Source: a virus | IMG/VR virus record: IMGVR_UViG_3300025151_008080 | Location: 6,760-70,759 of that record | Direction: 5' to 3' (one strand) | Length of the DNA stretch: 64,000 nt | Shown: piece after piece, positions 1 through 64,000 of the stretch | Layout: each line of letters starts with the position of its first letter | Position numbering within the stretch: the stretch's first letter is position 1 | The notes under the pieces: generated by a model | Database searches by the model: none | The model's input: the letters and a program-made list of their open reading frames with translations, nothing else | What the model was told of the DNA's origin: nothing | Made by a program: the position numbers and the translations under genes

Positions 1-1082
1 TAAAACCGCTCACCTGTTTTTGGTTCTGGTATTAATAGCATATGTTGAGTACGTTCATCAAACTTAAAATAACGTTTAGTAGATAGCATTTTTTCACGAG
101 TTTCAAGCCACTGCTTTAAGATATACCAACTAATTAAATCAAAACCATAATTACCTAAAGCATAACTAAAATAAGTTTGTTGCGCTAAAGTTTGCTCAAT
201 AGTAAAGAGGGTATTTAAACTATTACTACTAGATTCTTCATGGCTGTATACATCAATAACCTTACGTTTTTGTCTTGTTAAATCATCGAAGTAACCTATA
301 CGAGGTTTTTGTGTAGTAATGAGAGAGGTTGTTGTTGTGTCTGTTGATATTGCATTTCTGTTCGCGTTAACAGAACCTGCTTTAGTAGTATCGCTAGCTA
401 ATACAATACCTACTTTAACCTCATTAGTATAAGACCCGTCGATTTGATCTGTTGTATTAGCTGGTATAGCGCTAATTTCAAATATTTCAGAAGAGGTTGT
501 AAATACTTGACCGAACTCAGTCTCTTGTACATCAGCGGACTCTACAGTTGTATCACCAGATGTCGCTACTACAAGTGCTTTTGAAACCATAACATTTGTA
601 TCATCTAATACTACAGTAACAGTATACTCTGACGGATCAACATTTATATCTCCTACATTAAATTCAAACAATGGAATAAAAGTACTGTTACTATTTGCTT
701 CGAAATTTTTTGCTGTAGTAGTTGCAACGTTTGTATTAGTAGATCTGGTTACCTCAATTGTAGATTCATACGTAGCGGTAAGTTCTGGCGTGAGAGTCAT
801 TAACTCTGAAATATCTAGACCTTTACCTCTCGTATACTTATCGCTATCAAAAACTAAATGCTCTTCAGTATAGCCAGCATACTTACTAAACATTTCTACA
901 GCGAGAGCAATGTTAGTAAAGATCTGATTACCATGAAGTTCTAAGTTAATAACAGGGTAACCTAAAGCATATGTAATTCTATCCGCTAAAAGCTCGTAAT
1001 TACTTACAGTATTAGCTAGATATGTAGAAAATAGATGACTACCTGCGCTTAAATAATCTGATGACCATGTATCTGTTGCCAC
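1..1082 (-). CDS. Neck protein gp13-like (3'-truncated by window edge), with a Thr-rich internal insertion
   Basis: Not in the ORF track. Hand translation from GTG at 1082 gives (M)ATDTWSSDYLSAGSHLF...RITYALGYPVINLELHGNQI...AQQTYFSYALGNYGFDLISWYILKQWLETREKML...FKFDERTQ. LGYPVINLEL and FDLISWY..KQWLE are gp13-like. The frame is open to base 1 and a TAAATA box lies 5 nt upstream. Confidence 0.75.
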   Translation of the reverse strand, partial: MATDTWSSDYLSAGSHLFSTYLANTVSNYELLADRITYALGYPVINLELHGNQIFTNIALAVEMFSKYAGYTEEHLVFDSDKYTRGKGLDISELMTLTPELTATYESTIEVTRSTNTNVATTTAKNFEANSNSTFIPLFEFNVGDINVDPSEYTVTVVLDDTNVMVSKALVVATSGDTTVESADVQETEFGQVFTTSSEIFEISAIPANTTDQIDGSYTNEVKVGIVLASDTTKAGSVNANRNAISTDTTTTSLITTQKPRIGYFDDLTRQKRKVIDVYSHEESSSNSLNTLFTIEQTLAQQTYFSYALGNYGFDLISWYILKQWLETREKMLSTKRYFKFDERTQHMLLIPEPKTGERF

Positions 1083-1090
1083 ATAATTAT

Positions 1091-2857
1091 TTATGTTGGA
1101 AGCGCTGAAGTTTCCCCTCCCGGGGTAGGAGTTGGTTCTGGTATATCACTATCCGGTACATCATCGCCACCTGTAGGACCCATATCTGGCGGTACATCTC
1201 CTGCAGGAGCACCGGGTGCGGTCCCAGCATCAGCACCAGGCGCACCACCACCAGCGGCCCAATCTGCACCACCACCTCGTATTTGTTCTATTTCATGCTG
1301 TAAAGCAGCGTCCTTACGAAGCCATTCTCTATTAGCCTTAATTTGCTCATCCGTCCAACCTAAGTACTCTTTCTGACTATATTGCTTGGATATAGATTCA
1401 TTTTGAGTCATCGTATTGAAGTTATTAGCCTTCAAGTCTAATATTTGTTGTTTGCGTAGCTCGAAATAATTACGTGGAGGAGTAAACATTAAGTCAAACG
1501 AATTTTCTCTTAATTCAAACTGTCTCCAAAGTTTTTTGAGCTTTAAATGAGTAATAAACGCTTCTTTTATACCAGAGGCAAATTGAGACTGTAATCTAAC
1601 TACAAAGTTTGCAAACTTTAATTCTTCTCTTAAAACGTTTGCGTCGGCGCTATATTGAGACGTTTCGGACTCTACCCTATTAGTAGGTACCTTAAGAGCT
1701 TTATAAAGTTTTTTAACAAAATAATTTAAGTCTTGGAGCTCACCTAAGTTTTGACCACCGGGTAATGTTGTTACTTCTGTACCGGTACTGCCTTCCCTCT
1801 TAGGAAACCAATAAGCATCAAGTATTGATTGAGGGTTAAATGAATTAACTCTGTTATCACCATCAAGACTAAATGATTTCTTACTCCAGTAATTTTGCAT
1901 TAACTTTCGTATATAACCTTCTGCTTTTGGAGGGCTCATTTGGCCAACATCAACGTTGAATACTAAGCGTTCTGGAGCTCTAACTAGTCTATATATAATA
2001 ATAGAATCTTCTATAAGAGATAATTGTCTATAAGCTCTTCTAGCATTTTCAATAAAAGGAATTCTAAATGTTCTATTTTCATTCCATGTACCAGAATTAA
2101 CATATGTTACCTGATTTTTTTCTAACGGAATAAAGTCTTTATCTTGTAAACCAGAATAATTTTGTTCATCAGCATCTTTATGATGTTTAGCCTTTCTTAA
2201 CAAATAGGCTTTAATATGCATATTTTGAAAATTGTCATATACAGGGTCAATCGCCTGGGTAGGGACGTTTATAACACCTAGTATACCTTCTTCAATATGC
2301 TTATCATGTATAATATTTTCAAAGTAAAGCTCACCATCAACTAATAAAGATCTTATATACTCCCAAGCTCTTTCTTTAAAATCAAATAAGTTAATAAATT
2401 TATAAAATTCATCTCTCATTTGTTTTGATATTAGTGGGTCGAATTCTTTATCATTTCTAAGCTTTAGATCAATCATTCTTCCGTGATCGTCTTCATTTAA
2501 AAACTCATCACAAATTTCATCTAACGCATCAGCTACCTCGGCGAATTGAGCCATTACTCTATAATCTCTTAGACGGCGATATTTGTCTACATCTAAGGTA
2601 GCATACATTAATTCGTTATATGCTCTATCTGCTAAAAAGGAACCTACTGGTTGAGAAGACTCAGGTACTTTCGGAGCTATAATAGAATGCTGAGCTAGTA
2701 ACTCTTTGCGAACCGACCCTGCTTTATAAAAGCTTTTAAATTTTGGGTTATCTTGTGTAACATCATCAATAATAGATGCAGGAGATCTATACGGAAGATT
2801 ACTCGAAATAAACTTCTGTAAACCTCTACCAAATGTACCTTTTTTTCCGTCGTCCAT
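1091..2857 (-). CDS. Portal protein gp20
   Basis: 588 aa; LVDGELYF, IYRLVRAPERLVFNVDVG, YWFPKREG, TEVTTLPGGQNLGEL, KKLYKALKVP and REELKF are characteristic T4 gp20 motifs. Confidence 0.95.
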   Translation of the reverse strand: MDDGKKGTFGRGLQKFISSNLPYRSPASIIDDVTQDNPKFKSFYKAGSVRKELLAQHSIIAPKVPESSQPVGSFLADRAYNELMYATLDVDKYRRLRDYRVMAQFAEVADALDEICDEFLNEDDHGRMIDLKLRNDKEFDPLISKQMRDEFYKFINLFDFKERAWEYIRSLLVDGELYFENIIHDKHIEEGILGVINVPTQAIDPVYDNFQNMHIKAYLLRKAKHHKDADEQNYSGLQDKDFIPLEKNQVTYVNSGTWNENRTFRIPFIENARRAYRQLSLIEDSIIIYRLVRAPERLVFNVDVGQMSPPKAEGYIRKLMQNYWSKKSFSLDGDNRVNSFNPQSILDAYWFPKREGSTGTEVTTLPGGQNLGELQDLNYFVKKLYKALKVPTNRVESETSQYSADANVLREELKFANFVVRLQSQFASGIKEAFITHLKLKKLWRQFELRENSFDLMFTPPRNYFELRKQQILDLKANNFNTMTQNESISKQYSQKEYLGWTDEQIKANREWLRKDAALQHEIEQIRGGGADWAAGGGAPGADAGTAPGAPAGDVPPDMGPTGGDDVPDSDIPEPTPTPGGETSALPT

Positions 2858-2858
2858 A

Positions 2859-3320
2859 TTAGTTAACTGTAATTGTTGTATTTATATCTTTCTTCAAACT
2901 ACCATATCCCGCAGCATTCATTAACAATATGTCTAAATTACCAGTCGCACTTAGTGTCGGGAAAGTGATTGTTATACTATTGTAATTATTTATTGTAAAA
3001 CCGCCAGTTAAAAGGCCTGATAATTCTGGAGATAAGGTAGCACCGTCACATAAAGATGATATAGATGTAAAACCAGATACTGGATAGTTAACAAAATCCC
3101 CATCACTCACAAAAAGTAACTCATCGTTTTCTGCACTTAACATCACAGCTTCAACAGTATCAAAACTATAACCATTAAATGTTCTTGATGCTGAAAAGCC
3201 ACATGTAAGAGTGGTATATGTATTTCCTTCTGTAAAATGCGGTACAGCAGATAATGATCTAGTATCTACTTGTGCAGTAACACTAGTGAGTGCGCTTGTA
3301 TAATTAATAAACTTACTCAT
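2859..3320 (-). CDS. Hypothetical Ser/Thr-rich, beta-strand-like virion-associated protein
   Basis: 153 aa ORF packed between gp15 and gp20 in a late operon; Ser/Thr-rich. Confidence 0.55.
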   Translation of the reverse strand: MSKFINYTSALTSVTAQVDTRSLSAVPHFTEGNTYTTLTCGFSASRTFNGYSFDTVEAVMLSAENDELLFVSDGDFVNYPVSGFTSISSLCDGATLSPELSGLLTGGFTINNYNSITITFPTLSATGNLDILLMNAAGYGSLKKDINTTITVN

Positions 3321-3996
3321 AGTTAAATGTATTTACAGGTATGTATTGTTGATCAATAACGAAAATATTCTTAGCATTATCAATATTGTTCTTCTTGAAC
3401 AACCAACCTTTCATTGTAAAGTCCGTACTTGCTTCAATTCTGGCCGGTTGAGTTCCAGAAACATTGACTGGATAGTCTAAACTTATATTACCAGACCACT
3501 CTACCTCAGTTCTTATCTCTAAATCACTAGCCATATTCTGACTAGATGGGACCTTCCAACTTATTATAATATATGGATTGTTATACGGAACGAAATTACT
3601 TAAAATTTGATCCATATCTGTTTGGAATTTAGTTAATATAGACATATTGATACCTATATTAACAGGTATTGGGGTTGGTAAATAGTCAGAAGTTAAAGCA
3701 CCTTGATCCTGTTCGCTTGCTTTACTATAATAAAAACCAGGTATTTTATTAAAAACTCTCTCAGAGTCTCTCGTAACACTAGTATAGTGAACTGCAATAA
3801 CAGGTAATTTGAGAGATGCTGCTTTATTAACCACATCATTTAACGCTCTCTCTTTCGGCCCATAATAAAAACCTACCTTGAGCTGATCGACCACAGTTTT
3901 ACTTTTGTTATATCTGTTTATAACAATACTATTAAAGGCAGTAATAAACTGCCTTACCATATCTTTTAGCTCAAAACCGTAATATTGGTTTTTCAT
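3313..3996 (-). CDS. Tail sheath stabilizer/completion protein gp15-like
   Basis: QFITAFNSIVINR, LKVGFYYGPKER, LPVI, PIPVNI, DMDQILSNFVPY and FTMKGWLF follow the gp15 pattern. Confidence 0.85.
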   Translation of the reverse strand: MKNQYYGFELKDMVRQFITAFNSIVINRYNKSKTVVDQLKVGFYYGPKERALNDVVNKAASLKLPVIAVHYTSVTRDSERVFNKIPGFYYSKASEQDQGALTSDYLPTPIPVNIGINMSILTKFQTDMDQILSNFVPYNNPYIIISWKVPSSQNMASDLEIRTEVEWSGNISLDYPVNVSGTQPARIEASTDFTMKGWLFKKNNIDNAKNIFVIDQQYIPVNTFNYE

Positions 3997-4008
3997 TGTA
4001 AATATTTA

Positions 4009-5643
4009 TTAAACAAACCTATCTATAAAATATTTCGGAAGGGAATTAATGTTTCTTTTTAAAATACCTGTAAGAGTAAAACCATCAAGTATATATGTAC
4101 GGCTATAGTCATTTTTATCTCTAGTACATCTACCGCATTGCTGTATTAATGATGTTAACATCTTTTTATCATACCAACCTTTTACAGTCTTATTCATGGC
4201 TGCAACTCTAATATCTTTCAAGTTCAACCATGGCTGCTTTACTACAATACAAAACCGTGCTAAGTCTCCTTTAAGATCAACTCCAAAGTTCATAGATGGA
4301 CTAGCTAATACAGTTGGTTTGTCACTTGCGAGATGCTTTGCTATTATATCAGCATTTTCATTTTGACCTTGTATACGATAAAGTAGTCGCCCTTTACCAA
4401 GAGCATCTTGTAGCATTCTTGTTATCTCATCAGACTGAGTATGTATTAATCCTTTTTCGTCTTTATGCTTTTCTAATAGAAGTTTAATTTCGTTAACAAC
4501 CTTTGGGAAGACGTTAACTAGGTTGCCATTATTAAGCCTAAAACCACCAACATAAATCGGAGACTTAGTTGAATCAAAATCAGAAGGGAGATCAACAAAT
4601 GTATACTCATCATCCGGAATTCCTAACCCTCTCATAAAAGCCTTATAGTCAACAAACGTAGCAGACATAAGCACAACCTTATTTGCATATTTGAATAAAT
4701 GTTTTGCAAGATTGTCTACCTTCTTAGGTATGAGTTTTATGTATCGTTTATTCTTAACTCGAACATCCTCATACAGATATTCTGAATCATACCAGGTGTT
4801 GAGTATTCTACTAATATGTCCCTTAAGATCAGAAACAAACTTATATTCTTTTTTGTAACTGTCGCTTACAGTAGTATGCTTATCTAAAATGCGCATCAAT
4901 TCATTAGATCTAAACTCTAACTTCTCATTTAAAGTTTCTAGATTATTATGAAAACGCTTACGATCAAAACTATACCGCAATTGGAAGCCATATTTTTCTA
5001 ATCTACCCATTTCAATACTACAACTAAAACGATTAACTATAACGTTTTCTAACTCTGATGCTTCGTCACATATAATAACATCTCTGTTTTTAAGATGATC
5101 TGGTTTATGAAAGAAGCTTGCATAGTTTTCAATACTTACCTTTGCGCTTATAGCTTTATTACGAGATTCATAGTAATCACATCTATTACAGTCCCAGCAT
5201 TCTCGTTTGAGTTTAGAACTAAACAAACAAGGAGCTACATCTGCAGTACTCCTCTCATCTATATTACAGAGATAGCTTCCCTTACCTTTTAAAGTTTGTA
5301 TGTCAGAAAAGTCTCTAGTATATTGATCTTGTAATTGCTTAGTTGTAGTGAGTATCGAAGTACCGAATCTCTTAGAAGAAAAATCATCAGCATACTCATA
5401 AACAAGTTTATTGTTATCCCATGTAGATTGATATGCAGTATAATCGTTAACTATACGCTCTAACCTTTTAGGGAGCTTGCTTGTACTGTTAGCAATAGTC
5501 TTTGCTAACATACTCTTACCTACCCCAGTAGGCCCTTGCACTACAACAAACCGATACTTCTTGAGAGCCTTATCAATTCGTGATATAGCTTTTTCTTGTA
5601 ATGAGGTAGGTACAAAGTTTTTAGGAAAATGTTTTAACTCCAT
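4009..5643 (-). CDS. DinG/Rad3-like SF2 helicase with a Cys cluster (putative Fe-S)
   Basis: GPTGVGKS, LQDQY, LKGKGSYLC...APC...C..C..C.YY, DEAS, MSAT, GVDL and QQCGRCTR. Confidence 0.85.
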   Translation of the reverse strand: MELKHFPKNFVPTSLQEKAISRIDKALKKYRFVVVQGPTGVGKSMLAKTIANSTSKLPKRLERIVNDYTAYQSTWDNNKLVYEYADDFSSKRFGTSILTTTKQLQDQYTRDFSDIQTLKGKGSYLCNIDERSTADVAPCLFSSKLKRECWDCNRCDYYESRNKAISAKVSIENYASFFHKPDHLKNRDVIICDEASELENVIVNRFSCSIEMGRLEKYGFQLRYSFDRKRFHNNLETLNEKLEFRSNELMRILDKHTTVSDSYKKEYKFVSDLKGHISRILNTWYDSEYLYEDVRVKNKRYIKLIPKKVDNLAKHLFKYANKVVLMSATFVDYKAFMRGLGIPDDEYTFVDLPSDFDSTKSPIYVGGFRLNNGNLVNVFPKVVNEIKLLLEKHKDEKGLIHTQSDEITRMLQDALGKGRLLYRIQGQNENADIIAKHLASDKPTVLASPSMNFGVDLKGDLARFCIVVKQPWLNLKDIRVAAMNKTVKGWYDKKMLTSLIQQCGRCTRDKNDYSRTYILDGFTLTGILKRNINSLPKYFIDRFV

Positions 5644-5652
5644 TAAGGTATA

Positions 5653-5979
5653 TTATATCTTTTCTATAGAGACCATCAAGTCGTAATATTTATTTTTCTT
5701 GTTAGTGATCATTCTATTTGTTCTTACCTGTTGTATTACATCATTGCGATGAATATGATCAAGTCTATAATCAAAGTATATAATATTTTTTCTAGTTAAA
5801 ACATTGAAGGGATATAGAATATCAACCTTCTTTGTACTTTCGAAAATAAGCTTTATATTAAAATCTTTAATTTCGTACAGTAGAATTCTACCTACACCTA
5901 ATACTCTTTTTTTAGACGTAATTTTTACATTAGTAAGCAATATGGATTTTAATGTATTTTCTACTGTCTCGTAATTCAT
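5653..5979 (-). CDS. Hypothetical protein
   Basis: 108 aa ORF with a 4-nt overlap with the upstream gene. Confidence 0.6.
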   Translation of the reverse strand: MNYETVENTLKSILLTNVKITSKKRVLGVGRILLYEIKDFNIKLIFESTKKVDILYPFNVLTRKNIIYFDYRLDHIHRNDVIQQVRTNRMITNKKNKYYDLMVSIEKI

Positions 5980-6353
5980 GTATTCATAAAGTTAATTTTT
6001 TCTTGTACGGACATAGGTGATATTTTTTCTTGCAAATATACCCAAAATGTTTCATCAGCATCAAGGGTACTAATTAAATCAACAGAGTCTACATTTATTG
6101 TTCTATAACCGTGCATTAATATATCCCAAACAACAACTAAATTTTTCTGATTAGGGTTATATTTAGGAGCTGACGTAGGTGGCTTGTAATTCAATATAGT
6201 CCTACCTTCTACTGAATTTAATAATTGAGAATTATTTGTGCATAACATTCTTCTCGTAGCAGGCATCCCAGGTTTTGGATTCCTTCTAGAAAATTTGACT
6301 TCGCATACATTATTTAAAAGTATGCCCTTAAGTTGTCCTAAACTTACACGCAT
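5976..6353 (-). CDS. WYL_2/DUF2693-like Sm-fold protein
   Basis: VCEVKF.R....RRMLCT ... VVWDI...GYRTINVD pattern typical of T4-like DUF2693 proteins. Confidence 0.6.
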   Translation of the reverse strand: MRVSLGQLKGILLNNVCEVKFSRRNPKPGMPATRRMLCTNNSQLLNSVEGRTILNYKPPTSAPKYNPNQKNLVVVWDILMHGYRTINVDSVDLISTLDADETFWVYLQEKISPMSVQEKINFMNT

Positions 6354-6354
6354 T

Positions 6355-6813
6355 TTAATCTAATTGATCACAAACTCCAAAGAATCTTTCCTCATTTAAA
6401 AACAAACAATCTTTTAATGGGTCGTCAAATCCTGCAACTGTAATATTACTTACTTTAACTCCCTTGTCGTCTGGAAAACAAACCACATCACCAACCTTTA
6501 CTGACTTACAATTAGGTCCTGCTAAGATAACACGAGCTAGTCGCCATGTTCGCTGAACTTGCGCTAATGGAATTAGAATCCCATTACGATTAATAGCTGT
6601 ACCATCGTCAGATAGATCGACAAACTGAGCTAAAACAAAATCATCCATAACCTTACTCAGTTTGTAACCATTAAGACTAAAATCGTCCCCTTTATAATTT
6701 TCTAAATCAATCAAACTCCTTTTTGCAGAGTGATCAAACGCGTCGCGTTGACTTTCAGTCAACCCTAAAGTATCTAACTTAGCGTCGTATTGTTTTTGTT
6801 GCTTACTATCCAT
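6355..6813 (-). CDS. GroES-like co-chaperonin (gp31 analogue) with N-terminal extension
   Basis: GILIP...ARVILAGP....VKVGDVVCF...G...LFLNEERFFGV. Confidence 0.75.
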   Translation of the reverse strand: MDSKQQKQYDAKLDTLGLTESQRDAFDHSAKRSLIDLENYKGDDFSLNGYKLSKVMDDFVLAQFVDLSDDGTAINRNGILIPLAQVQRTWRLARVILAGPNCKSVKVGDVVCFPDDKGVKVSNITVAGFDDPLKDCLFLNEERFFGVCDQLD

Positions 6814-7195
6814 ATTTCTTTATATTTACTTTGAATTTTTCAGAATACAATTCTACTTCTCTTTTTGAGAGTTCAAGATTTTTTGCTACCAGCTCGATTG
6901 CATTGTTTTTCTCTGTGTTTTCTTTTTTGTTCTTTTTTACATACCTAATAAACCGTCTTTTTGTTTTAGGTATAAGGTTGAACATAAAGTTGTAATGGTC
7001 ATGCGCAGAAAACACATGACCATACATGTTTACTGAGTTGTTTATTAACGGTACAAATGATTTACTAGCAAATGTAAGATATCTATTAGTTATAAACGCA
7101 GAATATAGCTTATCATCTGAAACATTGATGTCTATTCTATCACGATCAAACGCAATATTGTTTACAAAGTCAAAAAAGCTATTTACTGGTTTCAT
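6806..7195 (-). CDS. Clamp loader small subunit gp62-like
   Basis: FFDFVNNI, YSAFITNRYL, HYNFMFNLIPK.KRRF.RY.KK and VAKNLELSKREV. Confidence 0.7.
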   Translation of the reverse strand: MKPVNSFFDFVNNIAFDRDRIDINVSDDKLYSAFITNRYLTFASKSFVPLINNSVNMYGHVFSAHDHYNFMFNLIPKTKRRFIRYVKKNKKENTEKNNAIELVAKNLELSKREVELYSEKFKVNIKKYG

Positions 7196-7270
7196 AATAG
7201 AGACAGTCTTAAACCCTTATAGTAATTTTTGCAAATTTTTCGAAAAAAATTTTTCTCCTAGTACTAGACC

Positions 7271-7858
7271 TCAAAGAGTCAGTTTTGTAGTTGCGATAAA
7301 CGCGTCATCCACCATGGAATAGTAGATATCTACCATGATTTTCATGAATTCTTCCACCTGATTATCGGTTAAATTAGTGGAAAACGCGAATGAAGGGGCT
7401 TTATTACCAGCAATCACGTTAATTGCAGTGTGACCTAGTGCGACATTGTTGCGAGAGTAGGTAATACTAACGCTACATTTACCTTTAGGTTGAATAATTC
7501 CGTGTTGCTCAAATTCTTTATGTACAATTAGATCATCTCCATCAACTTCAATAGGGGCATTCAAATATTTCGTTGAAAGTATGTTTGCCATTTGCGTGTT
7601 AAATAATCTTTGAAAGAAAACAGCACCGAGAGGATCAAGATTAGGAAGCTCCCAGCAAAAATTGATAGCGTCATCAGAATAAATAAAATCATTATTAAAA
7701 AGGTCTTCATTGTCAATCATTCCTTCTGTTTCTACTTTCATCGGCGCGCGAAACGCAATAATATTTCCGATAGGTAGAGTCTTTTTGCGAAAGTATTTAT
7801 AAGCGAACCGCTGGTGAATAATATTACCATCATAAACATCGATATCATTTAAGATCAT
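7271..7858 (-). CDS. DUF366-like protein (biotin/lipoate-ligase, class II aaRS-like fold)
   Basis: YDG..I..RFAY, IIAFRAPM.V...MID.ED, I.SDDAI.F, QRL, GDDLIV, K.SVSI and H..INV match my recollection of DUF366. Confidence 0.7.
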   Translation of the reverse strand: MILNDIDVYDGNIIHQRFAYKYFRKKTLPIGNIIAFRAPMKVETEGMIDNEDLFNNDFIYSDDAINFCWELPNLDPLGAVFFQRLFNTQMANILSTKYLNAPIEVDGDDLIVHKEFEQHGIIQPKGKCSVSITYSRNNVALGHTAINVIAGNKAPSFAFSTNLTDNQVEEFMKIMVDIYYSMVDDAFIATTKLTL

Positions 7859-7888
7859 GACACTATAATAGGGTATCTAGAAAAAAAA

Positions 7889-8569
7889 TCAATAGGTAAA
7901 TGTTTTATTTTCAAAATGAAGAATTTTGCCAGAAAAGGTATAACCTTTAGAGTGGTTTGGGTTAAAGCAATATCTTTGATCTAATTGTTTTGTTTTTTTG
8001 TTAAGTATAAATTTATTGAAATGAGATTCGTCATGCCATCTAGCTATAATATTTTTATTTAAATCTGTTTTGATATTATTGTCTATCTCTGCAGCCATAT
8101 TTAAAAATATTTTAGACGTACTACCAAAAAAACAACCCTGACAATATTTACCTTTTAGTTCCGACGTATACTCTACATATGCAGTAGAATCTTTATTATT
8201 AAATTCATATGGGCCTATCTCTTCTTTAGAATAATGATAATGAGACGTGGTAACAATTTCGTCGTTGGCTGGTAAGATTTCATCTTCAAGATAATCTACT
8301 ACCTCCATATCACTATCTATATAAAAAACATAATCATAAGATGAAATTATATTTGATACAGTATTAAAATAATTAAAACGCAACAATGTGGTTAAAGGCC
8401 ATGGAAGGTGAATAATTGGTTTACAAATATCAACAGCTGTGTTAAATTGATCAGAAAACAAAAGTATATTAGTTGATACAGATGTAGTGTATTTTTTAAT
8501 ACTTTTAATTAATGTGGATATATATCTATTGTGTTTGTTAGTAGATATTATTAAAAATAAAATTTTCAT
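7889..8569 (-). CDS. Glycosyltransferase family 6 (ABO/alpha-gal type)
   Basis: PWPLTTLLRF, YIDSDM (DXD), YCQGCFFG and IIARWHDESHFNK. Confidence 0.9.
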   Translation of the reverse strand: MKILFLIISTNKHNRYISTLIKSIKKYTTSVSTNILLFSDQFNTAVDICKPIIHLPWPLTTLLRFNYFNTVSNIISSYDYVFYIDSDMEVVDYLEDEILPANDEIVTTSHYHYSKEEIGPYEFNNKDSTAYVEYTSELKGKYCQGCFFGSTSKIFLNMAAEIDNNIKTDLNKNIIARWHDESHFNKFILNKKTKQLDQRYCFNPNHSKGYTFSGKILHFENKTFTY

Positions 8570-8586
8570 TTAAATTTTTGCTAATT

Positions 8587-9315
8587 TTAATATTTCCACT
8601 TTGTATATTTATTTATTTCGGTTTTATATTTCTCATAATGCAACCCGGTGAAGTGATATAGATACCCGCGCATATGTTCACTAGCAATATCGGGATCTAT
8701 ATAGTTCCATTTTTTATTAATAAAGGTCAACCTATTTTTTAAAAAATACATAAAAGCTAAATTAAGTAACGCCTGCTCTACTTGATGTATATTTTTATAT
8801 TTACCGTTTATATTATTCAAAGCAGCTGTAATTTTTTTAAAAACATACATATGATAGATAGGGGAAAATAAAAACATACCAGCGTTAAAAAAGTTATCTT
8901 TGTAAGATTGTTTATCAAATTTTATTCCTAAAGCATGTGCACATACGTCCAGCCACGGTAAACATAGTTGGGTGTTTTTAAATTCTTCTTTTTGGTCTTT
9001 TGTTAAAAATGATTGCTGCATATCCTTAACAACATATATATTTTTTTTATTACTAAAAATATCGAAAGGATTAGGTGTTGTACTATTTATAATAATATCT
9101 GTATCAATGTATAGGCATTGCTTATAACTAGAAACTAAACTAGGTAAAAATAGTTTAGTGAACATATTATGAAAGCCAGCTGGTTGTATGGGTTGTTTAA
9201 AAACGATATACTCACAACCCCATCTTTCACACGCGGCGTTAACACTATCATAAGCATTTTGACTATGAGTATAACCTTCACTAGGTATAAAAAAAGATAT
9301 AACGACATTATTCAT
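8587..9315 (-). CDS. Glycosyltransferase family 8-like
   Basis: LYIDTD, PNPF, FFNAGMF, EQALLN, KWN and YHFTG. Confidence 0.8.
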   Translation of the reverse strand: MNNVVISFFIPSEGYTHSQNAYDSVNAACERWGCEYIVFKQPIQPAGFHNMFTKLFLPSLVSSYKQCLYIDTDIIINSTTPNPFDIFSNKKNIYVVKDMQQSFLTKDQKEEFKNTQLCLPWLDVCAHALGIKFDKQSYKDNFFNAGMFLFSPIYHMYVFKKITAALNNINGKYKNIHQVEQALLNLAFMYFLKNRLTFINKKWNYIDPDIASEHMRGYLYHFTGLHYEKYKTEINKYTKWKY

Positions 9316-9997
9316 TCCATTTAAAACTCTTTAAAGCTGTTTTTAAGATTTTAGGATCACCACCAGTAAAATGATATATTGAATCATTAATAGGTTTAGT
9401 AAGATCTGGGTTAATGACATTCCATTTTCTAGTTATATATGTTATTAATAATTCTTTTTGTATAATATAATTTAAGAGAGCTTGTTCTTTATGAGATGAA
9501 CCATTAATACTATATTTCTTAATAAGAGAAGAATATTTTTCAAACATAGCACTTATACTTTTATCAAATAAAATAAAACCACTATTGAAAAAATTCAAAA
9601 CAAAATTATCTGGTAAGTTTAAACCATCGTTAATAAATTCCTCTTTGTATCTTGTTAGATAATCTTTTATATACGCGTGAAGCTTAGCTGTCTCTTTATA
9701 ACCAAGGACATATAATTCATAATGACTATCTCTTACAGTAACAAACGGTTGTTTAAATTTAAACGGAGAATCACATTTAGAACTAATTAACATATCTGAA
9801 TCAATAAGTAAAGCACGTTCATAATCCGAGTTTCGTAAAATATTAAACTTATTCCAACTCGGGAAAGAGTTGGGAAATTTATTTTCATCAACAATTACAT
9901 ACTCACAACCCCATCGTTCACATGCATGTAAATGACTGCTTTTTGCATTTTCGCACAACACATTATTAATGTTTAAAGTAATTAAAGCAGTCTTCAT
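9308..9997 (-). CDS. Glycosyltransferase family 8-like (paralog of 8587..9315)
   Basis: LIDSDM, FFNSGF, EQALLN, KWN and YHFTG; shares ACERWGCEY with its neighbour. Confidence 0.8.
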   Translation of the reverse strand: MKTALITLNINNVLCENAKSSHLHACERWGCEYVIVDENKFPNSFPSWNKFNILRNSDYERALLIDSDMLISSKCDSPFKFKQPFVTVRDSHYELYVLGYKETAKLHAYIKDYLTRYKEEFINDGLNLPDNFVLNFFNSGFILFDKSISAMFEKYSSLIKKYSINGSSHKEQALLNYIIQKELLITYITRKWNVINPDLTKPINDSIYHFTGGDPKILKTALKSFKWNE

Positions 9998-10698
9998 TGT
10001 TCGTTTAGATTAGGTTTTAAAATAGATATTATTTTTGTATTCGGTAGTAACTCTCCCATAGCTTCTGGTCGTGCATATATTCTTGGTATGGTTTTTAAAG
10101 ACATGTCTTGTATATATCTATTAAGATGAGACTCGTCATGCCAAATAGCAACAATATCATTACTTAAATCTATATCTATATTTTTCTCTATTGTTTCTGA
10201 CATGTTAAAAAAGTTCTCGTATAAACCTCCATATAGACACGCTTGATGGTATGGTACTTTATATATGTCTTCAACAAATGCTGTTGATTTAGAATTAGTT
10301 TCATAGGGGTATAATTTTATTTCTTTACCTTCATGAAGCCAACCACAATGAGTAACACAACAAATCGGTTTCTCTTTTGTTGGTAATAAATCTTCCGAGC
10401 TGGTTACATAACCTATACATTTTAGATCCGCGTCGACCCAAAATATTATATCACAATTAAAATATTCTTTTGTTAAATTAATAGCTTTATTTTTGTAGAG
10501 AGTGGAATATGGCCATTCATAAAAAGGAAAGTATATATTATTAGAAATCGTTTGATGGGTAAATGTTTTATCATCAGTAAGAATTATAAATTGTTTTTCA
10601 TATTGAGGTAGAAAATATTTCGCAAAAGAATCTAACATACTCGGTAGGAAGTCAACATAACTACCAGTACCCATTGTAACAATACCTATTTTACTCAT
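9994..10698 (-). CDS. Glycosyltransferase family 6 (second copy)
   Basis: TGSY..F, WPYSTLYK, WVDADL, YHQACLYGG and IVAIWHDESHLNRY. Confidence 0.9.
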   Translation of the reverse strand: MSKIGIVTMGTGSYVDFLPSMLDSFAKYFLPQYEKQFIILTDDKTFTHQTISNNIYFPFYEWPYSTLYKNKAINLTKEYFNCDIIFWVDADLKCIGYVTSSEDLLPTKEKPICCVTHCGWLHEGKEIKLYPYETNSKSTAFVEDIYKVPYHQACLYGGLYENFFNMSETIEKNIDIDLSNDIVAIWHDESHLNRYIQDMSLKTIPRIYARPEAMGELLPNTKIISILKPNLNEQ

Positions 10699-11874
10699 AT
10701 GATATGTGATTATTTACAAGGGAAAATAAAAAAGCACGTAATGCTTAAGTCCTCTAAATGTATAAACCGATACAACTGGACGTTTTGGGGAGATAAGGCC
10801 CTTGTAAGAGTAGAACCAAAAAATCTATACAGTAAAATAGTACAATATAAGTTTAATATAGATAAACTTACTCTCACTAACCCAAAAACTATACTACAAG
10901 ATAAAACATTTAGCTATGAAGACCCGAGATTGATATCTTATAATGATTTTACATATGTAAAATACAATGTGAAAAAACAAGAGTGTTATTTTATGAAAAA
11001 TAACCAGCAAATGACCAAAGGACATGCTTGGGAGAAAAACTGGCAGTTTATAACAGATAAAAAATATATTTATAAAATAAAACCGCTAGTTATTAAAGAC
11101 AACACTAGTCGAGTTAAGTTTCGTTATACTATGCCTCATTGGTTAGAAGGTTTTTTTAAAGACAAACAAGATGCAAATGAAGTTCAGGTAAACACAAATG
11201 CAAAAGCATTTGGTAAGACGTACTTATATAGATTAAGTAGTAATGTTTTTAGTATAAACAACAGAAATTTTATATTTTTTCATACTGCTGCTGGAGACTT
11301 AGGTCATTATGATTATTATCAAGGTGTAATAGAGCTTGATTATGATTTTTTACCATTAACATACTCTATTGAACCATTTTTTAACCCACCACCATTAGAT
11401 AACCCATATAAATTTAAAAAGAATGAAAATAAATGCGTATATGTTACTAGTGTTCGAATTATAAATGATAAAACATATATATGTGCAGGTATAAATGATT
11501 GTGAGTGTGCTTTATTTACTTTAGATAATAATACATTTGTTGATTGGTATGATAAATACAAAGATTTCGTAAAAGAAGAACAAACATCAAAAAATAGCTA
11601 TATTACCACTATAAAAACAGAGTATGAAACAGAGTATATAACAGAGACTCTAGATTCAGTTACGTCTATTAATACATCTACAGAGCAGCAAATAACTAAC
11701 GTGCAGCAAAACACTCAAATAAAAGAAAATAATATAACTAATATCGATAATATACAACAAGTAAGTAATTTAGAAAAACCTACTAAAATAAAAGAAAGTA
11801 ATATATCTAATATTGATTATATAAGACCGGAAAACTTAGTAAGATACACACAAATAAAAAAGCCTAAGTATTGA
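10699..11874 (+). CDS. Putative beta-propeller glycoside hydrolase/phosphorylase (GH130/GH43-like) with low-complexity tail
   Basis: YEDPRL, WEKNW, FFH, CVYVTS and AGINDCE; Thr/Asn/Gln-rich C-terminus. The start may be the ATG at 10741. Confidence 0.5.
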   Translation: MICDYLQGKIKKHVMLKSSKCINRYNWTFWGDKALVRVEPKNLYSKIVQYKFNIDKLTLTNPKTILQDKTFSYEDPRLISYNDFTYVKYNVKKQECYFMKNNQQMTKGHAWEKNWQFITDKKYIYKIKPLVIKDNTSRVKFRYTMPHWLEGFFKDKQDANEVQVNTNAKAFGKTYLYRLSSNVFSINNRNFIFFHTAAGDLGHYDYYQGVIELDYDFLPLTYSIEPFFNPPPLDNPYKFKKNENKCVYVTSVRIINDKTYICAGINDCECALFTLDNNTFVDWYDKYKDFVKEEQTSKNSYITTIKTEYETEYITETLDSVTSINTSTEQQITNVQQNTQIKENNITNIDNIQQVSNLEKPTKIKESNISNIDYIRPENLVRYTQIKKPKY

Positions 11875-12832
11875 GAATTTCTTCTGTTAATTTTTTACTA
11901 TTTTTTCTATTTACGTTTTTTACAAAATCTCGTACATCATTAGAATTAATAGTATTTTTAAAGTGCTCCCACTCTTGAGTTTTTTCTAATAACTCACCTT
12001 CATCAACAACCCAACCAAACTGGTGTATTAGGTGTTTAGGTCTTTGGAAAAAAGGGTATGTAGAATACTTATTGTTATCAGATGTGGTAAATGTAGAGTT
12101 AATAAATACAACTAATTCTGGGTCTAACCACTCTGTATACATAGGGCAATTGGAAACATAAGCTATTGCACCAGTAGATAAACCTTCATATAAAAAATGA
12201 CCCCACCCTTCATAATAACTCACACATAAATGAAATCTATTTGAATTTAATTGCTTTGTTACTTCTTCTTTTGGTAAAAAATCAGCAATAAAGTTAATGT
12301 TGTCTTTTAGTGGGGTTTTATTATAATGATTTAAACTTTCGACAATTGTCAGAGGTAGAGTATTCTTATTAAAGGTATTTATTACTCGTTCGGTACCTTT
12401 TTGATAGCTTTTACCTACAAGATGAAAGAAGGTATCAGTTTTATCTATTTTTGAATCATATTTATCATATGAAACAAAACCACAGTTAACGATATTACGA
12501 TTATGCGCGGCAAGTAGTTGTTTTGCGAACTCAGATTTAACGATGATTTTATCAAATAGATATAACTGATGTACTTCTAAACCTATCCATTCTTCGTTAG
12601 CTATAAATACATTTTTTTTATTTCTATCTAAATACTGACCATAGAAATTTTGTATAAAAATACCAACGTCATATTCATTGTATGGATTATACTCAGAGTC
12701 ATTTCCTATATTATGCTCAAAGTATACTATATCTATATCATAAAAAGGTTCTAATAGATCATATAGTAAATTTACATCAGCTATAAGACCGACCCCTGTA
12801 TTAGATGTATAAATACAAGCAGTCTTTTTCAC
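11864..12832 (-). CDS. GT-B fold glycosyltransferase (GT4-like)
   Basis: GVGL..D, ANEEW, FFHLVGKS.QKGT and HLC.SYYEGWGH.LYEG (EX7E motif). Confidence 0.8.
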   Translation of the reverse strand: MKKTACIYTSNTGVGLIADVNLLYDLLEPFYDIDIVYFEHNIGNDSEYNPYNEYDVGIFIQNFYGQYLDRNKKNVFIANEEWIGLEVHQLYLFDKIIVKSEFAKQLLAAHNRNIVNCGFVSYDKYDSKIDKTDTFFHLVGKSYQKGTERVINTFNKNTLPLTIVESLNHYNKTPLKDNINFIADFLPKEEVTKQLNSNRFHLCVSYYEGWGHFLYEGLSTGAIAYVSNCPMYTEWLDPELVVFINSTFTTSDNNKYSTYPFFQRPKHLIHQFGWVVDEGELLEKTQEWEHFKNTINSNDVRDFVKNVNRKNSKKLTEEILNT

Positions 12833-12842
12833 AAGTTAAAGC

Positions 12843-13244
12843 TTATCGCAATAGGTTCTCTTTATACCCTAGCATTTGCCATTGCTCGGTATCAGCTTCC
12901 CAATAAACAACAATACCGATTGGGAGCTCAGCGGTATCTACAAACTCATCATCTACAATACCCTTTTTAAATTTAGCGGTTTCAACTAGAAAAACCTTTT
13001 CTTTAAAATATACAGCTCTAGTTTTTCTTTTATATTTGGTTTCATAAGCTTCTTTATCAGTAGACTTAGTCCAGTCCCATGTAAGTGGGTTCCAAAAAAT
13101 AGTAAGGTTTTCTTTTACTTTAGCTTGTAGAGTTTTTGTACCTAAAAATGTAATTTCTTCTACATCTTTTTCTCCGGGGTTATATTGCACTCCGTTAAAA
13201 AAGATCTCTGATATAGTATATGTTTCTTCTTGTACTTTCGGCAT
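12843..13244 (-). CDS. Hypothetical protein
   Basis: ORF; start moved to the ATG at 13244 (MPKVQ) to avoid overlap with the divergent gene and to fit the promoter palindrome. Confidence 0.6.
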   Translation of the reverse strand: MPKVQEETYTISEIFFNGVQYNPGEKDVEEITFLGTKTLQAKVKENLTIFWNPLTWDWTKSTDKEAYETKYKRKTRAVYFKEKVFLVETAKFKKGIVDDEFVDTAELPIGIVVYWEADTEQWQMLGYKENLLR

Positions 13245-13247
13245 AGT

Positions 13248-13265
13248 CGTATAATTAATTATACG
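13248..13265. promoter_or_regulatory. Perfect 18-bp palindrome between divergent genes (putative bidirectional promoter)
   Basis: CGTATAATTAATTATACG is its own reverse complement. TAATTA at 13252-13257 is 7 nt from both start codons. Confidence 0.55.
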
Positions 13266-14317
13266 TGAAAAAAGATCTTTCAACTAAATTCTGCGACCAT
13301 CCATGGACATTTTTAGAGATACAAGAAAAAGGTCTATATAATTGTTGTCCACGATGGGTAAACCATAACAAAATAGGAGAATTAAATCCTACTATTGATT
13401 TCATGGAAGAGTGGAACAGTAAGAAAAGTAGAGAATTCCGACAATCTATTTTAGATGGATCATTTAGTTTATGTAATCATGAAGAATGTCCTAAAATTCA
13501 AAACGGTACATTACCAGATAAAAAAGATATACTTGCAGGCAGATATGGTGATGAGTTAAAGTTTATTGTTGAGTTTGGAATGGATGTCGCTCAACCACCA
13601 AACACAATAAATTTATGTTATGATAAATCTTGTAATTTAAGATGTCCAACATGCAGGAAAAATCTTATTCAATACACTGAAAAAAACGAACCTCAAAAAT
13701 ACAAAAATACTATGATGATAAATAAGCGCTTACTGCGTATGATTCATAGTAAACCACATAAAGTGCATTTAAATATTACTGGTTCTGGAGATCCGTTTGG
13801 TTCTCCATCGTTTTTTGAATTAATGAAAAAGGTAGAACCGGCAAAAAACCCACAAGTATCATTTACACTACAAACTAACGGAGTGTTATTTGATGAGAGC
13901 AGGTGGGAGAAACTTAAAAATATACATAAACAGGATATACACGCTATCATAAGCTTAGATGCTGGTATAAAAGAGCACTACGATTTAGTGAGAGTAGGTG
14001 GAGATTGGGACAAACTAATGAAAAATCTTCACTTTATAGCTAAATTAGATCTCAAGTCAGTAAGATTAGATATGGTCGTTCAGAGAAATAATTATAAAAG
14101 TATTCCTGAGTTTATTCAAATAGCTCAAGCTCATAATTTTGACTCATATACATCGAGAGTATATAACTGGGGTACCTTTACTCAACAAGAGTATAATACT
14201 CACAACATATTTGATCAAAATCACCCAGAACATCAAAACTTTTTAAAGATTTTAAACCAAGATTACCACTATCATAAACACGACTGGGGTAACTTAACAG
14301 ACTTTATTACAGACTAA
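13265..14317 (+). CDS. Radical SAM protein with N-terminal SPASM/twitch-like domain
   Basis: N-terminal C.HPW...CCP...C....CP precedes CNLRCPTC, GSGDPF, QTNG and SLDAG. Confidence 0.85.
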   Translation: MKKDLSTKFCDHPWTFLEIQEKGLYNCCPRWVNHNKIGELNPTIDFMEEWNSKKSREFRQSILDGSFSLCNHEECPKIQNGTLPDKKDILAGRYGDELKFIVEFGMDVAQPPNTINLCYDKSCNLRCPTCRKNLIQYTEKNEPQKYKNTMMINKRLLRMIHSKPHKVHLNITGSGDPFGSPSFFELMKKVEPAKNPQVSFTLQTNGVLFDESRWEKLKNIHKQDIHAIISLDAGIKEHYDLVRVGGDWDKLMKNLHFIAKLDLKSVRLDMVVQRNNYKSIPEFIQIAQAHNFDSYTSRVYNWGTFTQQEYNTHNIFDQNHPEHQNFLKILNQDYHYHKHDWGNLTDFITD

Positions 14318-15388
14318 ATGAAAATAGCAGTACTATTATACGGGCAGCCAAGATTTTGGGACTTAAGCTACGAAAGTATTATACAAGAAACAACATTTGA
14401 AGGATGTACCACAGATTACTACTTTCACTTCTGGGATAAAATAGGGTATAACGGCTCAGATTCAGAAAACATATTAACAGATGAAATAAAAGAAAAAATT
14501 GTTAGTGTATATAAACCTAAAAAATACGAGTTTACTGACTATGAACCACTTGTAGCAGACACTGAAAAGGTATACAAACATGTAGATATAGCGAGAAAAG
14601 AAATTGAAAATTTAAATCTTCAAAAGACTATTTTTGAGACATGTGAGCCAGGTCATTTATCGTATTATACTGGTCAGTTTACGTCTCTTGAGAGAGTAGC
14701 AAATTTAGTAGAAGAAGAATATGATTATATATTTCGAATTCGTACGGACTTAATCTTCGCAACTCCTGATTTATATGATACAAAAAGAGATTATTTTTAT
14801 GATAAAAGGTATTTTTATGATAAAATGTTAAATGGTCAAAAAGGTGTGTTTTGTAAATACGGAGATCTACAAATATGGGAAGGAGCAGAAGATAAATCCG
14901 GTAATAATACTGATCACCAACCGAAATCTAGAAAAACATACGAGAGTATTACATATCTGAATAATAATTTTTACGGTAAACGTCGTAACTTAGGTATAAG
15001 TGATAGATACAAATCAGATACACAATATTTACATATAAAAGACTGGTGTATGCTAGGTAGCGCAACAGAAATGCTTAAGTGTATGAAGAGTTATATACAA
15101 ACAATCATAGATATGGTGTATAAAAGTCAGCAATTGCTTATTAAAAATAATATTGATGTTAATTGGTCTGCAGGAGAGCTTGTCTGTGGAGAATCTCTAG
15201 TAAAGGAAAAAGTAAATGCAATAGAGTTAGGTTATCAATATTATCACAATATGATTATACCTAATAGATTTTTAAAAATAGCTAATAAACATACTAAACA
15301 ATGTATACTTGATAGACCTCATGTAAGAGTTTTAGCAGACTCGGGTATATCTATGAAAAAGCAATATAAAAAGATTATAGATAGATGA
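14318..15388 (+). CDS. Putative glycosyltransferase-like protein (GQPRF family, paralog 1)
   Basis: KIAVLLYGQPRF, YFHFW and YDYIFRIRTDL; located in the glycan island. Confidence 0.55.
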   Translation: MKIAVLLYGQPRFWDLSYESIIQETTFEGCTTDYYFHFWDKIGYNGSDSENILTDEIKEKIVSVYKPKKYEFTDYEPLVADTEKVYKHVDIARKEIENLNLQKTIFETCEPGHLSYYTGQFTSLERVANLVEEEYDYIFRIRTDLIFATPDLYDTKRDYFYDKRYFYDKMLNGQKGVFCKYGDLQIWEGAEDKSGNNTDHQPKSRKTYESITYLNNNFYGKRRNLGISDRYKSDTQYLHIKDWCMLGSATEMLKCMKSYIQTIIDMVYKSQQLLIKNNIDVNWSAGELVCGESLVKEKVNAIELGYQYYHNMIIPNRFLKIANKHTKQCILDRPHVRVLADSGISMKKQYKKIIDR

Positions 15389-15939
15389 GTAAAGAGATAC
15401 GAGATATAATATACGCGACTTGTATATCTATAAAAAGCATATGTTTGGAGGTAGGAGTACATAGAGGTATAAATGCAGAAAAAATTGCTAAACATAACCC
15501 TCAAAAACTATACTTAATAGATTGTTGGGACTGTCAAAGAACTAATTTAGAAGAAAAAAATATTATAATTCATTCTCACGCGGGGGCAAATAATGAAAAA
15601 CAAACCAACTGGTATAATGAAGTAAAAGAAAAATTTCAAAATAATACAAATGTAGAAATAATAAAAGAATATTCTCATGTCGCGTGTGAGAGTTTTGAGA
15701 ATAACTTTTTTGATTTTATATATATCGACGGTTTACATGATTATAGCTCTGTGCTACAAGACCTCAACATGTGGAAAAATAAACTCAAAACCACAGGGAT
15801 AATACTTTGTGATGATTATACCGAAAACTCTAAAAGAGGGTACGGTGTAATACCAGCAATAGAATCTTTCTTAAAAAATAATACAAAGTTTACCGGACAG
15901 CTACTCGGGCAGCAGCTTTTTTTATTAAAACAACAATGA
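15385..15939 (+). CDS. Class I SAM methyltransferase (Methyltransf_24-like)
   Basis: LEVGVHRG, LIDCW, FDFIYIDGLHDY and GIILCDDY. Confidence 0.85.
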   Translation: MSKEIRDIIYATCISIKSICLEVGVHRGINAEKIAKHNPQKLYLIDCWDCQRTNLEEKNIIIHSHAGANNEKQTNWYNEVKEKFQNNTNVEIIKEYSHVACESFENNFFDFIYIDGLHDYSSVLQDLNMWKNKLKTTGIILCDDYTENSKRGYGVIPAIESFLKNNTKFTGQLLGQQLFLLKQQ

Positions 15940-16616
15940 TAGATATAATTTATAGTTATTATAATCAGTACAATACACTATCAACACAAGTACAGCTTTT
16001 AAATTCATACTCTAAAGAAACAAAAAACACAGTAAATCTTATATATGTTGATGATAACAGTACTCAGACTGCTAAGCAATATTTAGAAAAACTAAAATTA
16101 ACATATTCTCTATACTATATTACTGAGAATGTAGGTTGGAATAACGGTGGAGCAAAAAATTTAGGTATATACAACTCAAAAAGTGACTGGAAAGTTGTGT
16201 TAGATATAGATATGTTTTTAACGGATAATCTCTTGCAAGAGATTTTTTTGTATCCAAAGAGGGAAAATTGTATATACAAGTTTCTTACAAATAAAATAGA
16301 AAGTACTAACCCTATAATACATAAAACATACCCCGGAGCGCTAATGATACATAAAAACGCAGTAGAAAAAATTGGTTATTTTGATGAAGATTTTTGCGGA
16401 AACTACGGGTGCGAGGATAAAGCATATTTTGCGAAAGCTAGACACTACAATTTTAAAACTGTAAAGTTGAGAACAGAAAATAAGCTTATATTTTTAGACG
16501 GTTTACCACGAAAAAAATCTCCTGAACCTATAAACGTGAAATTATTCGATAGTAAAAATAAAAATAAAGAGTGGTCGACAGACATCTTACGATTCAAATG
16601 GAAGAAAATAATATAA
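15936..16616 (+). CDS. Glycosyltransferase GT2/GT7-like
   Basis: YVDDNS, WNNGGAKNLG, LDID and GYFDEDFCGNYGCED. Confidence 0.8.
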   Translation: MIDIIYSYYNQYNTLSTQVQLLNSYSKETKNTVNLIYVDDNSTQTAKQYLEKLKLTYSLYYITENVGWNNGGAKNLGIYNSKSDWKVVLDIDMFLTDNLLQEIFLYPKRENCIYKFLTNKIESTNPIIHKTYPGALMIHKNAVEKIGYFDEDFCGNYGCEDKAYFAKARHYNFKTVKLRTENKLIFLDGLPRKKSPEPINVKLFDSKNKNKEWSTDILRFKWKKII

Positions 16617-17098
16617 TATATAGAGAAGATATACCAAGAGCTATAACTAATACTAACCCTATAGGGATTGAATTAGGAGTCGCAGGAGGCCGTTTTAGTG
16701 TAAAGCTAAATAATAAACACTCTTTCAAAAAGTTTTATTGTGTAGATAAGTGGAATGATAAACATAATATAAAAGAGTATTATGATGCACTTCATCGTTT
16801 GAATAAAGATAATATATATGTATTAAGAATGTCTTTTGAAGAGGCTCATACATTATTCGAAGATAACTTTTTTGATTTTATATATATTGACGGTTATGCT
16901 CATACAGGGCAAGATTCAGGAGTAACAATTAATAGCTGGTATAATAAACTTAAAAAGGGCGGAGTTTACGCGGGACATGATTATAATATAGAAGAATGGC
17001 CGAAAAATGTAGAACATATAAATAATTTTTTAACACAAATCGATAAAAAACCAAACCTCACAACAGAAGCCTGGGCTTCGTGGTGGATAAAGAAATGA
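16598..17098 (+). CDS. Class I SAM methyltransferase (Methyltransf_24-like)
   Basis: IELGVAGG, VDKW, FDFIYIDGYAH and GGVYAGHDY; in-frame ATG at 16598 preferred. Confidence 0.85.
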   Translation: MEENNIIYREDIPRAITNTNPIGIELGVAGGRFSVKLNNKHSFKKFYCVDKWNDKHNIKEYYDALHRLNKDNIYVLRMSFEEAHTLFEDNFFDFIYIDGYAHTGQDSGVTINSWYNKLKKGGVYAGHDYNIEEWPKNVEHINNFLTQIDKKPNLTTEAWASWWIKK

Positions 17099-18135
17099 GA
17101 CTAGCAGTACTTATATACGGACAACCTAGGTTTTTTGAAAAAACCGCTGATATAATAAAAAAAGAATTTGAAATACCTGGTTGGCAAACAGATTTTTTTA
17201 TACATAATTGGGAAAACGTCGGGCATACCCCAGCATGTGACGAGAATAATGATTACGACGAAAAATGTAACCAGGTAATTATACAAGAAAAACTAAATCC
17301 TATTACATATAATATAGAGAGTTATGATATAATATACGATTATGCGAAAAAATATATTGAATGTATTAAGCAATTAACAAATAGAAAAGTACCGTACGGG
17401 AATAACTATAATTTAGAGCGATACTTCTTCGGTCAACATATAAGCACACAAAGGTGTTATGAGTCTATTAAGTTATATGAAGATATAAATAATTTTCAAT
17501 ATGATATAATTATAAAAGCAAGAACAGATATAATTTATACCCCAAGTTATTGCTACAACACCGAAGAAGAGTACGTAGATCATAAGAAAGCAAACTATAG
17601 TGTATTAATTAATGACAGACCGGTGTGTCACGCGAATGGTATTAGATATAATACGTTTAATAACACAGAAAATAAATGGGAAGCGAATCCGCTGAAATAT
17701 TTCTATGAAAACAAGATGTCGCCAATGAATTTACCAACAAATAAATGGTATAATGAAGTAGAATATAAATGGGGATATTGGGATCGGCTTTTAATAAATG
17801 ATTGGTCTTTAGTATGTAATAGATTAGCAGCAGAGGTTTATTATAATAAGTGGTTTGATAATTTATTTTTGACTCTTGGTAAAGATTTACTACATAATAA
17901 TTTGAAAACTAGATGGTTATCAAGATCAGAACACACTCTTCAAGGCGAGTTAACAATAAACAATAAAGTAGAGTGTAAGTGGATGGGTCGTAGAAGAGAT
18001 AAAAAAATTATCTCTGCAGAAAAAATTAAAGAGGATGTAACAACATCTGATAAAATATTACTTTATCGAAATGATTGCATAAAAACATTACATAATAAAA
18101 TACGGGAAATGTTTCCTGATAAAATAATAAGATGA
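17095..18135 (+). CDS. Putative glycosyltransferase-like protein (GQPRF family, paralog 2)
   Basis: RLAVLIYGQPRF, FFIHNW, GQHIS, YDIIIKARTD and INDW. Confidence 0.55.
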   Translation: MRLAVLIYGQPRFFEKTADIIKKEFEIPGWQTDFFIHNWENVGHTPACDENNDYDEKCNQVIIQEKLNPITYNIESYDIIYDYAKKYIECIKQLTNRKVPYGNNYNLERYFFGQHISTQRCYESIKLYEDINNFQYDIIIKARTDIIYTPSYCYNTEEEYVDHKKANYSVLINDRPVCHANGIRYNTFNNTENKWEANPLKYFYENKMSPMNLPTNKWYNEVEYKWGYWDRLLINDWSLVCNRLAAEVYYNKWFDNLFLTLGKDLLHNNLKTRWLSRSEHTLQGELTINNKVECKWMGRRRDKKIISAEKIKEDVTTSDKILLYRNDCIKTLHNKIREMFPDKIIR

Positions 18136-18860
18136 GAGAAGTATTAAAAAGATCATTTGAAAAAATTTATTGTATAAATTTAAACGATAGAGTAGATAAG
18201 TGGGAGAAATGTCGTGCAATTTTCAAAAAACATAACATTGAAGATTTAGTACAGCGGTGGGAAGCAACAGAACCTAAAAATAAAAACAAAAAAGGGGATT
18301 GTGTTTACGCATGCGCGCACAGTCATGTTAGTATTATTACCCATGCATATGAAAATAATATAAAAAATATATTAATATTAGAAGATGATGTAGAATTTGT
18401 AGATGATTACAACGGTATATCAGCAGAACATATATTAAACGCTGGAATGTCTCAGATAAAGGAAAAAAACATATCATGGGATTTATTCTTTTTAGGGTAT
18501 AGTTTTAAATTACGAGAGTTTTGTAATTATAGTCAATTAACCCCTAATGTATTTCAAAGTACGAACCAATTACAAACTCATTGTTACGCAGTTAATTCTA
18601 ATATATACAAAAAAATAATAAATGATAATGTCCCTGGTAAAGCTGCTATGGATGAATACTATGGTATATACCTTTCTCATAAAGTAAACGCATTAAATTT
18701 GTTTCCACTAATTACTTACCAAAGAAATGATATTTTATGCGATATAGGTAACAACGTCCGTAAAGATAGAATTAAATTATACAACAGAGAAATACAGTTT
18801 TGGGAGAAAAAATTATATGGGTATGAAAAAGATTGCAGTATTAATACACGGTCAGCCTAG
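18132..18860 (+). CDS. Glycosyltransferase family 25
   Basis: IYCINL.DR.D, CAHSH, ILILEDD, WDLFFLG and THCYAV. Confidence 0.85.
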   Translation: MREVLKRSFEKIYCINLNDRVDKWEKCRAIFKKHNIEDLVQRWEATEPKNKNKKGDCVYACAHSHVSIITHAYENNIKNILILEDDVEFVDDYNGISAEHILNAGMSQIKEKNISWDLFFLGYSFKLREFCNYSQLTPNVFQSTNQLQTHCYAVNSNIYKKIINDNVPGKAAMDEYYGIYLSHKVNALNLFPLITYQRNDILCDIGNNVRKDRIKLYNREIQFWEKKLYGYEKDCSINTRSA

Positions 18861-19842
18861 ATTTTTAAATTATACCTGGAAATTTATAAAAGAAGAGTAT
18901 ACCGTACCTAACTATGAAACTTACTATTTTGGTCACTTGTGGGAAAAAGTAGGTTTCGTACCCGATGACTGTCGTAATACTAATTATATACAGCATAATA
19001 TAGATAAACAAATATTAAACAATTTAAATGATGTATCAATTACTAATTATGATATTTTAGATGCAACAACAAAAGAGTTTCATCCTAAAATAAGCAGATA
19101 TTTACATAATAAAGTAAAAAGTTTTGAGAATAGACTAGATGTAGTAAAAAAATTAAGGTATAGATACGGACAACATGTGAGTAAACAATTATGTTATGAT
19201 GTTTGTTGCAATTTCGAAAAAAATAACGATATAACTTTTGATATAATAGTTGTAATAAAAACCGATTTTGTCTATAAAAGAAAAAACTGTTATAAAAAAC
19301 CTGAAAATTACGAACTTGAAAAAATAGAACTATATGATGACGTAGAATGTAACTCTAATATTGTTAAAAATGTTACACTATGTTATGAAGAATGGCAATC
19401 ATATACAAAAATGACAAATAAATACAATGTAACATCCTCAACTGAACTACCTGAGCATACTATTTACAATAGATTATTAATGAACGACCATTGGTTAATG
19501 GGTAGTAGAGATGCAATGAGTATATATTGTACTAAATGGTTTGAAACTCATGAATTATTACTGCAAGAACTAAAAGATCAAAACTTTGACCAGAATTATG
19601 TAAATATAATTCCTAAAAAATACGGATGCCCCTTTATGATGCAAGGGGAAATAGGTTTAAAAAACAATATTACACTAAAACGAACCAACAAACGATTTAA
19701 ACGAGTAGTGTTGCTTAATAACTGTAAAGAAAAATTCTTACCTAATGGTAAAAACGGTAGAGAAGTAATACATAATCAACTTAGAGATATACAAACAGAG
19801 CAATTGTATATAGAGAATAGATTACAAGAAATATTTTCTTAG
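18823..19842 (+). CDS. Putative glycosyltransferase-like protein (GQPRF family, paralog 3)
   Basis: KIAVLIHGQPRF, FGHLW, GQHVS, FDIIVVIKTD and MNDH. Confidence 0.55.
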   Translation: MKKIAVLIHGQPRFLNYTWKFIKEEYTVPNYETYYFGHLWEKVGFVPDDCRNTNYIQHNIDKQILNNLNDVSITNYDILDATTKEFHPKISRYLHNKVKSFENRLDVVKKLRYRYGQHVSKQLCYDVCCNFEKNNDITFDIIVVIKTDFVYKRKNCYKKPENYELEKIELYDDVECNSNIVKNVTLCYEEWQSYTKMTNKYNVTSSTELPEHTIYNRLLMNDHWLMGSRDAMSIYCTKWFETHELLLQELKDQNFDQNYVNIIPKKYGCPFMMQGEIGLKNNITLKRTNKRFKRVVLLNNCKEKFLPNGKNGREVIHNQLRDIQTEQLYIENRLQEIFS

Positions 19843-19844
19843 CT

Positions 19845-20558
19845 CTATCTAAAGCTAAATTTGAGCGGTATATTACCATGTACTCGGACATTGCGAGAAA
19901 TCATATGTTCGTAAATAATTGAATGCTCACTACCATCTAATTTAGGTACTTTATCTAAACAAAGAGGGAATAAGTCAAACACAATATCAAACACATAAGG
20001 CCTAGCCAACATAACACACCAATCAGTATGAGTGTTACCTCGCTCGTCTGATCTAATCCATGGAACAAACAAAATATTTGTACAGTTTCTTTTATTGTGA
20101 GTATCATATTTAGATAATTTTGTTAAAACGTAATCTATATTAGATATAAAATCTTTTAAAACTATATCACACCGAGATCTAATAACAAAATCATACACCC
20201 GGTTAGTCTTTTTACGCAAAAGGTGAGACTCTCGCATACTATAAAATTGAGATAAGCATGTATAATTAGTTGTTTTAATTTTATTAACAAAATCTGCTGA
20301 AAGTGCATCACGAAATTTAATGTGCTTTTTAGCGAAAAAATTAATTACAGGATCTAATACTTGTTGACTGTCAATAATATAATCAACCGGTTTGTATAAA
20401 TTAATATACTCTTCTGCTAACGAGGACTCCCATGTGTGTATATAGGTATCAATATTAATACCTTTAGAACGCCACTTATCTAATGTTTTTAGGGTATCAA
20501 TGCCGTCTTTATAACTATCAGCTAGGCCAGATATACATAAAGCGATGTTGTTATTCAT
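19845..20558 (-). CDS. Putative glycosyltransferase-like protein, distant relative of the GQPRF family
   Basis: IALCISG, YIHTW, SQFYS and YDFVIRSRCD. Confidence 0.55.
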   Translation of the reverse strand: MNNNIALCISGLADSYKDGIDTLKTLDKWRSKGINIDTYIHTWESSLAEEYINLYKPVDYIIDSQQVLDPVINFFAKKHIKFRDALSADFVNKIKTTNYTCLSQFYSMRESHLLRKKTNRVYDFVIRSRCDIVLKDFISNIDYVLTKLSKYDTHNKRNCTNILFVPWIRSDERGNTHTDWCVMLARPYVFDIVFDLFPLCLDKVPKLDGSEHSIIYEHMISRNVRVHGNIPLKFSFR

Positions 20559-20559
20559 T

Positions 20560-21306
20560 TTATATTAAAGAATTATATATTTTTTTAAAACTATCTACCA
20601 ATGGGTGTGCATTATTTACGTAGTGTAAATTTTTAATATAATTTGTAGTAAAATCTTTAAAGTTATATACATTTAAAGACTTTTTATTATGAATCATATT
20701 ATATAAACCAGATAAACTAGTTAAATGATAAAATTGAGTAGTAATAACTTGCTCAGTAAAATGAACCGGAATAGAGTTATTCTCAATAAGCGTATCATAA
20801 AACGTATGATCTTTTTCCCATATTTTTTTCTCTCTAAAGTCAAAATCGTTATTAGTGTTATTAATGAATGTATGATTAGATTGAATAGATCTTAATTTGT
20901 TGTTTTTATAAAAGCTAGATCTAGTTTTTGATTTACTCCCTCTTCTCATATTAATACAATCTATATGAGAATAAAAAAAGACATTTAAACCGGGGTTGGT
21001 AATAGGTATTTTATATACAATATCATCATCATCTTGTTGATACAAAAGAACTTTTTTATTTTTAGAAAAAAAATCTTTACACTGAGTATCGTCTAGTAAA
21101 ACAACATCAAACATCTCTGTCAAATAACTAATTACAACATTTCTTATTTTTTGTCTGAAGGTAAAATAATTTATCTTTAGGTTTTTATTCCATATATCTA
21201 ATATCGTATAAAAAACATCTTCCTTTTGAGAGCTAGTAAAAAAGAAAGGTGGTTTAGTTTTGAGCCAGTAATTTTCTTCCCCTCTTATATGACACACTGT
21301 TACCAT
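20560..21306 (-). CDS. Hypothetical protein, possibly GT-A-like
   Basis: 248 aa; acidic QQDDDD motif; inside the glycan island. Confidence 0.4.
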   Translation of the reverse strand: MVTVCHIRGEENYWLKTKPPFFFTSSQKEDVFYTILDIWNKNLKINYFTFRQKIRNVVISYLTEMFDVVLLDDTQCKDFFSKNKKVLLYQQDDDDIVYKIPITNPGLNVFFYSHIDCINMRRGSKSKTRSSFYKNNKLRSIQSNHTFINNTNNDFDFREKKIWEKDHTFYDTLIENNSIPVHFTEQVITTQFYHLTSLSGLYNMIHNKKSLNVYNFKDFTTNYIKNLHYVNNAHPLVDSFKKIYNSLI

Positions 21307-21839
21307 TATTTTTTAATACCCCAAAAATATAAGTCTGTTATGTGTTCGTTTACAGAAAACGCATAACTATTAAAACTGTTATCAACATTAATAACATTTC
21401 TCACATCGTTTTCAGTTAGATTTTTATAATAGTTAGCCCACTCGTTAGTAAGTAGCGGAGCATTCTCAGGAGTATTGTTAATTGTACCATGTTCATGACG
21501 GTTTGTTGATGCGCAAGTAAATAAAAACAACCCACCAGGTTTTAATAAAAAATTTACAATATGTTTTAAGCTTTCTTGATAAAACATATCATGCTCAAAG
21601 CACTCTGTACTTATAACAACATCAAATTTTTTATCTGGATTATATTTGTGAGTAGGAGACACAACATCTACGTTTTTTCCAACACCAACATCAATACCAA
21701 TGTATGTACATCTTTTGAATAGGTATCTGTTGGTACCATTTACATCTAAAGACCCACAATCTAAGACGGTTTTTTCTACAAAAAAAGTAGGATGTTGTTC
21801 CCTTACTAATTTACAAAAATTTTTTTGTTCACGATGCAT
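21306..21839 (-). CDS. Class I SAM methyltransferase
   Basis: VLDCGSLDVNG, YIGID, FDVVISTECFEHD and LKPGG. Confidence 0.85.
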   Translation of the reverse strand: MHREQKNFCKLVREQHPTFFVEKTVLDCGSLDVNGTNRYLFKRCTYIGIDVGVGKNVDVVSPTHKYNPDKKFDVVISTECFEHDMFYQESLKHIVNFLLKPGGLFLFTCASTNRHEHGTINNTPENAPLLTNEWANYYKNLTENDVRNVINVDNSFNSYAFSVNEHITDLYFWGIKK

Positions 21840-22632
21840 AAAGTTTATGTAATTTTAACATTATTTTACCGAATAATGTATGACTATTGTTATTTATCCA
21901 ATCCCAGTTTTTTATTTTTTTATATAAATGATGAGAGGTAGTAGACCAATAATGTAACGTTATGAGCTTTTCAGGTATATTATAATTGTCAATAAAAATT
22001 TTATTAACTTCAGTCCAGTGAGGGGTAAAAAAGTATTCAGGAGATAAAATCTTAATACGACCATTATTTTTAAATTTTTCATCAGCAATTTTTTTAGGTA
22101 AAAAAATTGAAGCCTCAGCCCAACCTTTAGGCTTGAACCATTTTTCGTAAAGTTTTAACCACTCTGTAAAAAAATCGCTACCTGGTTCAGTGAGTAATAC
22201 GGCATTACATATACCTTTATAATTTTCTTTATCTACAATACCTTTTTTACAAGCATACTCTAATCCTAGAACAGTCTTATATTGTAATAATTCTTTATAC
22301 GGCCTGATGGATATAGTATCTATATCCATATATATTCCACCTACTTTATAAAGTATGTCCATTCTTAATTTATCTGCTCGATGGGTTGTCTTTTCTATAG
22401 TGTGTCGGCCAATATGAGTAGGTAAATCTACCTTAACAAATTCTACTACAGATATTTCTTTTAATTTATCCCACCAAATACCGTAAGGTTGATAATAATA
22501 GTAAATATAAATTTTTTCAGGATTATTTACTAAATAAGAAGAAAATATAGAAAGATAATAAGGGAATATAAATTCTTTCTTACTATTACTTTCTTCCATG
22601 CCATATATAAAATGTATTATATTAGGTATCAT
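21829..22632 (-). CDS. Glycosyltransferase family 32 (DXD sugar-binding)
   Basis: MIPNIIHFI, ADKLRMDILYKVGGIYMDID and LHYW. Confidence 0.85.
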   Translation of the reverse strand: MIPNIIHFIYGMEESNSKKEFIFPYYLSIFSSYLVNNPEKIYIYYYYQPYGIWWDKLKEISVVEFVKVDLPTHIGRHTIEKTTHRADKLRMDILYKVGGIYMDIDTISIRPYKELLQYKTVLGLEYACKKGIVDKENYKGICNAVLLTEPGSDFFTEWLKLYEKWFKPKGWAEASIFLPKKIADEKFKNNGRIKILSPEYFFTPHWTEVNKIFIDNYNIPEKLITLHYWSTTSHHLYKKIKNWDWINNNSHTLFGKIMLKLHKLYAS

Positions 22633-23273
22633 ACATATTGGCTTGCTACATTAAAATCTTCTTGCGTATCTAAATCAATACACTCTTTTCTGTCCCTTAT
22701 AATATAAAAGTATGGATTAGCACCTACCCTACATCTATACCGCTCGTAGGCTCGTTTAGATATACCATATAAACCTGTTGTCTCTTTTATAACCGGTGTC
22801 GCATCTTGCGATCTCGGTAAAATATTAGGCTGATAATTAACTGGTTGATCTTTATGCCAAAACCAACCATATTCTTCCGTAGCGGTAAGTATAGAATCAT
22901 GCTTTGAACTATGAGTTAACTTATCTACACAGTCTCTAATAGTCTCAGGTTTTAAAAACGGAGCTGTAGCATATAATTGAAAATAAAAATCATAAGAATC
23001 TATAAAATCTATATCATAATGAAAAACATCATTACCATTAGCCGTATCTAGTGTGAGTTCCGGTTTTCGATCAATCCATTTTATTTTATTTTGAAAACAA
23101 TATCCTTTTATATCTTCACTATCAGTATCTACGTATATATTATCAAAGCACTCTGCTTGGATACAATGATCTATAATATATTTATAAAGAGGTTTATCCC
23201 CTAAAAGTTTAAAGTTTTTATCTTTAACTCTTGTAGAATTACTTTTAATAGGTATAGTAGCGGCTATTTTCAT
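22629..23273 (-). CDS. Acylneuraminate cytidylyltransferase-like (CMP-nonulosonate synthetase family)
   Basis: IPIKSNSTRVKDKN, VDTDS, ATAPF, RSQD and IDLDT.EDF; ATG at 23273 preferred. Confidence 0.85.
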   Translation of the reverse strand: MKIAATIPIKSNSTRVKDKNFKLLGDKPLYKYIIDHCIQAECFDNIYVDTDSEDIKGYCFQNKIKWIDRKPELTLDTANGNDVFHYDIDFIDSYDFYFQLYATAPFLKPETIRDCVDKLTHSSKHDSILTATEEYGWFWHKDQPVNYQPNILPRSQDATPVIKETTGLYGISKRAYERYRCRVGANPYFYIIRDRKECIDLDTQEDFNVASQYV

Positions 23274-23327
23274 TTTAATTTTTGTATAATAAAGCAATTA
23301 CCTTATTTGTAGTCATCTGCGAATAAC

Positions 23328-23924
23328 TTATACAATACCGTTGAAAGGTATTGTCTCATCATTAAAATAAACAATAAGAAAGTCGTCATACCTATGAGTG
23401 TTATCAGCAACATTTAAACGGTTTCTTGAATCTATATATATTAGATCTCTGTCGTGAGCTAGTAACTTATAAAGGGTCTCGACAGATTCAATATCTTCTA
23501 TAAAAAACATACCACCAGGTGTTAGTCTATGTTTAAATTTTTTAATAAAATTTAACTGATCAGCATATGTATGAGAACCATCTTCAATGATAATATCAAA
23601 CTTTATATCTTTAATCGGACTATCATCTATAGTGTTAATATCAAAATTATGTATGTTTACTCTTTCTGTAAACTCTTTATTATTAATTTTTTCTTGTAGT
23701 TTAGGTCTAATATCAATATCTACACCATAAATGTTAGTCTCTTTATTTTGAAAAAAATTATCCCATAATACCATGGAATTACCGTCATATAAACCAATCT
23801 CTAAAAAATTAAGCTTTTTATCTTGATAAGAATTAAAAAATTTATCGTATATATTAAGAAAATAATGGGTATACGCTTTATCTGTATTATATTTACAGTT
23901 ATTATAACAATCTATTAATTTCAT
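23328..23924 (-). CDS. Class I SAM methyltransferase (sugar O-methyltransferase-like)
   Basis: TDK...H, LEIGL..G.S, GVDI, FDIIIEDGSH and GG.FFIED. Confidence 0.8.
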   Translation of the reverse strand: MKLIDCYNNCKYNTDKAYTHYFLNIYDKFFNSYQDKKLNFLEIGLYDGNSMVLWDNFFQNKETNIYGVDIDIRPKLQEKINNKEFTERVNIHNFDINTIDDSPIKDIKFDIIIEDGSHTYADQLNFIKKFKHRLTPGGMFFIEDIESVETLYKLLAHDRDLIYIDSRNRLNVADNTHRYDDFLIVYFNDETIPFNGIV

Positions 23925-24654
23925 GAGTTAAATCTTCTATATAAGGTAAGTAATTTTTATGTTTTTGTCCGAGTTCACTGTTATTGAAGTGATGTTGGAA
24001 CCCTAAATTTAGTTTTTTATCTCTTTTTGAAACTTTATTACTTATTTGAGTTTTTCTTTTTAGTAATGTCTCATTAAAAGGAGAATAACCGTACCATAAA
24101 ATAGCGGCTTTATCAACCGTCTCTTGATTCCAGTAATGACGCCCTGTAGGGTAAGTAACATTAATTTGATGCATACTTCTTGGAGATCTATTAATGTAAA
24201 TTTGATCTGGTTTATTTACATCTACATTAATAATTCCATGAGATCTTTGTTCGTATATTGGCTTGTTTATAGATATATCTTTACCGATATTTTCTTCTAT
24301 ATCTATCATTGGTATAGATTTAACAAAAAACTGCTCTGAATGTTGGTCGCATAATGTATCAATATCTCCAATTAAAAACTCTGTTACATTAAGACACATT
24401 TTCCACCCAGGTATTCGTCTTTCGAACGATTCTACTTCTCTATCTAACCGTTCTGCGTCAAATTCTGGTTCTTTTGTATCTATGATTAACCATTGCTTTT
24501 CATCTGGACAATATTCTCTAATAATATCTACAGAATTATCTGTAGAGTTATAATTTATAAAAACCCCTCTGTCAAATATCTCAAGATGATGTTTAACAAA
24601 AAAAGGCAATAAATATTCTTCATTATAAAAATGACATAGTAGAGTTTTATTCAT
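23902..24654 (-). CDS. Glycosyltransferase family 2-like
   Basis: HFYNEEYLLPFF..HH, INYNSTDNS, LNVTEFL and GRH. Confidence 0.75.
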   Translation of the reverse strand: MNKTLLCHFYNEEYLLPFFVKHHLEIFDRGVFINYNSTDNSVDIIREYCPDEKQWLIIDTKEPEFDAERLDREVESFERRIPGWKMCLNVTEFLIGDIDTLCDQHSEQFFVKSIPMIDIEENIGKDISINKPIYEQRSHGIINVDVNKPDQIYINRSPRSMHQINVTYPTGRHYWNQETVDKAAILWYGYSPFNETLLKRKTQISNKVSKRDKKLNLGFQHHFNNSELGQKHKNYLPYIEDLTHEINRLL

Positions 24655-25523
24655 TAATTTAAAAATTCTTCAGGTGTTAAATCTATTTTACATGTTTTAC
24701 ATATACCGGTTTTTGGGGAAATATCTTTAAGAGAATTTCTCCAAAGATCGTATTTTTTACTAGCATATATATCCCATAAAAAATCATCGTTAACATTACC
24801 AGTTTTACCATTGGAGTGCTCTTTAACGTCAGATCTCGTATTACAACAAACCATCACACTACCGTTGTAATCTATATACATATTATTGAATGGTTGTTTG
24901 CAGGGTTTTGTTCTAATATAATTATTATTGTCTTTAATAACTTCTTCCGTACGTCCTGTACCTTCTAAACTAAAATTCCTAGCGCGAAGATGAACTTTTA
25001 TTCCGGGTATTTCAATTTTATATTCTATACGTTGATTATCAATATCGCTAATAACGCTGTATGGTACGTTTAATTGTTCCATTTTATTAATCATTTTTTC
25101 TTTCATTTTTTTATGATTATATTTTTCGTTATTACTTAAATATTGTTGGATAAAAAGCTCATTCAACCCACTGTCTCTTAGTTCTTCTATATAATTAGAA
25201 TCTTTTATATAATCTCCGTTAGTGTTAGTTCGTAATTTGCAGTCTGGTAATTTTTGTCTAGCTTCTTGCAATCTGGATAAAATAACATCTTTATGAGAGA
25301 GCGGTTCATTATACCTACTGTAGGTTATTTCTTGGTCGTATTTTATTTCTTTAAGTTGATTAATAATACTGAAATACATTTCATCTGACATAAATGTAAT
25401 ATCATTAATTCTATCTATATAAGAATTTGGACAAAACCAACACTTTCTATTACAAAAAGAAAAAACTTCTATTTCTATTAGTTTTAATTGTTGTTTAAAC
25501 CAATTTTTTATATTTGAGTTCAT
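24654..25523 (-). CDS. Radical SAM/SPASM(twitch) protein
   Basis: CNRKCWFC, YNEPL and TNGD, with C-terminal C..PF...G.V..CC...C..C. Confidence 0.85.
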   Translation of the reverse strand: MNSNIKNWFKQQLKLIEIEVFSFCNRKCWFCPNSYIDRINDITFMSDEMYFSIINQLKEIKYDQEITYSRYNEPLSHKDVILSRLQEARQKLPDCKLRTNTNGDYIKDSNYIEELRDSGLNELFIQQYLSNNEKYNHKKMKEKMINKMEQLNVPYSVISDIDNQRIEYKIEIPGIKVHLRARNFSLEGTGRTEEVIKDNNNYIRTKPCKQPFNNMYIDYNGSVMVCCNTRSDVKEHSNGKTGNVNDDFLWDIYASKKYDLWRNSLKDISPKTGICKTCKIDLTPEEFLN

Positions 25524-26104
25524 GCTTTTCTTTTTATAATTAACAAACCATTGTTATTTTTAAATTCTTTTTCTAAAACCCAATCTTTATTTTCTAAAAA
25601 TTCTAATATAGCCGGCATGAGACCGGTTTTTTTATTTTGCGTATTTATTTTTTTACTTGAAATGGGATCGTAATACTGATCTGTATAACCGAAAACTACA
25701 GTGTCGTGAAAAATTATATACTTATTAACCTTATTAGAATGTCTCGCTAGTTCCTGGGTAAGTTGATCGTATGTATGATATGTATCGATAAACAATAAAT
25801 CTGTTTGCTCAATATCAACCACTAATGTATCTGCTTGAGTGAACTTATATTCGATATTATTTTCAGCGGCAAGTTTATACACTGTGTCAAGATCTCCACC
25901 ATAATGAGTTGGTGGCATAATATCATAAGAATGTAAACGTTTAGGTTTACCAGCTAAAAAACCATATGATGAAACAATAGCTCTAACTCCAAACTCTGTA
26001 ACAGTACTACACTTTTCAGTGTATTCTTTTAGTGTAGGTAAATGTTCGTTAATATCTGAAGAGATATTGCATAATGAATTATATTTATTTAAAATTTCTT
26101 TCAT
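25520..26104 (-). CDS. Class I SAM methyltransferase (Methyltransf_24-like)
   Basis: SDINEHL, EFGVR, DLLFIDTYH, IIFHD and NNNGL. Confidence 0.8.
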   Translation of the reverse strand: MKEILNKYNSLCNISSDINEHLPTLKEYTEKCSTVTEFGVRAIVSSYGFLAGKPKRLHSYDIMPPTHYGGDLDTVYKLAAENNIEYKFTQADTLVVDIEQTDLLFIDTYHTYDQLTQELARHSNKVNKYIIFHDTVVFGYTDQYYDPISSKKINTQNKKTGLMPAILEFLENKDWVLEKEFKNNNGLLIIKRKA

Positions 26105-26841
26105 ATTTTATAGTGATCACATAGAGCTGCTCTAATCTTATTACAATCTTCAATATCAAACGAAGATGTCAATTTATTTCTACTAACACTTTCATAATGA
26201 TAACATTCTGCTTTACCGACAAATTTGTGCTTCAAATTATGTTTGGTACATTTTATACAAAAATCTACATCTTCAAAGCATTTCTTATAAGATATATCTA
26301 AACCACCCATATCTAAATATATGGATTTCTTAATCAAAACAAATGCAAAAGTATTACCTACATTATATTCAGTAGGTAGTTGTTTATTTTTTTGTCTTAA
26401 ATGTTTGTGAGTTACCTCAGCAGAATTATTATGAATATGGTGTATATGTCCTCCATGTTGGATAGTATTATCGGAATATAATAACTTACAACCTATAGTA
26501 CCAATATTACTAGCTGTCTCCTTCCACATTATAGATACTGCATCGTTAATTAATTCAATATCATCATTACAAAATAATATAAACTTCTCTTTAACTCTAT
26601 TGTTGATTATCCAATTGTGGTTTCTAGCAAAATTATAATTTTTAAATTTAATTAGTTCGACTTTAAAAAGAAAAGTAGAAAGATATTTTTCTAACAAATT
26701 AAGCTGATTACTATTTGAACCTGTATCTCCTACATAAAACTTTAAATTACTATATGTATTTTTTTCTTTAAAAGAGTTTAAACACCTTTCAATATAATCA
26801 AAATTATTTTTTGTAAGAATTATAACTCCTATTGATTCCAT
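26101..26841 (-). CDS. Glycosyltransferase family 2 (WbbL/rhamnosyltransferase-like)
   Basis: GDTGS, YNFARNHN, LFCNDD, GCKLLY.DNTIQHGG, FEDVDFC and HYESVSR. Confidence 0.85.
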   Translation of the reverse strand: MESIGVIILTKNNFDYIERCLNSFKEKNTYSNLKFYVGDTGSNSNQLNLLEKYLSTFLFKVELIKFKNYNFARNHNWIINNRVKEKFILFCNDDIELINDAVSIMWKETASNIGTIGCKLLYSDNTIQHGGHIHHIHNNSAEVTHKHLRQKNKQLPTEYNVGNTFAFVLIKKSIYLDMGGLDISYKKCFEDVDFCIKCTKHNLKHKFVGKAECYHYESVSRNKLTSSFDIEDCNKIRAALCDHYKI

Positions 26842-27470
26842 TTTAATGCCTTTGCAGTTTCTGGAAAATTATTTACTAATATTTCTTTACACTTCAAGGC
26901 AATATCTCGGTGTTCTTTTTGAGTGTCTTGTTGTGATCTAAGATCTATATAATGAATCCACGAACGAACATTACCTTTCATATATAATGTGGAAGAAGTC
27001 GCGAGTGGTAATACCATTCTAGCTTGTTCTTTTGCGACTCCTTGAGTAATAAGTTTATTATATGTTTGTACTGCGGTATCAATTGCATGTCGTGTTACAT
27101 TATTAATAACCGGGTCGGTTATTACATCTTCACTTGACTGTCTGTTTTTTTCAGCTTGTTTACGTAACTCTATTTTTTCGATTTCAGTCGCAACACTATA
27201 TCTTTGACTAAACTCTTGAAAAGAGAACGAGCGATGTCTTAATATTTGCGCTGCTATTGCTCGTGATGTTTTTATTTCTACGCACATATCAACCATCTCA
27301 AACGGGGACCAGTGTTTATGCTTAATTAAGTAAGCTAGTAAACGAGGAGATGATTCATGATTCATTTGATTTGATGGGTTTGAAACACGAGCACAGTAAG
27401 CAATTAACTCTTCTGGTTTGCCCGAAGAAAAAATTCTAGCGTCAGTAATAGAAACAAGGTTAACTTCCAT
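26829..27470 (-). CDS. thyX: FAD-dependent thymidylate synthase
   Basis: ARVSNP, HWSPFE, QILRHRSFSFQEFSQRY, EQAR.VLP and RSWIHY..LR. Confidence 0.95.
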   Translation of the reverse strand: MEVNLVSITDARIFSSGKPEELIAYCARVSNPSNQMNHESSPRLLAYLIKHKHWSPFEMVDMCVEIKTSRAIAAQILRHRSFSFQEFSQRYSVATEIEKIELRKQAEKNRQSSEDVITDPVINNVTRHAIDTAVQTYNKLITQGVAKEQARMVLPLATSSTLYMKGNVRSWIHYIDLRSQQDTQKEHRDIALKCKEILVNNFPETAKALKWNQ

Positions 27471-27517
27471 ACTAAAATTATATGTAAATTACATGAAATG
27501 CAAATAAATATTTACGT
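27471..27517. promoter_or_regulatory. Divergent promoters: sigma70-like for thyX (-), late TAAATA box for phoH (+)
   Basis: Minus strand TTGCAT-N15-TATAAT-N6-ATG; plus strand TAAATA(27505-27510)-N7-ATG. Confidence 0.55.
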
Positions 27518-28309
27518 ATGGCAAGAAAAGGACGTCCCCCTGGGGCAAATCATACGGGTAAAAAGGTCGCAAGACCTAAAAAGGCAAAAACTAGTGAAAC
27601 AGATACTGAAATTACGGAATGTATAAGAAAAAATACATTTTTAAATTTTAATATAAAACAACAATATAAACTATCCGAAGTCCACGACCATTTTTTAAGT
27701 ACTAGTTTTAAAGATGAGTGTAAAATGTGTTTAATTGATGGTCCTGCGGGATCTGCAAAAACATATCTATCTGTATATGTTGCATTACAATTACTCAGAA
27801 CACAAAAAATAGAAGAAATAATATATATTCGAAGTGTAGTGGAGTCAGCATCAAAAAGTATGGGCTCTTTACCCGGAGAAATCGAAGAGAAGTTTATGCC
27901 ATGGAGTCTACCACTGCTAGAAAAACTTAATGAATTACTTGATCAGCCTACCGTAAACAACTTAATGGCAGATAACTATATCAAGTGTATACCTGTCAAT
28001 TATACTAGAGGATTGACGTTTAGAAACGCTTGTGTTATAATAGATGAATCTCAAAACCTAACAAAAGAGGAGTTAACGACAATATTAACAAGATTTGGTG
28101 ATAATTCTAAATATTTCGTTGTAGGAGATACACAGCAAAGCGATATTGGTAATAAATCAGGCTTTAATATTATTTTCGATGCATTTAATACCTCAGAATC
28201 TAATAAAAAAGGAATGTATAACTTTAAGTTTACAGAATTAGATATCGTTAGATCAGAAATCTTGAAGTATATTGTAAAGGTATTAGCAAAATTAAAGGTG
28301 AAAAGCTAG
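27518..28309 (+). CDS. phoH: PhoH-family ATPase
   Basis: GPAGSAKT, G.LPG, RGLTF, IIDESQN, LTRFG, GD..QSD and DIVRS. Confidence 0.9.
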   Translation: MARKGRPPGANHTGKKVARPKKAKTSETDTEITECIRKNTFLNFNIKQQYKLSEVHDHFLSTSFKDECKMCLIDGPAGSAKTYLSVYVALQLLRTQKIEEIIYIRSVVESASKSMGSLPGEIEEKFMPWSLPLLEKLNELLDQPTVNNLMADNYIKCIPVNYTRGLTFRNACVIIDESQNLTKEELTTILTRFGDNSKYFVVGDTQQSDIGNKSGFNIIFDAFNTSESNKKGMYNFKFTELDIVRSEILKYIVKVLAKLKVKS

Positions 28310-28483
28310 AGCTTTCTTCATTCTCTCTAATAATGTACGTTTGTTCTGACCAGACTCTACTAAACGTGTGTATTCTGCTTTAAAAGCCTCTAAAAATTCT
28401 GGTGAAAACTCTAATTTTCTCGGATAAAAAGACCTCACCTGTCTCAACATGTATTTTTCACAAAGCTTATCGTATTTTTTCAC
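28292..28483 (-). CDS. Small hypothetical late protein
   Basis: 63 aa; GTG start 5 nt downstream of a TAAATA box. Confidence 0.6.
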   Translation of the reverse strand: MKKYDKLCEKYMLRQVRSFYPRKLEFSPEFLEAFKAEYTRLVESGQNKRTLLERMKKALAFHL

Positions 28484-28487
28484 ATAA

Positions 28488-29234
28488 TTATTTATTCTTC
28501 TCGAAAGAATCCTCGATCTGTTTGTTCATTTCTTTTTTAACGTAAGAATGTTCCTCGGGATCTACGTCTTTCCATACCCCTTCAAGCTTTTTAATATCTT
28601 CCATTAGTTCTGGATCAATAATATTACCAGGCTCATGAGCATCTCCTTCCGCATCTATATAGAGCTTAAGGATTTCAATTCGCTCTCTTCTATTACCAAA
28701 TACTTCTATAATAGCTGGTTTATCGTCGTGTACAAAAAGAGTTGTTTTAGGGTTGTTTTGATAATCTCTGTGTACTGCTTTAAACAGATAGTCTATCTCT
28801 TCAATAATTTTTGTATCTCTTACACCATCTTCTTCTACCTCTACTGGAGCTGATTGGGTGATGGGGGTAAAAAAGATAATATCTAAATTACGAAAACTCT
28901 CTCGTACGAGAGGAATACATTTTTGTATAAACCCGTCATCAATATCTGTATCAGATTGCTCAGATGCCCACAAACTATAAACCAAGTTATCTAAAGGGCA
29001 TCTATCAAAGATCACATTCTCACCTCGCCTATACTTACTAAGCTCCTCAATTTGAAAATTAAGAATATCCCATTGAGTTTTTTTATTAGTTTTTGATGAG
29101 TGTTCGAGATTATTATCCGTAATAATGTCTCTATAGGTTTTCTGCGGAGTCTTATAGCCAGGCCATTGTTCTAAAAAATCCTTAATTAAAGTACTCTTAC
29201 CTTGACAAGCTGTACCGCTGATTGCAATCCTCAT
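28488..29234 (-). CDS. P-loop NMP-kinase-like protein (AAA_28/NadR-like)
   Basis: RIAISGTACQGKST, IFDRCPLDNLVYS and DGVRD. Confidence 0.75.
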   Translation of the reverse strand: MRIAISGTACQGKSTLIKDFLEQWPGYKTPQKTYRDIITDNNLEHSSKTNKKTQWDILNFQIEELSKYRRGENVIFDRCPLDNLVYSLWASEQSDTDIDDGFIQKCIPLVRESFRNLDIIFFTPITQSAPVEVEEDGVRDTKIIEEIDYLFKAVHRDYQNNPKTTLFVHDDKPAIIEVFGNRRERIEILKLYIDAEGDAHEPGNIIDPELMEDIKKLEGVWKDVDPEEHSYVKKEMNKQIEDSFEKNK

Positions 29235-29250
29235 GTTACTATTTATTGCG

Positions 29251-29994
29251 TTAAACCTTTAAAGCCATATCCCATACTAATAAATGTAGTCTTGGACTAA
29301 AATTAAAGTAATGTTTTTTAGCTAACTCAGCTACCATAGGAGCTACTTTAATATGCTCCTCTCTACTACCGCAACAAGGCATTAACCAAACTCTCCCCGG
29401 TGGTATATCAAACGGGTCAATATATTTCTCAATAACCTCATCTAAGTCTGACTCCTTACCTATAACAAACTTAAAGCCAGAATTGTGAGTTGCGTGCCAT
29501 TCTAGTACATTAGGTTTATATCTTCTATCTTCAGGGTCACCATTATTACTAAGCTTCGGAGAAGTAGTAAATGTAGCACCATACCGCAACCACTCTTTAT
29601 CGGGCATAATAGTAGCGTTAGTTTCAAAATCTATTCTCGGTACACTACCCCACTCTACATCCATATAATAGATAAAATCAAGCAATGACCTTTGCTGTAC
29701 AAGAGGCTCTCCACCTGTAATTTTAAGTATAGCTCCATTACGTAGATGTTCTGAATATTTTTCTTCTTCTAATAATTTAAGAAGATTTTCATACGTAAAT
29801 TTATTCTTAATACTCCATGACACATAACTATCACATCCATGAGGAGAAGCATCAGAAGCAAATCCTTTACATGTAAGATTACACATCGATAGTCGCATAA
29901 ATACAGACGGGTAACCGACGTATTCACCTTCACCCTCTACTGTGTAGAAGACTTTATCATCTGATAAAAATATTGTTTTGTCTTTTTCTTCCAT
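29251..29994 (-). CDS. queE: 7-carboxy-7-deazaguanine synthase (radical SAM)
   Basis: FYTVEGEG..VG.PSVF.R, CNLTC-x11-CDS, ITGGEP, ETN, SPKL, KFV and SPRLH..W. Confidence 0.9.
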   Translation of the reverse strand: MEEKDKTIFLSDDKVFYTVEGEGEYVGYPSVFMRLSMCNLTCKGFASDASPHGCDSYVSWSIKNKFTYENLLKLLEEEKYSEHLRNGAILKITGGEPLVQQRSLLDFIYYMDVEWGSVPRIDFETNATIMPDKEWLRYGATFTTSPKLSNNGDPEDRRYKPNVLEWHATHNSGFKFVIGKESDLDEVIEKYIDPFDIPPGRVWLMPCCGSREEHIKVAPMVAELAKKHYFNFSPRLHLLVWDMALKV

Positions 29995-29995
29995 A

Positions 29996-30160
29996 TTAGT
30001 TTCTATCCTCGTAATAAGTTATATCATTACCAAACGGTTTAGTCAAGTCCTTTTCTTTAGGATTTTCTTTTTTTTCTTTTTTACTAGACCAATCAATATT
30101 GTCCCAATTACTAATAACACTAGAATAATCCTCTTCGCGACGTTTGCTACCTTTACTCAT
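29996..30160 (-). CDS. Small hypothetical protein (54 aa)
   Basis: Below the ORF-track cutoff. Translates as MSKGSKRREEDYSSVISNWDNIDWSSKKEKKENPKEKDLTKPFGNDITYYEDRN and fills the queD-queE gap with 1-nt spacers. Confidence 0.65.
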   Translation of the reverse strand: MSKGSKRREEDYSSVISNWDNIDWSSKKEKKENPKEKDLTKPFGNDITYYEDRN

Positions 30161-30161
30161 A

Positions 30162-30620
30162 TTAAAATTTGTTTATATCTACGTTATTGTTTTTATATAT
30201 AGCAGAGTTTTTCTCGTGCTCAAATAACTCAACTTCCGAACACCAACATCTGTCGTTAGTTTGTAACTTTACATATTTATCTGCTTCTTCGCAGCAAAAT
30301 TGTGCAAATTTTTCTATACCAACACCATCCATAACTCGCAAATCCACAACTCCAATATCAGATAACTTTCTAAACTCTTCTAACGCCGGGTCCTTTCTAG
30401 ATACAACTAATGTATGATCGAATTGTCTTTCTAGATCTTTTTTAAGATCTTTTAAACCACCGAAATCTACAACCCAATTATTCTCATCTAGCTTATAAGC
30501 TCCGAACTTAAACTTAGCAATTAAACGATAACCATGAATAAAGCGGCAATGAGACGTAGCTTCCGGTTGCCGAAAAGCACAGCTACCTAATTCGATAATC
30601 TTAGTACTATAAAAACTCAT
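30162..30620 (-). CDS. queD: 6-carboxytetrahydropterin synthase (QueD/PTPS)
   Basis: SHCRFIHGY, WVVDFGGLK, FDHT and EHEKNSA; ATG at 30620 fits the promoter. Confidence 0.9.
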   Translation of the reverse strand: MSFYSTKIIELGSCAFRQPEATSHCRFIHGYRLIAKFKFGAYKLDENNWVVDFGGLKDLKKDLERQFDHTLVVSRKDPALEEFRKLSDIGVVDLRVMDGVGIEKFAQFCCEEADKYVKLQTNDRCWCSEVELFEHEKNSAIYKNNNVDINKF

Positions 30621-30691
30621 ACATCTATTATAACACAATCTCAACTAAAATCAATAGTTGAATTTAAAAAAATACCCTCTATAATAACGAC
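30621..30691. promoter_or_regulatory. Back-to-back sigma70-like promoters for queD (-) and folE2 (+)
   Basis: Minus strand TTGATT-N16-TATAAT-N6-ATG; plus strand TTGAAT(30658)-N16-TATAAT(30680)-N6-ATG(30692). Confidence 0.7.
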
Positions 30692-31726
30692 ATGGACAGT
30701 AAATATGAATGGTTAGGAGAAGACGACGAACTAACCGGTGAAAAGGATGTTATTGCTAAAGAGATTATGGGTGATGAATATAGTAAAAGCTATTTCCCGC
30801 CTATACGAGTTTACGATAATAATGTAAATGCTAATAAGAAATACATTGCGTCATTACCAGATCTGCAAAACGGGCCTTCGAGCTTAATTCAAGGCGCAGC
30901 TGTACCTATCCAGCAAGTAGGTATCCATAATTTTAAATTACCTCTTACATATAAAAAGAGGTGTGGGGATACAATAGAACTAGAAACAAGCGTAACAGGT
31001 AGCGTTAGTTTAGAGGCACACAAAAAAGGTATTAACATGTCTCGTATTATGAGAAGTTTTTATGATCATAAAGAAGATGTCTTTAGTATTGGTAAGATTA
31101 AAGATGTTTTAGAGACATATAAAAATAATCTTAAGAGTTTTGATTCTCGTATCATGTTAAAAATATCATACCCTATTAAGCAAAAAAGCTTACGAAGCGG
31201 CTTAGAGGGATATCAATATTACGATGTAGTTTTTGAAGGAGATTTAACTAAAGACGGAGAATTTAAAAAATATATTCATTTTGATTTTGTTTACTCATCA
31301 GCTTGTCCATGTAGTTTTGAGTTGAGTGAACATGCAGAGAAATACCGCAACAGAGCAACCGTTCCGCACAGTCAGAGAAGTGTAGCTCGGGTAAGTGTTA
31401 AGTTTGATGAAATGCTGTGGGTTGAGGACTTACAGGAATTGTGCTTAGAAGCACTGCAAACTGAAACACAAGTAATGGTAAAGAGAGAAGACGAACAAGC
31501 ATTCGCGGAAAAGAATGGAGCATACTTAAAGTTTGTAGAGGATGCAGTAAGATTACTTTATGATAAACTTACAAATGAATCTAGAATTACAGATTTTAAA
31601 ATTGTAGCATCTCACAACGAAAGCTTGCATAGTCACAACGCTGTATCTGTAATCGTCAAAGGGGTACCAGGCGGCTTTACCGCGGGAGTAGCGAGAGATG
31701 TTTTTGAGTCAACTGGCTTAAGGTAA
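30692..31726 (+). CDS. folE2: GTP cyclohydrolase I type B
   Basis: [43 protein letters not shown] and ESLHSHNA. Confidence 0.95.
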
Positions 31727-32758
31727 AGATTCAAAAATATCTCTAATATCCTCAGGGGCGACATGATCTGGAATGTCGCCTTTTATTTTGTCGAAATCAT
31801 CAAAATTATCTCTAATATTACTAGCACTATAAGGAGTACCATCTGATTTAACTGTAACATCTACAGCTGACTCTTCAGGATTAACAATGTTTAACTCTAA
31901 ACCTTGTTTTTGTACCCATGCTTCAACACCCATCCATCTCTTCCAATCGTTATCTTTTTTACTAGCGCCAAGTACTACCGTAGAACCTGGTTCTATATCT
32001 CGCAACGATTCATATGCAGTAGTAACAGGAGAAGGATAATCAGAGATTAATACATCAACGTTAGTTAAGTTAGATGTATATAGCTCAAATATTTGTTCAG
32101 AAACTTGAGGGGTAATAACTTTACCATCTTTAGTAGTGCGCACACTCTTAGGAGAAGGAGCTGAAATAAGTACACGTACTTGTCCTGTTGGGTACATCTC
32201 GCTATATTTTTTAACCATCTCATAATGACCTTTATGAGGAGGTTTAAAGCTACCAGGAACTAATACTATAACTCTATTGTTTTTTTTTAAATCCTCGAGC
32301 ATAGAGTTAGCTCTGTCTCTAAACGTAGATCCTTCGGATAGACCTCTCTTGCTTAAGTAAGTAGTAATTGCCTTTTCTACTTCTTTTTCTTGACCAGCTT
32401 CTACTTCTTTAAAAAATAACTCTCTTTCATCAGTGGTAAGAGTAGCATCATCTATATCTGCATGTAAAGCAAGTCTCGCTAGATTTACTAAAAAACGCTC
32501 TCCTTCTGACTTTAGTGGTTGTACTTCTGTTTCAGGGGTTTCTTCCGCTTCTTTTGGCATTTGTTTCATTGCCTGTAGAGCCTTTTTCTTGTTAATCTGA
32601 GATTGCTTAGATATAGCTAAATCATTAGGATCCTTAGACCCTTTTTTAACACGATCAAGAGCAGCATCTATAGTACCTTGATTCTTCTTACGCTCTTTCT
32701 CTGCAGGAGTTAATTTAACCTTCATTAACTCCTCAATAATGTGTAGAAACTTGCTCAT
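31718..32758 (-). CDS. HxGH nucleotidyltransferase (cytidyltransferase-like) with long N-terminal extension; probable virion protein
   Basis: [11 protein letters not shown] and SASNIR; TATAAATA late box upstream. Confidence 0.75.
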
Positions 32759-32767
32759 TATAATTAT

Positions 32768-33313
32768 TTATAGTAGAGAAAGTTTATTTCTTATATCTTC
32801 GAAGTAAGTTTTATCTAAAAAGGTGAGCTCATACTTTTTACAGAAGTATATTAATTTATGAAAATGAAAATTAGAGTTTTGTAATTTTTTTAATTTACAA
32901 CTTAATAGTATTGTAAGTTCGTCTTTTTTACCTTCACAAGAAAACTTTACAAATTCTTTCATTGGTTTATTACCTTTTATAAGTAAAACTGGAAATTTCT
33001 TAATAAAGGTTGAAAGATATTTATTATACTGTATATTGAGCTTATTAGTAACATCAAAATATATAACTGGTTTATACTTTTTGTTGTGATGTTTAAGTAC
33101 TTCGCAGCTATAATATATAAAATAATGAAATATAAATTTCTTATGCTGAGTATTAGTTAAATTAATATCAGAATCAAACTCTGATATCTTTTTAACACTT
33201 TCATTATGGGTTGATAATATTACAGAGGAGAAATCTATTAAATTATATATTGATCCAGGTATCTTATAATTTAAGTTCCGGGTCTGAATTAAGTTGTTTA
33301 ATTCGTTCTGCAT
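32768..33313 (-). CDS. Hypothetical protein resembling the N-terminus of T4 RNase H (degenerate 5' nuclease fold)
   Basis: LIDFSSVILST ... FIFHYF ... VIYFD; the downstream EADD and GD.SD acids are absent. Confidence 0.35.
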   Translation of the reverse strand: MQNELNNLIQTRNLNYKIPGSIYNLIDFSSVILSTHNESVKKISEFDSDINLTNTQHKKFIFHYFIYYSCEVLKHHNKKYKPVIYFDVTNKLNIQYNKYLSTFIKKFPVLLIKGNKPMKEFVKFSCEGKKDELTILLSCKLKKLQNSNFHFHKLIYFCKKYELTFLDKTYFEDIRNKLSLL

Positions 33314-33767
33314 TTGATTCCCAAAAATTACTATAATCAGTTATAATATACTTATTACTATAAATCAAATGATTAGAAAATCGGAAATATTTAGCGAGTT
33401 TTTTATCAAAAACTATATAACTACCTTTGCGTGTTACTTTAATTAATAAAAACCATAGGTTATTACTCTCTGCTTGTTCAATCCACTTATCTAAAGTCTT
33501 GTTTTTTCCAAATAACTGATGAAAATTAAACTCTTTATAGTTTTTGCACTCTAATTTATAGTTGGACATGCATGACGGTACGATTATATCTCCGTCCATC
33601 ATCCGCTTTTGATCTTCAGTAAGAGAATCAACACGAAATACATTAGCCCCACCGGTATAAGCCCCTGAATTAGGAACACGCATAAAATTCTCATTAAAGA
33701 CTTCACTTAATTGCTTAGCGACCTCTCTTTCCCAACTATTTCCTTTTTGTTTAGCAGCCGATGGCAT
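33264..33767 (-). CDS. Hjc-like PD-(D/E)XK Holliday junction resolvase
   Basis: KQKGNSWEREVA, RVPNSGA, GDI, ECK and WIEQA. Confidence 0.8.
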   Translation of the reverse strand: MPSAAKQKGNSWEREVAKQLSEVFNENFMRVPNSGAYTGGANVFRVDSLTEDQKRMMDGDIIVPSCMSNYKLECKNYKEFNFHQLFGKNKTLDKWIEQAESNNLWFLLIKVTRKGSYIVFDKKLAKYFRFSNHLIYSNKYIITDYSNFWESNAERIKQLNSDPELKL

Positions 33768-33778
33768 ACTAATATATA

Positions 33779-34393
33779 CTACTTAGCTAAATCTTGCAAG
33801 TTTATAGCTTGCTTTACTGCGTCTTCTGGAATTTGAGCTGTCCAATAATTACCTTCATCGGCTGGTTGTAACTCTGGTAGTTTATCTCTATCTAGTATTA
33901 ATAAATAACCACGACCCTTTTCTTTATACTCAAAAAACGCAAACCTACCAGCTAGTTGTATGTCATCTGACACATACGACCCAGTTATACCTTTACGGGT
34001 GTTACCTACCCCTCTTGATACAACGAAACCAGCTTTTTTTAAGTTTTTATATTCTGCAGATGAAATCCCCCGGTATACTTCATCAGGCTTACTCTCTAAT
34101 TTTGATATTTTGTGTACTATTTCTTTATGATCAGGTTTTTCTGGTGGAAAAAGCAAATAATCATATATAGTCTTGCTTTCATTTAGTTTTTTTTTCCGTT
34201 TCTTTTTTACTTTACCTTTACGCTTAATAGTTGCACCTAAAACCTTGGGTAACCTAGCATCTCCTGGAGCATACGTATCTGATGTATTATAATCTCCTCC
34301 GCCTTGACCACCAGTTGGTGCCATTCCTGCAGTAGCAACGGTATTATCGGTTATATATTTTTTAACCAGCTGGTTAAATAGTTTCAAAGCCAT
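33779..34393 (-). CDS. Late protein with C-terminal ADP-ribosyltransferase-like domain
   Basis: ATG at 34393 lies 5 nt from TAAATA. Basic linker ends in LNE, followed by VYRGIS..EY, SYVSDD...A..FA and YLLILD. Confidence 0.45.
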   Translation of the reverse strand: MALKLFNQLVKKYITDNTVATAGMAPTGGQGGGDYNTSDTYAPGDARLPKVLGATIKRKGKVKKKRKKKLNESKTIYDYLLFPPEKPDHKEIVHKISKLESKPDEVYRGISSAEYKNLKKAGFVVSRGVGNTRKGITGSYVSDDIQLAGRFAFFEYKEKGRGYLLILDRDKLPELQPADEGNYWTAQIPEDAVKQAINLQDLAK

Positions 34394-34438
34394 AAAATTA
34401 TTTAGTTGATTTTCAGTATTTATATCTATAATAAATAT

Positions 34439-34843
34439 ATGGAAGTTAGTGATATTATAGAAAGATATCAGCAAGAAGCCGATATAGATACTAATTTAGA
34501 TCGTTTATCTGTTACAGAAACACAAGAAAGATTAGTATCTAACAAACATAAATGGGCTGCGCGTCTTACTAATCATAAGTATAATATCAATAAATACGTC
34601 ACAGAGAAAGCTCTTCTTACTAATCAGTTGATTGAAGAATATCAAAACAATCAACCAGTATCTGTGAGTAGAAATATAGCAGAAAAAGCTATTATTAATA
34701 ATAAACAATTAGTATCTATAAATTTTAAAATTGAAAATGAAATACTTATCGTAGATTTTTTAGATAAAATTTACAAAAATGTAAGCTTTGCGACGAATGA
34801 TATTAAAAATTTAGCAGAACTAATACGACTAGAAACTCAATGA
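34439..34843 (+). CDS. uvsY: Recombination mediator UvsY-like
   Basis: Helical ~135 aa protein (KHKW...L, FLDKI......TNDIKN..E...L) directly upstream of UvsW; ATG at 34439 follows a TATAAT box. Confidence 0.7.
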   Translation: MEVSDIIERYQQEADIDTNLDRLSVTETQERLVSNKHKWAARLTNHKYNINKYVTEKALLTNQLIEEYQNNQPVSVSRNIAEKAIINNKQLVSINFKIENEILIVDFLDKIYKNVSFATNDIKNLAELIRLETQ

Positions 34844-36282
34844 TTGATATAAAGTATCATTCTGATTCTTGCGCTACTATAGCTGGTCCTGAATTAGATA
34901 TAATAAGAGAGCATTTAAGCGTAAAAAACGAAGCAGCTCACTTTCAGAGAAGGATGGGCCGATTCGTACCTCAGCGTACTTATATTATTACTAATAAAGG
35001 TAAGATAGAAGTAGGGTTAATTGAAGAGTGTATAAAGTTTTGTTTAACAAAAGATATAAAATTCACAATTGATAAACAAGTAAAGCAGGTTTTATACCCG
35101 TCTCTCAAAAAAGAAAACATTAATGAATATAATCTTAACCTACAATTTAGAGATTATCAACAAGAAATAATAAACAAATGTATTGATAGAGGTCGTGGTA
35201 CAGTAGTACTAGCAACCGCAGGCGGTAAGACCCTAACCATGGCTGGTCTACTCGAATATTATTATAATAATTATAGTAAAAATTTTAAATGTTTAATAAT
35301 AGTACCGGATCTAGGTCTTGTTAATCAAACAAAAAATGATTTTAAAGAATATAATGTTAGTTTTACTACCTCGAAGTGGACAGGTAAAGACGATTTAAAT
35401 CTATCAACAAATGTCGTAGTATCTAATTTAGGTATACTTCAAAGCGCTAAACAAGATATATCTTGGATTGAACATATAGATTTACTTATTGTAGATGAGG
35501 TACATAAATTAAGACGAGGTAATAAAGTAAATAAAATACTATGTAATGTAAAAACGAATAATAGATTCGGGTTTACTGGTACATTACCAGACAACGATTT
35601 AGATAAATGGAATATTTTTGGCAAAATAGGGCCACAATTATATGAAAAGATGGCTCATGAGCTGCGAGATCAAAAATATGTTACTCCTGCAAAGGTACAT
35701 GTATTAGAATTAAACTACAATACACCTCAAAGCCAAATATATACAGGTAATAATTCTAATGCTTTCTTTTTACAAGAAAGTCAATTTATTAGATCTAACG
35801 AATATAGAAATAAACTAATATCTACCTTGTGTAATAAGCTTGACAATAATGCTCTTATTCTAGTAGACTATATTGAACATGGAGAGAATTTATTAGCTAC
35901 CTTAAAGCAGACATGTACAGATAAAAAGGTATATTTTATACAAGGCTCTGTTGAGACCGACGAAAGAAAAACTATACAAAATTATATGGAGAAAGAAAAA
36001 AATATTATTGTCGTAGCAATATCAAAAATATTCTCCACAGGTATTAATATAAAAAATCTACATTATATAGTTTTTGCTGCTGGTGGTAAAGCTAAAATTA
36101 AAATCGTACAAAGTATTGGTAGAGGCTTACGGTTGCATATCGATAAGGAAGAGCTTATAATCTTTGATATTGCAGACAATCTGCGATACGGTCAACGACA
36201 TGTTGAGCAGCGTCTTTTGTTATATGATAATGAAGATATAAAATATACTTTTAAAAAATATTATGAAACCAAACAAGCCTAA
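34840..36282 (+). CDS. uvsW: UvsW-like SF2 DNA helicase
   Basis: RDYQ, ATAGGKT, DEVH, GFTGT, FSTGINIKNLH and QSIGRGLR. Confidence 0.9.
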   Translation: MIDIKYHSDSCATIAGPELDIIREHLSVKNEAAHFQRRMGRFVPQRTYIITNKGKIEVGLIEECIKFCLTKDIKFTIDKQVKQVLYPSLKKENINEYNLNLQFRDYQQEIINKCIDRGRGTVVLATAGGKTLTMAGLLEYYYNNYSKNFKCLIIVPDLGLVNQTKNDFKEYNVSFTTSKWTGKDDLNLSTNVVVSNLGILQSAKQDISWIEHIDLLIVDEVHKLRRGNKVNKILCNVKTNNRFGFTGTLPDNDLDKWNIFGKIGPQLYEKMAHELRDQKYVTPAKVHVLELNYNTPQSQIYTGNNSNAFFLQESQFIRSNEYRNKLISTLCNKLDNNALILVDYIEHGENLLATLKQTCTDKKVYFIQGSVETDERKTIQNYMEKEKNIIVVAISKIFSTGINIKNLHYIVFAAGGKAKIKIVQSIGRGLRLHIDKEELIIFDIADNLRYGQRHVEQRLLLYDNEDIKYTFKKYYETKQA

Positions 36283-36706
36283 AAAGCCTAATAAAAAGGC
36301 ACATTATGTAAGCCCTAAAAGATTTTTACAACTATTAAAAGAATATTACGAGAGTGATGACTTTGTAGACGAATTAGCAGAGTCTACGTACAAAATTGCA
36401 GTTGGTTTAAGTTATTCTCCTAATTTTATTAACTATAGTTATAAAGATGAAATGATTGGAGACGCGGTGGTAAAAATGATCGCAGCTGTAAAGAATAAAA
36501 AGTTCAATCTAGAATCTACATCAAACCCTTTCTCGTATTTTACCACTATTGCCTATCACGCATTTATTAATAGAATTAAAAAAGAAAAGAAATATAGAGA
36601 GACTATTAATGATTATCAAGAGCAGGTTTATGGTGAACTTATACAAGAAGAAAAGATGTATAAGAACGCCCCTGCGAAAGATTACGATAAAGAAATAACT
36701 TACTAA
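36263..36706 (+). CDS. Late transcription sigma factor gp55
   Basis: HYV, PNFINYSYKDEMIGDA and NPFSYFTTIAYHAFINRIKKEKK. Confidence 0.95.
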   Translation: MKPNKPKKPNKKAHYVSPKRFLQLLKEYYESDDFVDELAESTYKIAVGLSYSPNFINYSYKDEMIGDAVVKMIAAVKNKKFNLESTSNPFSYFTTIAYHAFINRIKKEKKYRETINDYQEQVYGELIQEEKMYKNAPAKDYDKEITY

Positions 36707-37752
36707 TGGATTTGGAAAATAATAAAATAGGTTTCTTCACTGACCTGCATATAGGAGTACATCAAAACAATGAGAAATGGCTTGATGTAACATATAAATG
36801 GGCTACGTGGTTCACTGCAGAACTTAAAAAACAAAATATAAAAAAGATTATTTTCGGAGGAGACCTATTTCATTATAGAGATGAGATTAACGTAAAGACA
36901 CTGCATTTTGCAGATAAAATTTTAGATCTATTTAATGAGTTTGATATGTATATGATTCCAGGTAATCATGATGCATATTATAAAGATAATTCTACTGTAC
37001 ACTCATTATCTATTTTAAATAATAGACCAAATATTACAGTTTTTGACACCCCAACAGTTTATACTTTAAACAATAAGAAGATTGGTTTTTGTCCGTGGGG
37101 GGTAACTGAAGATGATATACCAACAGAGTGTGATTTAATAGTAGGTCACTTCGAATTACAGCATTTTAACTTTAATAGTTTTAAAATGTGTGAACATGGA
37201 ATGACATCAGAAGATGTACTTAAAAAATGTAATTTAATATTTTCTGGTCACTTTCATAAAAGACAACAACGCAAATATAATAATGGAGAAATCGTATATG
37301 CCGGCAACCCGTTTCAAATGGACTTTAATGACATTAATGATAAAAAAGGTTATTATATATTAGATTTCTCCAAGGAAGATATAAAGTATGATTTTTATGA
37401 AAATACTGTATCCCCTGTGCATGTTAAGCTTAATATTTCTGAACTAGAGACACTTAAAGAGGTTGCGAAGAAGGTTGGCTGGTCAAATCTTGTCTTGAAA
37501 ATTATTATAGATACGGACATTAAAACAAATACCTTAGATAAGATTATATCATCAATAAATTATGAAGGACCTTTCTCTCTCGTTACTGATTATTTGCATA
37601 AATTTAACATAGGGGACAACGTATCTATAACTAATGAATTCGGAGACTTGAATATCAAGCAATGTATAGTAGAATATATAGATTCACTAGATATTGAAGA
37701 TAAAATACAAGTGACAAAAAAGACAATAAGCTTATACAACCAATTTGTATGA
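36706..37752 (+). CDS. Recombination nuclease gp47 (Mre11/SbcD-like)
   Basis: DLHIG, GDLF, GNHD, GHFE and SGHFH. Confidence 0.92.
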   Translation: MDLENNKIGFFTDLHIGVHQNNEKWLDVTYKWATWFTAELKKQNIKKIIFGGDLFHYRDEINVKTLHFADKILDLFNEFDMYMIPGNHDAYYKDNSTVHSLSILNNRPNITVFDTPTVYTLNNKKIGFCPWGVTEDDIPTECDLIVGHFELQHFNFNSFKMCEHGMTSEDVLKKCNLIFSGHFHKRQQRKYNNGEIVYAGNPFQMDFNDINDKKGYYILDFSKEDIKYDFYENTVSPVHVKLNISELETLKEVAKKVGWSNLVLKIIIDTDIKTNTLDKIISSINYEGPFSLVTDYLHKFNIGDNVSITNEFGDLNIKQCIVEYIDSLDIEDKIQVTKKTISLYNQFV

Positions 37753-39569
37753 AGTATATAAATTTCGACTCTATAACTATAAAGAATTTTTTATCTGTTG
37801 GTAAAGACCTTGTTAAATTAGATCTCAAGAGAGGTTTAAATGTTATTACTGGCATCAATAAAGATAAAGAGGATAGAAGAAATGGTGTAGGAAAATCTAC
37901 AATCGCTGACGCTATTCATTTTGCAATTTTCGGAGAAACTATACGAGAATTATCTAAAGACTTTATTGTAAATTCAATAAACAAAAAAGATACATTTGTT
38001 GAATTATCTTTCTCGGTTAATGAAAATAACGATGTAAATAGATATAAAATAATTCGCAAACTAAAACCCACAAAATGTTATTTATTCGTAAATGATGTAG
38101 ATTTAACAGAGAGTACTATACCTAATACAAATAAAAAAATAAAAAGTATTCTCAATAGTTCCCCTGAAGTTTTTCAAAATTGTGTAATTATGTCGTTAAA
38201 TACTACCCTGCCATTTATGGCACAGAAAAAGGTAGAAAAACGAAAATTTATTGAAGGTATACTCAATTTAGAGATTTTTTCTAACATGTTACTCTCTGCG
38301 CGAGCTGAATATAATGATGTACAAAAGAAGTATGAAAGTATTACAAAAGATTTTGATCATGCTAGTAGTATACACAAATTATTAACAGATCAAAGAGATA
38401 ATATTATTAATACTGTTGCAGAGCAAAAAGACAAGATAGAAAAAAGAATTAAGATTATTGAAGGAGAAATTGAAGAAAATAATTCTAAAATTGAACCGAT
38501 TAATAAAGAATTATTCTATAAAAGTAAAGATAAATTTACTCAAATTACTGAGAAATTAGCTGATATATCTACTCAGTTGTCTAATATAAAAACTAAAATA
38601 ACTAGACACGAAACTGAAATAGAATTTCATAACAAAAAACTTCAAAGTATCGGTACAAAAGACGATACATGCCCTGTTTGTCTTCATAATATTACTACTA
38701 ACGATAGGGATCATATAGAGAGAGAAAAGGACAAACTTAAAAAAGATATCAGCAATTGTACTAATGATATAGAGAGTTTACACGTACAGGTTGATAGTAT
38801 CACTGATCTCAAAAAACAAAATATTAACGCTCAAAATAAACTAAAAGAGTATATTAATAACGTAAAGGCTACTAACAATAATAATAAACTGGCAAAGAAG
38901 TATGTAGAGAATTTACTTAAAGATAAAGAGAAAAATGTAAATGACTTACAGGAAGTTGAGAGTAGAGAGACTAGTGTTCAAATACAAGATCTTAATTTTA
39001 AAATAGAAAACAAATTAAAAGAGGTAAAGGAGCTTGAAGTATCAACTGATAGTATTTATAAGGACTTAGAGATTCTAGAAGTAGTAAAATATATATTATC
39101 TGAAGAAGGGGTTAAGTCGTTTATTGTAAAGAAAATACTTGATATTCTTAACAATCGCCTTCTTTTCTATCTACAAAAAATGGATGCAAATTGTGTTTGT
39201 AGATTTAATGAGTTCTTTGAAGAAGAGATAGTAAATGAAAAAGGAGAAAGTTGTTCATATTTTAATTTCTCTGGAGCAGAGAGAAAAAATATAGATTTAG
39301 CTATACTTTTCACCTTTATGGACATGAGAAGATTACAAGGAGATGTTGCGTACAATCTCGTAATGTTTGATGAACTGTTAGATAGTTCGTTAGACGAGAA
39401 GGGTGTTGAGTTAGTTCTTAATATACTCAAAGATAGGATAGAAAACTACAATGAAAGCATATATATTATTTCTCATAGAAAAGAATCTGTCAAAGCAGCC
39501 ACCGGGGATGTGATCATGCTAGAAAAGAAAAACGGTATTACGACGAGAGTGGATTTATTACAACAATAA
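37749..39569 (+). CDS. Recombination ATPase gp46 (Rad50/SbcC-like)
   Basis: KNFLSVG, NGVGKST, CPVC zinc hook, FSGAE, FDE and ISH. Confidence 0.93.
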   Translation: MKYINFDSITIKNFLSVGKDLVKLDLKRGLNVITGINKDKEDRRNGVGKSTIADAIHFAIFGETIRELSKDFIVNSINKKDTFVELSFSVNENNDVNRYKIIRKLKPTKCYLFVNDVDLTESTIPNTNKKIKSILNSSPEVFQNCVIMSLNTTLPFMAQKKVEKRKFIEGILNLEIFSNMLLSARAEYNDVQKKYESITKDFDHASSIHKLLTDQRDNIINTVAEQKDKIEKRIKIIEGEIEENNSKIEPINKELFYKSKDKFTQITEKLADISTQLSNIKTKITRHETEIEFHNKKLQSIGTKDDTCPVCLHNITTNDRDHIEREKDKLKKDISNCTNDIESLHVQVDSITDLKKQNINAQNKLKEYINNVKATNNNNKLAKKYVENLLKDKEKNVNDLQEVESRETSVQIQDLNFKIENKLKEVKELEVSTDSIYKDLEILEVVKYILSEEGVKSFIVKKILDILNNRLLFYLQKMDANCVCRFNEFFEEEIVNEKGESCSYFNFSGAERKNIDLAILFTFMDMRRLQGDVAYNLVMFDELLDSSLDEKGVELVLNILKDRIENYNESIYIISHRKESVKAATGDVIMLEKKNGITTRVDLLQQ

Positions 39570-39584
39570 ACATAAATTTATATA

Positions 39585-40817
39585 ATGTTTACACCGTTTC
39601 AACACAGTACTCAAAGGCTTCCATTTACTACTCCGAGAGTGGCGAACCCTCTAATGCCAGGTGTACAAAACCTTACCCAGGTAAATAAACCTAAAAAAGA
39701 TCCACACTCTGGTCCTGATCTTCCACGTGGTATTAATTTTTATGCTGATTATTCCGGGTGTGGTCATTGGAGAATGATTTGGCCAGAATTACTTTTAAAT
39801 AGCTATCAAAAACTCAACCTACAAGGTGGTACTGTGATGGTAGGTGATAAGAATTTTTATAGAGGTGTACGAACTATCCGTATACAACGACAAGCAACAG
39901 AACACCAATTAGCATATGTAAAGTGGTTAGTAGGTCTTAAGAAGGATTTTGATTTTAATATTGTATATGAGATTGATGATATAATTTTTAAAGAGGATAT
40001 ACCTCATTATAATAAATTTAGGTTTGCGTTTGAAGATCCTAACATACGCAAGTATAGTATGGAAATCATGCAATTATGTGACGAAGTTACCGTTACGAAT
40101 AAGTTCATGAAAGACTACTATACAGAAAAAACTGGTAATAAAAATATCACTATTATTCCTAATTTTATTCCAAAGTTCTGGATGGATAGATATTATGATA
40201 TAAACAAAATAAAAGAAAATTTTCAGAAGTATAAAAATAAACCAAGAGTTGTTTACTGTGGTAGTGGTGCACATTTTGATATAGATAATAATATCAAACA
40301 GAAAGATGACTTTTTCCATGTTAATGATGTAATAAGAAAAACTGTAAATGAAATACAATGGGTTTTCGTAGGTGGTTTTCCTTTATCCTTAAGAGATTTA
40401 GTTAAATCTAAAAAAATAGAATTCCATGAATGGTCATCCTTAGTAGATTATCCGAACGCTATTAGTAGACTAAACCCTACTCTATTCTACGCTCCTCTTG
40501 AAGATAATAATTTTAATAAAGCAAAGAGTGATTTAAAATTTATTGAAGCCTGTGCATTAGGTATACCAAGTATATGTCAGGATTTATGTACGTATCAGTC
40601 TGCATTTCATAAATTTAAAACAGGAGATGAATTAATTGATAAGATAAAAACATTAACTGGAGATCACAAGAAGTATGCTAAGGAAGTAAAGCAAGCTAGA
40701 AATTATATGAATAAAAGATGGATGGAAGACAATATTAATTATTATACAGAGCTTTATTCATTCAGCTATGGAGACGAGAGAAGAAAAATGTTAAATCTCG
40801 AGAACGGTATTACTTGA
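39585..40817 (+). CDS. GT-B fold glycosyltransferase embedded in the replication cluster
   Basis: ADYSGCGHWR, IQRQ, YEIDD, IPNF and APLEDNNFNKAKSDLKFIE; lies between gp46 and gp43. Confidence 0.8.
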   Translation: MFTPFQHSTQRLPFTTPRVANPLMPGVQNLTQVNKPKKDPHSGPDLPRGINFYADYSGCGHWRMIWPELLLNSYQKLNLQGGTVMVGDKNFYRGVRTIRIQRQATEHQLAYVKWLVGLKKDFDFNIVYEIDDIIFKEDIPHYNKFRFAFEDPNIRKYSMEIMQLCDEVTVTNKFMKDYYTEKTGNKNITIIPNFIPKFWMDRYYDINKIKENFQKYKNKPRVVYCGSGAHFDIDNNIKQKDDFFHVNDVIRKTVNEIQWVFVGGFPLSLRDLVKSKKIEFHEWSSLVDYPNAISRLNPTLFYAPLEDNNFNKAKSDLKFIEACALGIPSICQDLCTYQSAFHKFKTGDELIDKIKTLTGDHKKYAKEVKQARNYMNKRWMEDNINYYTELYSFSYGDERRKMLNLENGIT

Positions 40818-40849
40818 TTAAATTTGTTTTTGTGCATATAATTTAAAAA
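40814..40849 (+). promoter_or_regulatory. sigma70-like promoter of the DNA polymerase gene
   Basis: TTGATT(40814)-N17-TATAAT(40837)-N7-GTG(40850). Confidence 0.7.
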
Positions 40850-43507
40850 GTGTACAGAAACTTAGCATATATCCCTAATCAGCGCGTAATGCGATTATAC
40901 ACATGGGATGAAGATGGGGTTCGTATAGAGACAGATTGTCCATATGAGCCTTATTTTTATCACGAAACTAATGCTTCTCGTTATGACGCTATATCTCTTT
41001 ATGGTACTAAATTACGGAAAGTAATAAGTAGCAGTGAGCTAAATAGACGTAAACGCATCGAAGATCTTAATGATCATAAGATATATGAAAATATATCACC
41101 CTACCAACAATTCTTAGTCGATAGGTTTTGGGAGGTAAATGAGTCAAATGACTTTAGTAAACACCCTCTTAAGATTTGGTTTTTTGATATTGAGACATAT
41201 TCCCCAGACGAGTTTCCTAAACCTGAAGAAGCTAGTCATATGATCAACGTTATAACCATTTACGATTCTGTAGAAGAGTTATATTATACATGGGGAATAA
41301 ACCCGTACGAAACAGATCAAAAAGACGTAATATATACTCATTGTAAAAATGAAGCAGAACTATTACAGCGATTTTTAGATCACTATTGTAAGGATCGGCC
41401 TGATATTTTATCTGGTTGGAATAGTGAGATATTCGATATACCTTATATTATTAATAGAGTAAGAAACGTGTTAGGAGAAGAAGCTACACGTTTGTTTTCT
41501 CCAGTTCACTCCGAGATTATGAAGCCTATTTATCAGCGCATATATAGAGGTAATTTCGGCATGCAAACTATTAAGTACGTAGTTGAAGGAGTGTCTATGC
41601 TTGATTACTTAGATGTATATAAAACATTTAGTATGGGCATGAGAGATAGTTATAAACTTGATAATATTGCGCATATAGAGCTTGGAGAAAATAAGGTTGA
41701 TATTGGAGATACTAATCTAGCAGAACTATCTCTTAATGATTGGAAAACATTTGTAGACTACAATATTCATGATGTTAGATTGCTTGTCCGGTTAGAAGCA
41801 AAACTAATGTATATGGATTTAGCTAGAATGCTTTCGTATGTTGGTCTTACTCCTTTCAACGCTGCGTTAGGTACTATTAGTACAGTAAATGGTCGTGCTA
41901 TAGTTGAAGCGAGAAAGCAAGACCCACCAAGAGTTATACCTACTTTTATTAAGGGAGATGATCGTACAGAAAAGTATGAAGGGGCTTATGTGGGAGAACC
42001 GCAAAGAGGTTTTCAGAATAATATTATTTCTTTTGATGCAAACTCTCTATACCCTAGTGTGATGATAACTCTTAATCTTAGTCCTGAGACAAAAGTTGGA
42101 AGTATTATAGGTACACAAGGAGATAAAGTTTATATCAAAACTGTCAATAATAAAGACATAGAAATGTCTTATAAGGATTTTACTAAGTGGTGTGAGAAAA
42201 ATGAAATCGCTGTAACAAGAGCAAAAAAATTATTCTCTCAAAAGAATAAAGGAATCTTTCCTAAAATTACTGATCACTTTTATGATATAAGAAAAGGTAA
42301 AAAGAAAGAATGGACGGAGGAGAGAGAAAGAAAAAGAGAACTTACTGAAAAATTAAGTAAATTAACTGATGAAAAAGAGATAGAAGAGACTAATAAACTC
42401 ATCAAAGCATCTCAATATAAAATTGATCAATTATGGATTTGGCAGTTTACGTTGAAGATTCTTATTAATCGTATTTACGGATATTTTGGTAATAAAATCT
42501 CACAAATGGGTGATGGAGATATAGCTAGATCTATCACACTAACTGGTAGAGATGTAATCAAGCAGAGTAATATTATTCTCAAGCAATATATAAAAGAAAA
42601 AACCGGTCTTACTGAGAGTCAATTAAGCAAATCAGACCCAATTATATATAACGATACAGATAGTTCATATTGTACTATAACACCTCTTTTAGATCATATG
42701 GGTATTACTTTACATGATAATAAAAAAGTGAATCCAGAGGTCTATGACTTAGTACAAGACATAGAAGATTACCTAAACAGACATATTGAAAAATGGGCTC
42801 GTGATACATTACTCACTAAAGACCCTAGGTTTGTATTTAAGAGAGAGTCTATTTGTGATAAAGGTATTTTTCTGCAAAAGAAACGATATGTACTTCATAA
42901 ACTAGATGATGAAGGAGTCGCTTGTGATGCATTTAAATATACTGGTGTAGAGGTAGTACGTACGACTATGCCTAACGCTATCAAACCATATGTTAAGAAA
43001 ATAATTGAACATATGATTATGACTGGTGATAGAAAATCTACAAATGATCTCTTCGAAGAGACATATGAGATATTTAAGTCTCTTCCTATCAGAGATATTG
43101 CGTTTGTAATGGGTATAAAGGAGTACGAAAAGTACAGTGTGTATACTGAGGGTTGGAAAGTTAAGAAAGGAACTCCAATCCACGTAAAGTCTTCTATTTA
43201 TTATAACAAATTATTAGAACACTATAATATATCAGGTAAACATGAACTAATAGGATCTGGAGATAAAATTAGATATTTTTATACTGTTACCCCTAATAAG
43301 TTTGGTCTTACTTCTCTTGGATTCAAATACGATTTACCACCTGAATTTGAGGCAGACTTTAAAATAGACTATGAAAAGATGTTTGACAAAATTGTATATA
43401 GTGTAATAGATAGATTCTATGAGAACGTAGATTGGAAATCGTTTAAACCGGGTGAAGTTATGAATGTAGATTTATTTGATTTCTTTAAAGTAGAAGTTGC
43501 AAATTAA
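40850..43507 (+). CDS. Family B DNA polymerase gp43
   Basis: Exonuclease motifs FDIET, GWN..FD and YNIHD; polymerase motifs SFDANSLYP, KILINRIYG, YNDTDS and KKRY. Confidence 0.97.
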   Translation: MYRNLAYIPNQRVMRLYTWDEDGVRIETDCPYEPYFYHETNASRYDAISLYGTKLRKVISSSELNRRKRIEDLNDHKIYENISPYQQFLVDRFWEVNESNDFSKHPLKIWFFDIETYSPDEFPKPEEASHMINVITIYDSVEELYYTWGINPYETDQKDVIYTHCKNEAELLQRFLDHYCKDRPDILSGWNSEIFDIPYIINRVRNVLGEEATRLFSPVHSEIMKPIYQRIYRGNFGMQTIKYVVEGVSMLDYLDVYKTFSMGMRDSYKLDNIAHIELGENKVDIGDTNLAELSLNDWKTFVDYNIHDVRLLVRLEAKLMYMDLARMLSYVGLTPFNAALGTISTVNGRAIVEARKQDPPRVIPTFIKGDDRTEKYEGAYVGEPQRGFQNNIISFDANSLYPSVMITLNLSPETKVGSIIGTQGDKVYIKTVNNKDIEMSYKDFTKWCEKNEIAVTRAKKLFSQKNKGIFPKITDHFYDIRKGKKKEWTEERERKRELTEKLSKLTDEKEIEETNKLIKASQYKIDQLWIWQFTLKILINRIYGYFGNKISQMGDGDIARSITLTGRDVIKQSNIILKQYIKEKTGLTESQLSKSDPIIYNDTDSSYCTITPLLDHMGITLHDNKKVNPEVYDLVQDIEDYLNRHIEKWARDTLLTKDPRFVFKRESICDKGIFLQKKRYVLHKLDDEGVACDAFKYTGVEVVRTTMPNAIKPYVKKIIEHMIMTGDRKSTNDLFEETYEIFKSLPIRDIAFVMGIKEYEKYSVYTEGWKVKKGTPIHVKSSIYYNKLLEHYNISGKHELIGSGDKIRYFYTVTPNKFGLTSLGFKYDLPPEFEADFKIDYEKMFDKIVYSVIDRFYENVDWKSFKPGEVMNVDLFDFFKVEVAN

Positions 43508-43530
43508 AAATTGTATACTACAATACGTGT

Positions 43531-43890
43531 ATGGATATAATTACGTATGTAGATAGTATAGGTAGAACTTGTTTTGGAGAGTTAGTTGAAGAGACTAGTG
43601 ATTTTGTCAAAGTCAAGGCTCCTGCGATGATTATGGTTACTCCGAATGATCCGAGTAATATGAAAGTTGATGTGATGCCTTTGTTTTTTACTGAATTCTC
43701 TAATGGAGAATTACCTATTTTCAATTATAAAACTACACAGATTGTAAAAGTCGATGTAGATATTTCAGATAAAATCTTAGTGCACTACGAGGCTAAGATT
43801 AATGTGAAACAGGAACCGAACCCTGAACCAGTACCAGAAACCTTGGAAGAAGAAGTACCTGAAATTGCCTTGTTCGAAGAAAGTAAGTAA
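43531..43890 (+). CDS. Hypothetical small beta (Sm-like) protein with acidic tail
   Basis: 119 aa; own promoter TTGCAA-N16-TACAAT-N6-ATG. Confidence 0.6.
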   Translation: MDIITYVDSIGRTCFGELVEETSDFVKVKAPAMIMVTPNDPSNMKVDVMPLFFTEFSNGELPIFNYKTTQIVKVDVDISDKILVHYEAKINVKQEPNPEPVPETLEEEVPEIALFEESK

Positions 43891-43891
43891 T

Positions 43892-44980
43892 ATGTCTAAA
43901 CTCGCTGATAAAGTATTTGCTAAATTGCAAAAATTAAATCAAAACGCAACAACACTAGAAAATAATACTCTTAGTAATGTCACTGATTGGATTGATACTG
44001 GTTGTTTTGTATTAAATTCTATCCTTTCAGGTTCTATTTATGGTGGTGTACCTAAAGGTAGAATTACAATTTTTGGTGGGGAATCCGGATGTGGGAAGAC
44101 ATTCATTCTCAATAAGATTTTAGCAAATGCTCAGCGAAAAGGCATGATACCTATTATTTTTGATACAGAGGTTGCTGTTGAAACAGAAGGTGCTAAAAAC
44201 GTCGGTTTAGATACTAGTAATGTAAAGTATGTTCCAGTAGATACTGTTGAGAGTTGTCGTAATCAAATGATGGCTTTTCTTGACGATGTCGAAAAAGAAC
44301 CTGAGTTACATGGTAAGTTTATTATCTCTATCGATTCGTTAGGTAACCTTGCGTCGGAAAAAGAAATTAACGACGCGCATTCGAACAAAGGAGCCATGGA
44401 TATGGGACTACGAGCTAAGCAATTAAAATCCATGATGCGTATGATAACGTTTAAAGCTGCAGTAACTGGTACAACAGTTATATGTAGTAATCATACCTAT
44501 GCTGATCCTGGAGCTTTACATCCAACGCTAGTAAAGCAACAAGCTGGTGGTTCTGGTCCTATATACATGGCTTCTATTCTTGTTCAAATGGCTGCAAAGA
44601 AAGAAAAGACAGACGCTTCAAACGAAAGCGATGAAGCGATTTCAGAGAGTAGAAATTATTCTGGTGTTACATTGAGAATGTTAACAGTAAAAAATAGATT
44701 TATACCTGCTTTCTTACAAGGAGAGGTGTACTTAAACTTTAAAACTGGTTTAGAGAAATATTCCGGTCTAAAAGATATCGCTGTAGCGCACGGTATTATA
44801 CAACAAAACGGTTCTACGTATGCAATGGGAGAGCAAAAACTAGGTTATTACAAGAATTGGCGCAATAATGATGAAGTATGGAATAATATTCTTCCTAAGA
44901 TAGAATCATCTATAAATGAAAAGTACCGGTATGGTAAGTCGTTAGACGAACCCACTATTTTAGAGCAAGATAATGAGTAA
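43892..44980 (+). CDS. uvsX: RecA-like recombinase UvsX
   Basis: WIDTG..LN, GESGCGKT, FDTE, IDSLG, DMG.RAK, GGSG and KNRF; ATG at 43892 preferred. Confidence 0.93.
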   Translation: MSKLADKVFAKLQKLNQNATTLENNTLSNVTDWIDTGCFVLNSILSGSIYGGVPKGRITIFGGESGCGKTFILNKILANAQRKGMIPIIFDTEVAVETEGAKNVGLDTSNVKYVPVDTVESCRNQMMAFLDDVEKEPELHGKFIISIDSLGNLASEKEINDAHSNKGAMDMGLRAKQLKSMMRMITFKAAVTGTTVICSNHTYADPGALHPTLVKQQAGGSGPIYMASILVQMAAKKEKTDASNESDEAISESRNYSGVTLRMLTVKNRFIPAFLQGEVYLNFKTGLEKYSGLKDIAVAHGIIQQNGSTYAMGEQKLGYYKNWRNNDEVWNNILPKIESSINEKYRYGKSLDEPTILEQDNE

Positions 44981-45689
44981 AGCAGTAGTACCTATTTCAG
45001 GAGGGTTAGATAGTTCGGTAATCTTAAGTTTAGCCGCCGCGGCTCATGATGAGATTTATGCGCTAACGTATGATTATGGTCAAAAGCATACAAAAGAAAT
45101 TATATATGCTGGCATACAAATTGATAATTATGATAATATCGAAGAGCATAAAGTTATTGATATAAGTTTCTTTAAAGATATTGCCCCAACATCCTCTCTA
45201 ACTAACAATAAAATAAAAGTAGCACATGCTCGAGATGTACTAGGAGATGCGCAAACTGTAAATTATGTTCCGTTCCGTAATATGATGATGTTATCTATTG
45301 CATGTTCGTATGCAGAAGCAGTCGGAGCTGATACGGTATATCATGGTTCTGCTCTTGTAGACAGTCAAGCAGGTTATTGGGATGGAAGTAAAGAATTCTT
45401 AGAACAAATTAACAACGTTACTAGCTTAAACAGAAAGAATAAAATACAAATAAAAGCCCCACTAATTAAACTATCTAAAAAAGAAATTATACAATTAGGT
45501 ATAGATAATAACGTTCAGTTTGAAGATACCTGGACGTGTTACGAAGGAGAAGAGAAAGCATGTGGTTACTGTACTGCTTGTAGCTCTCGCATACAAGGGT
45601 TTTTACAAAATAAACTTATTGATCCGGTTGAATACAAACGAGAAGATATTCCATGGGTGAGAATAGTTGATTTACATATGAAAGGTTAA
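44973..45689 (+). CDS. queC: 7-cyano-7-deazaguanine synthase
   Basis: SGGLDS, YGQKH, YVPFRN, APL and TWTCY......CGYCTAC..R. Confidence 0.95.
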   Translation: MSKAVVPISGGLDSSVILSLAAAAHDEIYALTYDYGQKHTKEIIYAGIQIDNYDNIEEHKVIDISFFKDIAPTSSLTNNKIKVAHARDVLGDAQTVNYVPFRNMMMLSIACSYAEAVGADTVYHGSALVDSQAGYWDGSKEFLEQINNVTSLNRKNKIQIKAPLIKLSKKEIIQLGIDNNVQFEDTWTCYEGEEKACGYCTACSSRIQGFLQNKLIDPVEYKREDIPWVRIVDLHMKG

Positions 45690-45703
45690 TATAATATAAA
45701 ATT

Positions 45704-46348
45704 ATGTGTGGAATATTTGGATCAAACGATATAGAAACATTTAGAAAACTATATACGAAAAACCTAGATAGGGGTAATTTTGTCAGATCAGTAACGATGT
45801 TATTTCCAGCGGGAGTAAAAAGTAATACAAACATTACTACGACATATGAGGTAGACTTAGATAAAAAAATACCTGAAAGTAAATATTGTGTTTACTATTT
45901 AGGACATGTACAATCTCCGACCTCTTCAGTAAGAGAGTTCGATGCAAAAACTTCTCACCCGTATGATTTAAATAGTCAATATCTAGCGCATAATGGTGTT
46001 TTAGAAAACGATAGAGAGCTAATCGATAAAATGAAACTAGAAAACTATAATGATGTAGATAGTAGTATTATTTTACCATTAATAGAAAAAGCTGGTTTCG
46101 TTGAAGGTATTGAAATGTTACAAGGAACGTTTGGATGTTGGTATTATAACGCCAGTGACGCAACGTTAAAGATTTTTCGCAGTGGTTCTACCTTATTTAT
46201 AGACCATAAGCATAGTAGCTTTACATCAGCAAGTCAAACGGGATACAACTTAGTGAATGAAGGGGAGATCCTAGAATATAACTTCACTAGTAGAAAATTT
46301 TATAAATCAAATACTTTTAAATTAAATTCTGTTCCGTTCTTTCTATGA
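45704..46348 (+). CDS. Class II (Ntn) glutamine amidotransferase
   Basis: N-terminal MCGIFG, RG, LGH...PT, HP, AHNG and DS; own promoter TTGATT-N17-TATAAT-N8-ATG. Confidence 0.85.
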   Translation: MCGIFGSNDIETFRKLYTKNLDRGNFVRSVTMLFPAGVKSNTNITTTYEVDLDKKIPESKYCVYYLGHVQSPTSSVREFDAKTSHPYDLNSQYLAHNGVLENDRELIDKMKLENYNDVDSSIILPLIEKAGFVEGIEMLQGTFGCWYYNASDATLKIFRSGSTLFIDHKHSSFTSASQTGYNLVNEGEILEYNFTSRKFYKSNTFKLNSVPFFL

Positions 46349-47043
46349 AAACGCTTATTGCGACAGCTACTAAATATAATCAAAAACAATATGAGACTGT
46401 ATCAAAGCTACATCAAAGCTTAAGACTGCACAGTAGTTATTATGATTGTATACCTACGTATGAAAATAAAGATGGTTTATGCAAGGTTTACAATAGATAT
46501 TTAGAACAATATTCAGATGATTACGAGTGTATAATATTCGTACATGATGATGTATTTATTGACAGTGTTTCATTCGTTGATACAATCAAATTATTATTTG
46601 CAAATAATTATAGTGTTGTCGGTTTAGCTGGTGGTAGTAATTTAAAAATAAAAAAACCATGTTTATGGCATTTACTAACTAACAAAAATACTCAATCAGG
46701 TATAGTTTCTCACTATTTAAGAGAGTTTAATTCTCCTGGCGCGTACGTGCCTACTATTTTCGGACAAACCCCTAAACCGGTTGTATTATTAGATGGTTTG
46801 TTTTTAGCGTTAAACACAAAAGATATTAAAAAACACAATATAAAGTTCGACGAAAACATTGCAGGTTTTCATCACTATGATTTAAAATTTAGTATTGATT
46901 GCTATCTAAAAGGTTTAAAGTTAACTACTGCACCAATACATGTTATCCACGAATCTCCTGGCTTGACTAATATGACAAAAGAGTATATAACATCTGAGGA
47001 ATATTTGTACAAATTCTTAGAATCACATGGTAACAGAAAATAA
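46345..47043 (+). CDS. GT-A glycosyltransferase (GT2-like) coupled to the amidotransferase and helicase genes
   Basis: GL..VYN, IFVHDDV, VVGLAG, LDGLFLA, FDE...FHHYD and H.SPG; ATGA overlap with gat. Confidence 0.8.
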   Translation: MKTLIATATKYNQKQYETVSKLHQSLRLHSSYYDCIPTYENKDGLCKVYNRYLEQYSDDYECIIFVHDDVFIDSVSFVDTIKLLFANNYSVVGLAGGSNLKIKKPCLWHLLTNKNTQSGIVSHYLREFNSPGAYVPTIFGQTPKPVVLLDGLFLALNTKDIKKHNIKFDENIAGFHHYDLKFSIDCYLKGLKLTTAPIHVIHESPGLTNMTKEYITSEEYLYKFLESHGNRK

Positions 47044-48367
47044 AGATTATTTAGATTTAGATTTAAATTTACTTGAAAAAATTATATTCAAGAATTGTTT
47101 AGATAATGAGGTTTATTTATCTACAATTATTGATGCATTACACTTCAAGTTCTTTAAAGATAAAGATATACAACAAATTGTAAAACTAATACAAGCTTTA
47201 TATAAAAAGAATAATTCAAGACCATCAAAAACTGAACTTGAGTTATACTTGAATAGTGATCAATTAAAGTCCCATTATGAAAAATGTAAAACATTAACTA
47301 ATAATCTTGAAAGTGATTTAGATGAAGATCAGCTCTATAAGTATACCGAAAGATTTTTACAAGAGCAAGCAGTATATAGTACATTCTTAGACATTATTGA
47401 TAGTAAGGAGCGCAATGTACAAAACATATATGATAAATTTACTAAAGCATGCAATATATCGATTAATACAAATGTAGGTCATGATTATTTTTATGATTTA
47501 GAAGATCATATTACTAATTTGACTGTAAAAGAATCAAAAATTAAATCCGGGTGGAATTGGTTGGATGAAAAATTTGGAGGTGGTTTTCAAGAAACTGGTA
47601 AGAGTTTGTATATATTCGCTGGACAGTCAAATGTAGGTAAATCTATATTTCTTAGCAATGTAGCTACTAATGTAGTAAAGAGTGGAAGAAATGTTTTGAT
47701 TATATCTCTTGAAATGTCAGAGATGATATACAATAAGAGAATTACATCATGTTTAACTGGACTACCTATTAATCATCTGAAAGACCACGTTAGTACATTA
47801 AGAGAAAAAGTACAAACGTTTAAAGCCACAACCCCTAGTTCAAATCTAGTAGTAAAAGAGTTTCCACCTAACAGTATTACAGCGTCTCAAATAGAAGGTT
47901 ATATTAAAAAACTTATAAATAAAAAGTTTAAACCTGATATTATTGTTCTTGATTATTTAAATCTACTCGCAGGTACAGGTAATAACACATATGAAAAGAT
48001 TAAACATATTGCTGAGGATGTAAGAGCTTTAACTTACAAGTTTGAATGCCCTATAGTAACTGCAACTCAATTAAATAGAACAGGTTATAATACTAATGAC
48101 GCTCCAGAGCTAGATAGTATAGGAGAGAGTTATGGTTTAGGAGCTACAGCAGATGGTATTGTGAGTATATGGCGGACAGAGGAAGATGAAGAAGATAATG
48201 CGATCCATATCAAAGTAATCAAGAATAGAGATGGGGATAATTTTAGTAGTACAAGATTAGCTATCGATTATAACACCCTTACTATTACTGAGAATACTGA
48301 TTTGAATATCAATCAAGATATAAGTAATGCTGAAGATGATGCTGTCAATTCCGGGAGGGAGGTATAA
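47027..48367 (+). CDS. Replicative DnaB-like helicase gp41
   Basis: GQSNVGKS, SLEMSE, VKEFP, LDYLNL, TATQLNR, ESYGL and KNR.G. Confidence 0.93.
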   Translation: MVTENKDYLDLDLNLLEKIIFKNCLDNEVYLSTIIDALHFKFFKDKDIQQIVKLIQALYKKNNSRPSKTELELYLNSDQLKSHYEKCKTLTNNLESDLDEDQLYKYTERFLQEQAVYSTFLDIIDSKERNVQNIYDKFTKACNISINTNVGHDYFYDLEDHITNLTVKESKIKSGWNWLDEKFGGGFQETGKSLYIFAGQSNVGKSIFLSNVATNVVKSGRNVLIISLEMSEMIYNKRITSCLTGLPINHLKDHVSTLREKVQTFKATTPSSNLVVKEFPPNSITASQIEGYIKKLINKKFKPDIIVLDYLNLLAGTGNNTYEKIKHIAEDVRALTYKFECPIVTATQLNRTGYNTNDAPELDSIGESYGLGATADGIVSIWRTEEDEEDNAIHIKVIKNRDGDNFSSTRLAIDYNTLTITENTDLNINQDISNAEDDAVNSGREV

Positions 48368-48376
48368 ATACTACAA

Positions 48377-49261
48377 ATGGCTAAAGATGAAATAATCTTT
48401 ACCGACTTAGATTTAGACGGTTCATGTAGTTATTTAATACATGTCTGGTTAACCGGTAAAAAACAAAAGGTTGTAACTCTCAAGGTAAGTGATCTCAGAG
48501 AAAAGTTTCTCCAGTGGTTAACTTCTAATAAAATAGAGAGCTATAAACGTGTATATTTTTATGACTTAGATACAACTGAAATAAAAGATCTAATTGATAA
48601 AGATAATGTATACATATTTGATCATCATAAAACTCATAATGCAGAATATAAAAACGCAACTGCAATAATAGAAAAGGATTGTCCTTCTTGTAGTAAGCTT
48701 TTATACAAACATTATAAAGATAAGATAAACCTTACTATGGAGCAAAAGCATTTAATTGCTTTAGTTAATGATTATGATTGCTATGAATTACAGTTTCCAG
48801 AAAGTAATAAACTTAATTTCTTATTCTGGTATAAGAACGGCAATAAGCTCCAAAATTTTATAGATGATTTTGAACATGGTTTTCACGGATTTACTACTGA
48901 ACAGAATAAAATAATTAGCTTTCATTTTTACAAATATAAGAAAGTAGTAAAAGATCTAAATTTATTTGAAACAAATCTTAATATCGCTTCTAAAGAGTAT
49001 AGATTTGTTAGTGCATTTGTAAGTGAATATGTAAACGATGTAGGCCAACATATTATAGATACAACAAACTGTGATGTATGTATAATGATTAATCTAAAGA
49101 ACAATAGAGTGTATTTGCGAAAAAACAAAAATTGTGATTTAGATTTAGGTAAGTTTGCAAAGAAAGTATGTGATGGTGGAGGTCATGAATATGCAGCGGG
49201 TGGAAATTTAAATGATAACGTACTTGCGCTAAGTAAGCAATTTGTACCAATTAATGGATAA
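48377..49261 (+). CDS. DHH/DHHA1 phosphoesterase
   Basis: D.DLDG, DL, FDHH, DYD and GGGH..AAG; TATAAATA at 48363-48370. Confidence 0.85.
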   Translation: MAKDEIIFTDLDLDGSCSYLIHVWLTGKKQKVVTLKVSDLREKFLQWLTSNKIESYKRVYFYDLDTTEIKDLIDKDNVYIFDHHKTHNAEYKNATAIIEKDCPSCSKLLYKHYKDKINLTMEQKHLIALVNDYDCYELQFPESNKLNFLFWYKNGNKLQNFIDDFEHGFHGFTTEQNKIISFHFYKYKKVVKDLNLFETNLNIASKEYRFVSAFVSEYVNDVGQHIIDTTNCDVCIMINLKNNRVYLRKNKNCDLDLGKFAKKVCDGGGHEYAAGGNLNDNVLALSKQFVPING

Positions 49262-49529
49262 TCCATACAGCACACTAGAACGTAAAGATAATATACACAA
49301 ATTTTTAAGTTTGTGTAGCTTTATATCTATCTGCGAAAACAAAAAAGTAAACTTAGCTAATGTATTTTTATTAGTTCTAAAAGAAAAAAAATATAGAGAA
49401 TTGTTCAAAGAGTCGCTAATATTAGAAAGTAATTTTGAAGTAGTGAAATTATTTTTACAGCACGATCCTTTTTTATATAAGAGTAAATATATAACAAAGT
49501 TTTTGAAGAAAAATTCTCTTAATATATGA
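49254..49529 (+). CDS. Hypothetical protein
   Basis: ORF overlapping both neighbours; ATG at 49254. Confidence 0.55.
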   Translation: MDNPYSTLERKDNIHKFLSLCSFISICENKKVNLANVFLLVLKEKKYRELFKESLILESNFEVVKLFLQHDPFLYKSKYITKFLKKNSLNI

Positions 49530-50182
49530 ACGATAAGAATACATTAACACCATACGAGAAAAACATTTATAATTTTTATTTGAGATCGACGAGGCAGGAT
49601 AAAGGGTTTACTCCGCGTAAAAATTTTAACGAAATTACTCCAGAGCTTTTTAACCAAATTAAAACCATTTCTAAGGTAATAAAAAGCAAAAAACTTAACC
49701 CTCGGTTATTTTTCGACGCTCCATACAAGATATGGCTTGAGGAACATGTACGTTTTGAATTTTATAGCACCTTCAAGGCTGTCTCTACATATAAGAAATA
49801 TGTTTCTTTTATTGAGTTGACTGAACCCGATCATGAACATAACGCGTATTCTCTAAAAGAAGGGATGAAATTTATATACTCAAAATGCGTTGACAACAAT
49901 TTAACTAACGTTTATGATTATCTCAATGTTCAGAGCGGTGTCTATCCTGATTTCTTATTAGATTTAAAAGATAGAAATATATCTATTTACTGTCTAATTG
50001 CGCTAAATGTAAAAGAGGAACATATTAATCTAGAGACGAAAGTAGTTGATTTCCTCTACAAAGACTTTTATAATATTTTAAACAGCTTGAGATCGAAGTA
50101 TGTTTATTCGAAAAAAATCAAGCCGTTGAGTATAAAACTAATAAAAACTATTGATAAAATATTAAAGAATAATGACAACTAG
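49526..50182 (+). CDS. Hypothetical protein, possibly gp59-like helicase loader
   Basis: 218 aa basic/aromatic helical protein directly upstream of gp32, the T4 gp59 position. Call rests on size and synteny only. Confidence 0.35.
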   Translation: MNDKNTLTPYEKNIYNFYLRSTRQDKGFTPRKNFNEITPELFNQIKTISKVIKSKKLNPRLFFDAPYKIWLEEHVRFEFYSTFKAVSTYKKYVSFIELTEPDHEHNAYSLKEGMKFIYSKCVDNNLTNVYDYLNVQSGVYPDFLLDLKDRNISIYCLIALNVKEEHINLETKVVDFLYKDFYNILNSLRSKYVYSKKIKPLSIKLIKTIDKILKNNDN

Positions 50183-51020
50183 TATGTTTGAATCGATTAG
50201 AGGTGCGTTGAGTAAGTCAACGCAGGCTAGCAACAATAGTACAAGTAATATTATGCGGTTAAGACCTGGTAATACTTATGTTGTACGACTTGTTCCGTAT
50301 GTGAAAGATCCGAGTAAAACGTTCTTTCACTACTACTCACACGGGTGGGTTAGTGAAGCGACTGGTCAATACCAGAGTGCAATTAGTCCACAAACTTGGG
50401 GTGATCGTGACCCTATCGCAGAAGCTAGGTTTCGTATTACTCGAACTGGCTCTGAAGATGAAAAAGAAAAAGCAAAAATGCTTAATCGGAAAGAGAACTG
50501 GCTAATCAATGTCTTTGTTGTAAAAGATAATGAGAATCCAGAAAACGAAGGTAAGGTAAAGATTCTTCGCTTCGGTCGTCAATTGCATAAGATTATTATG
50601 GAAGCGATTGAAGGAGAGGATGCGGAAGAGTTTGGTGAAAAGATTTTTGATCTAACTGACTCTGGCTGTAACCTTCGTATTAAGGTAGAAGAGCAAGGTG
50701 GTTTTCCTACTTATGTTAGCTCTAGGTTCGCGTCTTCGTCTGATATTGACGCAACTCCAGATAGTGTTTATTCAGAAGCGTTTGATTTGGAAAATGTATT
50801 TCCTGTCAAATCTTATGATGAACTAGAAGTAATGCTTAACGAGCATTATTATAATAAGCGAGAATCAGATACATCTACTGCAGTAGTATCTGAGACAGTA
50901 ACAAGTACTACTACTCCTGATACTGATGACGATGACGATCTAGACTTCGATACAGTATCAACCCCTGCAGGTAAGGTTGACGAAGATAAAGTAAAAAATC
51001 TTCTCGACTCTTTAGATTAA
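50172..51020 (+). CDS. Single-stranded DNA-binding protein gp32
   Basis: VRLVP, YYSHGW, SPQTWG..DPI, NV.VV.D..NPENEGKVKI.RFG and Y..S.F, with an acidic C-terminal tail. Confidence 0.92.
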   Translation: MTTSMFESIRGALSKSTQASNNSTSNIMRLRPGNTYVVRLVPYVKDPSKTFFHYYSHGWVSEATGQYQSAISPQTWGDRDPIAEARFRITRTGSEDEKEKAKMLNRKENWLINVFVVKDNENPENEGKVKILRFGRQLHKIIMEAIEGEDAEEFGEKIFDLTDSGCNLRIKVEEQGGFPTYVSSRFASSSDIDATPDSVYSEAFDLENVFPVKSYDELEVMLNEHYYNKRESDTSTAVVSETVTSTTTPDTDDDDDLDFDTVSTPAGKVDEDKVKNLLDSLD

Positions 51021-51029
51021 TAAAAACAC

Positions 51030-51057
51030 GGGGAGGGAAACCTCCCCTCTTTTCTTT
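51030..51057 (+). terminator. Intrinsic terminator after gp32
   Basis: GGGGAGG-GAAA-CCTCCCC followed by TCTTTTCTTT. Confidence 0.85.
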
Positions 51058-51063
51058 ATTTTT

Positions 51064-51450
51064 ATGGATGAAATAGATAATGAAACAAAAATGTTCTTGC
51101 ATCAAATGAATGCAATGGCACATGGTTTAAATAAAGATATAGTACAAAAAAGCGCTACTATGCAAAATATTCCTTTGACTAAGGAAATTTATAGCGATCA
51201 TAAACCAAGACCACAACAACAGCATATACCGCAGCAACCAGCTCCGCAAATTTCTCCTAACGTACAGCCACAAGTTAACGTACAGTCTCAGGATCTTACC
51301 CCTCTTATTAATAGGGTAACATCTTTAGAAAAACAAGTAACTAAATTTGTTAATCTCATTGAACGTAATGTTGCAAAAAACGCAAAAGAAATTAACATAC
51401 GTATTAAATTAAACGAGAAAACAAATAATGACACTAAAGATACAGAATAG
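51064..51450 (+). CDS. Hypothetical Gln/Pro-rich coiled-coil protein
   Basis: 128 aa ORF. Confidence 0.6.
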   Translation: MDEIDNETKMFLHQMNAMAHGLNKDIVQKSATMQNIPLTKEIYSDHKPRPQQQHIPQQPAPQISPNVQPQVNVQSQDLTPLINRVTSLEKQVTKFVNLIERNVAKNAKEINIRIKLNEKTNNDTKDTE

Positions 51451-52162
51451 GGATAGCTTTGTACGAAATTTTTTACATCCTATCAGTAGGATCGCTACTA
51501 CTGTTAGTCTTAAGACTAATGATCAAGAATCTAAGATCTCTACTGTAGTACATAATAGTTCTAATATTTTTCTTAACGCGACGTATAATGTACGAATACA
51601 AGACTTAGAAAATAATGTCCTTTGTTTACCGGATGTAAACAAACTTATTAAAATTTTTCAATGTATTGAACAAGAAGATATTTCTGTTACAGTAAATAAA
51701 AATTGTATTAATTATACCGACAAAAATTGTAGGTTTAAGTATCATTTATTTGATGAGATTTTTAACAAAGGAGAATCATTTGATTTCAATAAAATACATC
51801 AAATAGAACCATGGACTAAAATTGAGCTTACTAAAGAGAAAAATAGTAGTATACTGAAAGCGTTACCTTTTGTAACTGAAACGAGTAAGTTATATTTACG
51901 ACAAGAGGCAGACTCTATTTACGCAGAACTTACTGATAAAAAGATACAAAACGTAGATAGTTATACAATATTACTCACTGATGAATATACTGGAGGTAAT
52001 ATTACTGAAGAACTTATACTTGATATAGAGCTGTTTAGACTTATATCTACATTGAATTTCGATAAGTATAATCTATATATTAATAATGAGTTTAAAATGC
52101 TCAAGTTAGAATTTAACCTTGATAATTGTAATTTAATTTTTGTAAGTACAAGCTATAAGTAA
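51428..52162 (+). CDS. Sliding clamp gp45-like
   Basis: 244 aa with a two-repeat beta/alpha pattern (LCLPDVNKLIKIF, INYT....FKYHL); replication context. Confidence 0.55.
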   Translation: MTLKIQNRDSFVRNFLHPISRIATTVSLKTNDQESKISTVVHNSSNIFLNATYNVRIQDLENNVLCLPDVNKLIKIFQCIEQEDISVTVNKNCINYTDKNCRFKYHLFDEIFNKGESFDFNKIHQIEPWTKIELTKEKNSSILKALPFVTETSKLYLRQEADSIYAELTDKKIQNVDSYTILLTDEYTGGNITEELILDIELFRLISTLNFDKYNLYINNEFKMLKLEFNLDNCNLIFVSTSYK

Positions 52163-52452
52163 TGAAAAATAAAGTTACAACTTGCGGTTATTTTATTAAA
52201 AGACTTCGAGATAACGGGTATACAGTAAATAGAATTTTTGATAACTATTGTCCCTCCGACCCGAGAAGGTGGACCATCATGGTCGATCCGGAAAACTGCG
52301 CTCTATTTATTACATGTTATATGAATAAAGACTGGTACGGTGATCTGATGTTTGAGTTTAATAACGGTCAGCAATTTAAAAACTTTCAGCTTAAAACAGA
52401 CAGCATGGAAGTAATAATAACAAAACTAATAGAAAAAAACATTAATCCTTAA
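52162..52452 (+). CDS. Hypothetical protein
   Basis: 96 aa, translationally coupled (TAATG). Confidence 0.65.
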   Translation: MKNKVTTCGYFIKRLRDNGYTVNRIFDNYCPSDPRRWTIMVDPENCALFITCYMNKDWYGDLMFEFNNGQQFKNFQLKTDSMEVIITKLIEKNINP

Positions 52453-52733
52453 TGCCACGTAAAACTAGTAAACCAAAAAACTTCGATAATCTACTCAAAT
52501 CTAATATAAGTGCAGTAGAGTCTATATCAGGAAAAGACAGAAAAAATATATCTATTATTCATGATTATCTATCTGAATATCTTAAATCTTTTGTTTTACT
52601 TGGTTATGACACAACAGGAGAAAGTGTAGTTGTAATTGCTGGAAAAACAGCTCAAGATTATGACGCGATTGAAACATTATTGAAAAGAGTGAGTAATATT
52701 GACTTTTTTAAAGAAATACAGGAAGAAAAATGA
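52452..52733 (+). CDS. Hypothetical protein
   Basis: 93 aa, translationally coupled. Confidence 0.65.
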   Translation: MPRKTSKPKNFDNLLKSNISAVESISGKDRKNISIIHDYLSEYLKSFVLLGYDTTGESVVVIAGKTAQDYDAIETLLKRVSNIDFFKEIQEEK

Positions 52734-53626
52734 ACAAAATTATTGTTATTGGTAACGGTTATATAGGTAGTAAATTAGCTAAAGATTTAATCGAAGACAA
52801 AAACGAAGATATACTTCATCTATACAAGTATGATTATGATAACCCTAAAGTATTAAACGATACTTTATTTAATACCTTACATTCTTATTTGAATAATAAC
52901 AAAAAGAATTCCGAGGAACCAATATGGGTAGTTAATTGTGTAGGTTATACAGGTAAGCCAAACGTTGATGCTTGTGAAGAAGAAAAAGAAAAATGCTGGG
53001 CTTTGAATGTTACATTCCCTACATTATTAGCAAATGTTTGTTTGAAGCATAACGTAAAACTAATTAATGTCAGTTCTGGTTGTATTTACTCCGGTGATAT
53101 GGTTTACGATGAAGAAGACTGGCCTGACTTTGGAGTTGATAGTCCTGATAGTAGTTGGTATAGTCGTACTAAGCATGCAGCAGAACTTAGTCTTAACGCT
53201 TTTCCTAACGTATATACCTTAAGAATACGAATGCCTATATGTGCTGACTTTAATTCAGGTAAAAACTATCTCACAAAGATCTTAAAGTATAATGATCTAT
53301 TACAAGAAGTAAATTCTAAAACTGTAATACCTGATCTCTTAAAGGTAATATATAAGATAATTAACATGCAGGATATACCAACTGGAATTTACAATGTAGT
53401 AAATCCAGAACCTATAGATACAAAATCAGTTACTGAAATTTTAGATAAAAATGGTATGTGGAATCCGCATTGGAAATTTATTGACTATAACGATCTTAAA
53501 AAACATATTAAAGCTAATAGATCGAATTGTAAGCTTTCTACTGAAAAATCTCGATTGTATAATATCGAATTACAGCCAGAAACTGCCTCTTTAGAAGCAT
53601 TGTTTGAGAAACAAGATGAAGAATAA
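52730..53626 (+). CDS. NDP-4-keto-6-deoxyglucose epimerase/reductase (RmlD-like, NRS/ER type)
   Basis: G.GYIG, GYTGKPNVDACE, SSGCIY, YSRTK, LRIRMP and NYLTKI. Confidence 0.85.
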   Translation: MNKIIVIGNGYIGSKLAKDLIEDKNEDILHLYKYDYDNPKVLNDTLFNTLHSYLNNNKKNSEEPIWVVNCVGYTGKPNVDACEEEKEKCWALNVTFPTLLANVCLKHNVKLINVSSGCIYSGDMVYDEEDWPDFGVDSPDSSWYSRTKHAAELSLNAFPNVYTLRIRMPICADFNSGKNYLTKILKYNDLLQEVNSKTVIPDLLKVIYKIINMQDIPTGIYNVVNPEPIDTKSVTEILDKNGMWNPHWKFIDYNDLKKHIKANRSNCKLSTEKSRLYNIELQPETASLEALFEKQDEE

Positions 53627-54626
53627 AAATATTTTAATTACCGGTGGTCTAGGTTTTATAGGTAGCCACTTCGCAGAGTATATACATGAAGTAGCTGATA
53701 ATTGTACAGTAACAATTATTGATAAAAAAAGCTATTGTGTATCTCGTGAAACAGAAGAATATATATGGAACCTATACAATTCAAAGAAGTCAAACGGTTT
53801 AAGTATACTTTATAAAGATATTAATTTAATTAATGATATATCGACCTATGATTATATTGTAAATTTTGCAGCTGAATCTCATGTTGATAATAGCATTAAT
53901 GATGGAGACCCGTTTATGACCTCAAATGTTAACGGGGTATATAATTTACTATCAATGTTAAATGATAAACAAAGATTCGTGCAAATAGGTACGGATGAAG
54001 TTTACGGTTCGTTATCTTTTGAAGCTGAAAGTTCTATTGAGTCAGACACATTATACCCTAGTTCTGTATACTCTTCGACGAAAGCTGCTGCCGATCTAAT
54101 AGCTTTATCTTTCCACAAAACTCATAAAAGAGATATCGTTATTACAAGATGTACAAATAATTTCGGTCCTAGACAATATCATGAAAAATTAATACCAGTT
54201 GTAGTTAAAAAGGCGCTAGCTGATGAACCAATCCCAGTATATGGAGATGGTCGAAACGTACGACAATGGATTTATGTAAAAGAACATTGCGAGAAAATTT
54301 ATAATATAATGCTACACGGACAATCTGGAGAAATTTATAATATAGCTCCGCAATATGAATCCGAGATTGATAATCTCACTATTGTGAAAGAAATATTATC
54401 TGTACTTGAAAAACCGGAAAGTCTTATTTCTTTTGTAACAGATAGAAAGGGCCATGATTTTAGATATTCTTTAAATGATAATAAATACACGACAAATCTC
54501 ATGAAAGGTAAGCCTGTACAGTTAGAATTTGAAACAACTAAAAAAACATTTGCAGAAGATTTGAGAAACACTATAATGTGGTACAAACAAAATTATGACT
54601 GGTGGGGAAAAAAATCTTATAATTGA
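53616..54626 (+). CDS. rmlB: dTDP-glucose 4,6-dehydratase
   Basis: TGGLGFIGS, NFAAESHVD.SI, TDEVYG, YSSTKA, NNFGP.Q..EK, YGDG..VR.W and DRKGHDFRY. Confidence 0.93.
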   Translation: MKNKNILITGGLGFIGSHFAEYIHEVADNCTVTIIDKKSYCVSRETEEYIWNLYNSKKSNGLSILYKDINLINDISTYDYIVNFAAESHVDNSINDGDPFMTSNVNGVYNLLSMLNDKQRFVQIGTDEVYGSLSFEAESSIESDTLYPSSVYSSTKAAADLIALSFHKTHKRDIVITRCTNNFGPRQYHEKLIPVVVKKALADEPIPVYGDGRNVRQWIYVKEHCEKIYNIMLHGQSGEIYNIAPQYESEIDNLTIVKEILSVLEKPESLISFVTDRKGHDFRYSLNDNKYTTNLMKGKPVQLEFETTKKTFAEDLRNTIMWYKQNYDWWGKKSYN

Positions 54627-55551
54627 CGGCAATAACTTGCTGTATCGTGTTTTTTGGACTAGTAATTTTAAAATAACTGAATCTGACTCTCCGGGTCAGA
54701 TTTTTTTATTCTTAAGATCTTTAAAGTCTTATGTAGATAAATATAAACCTAAAAACATTTACTGCGCATGGGATAAGAAGCTAGATTGGCCATGTACTAA
54801 TTTTCGTCGAGAAGCAACTGCAGTTGAATATAAAGCAGGTCGGGATGATGAAAAGTTTAAAGATGTGTTTAAGCAATGTGATTATATAATTGAACTACTT
54901 ACATACTTAGGGGTAAAAAATATATACCCTAAGCGAATGGAAGCAGATGATGTTATGGCATGGTTAGCTAAGACTCTACCTGGGGAAAATATTATTGTTA
55001 CAACTGATAAAGATTTGTTGCAAACTATTAACGAAAATACTAAAGTATATAGTCCTATAAAAAAGAAAGAAGTATCGCTCAATAACTTTACAGATTTTAC
55101 CGGGGTAGAAAAAGAATATTATATGTCTTATAGAGCAGTTACTGGTGATAAGTCAGATAATATACCAGGTATTCCTCGATATGGTATAAAAAAGTTTCTT
55201 AAATTAGAACACAAAATTGGTACGTTCGGAGATGAAACCCACGCAATATTACTCAGTGAAAGCATTACAGAGGAACAATTTGAAATATATAAGCGCAACT
55301 GGGAATTAATGAATCTACAAGTTGGTTATACATATTATGATGATGAAATACCAGCATACGAAAACCAAGTAGAACAATTAAAAAAATTATCTGCTAATTT
55401 TACTAAATTTACAGAAGAAGCTAAAAAACTCGATATGTGGAATATTGTAAGAAATATTACATCATGGAGAGAGTCTTTTAACAACAATAAAAATATACTA
55501 AATATTATTAACAAAGCGATTAAAAATGTCACACACACCCAATCAACCTAG
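54595..55551 (+). CDS. 5'-3' exonuclease / T4 RNase H-like
   Basis: IIDGNNL, WD, YKAGR, EADD, DKDLLQ and GDKSDNIPGI. Confidence 0.92.
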   Translation: MTGGEKNLIIDGNNLLYRVFWTSNFKITESDSPGQIFLFLRSLKSYVDKYKPKNIYCAWDKKLDWPCTNFRREATAVEYKAGRDDEKFKDVFKQCDYIIELLTYLGVKNIYPKRMEADDVMAWLAKTLPGENIIVTTDKDLLQTINENTKVYSPIKKKEVSLNNFTDFTGVEKEYYMSYRAVTGDKSDNIPGIPRYGIKKFLKLEHKIGTFGDETHAILLSESITEEQFEIYKRNWELMNLQVGYTYYDDEIPAYENQVEQLKKLSANFTKFTEEAKKLDMWNIVRNITSWRESFNNNKNILNIINKAIKNVTHTQST

Positions 55552-55708
55552 ACCAATCGTCGGACCTTCAGGACAAACAGTTCGACCAGTAATTAGAGAA
55601 ATTCGAGTAGGAAATGAAATACGAACTGAAGCTCATTATACAGATCCTGGTACCGGTCAATTTATAACTAAGATTCCTATTTCTACGCGTAAAGTAGATG
55701 ATAAGTGA
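55526..55708 (+). CDS. Small hypothetical protein
   Basis: 60 aa overlapping both the RNase H and primase gene ends. Confidence 0.6.
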   Translation: MSHTPNQPRPIVGPSGQTVRPVIREIRVGNEIRTEAHYTDPGTGQFITKIPISTRKVDDK

Positions 55709-56720
55709 AGTTATACCACAAGAATATATTGTACAAAAGTTCTTTCAATACGCTGGTTATCCTAAATACAAAAGGTTAACTGATGTATATGAAGGTGGTT
55801 GTCCTATATGCCGAGAGGGTAAATCTTGGGGTAAAAAACGTAGGTTATATTACGTAGTAAAAGAGAATTATATTTTTTGTCATAATTGTGGTTGGTCGGG
55901 TTCTCCAGTAAAATGGGTACAAGAAGTTACAGGTCAAAACTATTTTGATATTGTACAAGAAAGTAAAAATATTGAAACGTTTAGCCTCCCTCCTTCTACA
56001 ACAGAGCATAAAGTTGAAGAAAAAATAGAATCCCTCCCGGGAGATTGTATTAACTTATATGATAAAACACAAAGAGCTTTTTACAGTCATGAAGCTATGT
56101 TTAAACACGCGATTGATACGTGTGAAAGTAGAAGGCTGTTTACTGCTGTAAATCGACCTAAAACTTTATGGTTTTGCAGAAACGATTTTGTACATAAAAA
56201 TAGAATTATTATTCCGTTCTATAAAGATAATAATATTAATTTTTACCAGTCTCGTAAATTAGAACAAAACAAAAAAGATACTAAACCAAAATATCTCTCT
56301 AAAATAGGTGCGGATCGGACTATATTTAACTTTGATAATATACAACAAGAGTTAGAATACATATTTATTTTTGAAGGCCCTATAGATAGCTTTTTTGTAA
56401 AAAACGGGGTTGCTACAGGTGGTATAAGTAAAGGCAAATCTTGTTTTACAAAAGAACAAGAAAATCAACTCAAACAAAAACCCTTTCATAAACGCATATG
56501 GGTATTAGATAATCAATACTGTGACACGACTGCAAAAATAAAAACTAATCAATTATTATCTTTAGGAGAGCAGTGCTTTATATGGCCAGAAGATCTCAAA
56601 CAATTTAAAGACTTTAACGATATATGTCAAAAAATAAACCGTGATCATATAGAACCACGGTTTATCATTAATAATAGTTATAACGAGCTTAAGGGAAAAT
56701 TATTACTTACTAGAATATAA
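55698..56720 (+). CDS. DNA primase gp61
   Basis: CPIC...CHNCG zinc finger, RIIIPF, QSR, KY, FEGPIDS, LDN and KDFND. Confidence 0.93.
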   Translation: MISEVIPQEYIVQKFFQYAGYPKYKRLTDVYEGGCPICREGKSWGKKRRLYYVVKENYIFCHNCGWSGSPVKWVQEVTGQNYFDIVQESKNIETFSLPPSTTEHKVEEKIESLPGDCINLYDKTQRAFYSHEAMFKHAIDTCESRRLFTAVNRPKTLWFCRNDFVHKNRIIIPFYKDNNINFYQSRKLEQNKKDTKPKYLSKIGADRTIFNFDNIQQELEYIFIFEGPIDSFFVKNGVATGGISKGKSCFTKEQENQLKQKPFHKRIWVLDNQYCDTTAKIKTNQLLSLGEQCFIWPEDLKQFKDFNDICQKINRDHIEPRFIINNSYNELKGKLLLTRI

Positions 56721-57047
56721 TTATTCCCCCCACCCTGCAGGTCTAGGGGTTTTTCTTCTTCCTAGTTTTCTCAAATGTAAATACCATAGCGTATCTGCTC
56801 GTTCATTTGTAGTCTTTGGTTTAGGAGCAGGTTTAGGAGCAGGTTTAGGAGCTGGGTCAACTTTGTCAGCTGCGAATTTAAAGGCTTCAATATCTTGCTG
56901 CGCTTGTTTTCTAGCAGCTTTAGCAGATTCAAAAATTTTAAATTTTTCCTCTTTTTCTTCCCCTTCAGCTGCTTTCCAATCACTCTTCGCGTTCGCTTCA
57001 GTGACCTTTGCTTCATCTAGTTTATTAATAAGTTCGTCGATAGTCAT
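56721..57047 (-). CDS. Hypothetical late protein with PAPK repeats
   Basis: 108 aa; TAAATA 7 nt upstream. Confidence 0.65.
   Translation of the reverse strand: MTIDELINKLDEAKVTEANAKSDWKAAEGEEKEEKFKIFESAKAARKQAQQDIEAFKFAADKVDPAPKPAPKPAPKPKTTNERADTLWYLHLRKLGRRKTPRPAGWGE
56818..56852. repeat. Coding 12-bp tandem repeat (GGTTTAGGAGCA) x~3
   Basis: Directly visible; encodes the PAPKPAPKPAPKP linker. Confidence 0.85.
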
Positions 57048-57053
57048 GATAAA

Positions 57054-57449
57054 TTATTTATGTTTTTCTATATGTAGGTTTTTGAATATTTGATTCAAAC
57101 TCGCAAGTCTTTCACAAACATCTAAAATTTCACTCTTTGTTGCATCAGATACATCATCAAATATAGTGCCTGTTTTGTTATCTGTGCGTAACACTCCTAA
57201 TACACTTTCAGTACCGCCGTTAAGATAATTAATTACTTCATCTAAATTATCTATCCACTCTTTGAGCATTTCTAACTCACGACCTGTATTAGGTTGTGTA
57301 TCTTGTACATCTTCGAAATCACCGGCATTACTAGGCTCGTCTAGACTTCCAGCGAAAGAATCTGCATCGTCTGAGGGCCCTGCGTCAATCGCTGGAACAT
57401 CCTCATCTTCTTTTAATAAAGATAAAAATCTATTTTCAAACTTTCCCAT
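57054..57449 (-). CDS. Hypothetical acidic late protein
   Basis: 131 aa; TAAATA 5 nt upstream. Confidence 0.65.
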   Translation of the reverse strand: MGKFENRFLSLLKEDEDVPAIDAGPSDDADSFAGSLDEPSNAGDFEDVQDTQPNTGRELEMLKEWIDNLDEVINYLNGGTESVLGVLRTDNKTGTIFDDVSDATKSEILDVCERLASLNQIFKNLHIEKHK

Positions 57450-57470
57450 ATAACTATTTATTAAATACTT

Positions 57471-57839
57471 ATGATGAAAGGCATACTTTTTGAAGATTTA
57501 TATATGTACACTAACAAGTATTGGAAGGATGTAAAGTCTAGACACGTTCGACCAACTACTAAAACTCTTAGCGATATCGCTAAAGCTAGTCCGGAAACAT
57601 ATAATAAAGTAAAGGCTGATCTTGTACCATTCCCTGGAGATCATGTTGTTGAACAATTAGGTACCGCGTTTAAAAATATATCAGACGCTAGTTATCTATT
57701 AAATCAATTATTTGAAAACCCAGTCGTTAAGACAAATGATAAAACTAAAAAATCTGTAAATAATAAGTTGCAAAAAATTCAAGATATAATAAAATCTATT
57801 ACAGACGATTTAGATAACGATGGTAGAGATAATTCGTAG
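57471..57839 (+). CDS. Hypothetical late protein
   Basis: 122 aa; divergent TAAATA at 57462-57467. Confidence 0.65.
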   Translation: MMKGILFEDLYMYTNKYWKDVKSRHVRPTTKTLSDIAKASPETYNKVKADLVPFPGDHVVEQLGTAFKNISDASYLLNQLFENPVVKTNDKTKKSVNNKLQKIQDIIKSITDDLDNDGRDNS

Positions 57840-58206
57840 TTTATTTATTTTAGTAATCATTTCTGGTTGTATAGGAGGTATTTCATATTACTTCTCACCT
57901 ACACTAGAGATGTTTACTAAAGTGTTTTTAGGAGCATTTTGCGCGCAAGTAATATTTTTTCTTATCTATAATAATATACTTCGATTTATTACTAGAATAA
58001 AATTAGAACAGGAAATGCTTCGATATGCGCAGCTTTCAGAAAAAAATACTATATTGATAGAATGTGAAGGTTGTAAAAAAGTTAATACTGTTCCTATCGA
58101 TCTGTCTACTGAGAATAAATTTAATTGCACTAAATGTGATGCAGAAAATAAAATACAAGTAGAATTTAAAACTATATTACCTACGAATATTATATATGAC
58201 AAGTAA
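57820..58206 (+). CDS. Membrane protein with C-terminal zinc ribbon
   Basis: Two hydrophobic segments followed by CEGC...CTKC. Confidence 0.65.
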   Translation: MVEIIRSLFILVIISGCIGGISYYFSPTLEMFTKVFLGAFCAQVIFFLIYNNILRFITRIKLEQEMLRYAQLSEKNTILIECEGCKKVNTVPIDLSTENKFNCTKCDAENKIQVEFKTILPTNIIYDK

Positions 58207-58411
58207 TCAAGATAACTCAAAACTAGCACGATGGATGTGCTTGTATGAAGCGGTTAACATTATATCTGAAAAAGCAGAAAAAATGGGATACGAAAAAGAC
58301 TGCTTAAAACCTATTCCAATTAGCAAGTATATAACAGAGAGATATCCTTCTGTATTAAAAGAGATCGAATACGAGCAGACTAATAATAGTCTCCATACAC
58401 ATCATCATTAG
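58196..58411 (+). CDS. Small hypothetical protein
   Basis: 71 aa, coupled to the upstream gene. Confidence 0.55.
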   Translation: MTSNQDNSKLARWMCLYEAVNIISEKAEKMGYEKDCLKPIPISKYITERYPSVLKEIEYEQTNNSLHTHHH

Positions 58412-59108
58412 TACCGTAATCAAAATATGTTGATTGTTCAGTATCTAAATCATTGATATAATCAGTTTCTAAGTTATCGACTAAACCTACACCAGAAGTG
58501 TCTGATACCTGTGTAGAGTTTTCCTCTGGAGAAAGACCGGGAGTAAACGTATGATCATTTCTACGAGCTCGTAGTCTAAAAACATAATGACCTTGAAGCT
58601 GATTTATCTCATCTACTTTCTGATCTAACCGTTCAGTTATTTCAAATATTTTACCATCACCTAGAGGTCTATCTAAAGACCCGAATTCGGTTAATTGAAA
58701 TACATCTCCTGCTTTTGGAAATGTTGCAGAAGCTGCATCATAGTAAGAGGATAAATTTTGTTGGAAAGTTTCAATGTCTATTATTGCGGTAATCTCATCA
58801 TCAGACATTAAACCAAACTCTGAATAAGTTATATTACCATCACTTAAATCTATTAACATTACAAATGTAGCTTTAGGGTGATACCCTGCATGAGTATTTT
58901 CACCGTATACTTTATCTGTAGCGCTTAACGCAAAGTTCCTAGCATAATAATCTATCTGAGAACCATATAATCTAATTTGTTCTTTCCACCAGATTTTATA
59001 AGTAAGAGCTCTTTCATTTACGTTATCTGCTTTTTTATTAAAACGGTCTGTCTCAGCTCCGCTAAAATAATTTATAGCACTAACACTAGATGTAAGATAT
59101 CCTGGCAT
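58380..59108 (-). CDS. Neck protein gp14-like
   Basis: EQIRLYG..IDY, D.VYGE, FGL..DDEIT, PKAGDV and FEIT. Confidence 0.75.
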   Translation of the reverse strand: MPGYLTSSVSAINYFSGAETDRFNKKADNVNERALTYKIWWKEQIRLYGSQIDYYARNFALSATDKVYGENTHAGYHPKATFVMLIDLSDGNITYSEFGLMSDDEITAIIDIETFQQNLSSYYDAASATFPKAGDVFQLTEFGSLDRPLGDGKIFEITERLDQKVDEINQLQGHYVFRLRARRNDHTFTPGLSPEENSTQVSDTSGVGLVDNLETDYINDLDTEQSTYFDYGTNDDVYGDYY

Positions 59109-59440
59109 TACTTTTTAATATAATAATTGTTATCTTTTACAAACATCGTAATACCAGTATTACCTAAATTACGACTACCTCTTTGTTCTAAGTCAGTTAT
59201 ATGAAAGAGATTCTTTATTGTCTCTGCTTCTTTGGAAGTAAGCAAAGACATACCGGCTGGTTTGTTCTTTAATTGAGTTAAACAAGGAGGATAGTTGGGG
59301 TCTGTTTTGTTAGACTTAGCTAACAAATTCATATGCTTACGTCCAGTAGAACCAGTAGACCCTTGCATATGCCTTTTATTTAAGACATTTCTTGTACCTT
59401 CAGGTTTCTTTAGAATTTCTAGAAATAACTTCTTAAACAT
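59108..59440 (-). CDS. Hypothetical basic late protein
   Basis: 110 aa; TAAATA 6 nt upstream. Confidence 0.6.
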   Translation of the reverse strand: MFKKLFLEILKKPEGTRNVLNKRHMQGSTGSTGRKHMNLLAKSNKTDPNYPPCLTQLKNKPAGMSLLTSKEAETIKNLFHITDLEQRGSRNLGNTGITMFVKDNNYYIKK

Positions 59441-59454
59441 TATAATTATTTAAT

Positions 59455-59483
59455 AAAAAAGACCTCCTGCTACGCAAGAGGCC
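59455..59483 (-). terminator. Intrinsic terminator
   Basis: Minus strand GGCCTCTTGC-GTA-GCAGGAGGTC-TTTTTT (stem with two G-U pairs). Confidence 0.75.
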
Positions 59484-59511
59484 TTCCTTAAAGGTATTTT
59501 TTTATTTGCTA

Positions 59512-60420
59512 TTATGCTTTAGCTTCTTTACCTGCTTTAGGGTGATGACCAGGTTTCTTACCTTCTCCTGTGTCTTTTGAACCTTCTTCATCAGTAACAC
59601 TTGCATCTCCAGTACCAGAAGACTTACCACCTAAACTATCAGCGGCAGGTTCAGTTGTTTTACCACCTCCATCAGATGGATCATGACCAGGTTTAGAACC
59701 GTCTTTAGTGTGAGTTGTTTCTTCCTCTAAACCATCAAAAGCTTCTTCTGCTTCTTCTTCGCCCTCTTCTTCACCAGCAGCTTCTTCCTCGTCGTCTCCA
59801 TCTAACTGGCTCATAATTGCTTTAAGGGCATCGACTTGGTCTCCGGTAAGAGTAATAGTAACGTCACCGCCACCTTCTTCTTCACCACCAACATCATCGC
59901 CTAAATCGAGACCGTCGTCTTCACCGGGTAAACCGAGCTCGAAATCATCTGCTTCACCCATTACACTTTCGTATAGCTTATCGAATATTGTTTTATCACT
60001 TGACATAATAGTACCTTTGTTAGAAATATTTATACTTTCTTTCTTAATTTTTTTGGTTTTTTTCTTTTCTTTTTCCTCTAAATCTTCTGATTCAACTGGT
60101 TCTTGGAGCTGATCTTCTGTTTCTCCTACAGAAGCTATAATTTCTTTCGAGTCTACTTCATCTTTAGGTCTCTGATCATCTTCTAAATAAACTGGATATG
60201 GGCCGTCGAGCTTAGAGACAATATCTTCAATTTTTTTCTTTAACATTTTTTTATAAGCATCTACGCTTCCATAATTCTTTTTAGCGAACCCTTCATCAGG
60301 GTTGTCGTATAATTTTTTGAGATCTTCAATGTTTTTACGCATTTCATTTTGTTCATCACTTTCATTAATGATACGATCGCTATACAAATCATTTAATTGT
60401 TTATAATCTGAACCAGTCAT
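59512..60420 (-). CDS. Highly acidic low-complexity late protein (possible prohead core/internal protein)
   Basis: 302 aa, Glu/Asp/Gly-rich; KPGH.P occurs twice; late box upstream and terminator downstream. Confidence 0.55.
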   Translation of the reverse strand: MTGSDYKQLNDLYSDRIINESDEQNEMRKNIEDLKKLYDNPDEGFAKKNYGSVDAYKKMLKKKIEDIVSKLDGPYPVYLEDDQRPKDEVDSKEIIASVGETEDQLQEPVESEDLEEKEKKKTKKIKKESINISNKGTIMSSDKTIFDKLYESVMGEADDFELGLPGEDDGLDLGDDVGGEEEGGGDVTITLTGDQVDALKAIMSQLDGDDEEEAAGEEEGEEEAEEAFDGLEEETTHTKDGSKPGHDPSDGGGKTTEPAADSLGGKSSGTGDASVTDEEGSKDTGEGKKPGHHPKAGKEAKA

Positions 60421-60434
60421 GTAAATATTTATTT
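60421..60434. promoter_or_regulatory. Overlapping divergent late promoter boxes (TAAATA on both strands)
   Basis: 14-nt gap GTAAATATTTATTT: plus strand TAAATA-N7-ATG (terminase), minus strand TAAATA-N5-ATG. Confidence 0.7.
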
Positions 60435-62141
60435 ATGCCGCGACAAAAAAAAGAAGAGAAGTTTTATTTAGGAAATAAAGATTTACCTAACGCGAATATG
60501 GAGTTTGAATGGACTCCTGAAATGGTAAAGACTTTAAAGAAAGCGAAACAAAATATTTTATATTTCGCAGAAAACTTTTTTTATATTGTTAACCTGGATC
60601 GTGGTAAAATAAAAATTGAATTATACGCCTGTCAAAAACGTGTTTTACGTAGTTTAAGAGATAATAGATTTGTTGCTTGTTTAGCTTCTAGACAAACTGG
60701 AAAAACAACAATGATGACAATTTATGCACTTTGGATCGCATGTTTTCAAGATGATCAACGTATATTAATTGTAGCTAACAAAGAGCAAACTGCTATTAAT
60801 ATATTCTCACGTGTACGTACAGCATATGAAAAGCTACCTAATTATCTTAAACCTGGTGTACTTGAATACGGTAAAACGTCAATGAAATTAGCGAATGGTA
60901 GTAGTATTGGTATTAGTACTACAAGCTCAGATGCTGGTCGTGGTGATTCATGTAATGTATTAATTCTTGACGAGCTTGCTTTTATACCTAATAACTTAGT
61001 AGATAATTTCTGGAAGTCCGTATACCCGATTATTTCTAGTTCGAAGAAATCTAAAATATTTGTCGCCTCAACCCCAAACGGCAGTAATAATCTCTTTTAT
61101 AATTTATATACTGATGCAGATAATGAAAAGAGTAATTGGAAAGCAGAGAAAATATTATGGGATGAAATACCAGGTCGTGACGAAAAATGGAAACAAGATA
61201 CTATAAGATCAATAGGTAGTGAGGAAGCATTTGCGCAAGAGTTTGAATGTAAGTTTTTAGATACAGGGGATTCTTTTATTGATGAAGTATTTTATGCTAA
61301 GTTAGCTAGCAACACCGCAGAACCAAAACATTTATTTGATGATGGTTGTTACAGTATATGGGATGAACCAAACAAAGAACATATATACACTATAGGTGTA
61401 GATGTTGCAGAAGGAGTACAACAAAACTCAAGCGTAATACAAGTCTTAGATATTACAGATTTACAAGATATAAAACAAGTAGCTGAATACGCAAGTAATC
61501 AGATTAATCCTTTTGAATTTACTACAAAGGTAAGAGATATTTGTTACCATTGGGGTACCCCTCCAGTACTTATAGAAAGAAATAATTGCGGTAGTCAAGT
61601 AGTAGATAACTTATTTCACCAATACAATTATAGAAATATTGTAAATTGGTCTCCTAAAGTAGGTCAAGTAAAGTTTGATAGATTAGGAGTATATGCTCAT
61701 ACTAATACAAAGTATAAAGGTATAACTAACATGCGATATTGGGTTAACGAATTAAAGTGTGTTGAGTTAAGATCTAAGCAAGCTGTAGAAGAATTAAAAA
61801 ACTTTATACGCTACCCTAACGGTTCGTGGGCAGCAGCACCTGGTTTTGAAAATGATGATAGAGTTATGGCTTTAGTTTGGGCATTATTAATTTTAGAAAA
61901 CTCTATTGTACAAAAATATTATGATGTGATAGAAATAGACTCTAATCAACGCCCTTCTAAATTAGAATTAGGAGCTTACGTTGATCAAAAGTTCAGTAAT
62001 TTCTTACAAGATTATAAATTACAAAATATAGATGACTCGTGGAATCCTCATCCAGTTTATTTTGAAGATATAAATATATTTGGAGACAACGAGCTTTCTG
62101 ATGTAGATAAATTAGAAGCAGAAGGTTGGACTAGATTATGA
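60435..62141 (+). CDS. Terminase large subunit gp17
   Basis: YLGN, SRQTGKT, LILDE.AF, STPNG, QEFEC.F, GVDVAEG and DDRVMAL. Confidence 0.96.
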   Translation: MPRQKKEEKFYLGNKDLPNANMEFEWTPEMVKTLKKAKQNILYFAENFFYIVNLDRGKIKIELYACQKRVLRSLRDNRFVACLASRQTGKTTMMTIYALWIACFQDDQRILIVANKEQTAINIFSRVRTAYEKLPNYLKPGVLEYGKTSMKLANGSSIGISTTSSDAGRGDSCNVLILDELAFIPNNLVDNFWKSVYPIISSSKKSKIFVASTPNGSNNLFYNLYTDADNEKSNWKAEKILWDEIPGRDEKWKQDTIRSIGSEEAFAQEFECKFLDTGDSFIDEVFYAKLASNTAEPKHLFDDGCYSIWDEPNKEHIYTIGVDVAEGVQQNSSVIQVLDITDLQDIKQVAEYASNQINPFEFTTKVRDICYHWGTPPVLIERNNCGSQVVDNLFHQYNYRNIVNWSPKVGQVKFDRLGVYAHTNTKYKGITNMRYWVNELKCVELRSKQAVEELKNFIRYPNGSWAAAPGFENDDRVMALVWALLILENSIVQKYYDVIEIDSNQRPSKLELGAYVDQKFSNFLQDYKLQNIDDSWNPHPVYFEDINIFGDNELSDVDKLEAEGWTRL

Positions 62142-62707
62142 AGCAAGCACCGCTAAACAAAAACAGACAAGATAAATTTATCTTAATTTTAAACCTCCCG
62201 GAAGGTATTAAGAATATAAGAGATAATGTTACCCGAAACACAAATAAGCTAAGCGATAACAGTTTCGAAATGAGTATCGCGGGTGCGGTAACACCTTCTG
62301 TTAGTGTACCCGAACAAACCCTTAACTACGGTTCGCAAAGCATTAAAGTTAGTTCTCACGCAAGAACCCCATATTCCTCCTTAGATATTACCTTTAAAAT
62401 AGATAACGAGTATTCTAACTATTGGGCTATATTTAAATGGCTAGATGTAATAAATGATGTAAAAACTGGAAATGTTAATCAGGATGAGATTATTAAATAT
62501 CCAAAACCGGGGCAACTTTTACCGTTATATTCTTCTAACCTAACAGTTTACGGTCTAGATGAGTACGAAAATAAGAAAATTCAATGGGATTACATTGGCG
62601 CATTCCCAACATCTTTATCTGAAATATCTTGGGATTATACATCAAGCTCAGAAATAGGAGCTTCTGCTACGTTTGAATTTACAAGACTAGAAGTAAAGTT
62701 AATTTAA
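62138..62707 (+). CDS. Tail tube terminator gp3 / tube-fold protein
   Basis: P.VSV, F.IDN.Y.NY..IFKW and AFPTSLSEI.WD...ATFEF. Confidence 0.65.
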   Translation: MKQAPLNKNRQDKFILILNLPEGIKNIRDNVTRNTNKLSDNSFEMSIAGAVTPSVSVPEQTLNYGSQSIKVSSHARTPYSSLDITFKIDNEYSNYWAIFKWLDVINDVKTGNVNQDEIIKYPKPGQLLPLYSSNLTVYGLDEYENKKIQWDYIGAFPTSLSEISWDYTSSSEIGASATFEFTRLEVKLI

Positions 62708-63420
62708 ACTAACCATTTTTTATATGGGGTTGTTCTGAGAAACTCTACCATCTCTGTAAAATTCTCTACCTTATAAGACATTTGTGTATAATTTTGTTTC
62801 GTTGACCCTTCCCAATCAAGTAGTGTTGTATGATTATCTGGTATATTTAAAAAGTTATAAATATCTCTAAAAGCGGTTGTATTAGTAGTGTTAGCGTAAT
62901 CAACAGTAAGTAACGGACCTTCTACTAGTCGTAACGCGAAATCATAAGCTAAATTATCTTTTTTTAAAAAATTAAGAAAACCCTTTTGATCAAATCTCAT
63001 TCTTGTACCATGAAGTTTAGTACCTAACCAGTTTTTTGCTTCTACAGTCGCGACTGCGCTAATTTTATTTGAAATATATCTCTCTAATGGATTTCTAGTA
63101 ATAAGAATTTTTTTAATTTCATTATTTCTTAAAAGTTTTTTGTATAATTTTTCTGTTTCTGGTCGATGGTTACTGAATATAAATTTAAAACCTGTTAAAG
63201 GTTTAGAAGGTAGCTCTTTAGTCTTATTCCATTCTTTCGCTATTTGATTATATATCCTAACTGAATCTTCTGTTTTATATTTTTGTACGTATTCTTCATA
63301 TTTAGGTCTATAAAAATGCTCTAATTCACAATGTATATTAGGATGTAAATCTAACATACAGCATAAAAGAGTTGAACCAGATCTCGACGGCCCGATAATT
63401 ACAAAATCAATTAATTCCAT
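62704..63420 (-). CDS. Sulfotransferase
   Basis: 5'-PSB motif GPSRSGSTLL, HP.I.C..E, GFK and 3'-PB motif RNPLERYIS. Confidence 0.8.
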   Translation of the reverse strand: MELIDFVIIGPSRSGSTLLCCMLDLHPNIHCELEHFYRPKYEEYVQKYKTEDSVRIYNQIAKEWNKTKELPSKPLTGFKFIFSNHRPETEKLYKKLLRNNEIKKILITRNPLERYISNKISAVATVEAKNWLGTKLHGTRMRFDQKGFLNFLKKDNLAYDFALRLVEGPLLTVDYANTTNTTAFRDIYNFLNIPDNHTTLLDWEGSTKQNYTQMSYKVENFTEMVEFLRTTPYKKWLV

Positions 63421-63422
63421 CT

Positions 63423-64000
63423 TTAATCTAAAAAGTAGCTCATTACCATATTTGTCTGATAACTACAACTAGGCATACTATTCTTTATACTTTTAAATTC
63501 GTCGCGAGTTATAAATCCTTGCTTGTATGCTTCTCCCTCTATACAACCAATCATAGTCTGAGTTCTATCCTGAATTGACTTAACATACATAGAAGCTGCA
63601 AATAAATCATCCGGGTTTCCAGTGTCAAACCAAGCGTAATTACTATCTAACTCACTGTAACACAACAAGTTATCGTTTAAATAACTTTTATTTAGATCGG
63701 TAATTTCTAATTCTCCTCTAGCAGATGGAGTAAGGTTTCTAGCTCTTTCTCCAGCAGTTTTATCATAAAAATAAATACCAGTCGCGGCAATATTACTTTT
63801 TGGATCCGTGGGTTTTTCTTCTATTGATTTAACCCCTCTACGGCCGTTAGTGTAATTTGTTTCTATTACACCATAATCACAAGGATTAGATACTCTATAA
63901 CCCACAACATGAGCCCCACATTCTTTTGACCATTTAAATGGTTCTATACCTGTAAAAATATTATCTCCTAAAATTAAACATACATCATCATCTCCTTGCC
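63423..64000 (-). CDS. rmlA: Glucose-1-phosphate thymidylyltransferase (5'-truncated by window edge)
   Basis: The frame stays open to the window end: CLILGDNIF, YGV, EEKP..PKSN.A.TG.YFYD, PSARGELEITD and WFDTG. Confidence 0.93.
   Translation of the reverse strand, partial: QGDDDVCLILGDNIFTGIEPFKWSKECGAHVVGYRVSNPCDYGVIETNYTNGRRGVKSIEEKPTDPKSNIAATGIYFYDKTAGERARNLTPSARGELEITDLNKSYLNDNLLCYSELDSNYAWFDTGNPDDLFAASMYVKSIQDRTQTMIGCIEGEAYKQGFITRDEFKSIKNSMPSCSYQTNMVMSYFLD

Follow-up and report, generated by a model that had tools for sequence, protein, structure and literature searches.

Among described systems, the closest to the locus reported here is that of Flavobacterium phage immuto_2-6A, whose DNA was reported to contain 345,000 fdPreQ1 per million nucleotides with the dG peak absent, in work that takes the presence of DpdA to signify DNA modification and describes the activity of the DpdA3 family as not reconstitutable in E. 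coli (PMC10516641). The DNA of Vibrio phage 6E35.1a was reported to carry 15% dPreQ1 (PMC12028318), and Enterobacteria phage 9g has an archaeosine (dG+) Gat-QueC/DpdA1 system (PMC6884629). Among small molecules, huimycin and the dapiramicins are described as preQ0-derived bases with sugars on N2, the huimycin sugar being added by the transferase HuiG and the dapiramicin sugar being predicted to come from RmlB and an RmlD-like enzyme without RmlC (PMC7439116; bioRxiv 10.64898/2026.04.15.718813). Glycosyltransferases in the family of huimycin clusters are placed by the preprint in PF13439 (GT4-type) (bioRxiv 10.64898/2026.04.15.718813). A search of the literature found no description of a glycosylated 7-deazaguanine in DNA.

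The stretch analysed (64,000 nucleotides, hereafter the window) belongs to a 70.8-kb fragment from an uncultured marine T4-like phage, and parts of it are present in marine sequencing runs from 12 studies (Logan contigs). No cultured phage matched the region by megablast, and the DNA polymerase shares only about 30% identity with that of any cultured phage. Genes were called with Pfam, NCBIfam and PHROGs profiles, as follows:

29251..29994, minus strand: QueE, 7-carboxy-7-deazaguanine synthase, radical SAM (NCBIfam QueE models 1.2e-12 and weaker, all below cut-offs)
30162..30644, minus strand: QueD, 6-carboxytetrahydropterin synthase, PTPS fold (PF01242 2.4e-16; TIGR03367 2.6e-9)
30692..31726, plus strand: FolE2, GTP cyclohydrolase (PF02649 4.9e-72; NF010200 278 bits, cut-off 215)
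34840..56720, plus strand: replication/recombination block from uvsW to primase, holding Que, Gat, glycosyltransferase and sugar genes, in the same order in the complete relative G001
36706-37752, plus strand: gp47
37749-39569, plus strand: gp46
39585..40817, plus strand: GT-B-fold, GT4-like glycosyltransferase between gp46 and gp43 (phrog_7162 1.1e-19; model pLDDT 88.7)
40850-43507, plus strand: gp43
43865-44980, plus strand: uvsX
44973..45689, plus strand: QueC, preQ0 synthase, PP-loop ATPase (PF06508 2.8e-59; TIGR00364 172 bits, cut-off 150)
45704..46348, plus strand: Gat, class II (Ntn) glutamine amidotransferase of stand-alone type, probably the glutaminase that serves QueC (GATase_6 7.7e-9)
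46345..47043, plus strand: GT2, GT-A-fold glycosyltransferase with an HDD motif (PF13712 3.1e-14; model pLDDT 94.5)
47027-48367, plus strand: gp41
48377-49261, plus strand: DHH
50172-51020, plus strand: gp32
52730..53626, plus strand: NRS/ER-type NDP-4-keto-6-deoxyglucose 3,5-epimerase/4-reductase (4qqr 9.1e-31, 7jid 3.4e-17, RmlD 1vl0 5.2e-8)
53604..54626, plus strand: RmlB-like dTDP-glucose 4,6-dehydratase (TIGR01181 2.9e-95, 319 bits, cut-off 365)
54595-55551, plus strand: RNase H
55698-56720, plus strand: primase
63423..63998, minus strand: RmlA, glucose-1-phosphate thymidylyltransferase, cut by the window end (TIGR01207 2.3e-46, profile positions 97-277)

The initial annotation had read from the letters alone much of this gene order, which the profile calls and ORF coordinates bear out, together with the co-orientation (every ORF of 34840-56720 lies on the plus strand), the overlaps at uvsX/queC (8 nt), gat/GT2 (4 nt), GT2/gp41 (17 nt) and rmlB/RNase H (32 nt), and, by profile matches, the placing of folE2, queD and queE at 29-32 kb and of rmlA at 63.4 kb. 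Its label of 'clamp' for the ORF at 51428-52162 found no support, as that ORF had no Pfam, NCBIfam or PHROGs match and returned nothing meaningful among solved structures. A late-promoter motif, TATAAATA, gave 18 matches against 23.8 expected, an uninformative result. Gene identities, folds and synteny are direct results for the region, as is homology to a phage whose DNA has been measured.

[quoted passage not shown] QueD falls below NCBIfam cut-offs, but it and QueE are nonetheless clear by Pfam or homology, QueE being 83% identical to its G001 homologue; the slot of FolE2 is occupied by a type I FolE in G001. QueC, which also gave weak Pfam matches to Asn_synthase, follows uvsX in 24/24 loci with room. 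Outside the window, immediately on its upstream side, the same record encodes the C-terminal end of a DpdA3 transglycosylase together with a DpdN-like formyltransferase, a P-loop kinase and QueF, all shared with G001 at 60-82% identity, with two placed as follows:

202-783 of the window's own record (L093): DpdN-like formyltransferase (70% identity to that of G001)
1686-2600 of the same record: QueF nitrile reductase (TIGR03138 3.8e-74, 250 bits, cut-off 293)

The DpdA3 end amounts to 65 aa, is cut by the contig end and is 82% identical to the G001 protein; full-length DpdA3 is present in relatives. In G001, where the gene was located by tblastn from the gene adjoining the formyltransferase, DpdA3 is 272 aa long, with 46% identity to the immuto_2-6A protein annotated as DNA guanine transglycosylase, about 40% identity to proteins of the Campylobacter CP220 group and a match to phrog_19058 at 5.1e-44. 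The TGT (PF01702) and DUF6610 Pfam profiles gave no usable match to DpdA3 in the six records searched, so the call rests on family homology. The G001 formyltransferase, 40% identical to that of immuto_2-6A, adjoins DpdA3 and is followed by the kinase and then QueF. These upstream genes support the earlier suggestion that the que genes serve DNA modification. Because the gene set matches that of immuto_2-6A, the prediction of 7-deazaguanine in the phage DNA is well supported, and, since QueF and DpdN point to preQ1 derivatives, formyl-preQ1 appears likelier than archaeosine as the modified base.

The route to archaeosine through 'Gat-QueC' named in the initial annotation was not supported. The Gat-QueC fusion by which archaeosine systems are recognised is replaced here by separate genes, with a GMP-reductase-like gene between queC and gat in 14/21 relatives; the best 150 representatives of the Gat family, mostly 200-240 aa long, include no fused form, and QueF and DpdN make up the formyl-preQ1 set. 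The catalytic residues of Gat (Cys2, Asn97-Gly98, Asp119) and its C-terminal PFFL are invariant, and the nearest solved relative is the glutaminase domain of asparagine synthetase (1.2e-6). Vibrio phage 6E35.1a has the gene order queF, queC and a Gat homologue. Gat probably supplies QueC with ammonia from glutamine, a partnership suggested by the sequences; immuto_2-6A has no Gat, so its presence may shift the product here, for example towards archaeosine.

The NRS/ER label is supported, with the Arabidopsis 3,5-epimerase/4-reductase (4qqr) as best solved relative, ahead of bacterial RmlD. The gene occurs in the records of 9/10 relatives and is followed by RmlB in 8/9 loci, and a search of 50,697 cultured-phage records gave one weak match. 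RmlA, full-length in G001 (PF00483 3.5e-54), lies outside the replication module beside a sulfotransferase. Only G003 has an RmlC, which G000, G001 (complete), G002 and G005 all lack. RmlA, RmlB and the NRS/ER-type enzyme could thus make NDP-L-rhamnose without RmlC, with the nucleotide and the bifunctional activity predicted from homology. As the initial annotation had proposed, the glycosyltransferases and NDP-6-deoxyhexose genes stand apart from the glycan island: the island turns over (14/25 ORFs without a match in G001), whereas the sugar genes hold fixed places in the replication module in the relatives that reach them (58/58, 49/49 and 21/21; 8/9 loci). The core gene set of the clade includes both transferases as well as the rhamnose genes.

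Profiles and models show both glycosyltransferases to be genuine, as had been claimed, one of GT4-like GT-B fold and the other of GT-A fold. The Pfam match of the GT-B was below threshold (E 0.0094), and the assignment was confirmed by phrog_7162 and a confident GT4-like model in which residues 1-45 are disordered. Foldseek matched this model to BshA (3mbo, 1.7e-11), and comparison with GT4 enzymes gave VIA Z 24-25; its structural relatives include the small-molecule GT4 enzymes BshA and MshA and, at Z 21, tetrahydrobiopterin glucosyltransferases. T4 AGT and BGT were not among the matches listed, which were GT4 enzymes. In bacterial and archaeal genomes the GT-B had one close match, located on a MAG contig, and seven others that were weak and generic to GT4; the clusters returned by an Atlas search were all viral and bore the name 'glycosyl transferases group 1'. 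The gene has gp46 upstream in 58/58 loci and gp43 downstream in 49/49, and the protein is conserved at a median of 72% and a minimum of 51%, compared with a minimum of 45% for gp43, with family pI values of 8.0-9.3.

The best solved match of the GT2 model is majastridin-UDP (2qgi, 8.6e-12), and H67-D68-D69 is invariant. GT2 is translationally coupled to gat, overlapping it in the queC operon, and follows it in 63/68 loci with room; these loci were retrieved with an alignment query, a single GT2 protein query having returned none. In one lineage, GT2 lies away from queC-gat, approximately 4.5 kb from the kinase-QueF genes, and the queC-gat locus instead holds a carbamoyltransferase and an NDP-sugar epimerase/dehydratase. 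Strong conservation and a basic character of the GT-B, the coupling of GT2 to gat and the sugar enzymes of this second lineage are features that favour transferases linked to DNA.

The explanation towards which we lean, by a narrow margin over even odds, is a T4-like replication module in a phage whose guanine is replaced by a 7-deazaguanine through DpdA3, with an acceptor for the transferases that is somewhat more likely to be a conserved non-DNA one (a virion protein or the host envelope, for instance) than DNA. We infer which base is modified, what Gat does, which sugar is made and, most of all, what the two transferases act on. FolE2, QueD, QueE and QueC would produce preQ0, with Gat probably feeding glutamine-derived ammonia to the PP-loop enzyme QueC; QueF would convert preQ0 to preQ1 and the DpdN-like enzyme preQ1 to formyl-preQ1, the base that DpdA3 would swap into DNA, while RmlA, RmlB and the NRS/ER-type enzyme would provide the NDP-L-rhamnose. 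Glycosyltransferases were absent from the 27 recurrent neighbour families of DpdA3 (58 loci), three more distant DpdA3 records (48-86% complete) contained neither transferase, and the characterised DpdA3 phages have no GT-B or GT2.

A doubtful but substantial alternative, to which we would give a little under half the credence of the favoured explanation, is that one or both transferases, GT4-like and/or GT-A, glycosylate the preQ1-derived base, either as the free base before DpdA3 acts or in DNA afterwards, with L-rhamnose as the likely sugar and, as the possible site, either a side-chain nitrogen, which would make the base resemble queuine in shape, or N2 as in huimycin. The fixed places of the sugar genes among replication genes beside a variable island, a GT-B as strongly conserved as core replication proteins, the overlap of GT2 with gat, and the proximity of the relocated GT2 to kinase-QueF, with other sugar enzymes at queC-gat, are all consistent with this, as are the preQ0-derived precedents of huimycin and the dapiramicins (PMC7439116; bioRxiv 10.64898/2026.04.15.718813). 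The gene order of T4 (a-gt, 47, 46, 45, 44, 62, regA, 43, imm, 42, b-gt, segA, uvsX, 40, 41) agrees with the earlier statement that its DNA-modification genes occupy the same neighbourhood, and an enzyme for the alternative handle, a hydroxymethyl-pyrimidine, was not found among the G001 ORFs scanned. However, no result connects either transferase with DNA, a hydroxyl group is missing from formyl-preQ1, GT2 has left the queC-gat locus in one lineage, the DpdA3 neighbourhoods of immuto_2-6A and CP220 hold no glycosyltransferase, and GT2 had no match among 50,697 phage records, in addition to the missing transferases near DpdA3 and in its distant records. Further, the transferase, sugar and que genes are all core to one clade, so their co-occurrence cannot discriminate; the clade genomes are rich in sugar genes, and RmlA stands outside the module by its sulfotransferase. 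Neither transferase has an end peptide like that of gp43 (LFDFF near its end), nor was anything alike seen in the G001 DpdA3.

It is improbable that the transferases and rhamnose genes serve a small molecule instead of DNA or a virion protein, whether by making a free deazapurine or pterin glycoside akin to huimycin, the dapiramicins or the biopterin glucosides, or by acting on nucleotide-level intermediates. The BshA, MshA and tetrahydrobiopterin glucosyltransferase relatives of the GT-B would suit such a role, as would a phosphoribosyltransferase encoded by both G001 and immuto_2-6A and the GMP-reductase-like gene between queC and gat. Against this, the matches in fold are of a kind generic to GT4, with many other enzymes ranking above the pterin ones, and the presence of DpdA3 indicates that the base is bound for DNA; to our knowledge, there is no example of a phage-made deazapurine glycoside. 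Both kinds of enzyme, phosphoribosyltransferase and GMP-reductase, occur in the routes to toyocamycin and tubercidin (bioRxiv 10.64898/2026.04.15.718813). Least probable of all, and very nearly dismissed, is that the que genes merely raise the host queuosine supply for tRNA, with unmodified DNA and unrelated accessory sugar genes: some phages do carry preQ0 or preQ1 genes and a Pfam TGT match was not found here, but the phage encodes both a DpdA3 homologue and a DpdN-like formyltransferase, arranged as in immuto_2-6A, DpdA is regarded as a DNA-modification signature (PMC10516641), and phage tRNAs of the queuosine family are absent (no tRNA genes in the window; only Leu and Thr in G001).

On the favoured reading, guanine replacement of the DpdA3 type would extend to a T4-like lineage that is widespread in the oceans, with a defined gene set made up of Gat, the preQ0 genes, QueF, DpdN and DpdA3. 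If the transferases do act on the base, the product would represent a new class of DNA hypermodification and the first purine analogue with a sugar to be described in DNA, bearing on restriction evasion, sequencing bias in marine viromes and DNA-labelling enzymes; if they do not, a sugar pathway held as tightly as replication genes needs explaining.

Compared with immuto_2-6A, this clade shares FolE (here FolE2 in its place), QueD, QueE, QueC, QueF, DpdA3 (46%), the formyltransferase (40%) and the P-loop kinase, the local order DpdA-formyltransferase-kinase-QueF and a phosphoribosyltransferase in the genome. Unlike in that phage, the pathway is split over three places of a T4-like genome, a stand-alone Gat follows QueC (with a GMP-reductase-like gene added in many relatives), and two glycosyltransferases and rhamnose genes lie among the replication genes, none being found near the immuto_2-6A cluster; the DNA chemistry has been measured for immuto_2-6A, whereas the clade is known from genes alone. 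The phage 9g system likewise combines a class II amidotransferase with QueC and directs a 7-deazaguanine into DNA (PMC6884629), but here Gat is a separate gene, the transglycosylase is DpdA3 rather than DpdA1, and QueF and DpdN are present. As in T4 (gp42, a-gt, b-gt), modification and glycosyltransferase genes are co-oriented within the 47-46-43-uvsX-41 module, although the slots are not identical, the GT-B matches GT4 enzymes and GT2 is a GT-A. A gp42-like hydroxymethylase was not seen, with no thymidylate-synthase-family match at E 1e-4 among 233 G001 ORFs (a scan leaving out ten ORFs crossing piece borders and 14 already-known ORFs), and the only thymidylate synthase of the window is ThyX. 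The huimycin and dapiramicin clusters, whose products differ in being free actinomycete metabolites with an O6-methyl group, likewise pair preQ0 genes with a glycosyltransferase (GT4-type in the huimycin cluster family, a likeness of fold and family), and the predicted dapiramicin route shares with this locus an RmlB and a reductase without RmlC.

The gene arrangement described in the initial annotation was confirmed, and its interpretation, in which two replication-module glycosyltransferases add a sugar, possibly rhamnose, to a 7-deazaguanine in DNA, was partly supported. The genes concerned are as follows.

Window genes considered
39585-40817, plus strand, glycosyltransferase GT-B
40850-43507, DNA polymerase gp43
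45704-46348, plus strand, glutaminase-like Gat
46345-47043, plus strand, glycosyltransferase GT2
52730-53626, plus strand, NRS/ER
53604-54626, plus strand, RmlB
63.4 kb, RmlA fragment

The source is a linear virus record of 70,759 bases, judged approximately 35% complete, of which the window takes bases 6760-70759 at a GC content of approximately 31%. Its T4-type genes are those for portal, terminase, gp19, gp15, uvsW, gp46/47, gp43, uvsX, gp41, gp32, RNase H and primase, and the earlier comparison with T4, whose modification genes also lie within the replication neighbourhood, is correct by T4 gene order. The DNA polymerase shares only approximately 30% identity with its counterpart in any cultured phage, cyanophages and Pelagibacter phage HTVC008M coming closest; megablast of the region against cultured phages matched nothing, and marine and seawater sequencing runs from 12 studies contain parts of the stretch. 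The earlier gene calls were borne out by Pfam, NCBIfam, PHROGs and structures except for the 'clamp' (51428-52162), which had no match in those three databases and nothing meaningful among solved structures. At the edge of the glycan island, adjoining a clamp-loader-like gene, lies a DUF366 protein (7271-7858; PF04017, 3.5e-20) that is 91% identical to its homologue in the complete relative G001 and among the most conserved proteins of the window.

The GT-B search returned 204 matched stretches, 202 of them relatives, of which the best 80 loci were used, one of them in G001, whose record spans 200,819 bases and has terminal repeats (Pfam scan of 233 of 257 called ORFs). G001 encodes in a row QueF, a P-loop kinase, a formyltransferase (40% identical to that of Flavobacterium phage immuto_2-6A) and a 272-aa protein that, at 46% identity to the DpdA of immuto_2-6A, is by sequence of the DpdA3 family. 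Upstream of the window, the initial 7 kb of its source record carry the same genes, with identities to G001 of 60% for QueF, 65% for the kinase, 74% for a small ORF and 70% for the formyltransferase, while DpdA3, cut by the contig end, retains its final 65 residues only (82%). The local order of the DpdA, formyltransferase, kinase and QueF genes is the same in immuto_2-6A, whose DNA was reported to contain 345,000 fdPreQ1 per million nucleotides with the dG peak absent; the authors of that study take DpdA as the signature of deazaguanine in DNA (PMC10516641). There are no tRNA genes in the window and only those for Leu and Thr in G001. The DpdA3 row, its shared order with a phage of measured DNA and the tRNA content together make it well supported that the phage DNA contains a 7-deazaguanine, by homology to a measured DpdA3/DpdN/QueF-type system, with formyl-preQ1 rather than archaeosine as the most likely base. 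The earlier reading of the que genes as serving deazaguanine DNA thus stands, but its archaeosine route is unlikely.

Neighbourhoods of DpdA3 were compared at 58 IMG/VR loci, two of them closely related to G001 (470 ORFs, 111 clusters). Twenty-seven clusters occurred in at least three loci, among them the kinase (48 loci), QueF (43), the formyltransferase (16), FolE, QueD, QueE-like proteins and a phosphoribosyltransferase. In Campylobacter phage CP220, immuto_2-6A and the present clade, too, DpdA3 is accompanied by the P-loop 'thymidylate kinase'-like gene.

Positions of the kinase gene beside DpdA3
L093 (upstream part of the window's record), 1127-1702
L094 (another DpdA3 locus), 15478-16002
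L202 (another DpdA3 locus), 12813-13355

A phosphoribosyltransferase lies within the DpdA3 cluster of immuto_2-6A, and with the kinase it hints at a nucleotide-level step in DpdA3 systems, which are said to act after replication.

An archaeosine route through 'Gat-QueC' is disfavoured by the DpdA3/DpdN/QueF character of the system and by the form of Gat itself. Searching 1.84 billion representatives with a profile gave 513 proteins at E <=1e-10. The top 150 of these consisted mainly of stand-alone proteins 200-240 residues long, besides shorter fragments and two proteins of 298 and 325 aa; a fused Gat-QueC form was not among them. The Ntn nucleophile Cys2, Asn-Gly and Asp are kept in 28/28 aligned homologues, and among solved structures the asparagine synthetase glutaminase domain comes closest (1.2e-6). 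In asparagine synthetase, an Ntn glutaminase domain is paired with a PP-loop synthetase; QueC belongs to the PP-loop enzymes and matches Asn_synthase weakly in Pfam. In Vibrio phage 6E35.1a, queF and queC are followed directly by a Gat homologue (26% identity, full length), and 15% dPreQ1 was reported for its DNA (PMC12028318). In the lineage of the relative G016, GT2 is relocated and gat is still near queC. Gat probably supplies ammonia to QueC and would have no tie to GT2.

Several further features of these genes were apparent. The Gat C-terminus reads PFFL, both Phe being invariant in 28 homologues, and gp43 carries LFDFF nine residues before its C-terminal end. In 14 of 21 relatives, queC and gat are separated by a GMP-reductase-like gene that the window lacks; it scores 317 bits (1.7e-94) to NF003966, whose cut-off is 344.

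Examples of the GMP-reductase-like gene
L052 (relative's locus), 16059-17012
G001, 147879-148835 (L088 7879-8835, minus strand in L088)

G001 also encodes a xanthine/hypoxanthine-type phosphoribosyltransferase; the two are enzyme types of the toyocamycin/tubercidin nucleotide routes as described in a preprint (bioRxiv 10.64898/2026.04.15.718813). FolE2 (30692-31726) is 97% identical to that of the distant relatives L067/L068 (1685-2716), whose neighbouring genes are 30-70% identical, and G001 has a type I FolE in this slot (162502-163149); this pattern suggests that FolE2 was exchanged recently as a cassette or derives from a host. Elsewhere, G001 (L081-L091) encodes ribosomal protein S21, a ClpB-like ATPase, Hsp20, class II ribonucleotide reductase, a second PTPS-fold protein, a 596-aa carbamoyltransferase and two pilin-like proteins with N-terminal methylation motifs.

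GT-B had a sub-threshold Pfam match and matched phrog_7162 'glycosyltransferase' (1.1e-19); its model (mean pLDDT 88.7, residues 1-45 disordered) has a GT4-like GT-B fold, matching BshA (3mbo, 1.7e-11), WaaG, PglA and MshA by Foldseek and GT4 enzymes at Z 24-25 by VIA. GT2 (pLDDT 94.5) has a GT-A fold, with the majastridin UDP complex as top solved match (2qgi, 8.6e-12), followed by TarP, RmlT and AvpGT, and an H-D-D motif invariant in 56 homologues. The NRS/ER label proved apt: bacterial RmlD (5.2e-8) is a more distant match to the protein than either the bifunctional 3,5-epimerase/4-reductase of Arabidopsis (4qqr, 9.1e-31) or 7jid (3.4e-17), which bears the entry title UDP-L-rhamnose synthase. 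RmlC (PF00908) was absent from the complete relative and three other records and present only in the relative G003 (G003:C1:41260-41784; 146 bits, in-frame TAG). Given the missing RmlC and the NRS/ER type, RmlA, RmlB and the NRS/ER-type enzyme would suffice for NDP-L-rhamnose.

The positions of GT-B, queC, gat and GT2 are fixed among the best 80 of the 202 GT-B relatives' loci, each scored where room allows; independent counts are smaller owing to near-duplicates (L067/L068, L054/L057, L043/L045).

Gene neighbours in loci with room
gp46 immediately upstream of GT-B, 58/58
gp43 immediately downstream of GT-B, 49/49
queC after uvsX, 24/24
gat after queC, 21/21
GT2 after queC, 21/21
GMP-reductase-like gene between queC and gat, 14/21

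Identities across these loci were, as median and minimum, 72% and 51% for GT-B, 81% and 45% for gp43 and 71% and 40% for gp46, with approximately 55% for gat and GT2. The NRS/ER gene was present in 9/10 relatives' records, the tenth being an 11.7-kb fragment, and was followed by rmlB in 8/9 loci; in the distant G006 it was followed by the primase gene, and neither rmlB nor RNase H was matched. The initial contrast of a flexible island with fixed core sugar genes holds, as 14 of 25 main ORFs of the glycan island (7889-26841) have no G001 match and only 3 match at >=60%, whereas all four replication-module sugar genes match at 55-72% and occupy fixed places. The 19-kb island encodes GT6, GT8, GT2, GT25 and DXD transferases, methyltransferases, radical SAM/SPASM enzymes and a CMP-sugar synthase.

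Addition of the sugar to the deazaguanine base is an attractive hypothesis, albeit a rather improbable one. GT2 matched at least 575 relatives (among at least 598 stretches), and among the best 80 loci gat was adjacent in 63/68 with room, queC present in 38/43 and gp41 in 67/71. The five loci without adjacent gat represent another lineage, in which GT2 lies beside the baseplate hub; a phosphoesterase-kinase-QueF group is found approximately 4.5 kb away from it, and rmlA with a PfkB kinase approximately 5 kb away. In this same lineage, that of G016, the uvsX-to-gp41 interval (L191, G016 40001-46741) comprises uvsX, a carbamoyltransferase, queC, two unassigned ORFs, gat, a further unassigned ORF, an NDP-sugar epimerase/dehydratase in place of GT2, and gp41, such that sugar enzymes occur at queC-gat twice with differing genes. 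The GT-B family is also basic (pI 8.0-9.3, n=48). However, formyl-preQ1 has no hydroxyl group, the gp43 tail motif is in neither transferase, and among 50,697 phage records GT2 had no match and GT-B only weak ones (22-26% identity). No glycosyltransferase lies near DpdA3 in immuto_2-6A or CP220, and none was found by Pfam among the 27 recurrent DpdA3-neighbour clusters, 8 of which had no Pfam match. Three of five more distant DpdA3 records (48%, 78% and 86% complete) had neither transferase; the other two are fragments, one with GT2 and one with GT-B. Co-occurrence cannot separate the hypotheses, as all the genes are core to one clade.

Literature searches found no paper describing glycosylated 7-deazaguanine in DNA. 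In favour of the hypothesis, glycosylated preQ0-derived bases are known as free metabolites. Huimycin bears GlcNAc on N2, added by HuiG (PMC7439116), and the glycosyltransferases of its cluster family are PF13439 according to a preprint (bioRxiv 10.64898/2026.04.15.718813). Dapiramicin A carries a 6-deoxyglucose-containing disaccharide, whose synthesis is predicted to need RmlB together with an RmlD-like enzyme but not RmlC (PMC7439116; bioRxiv 10.64898/2026.04.15.718813).
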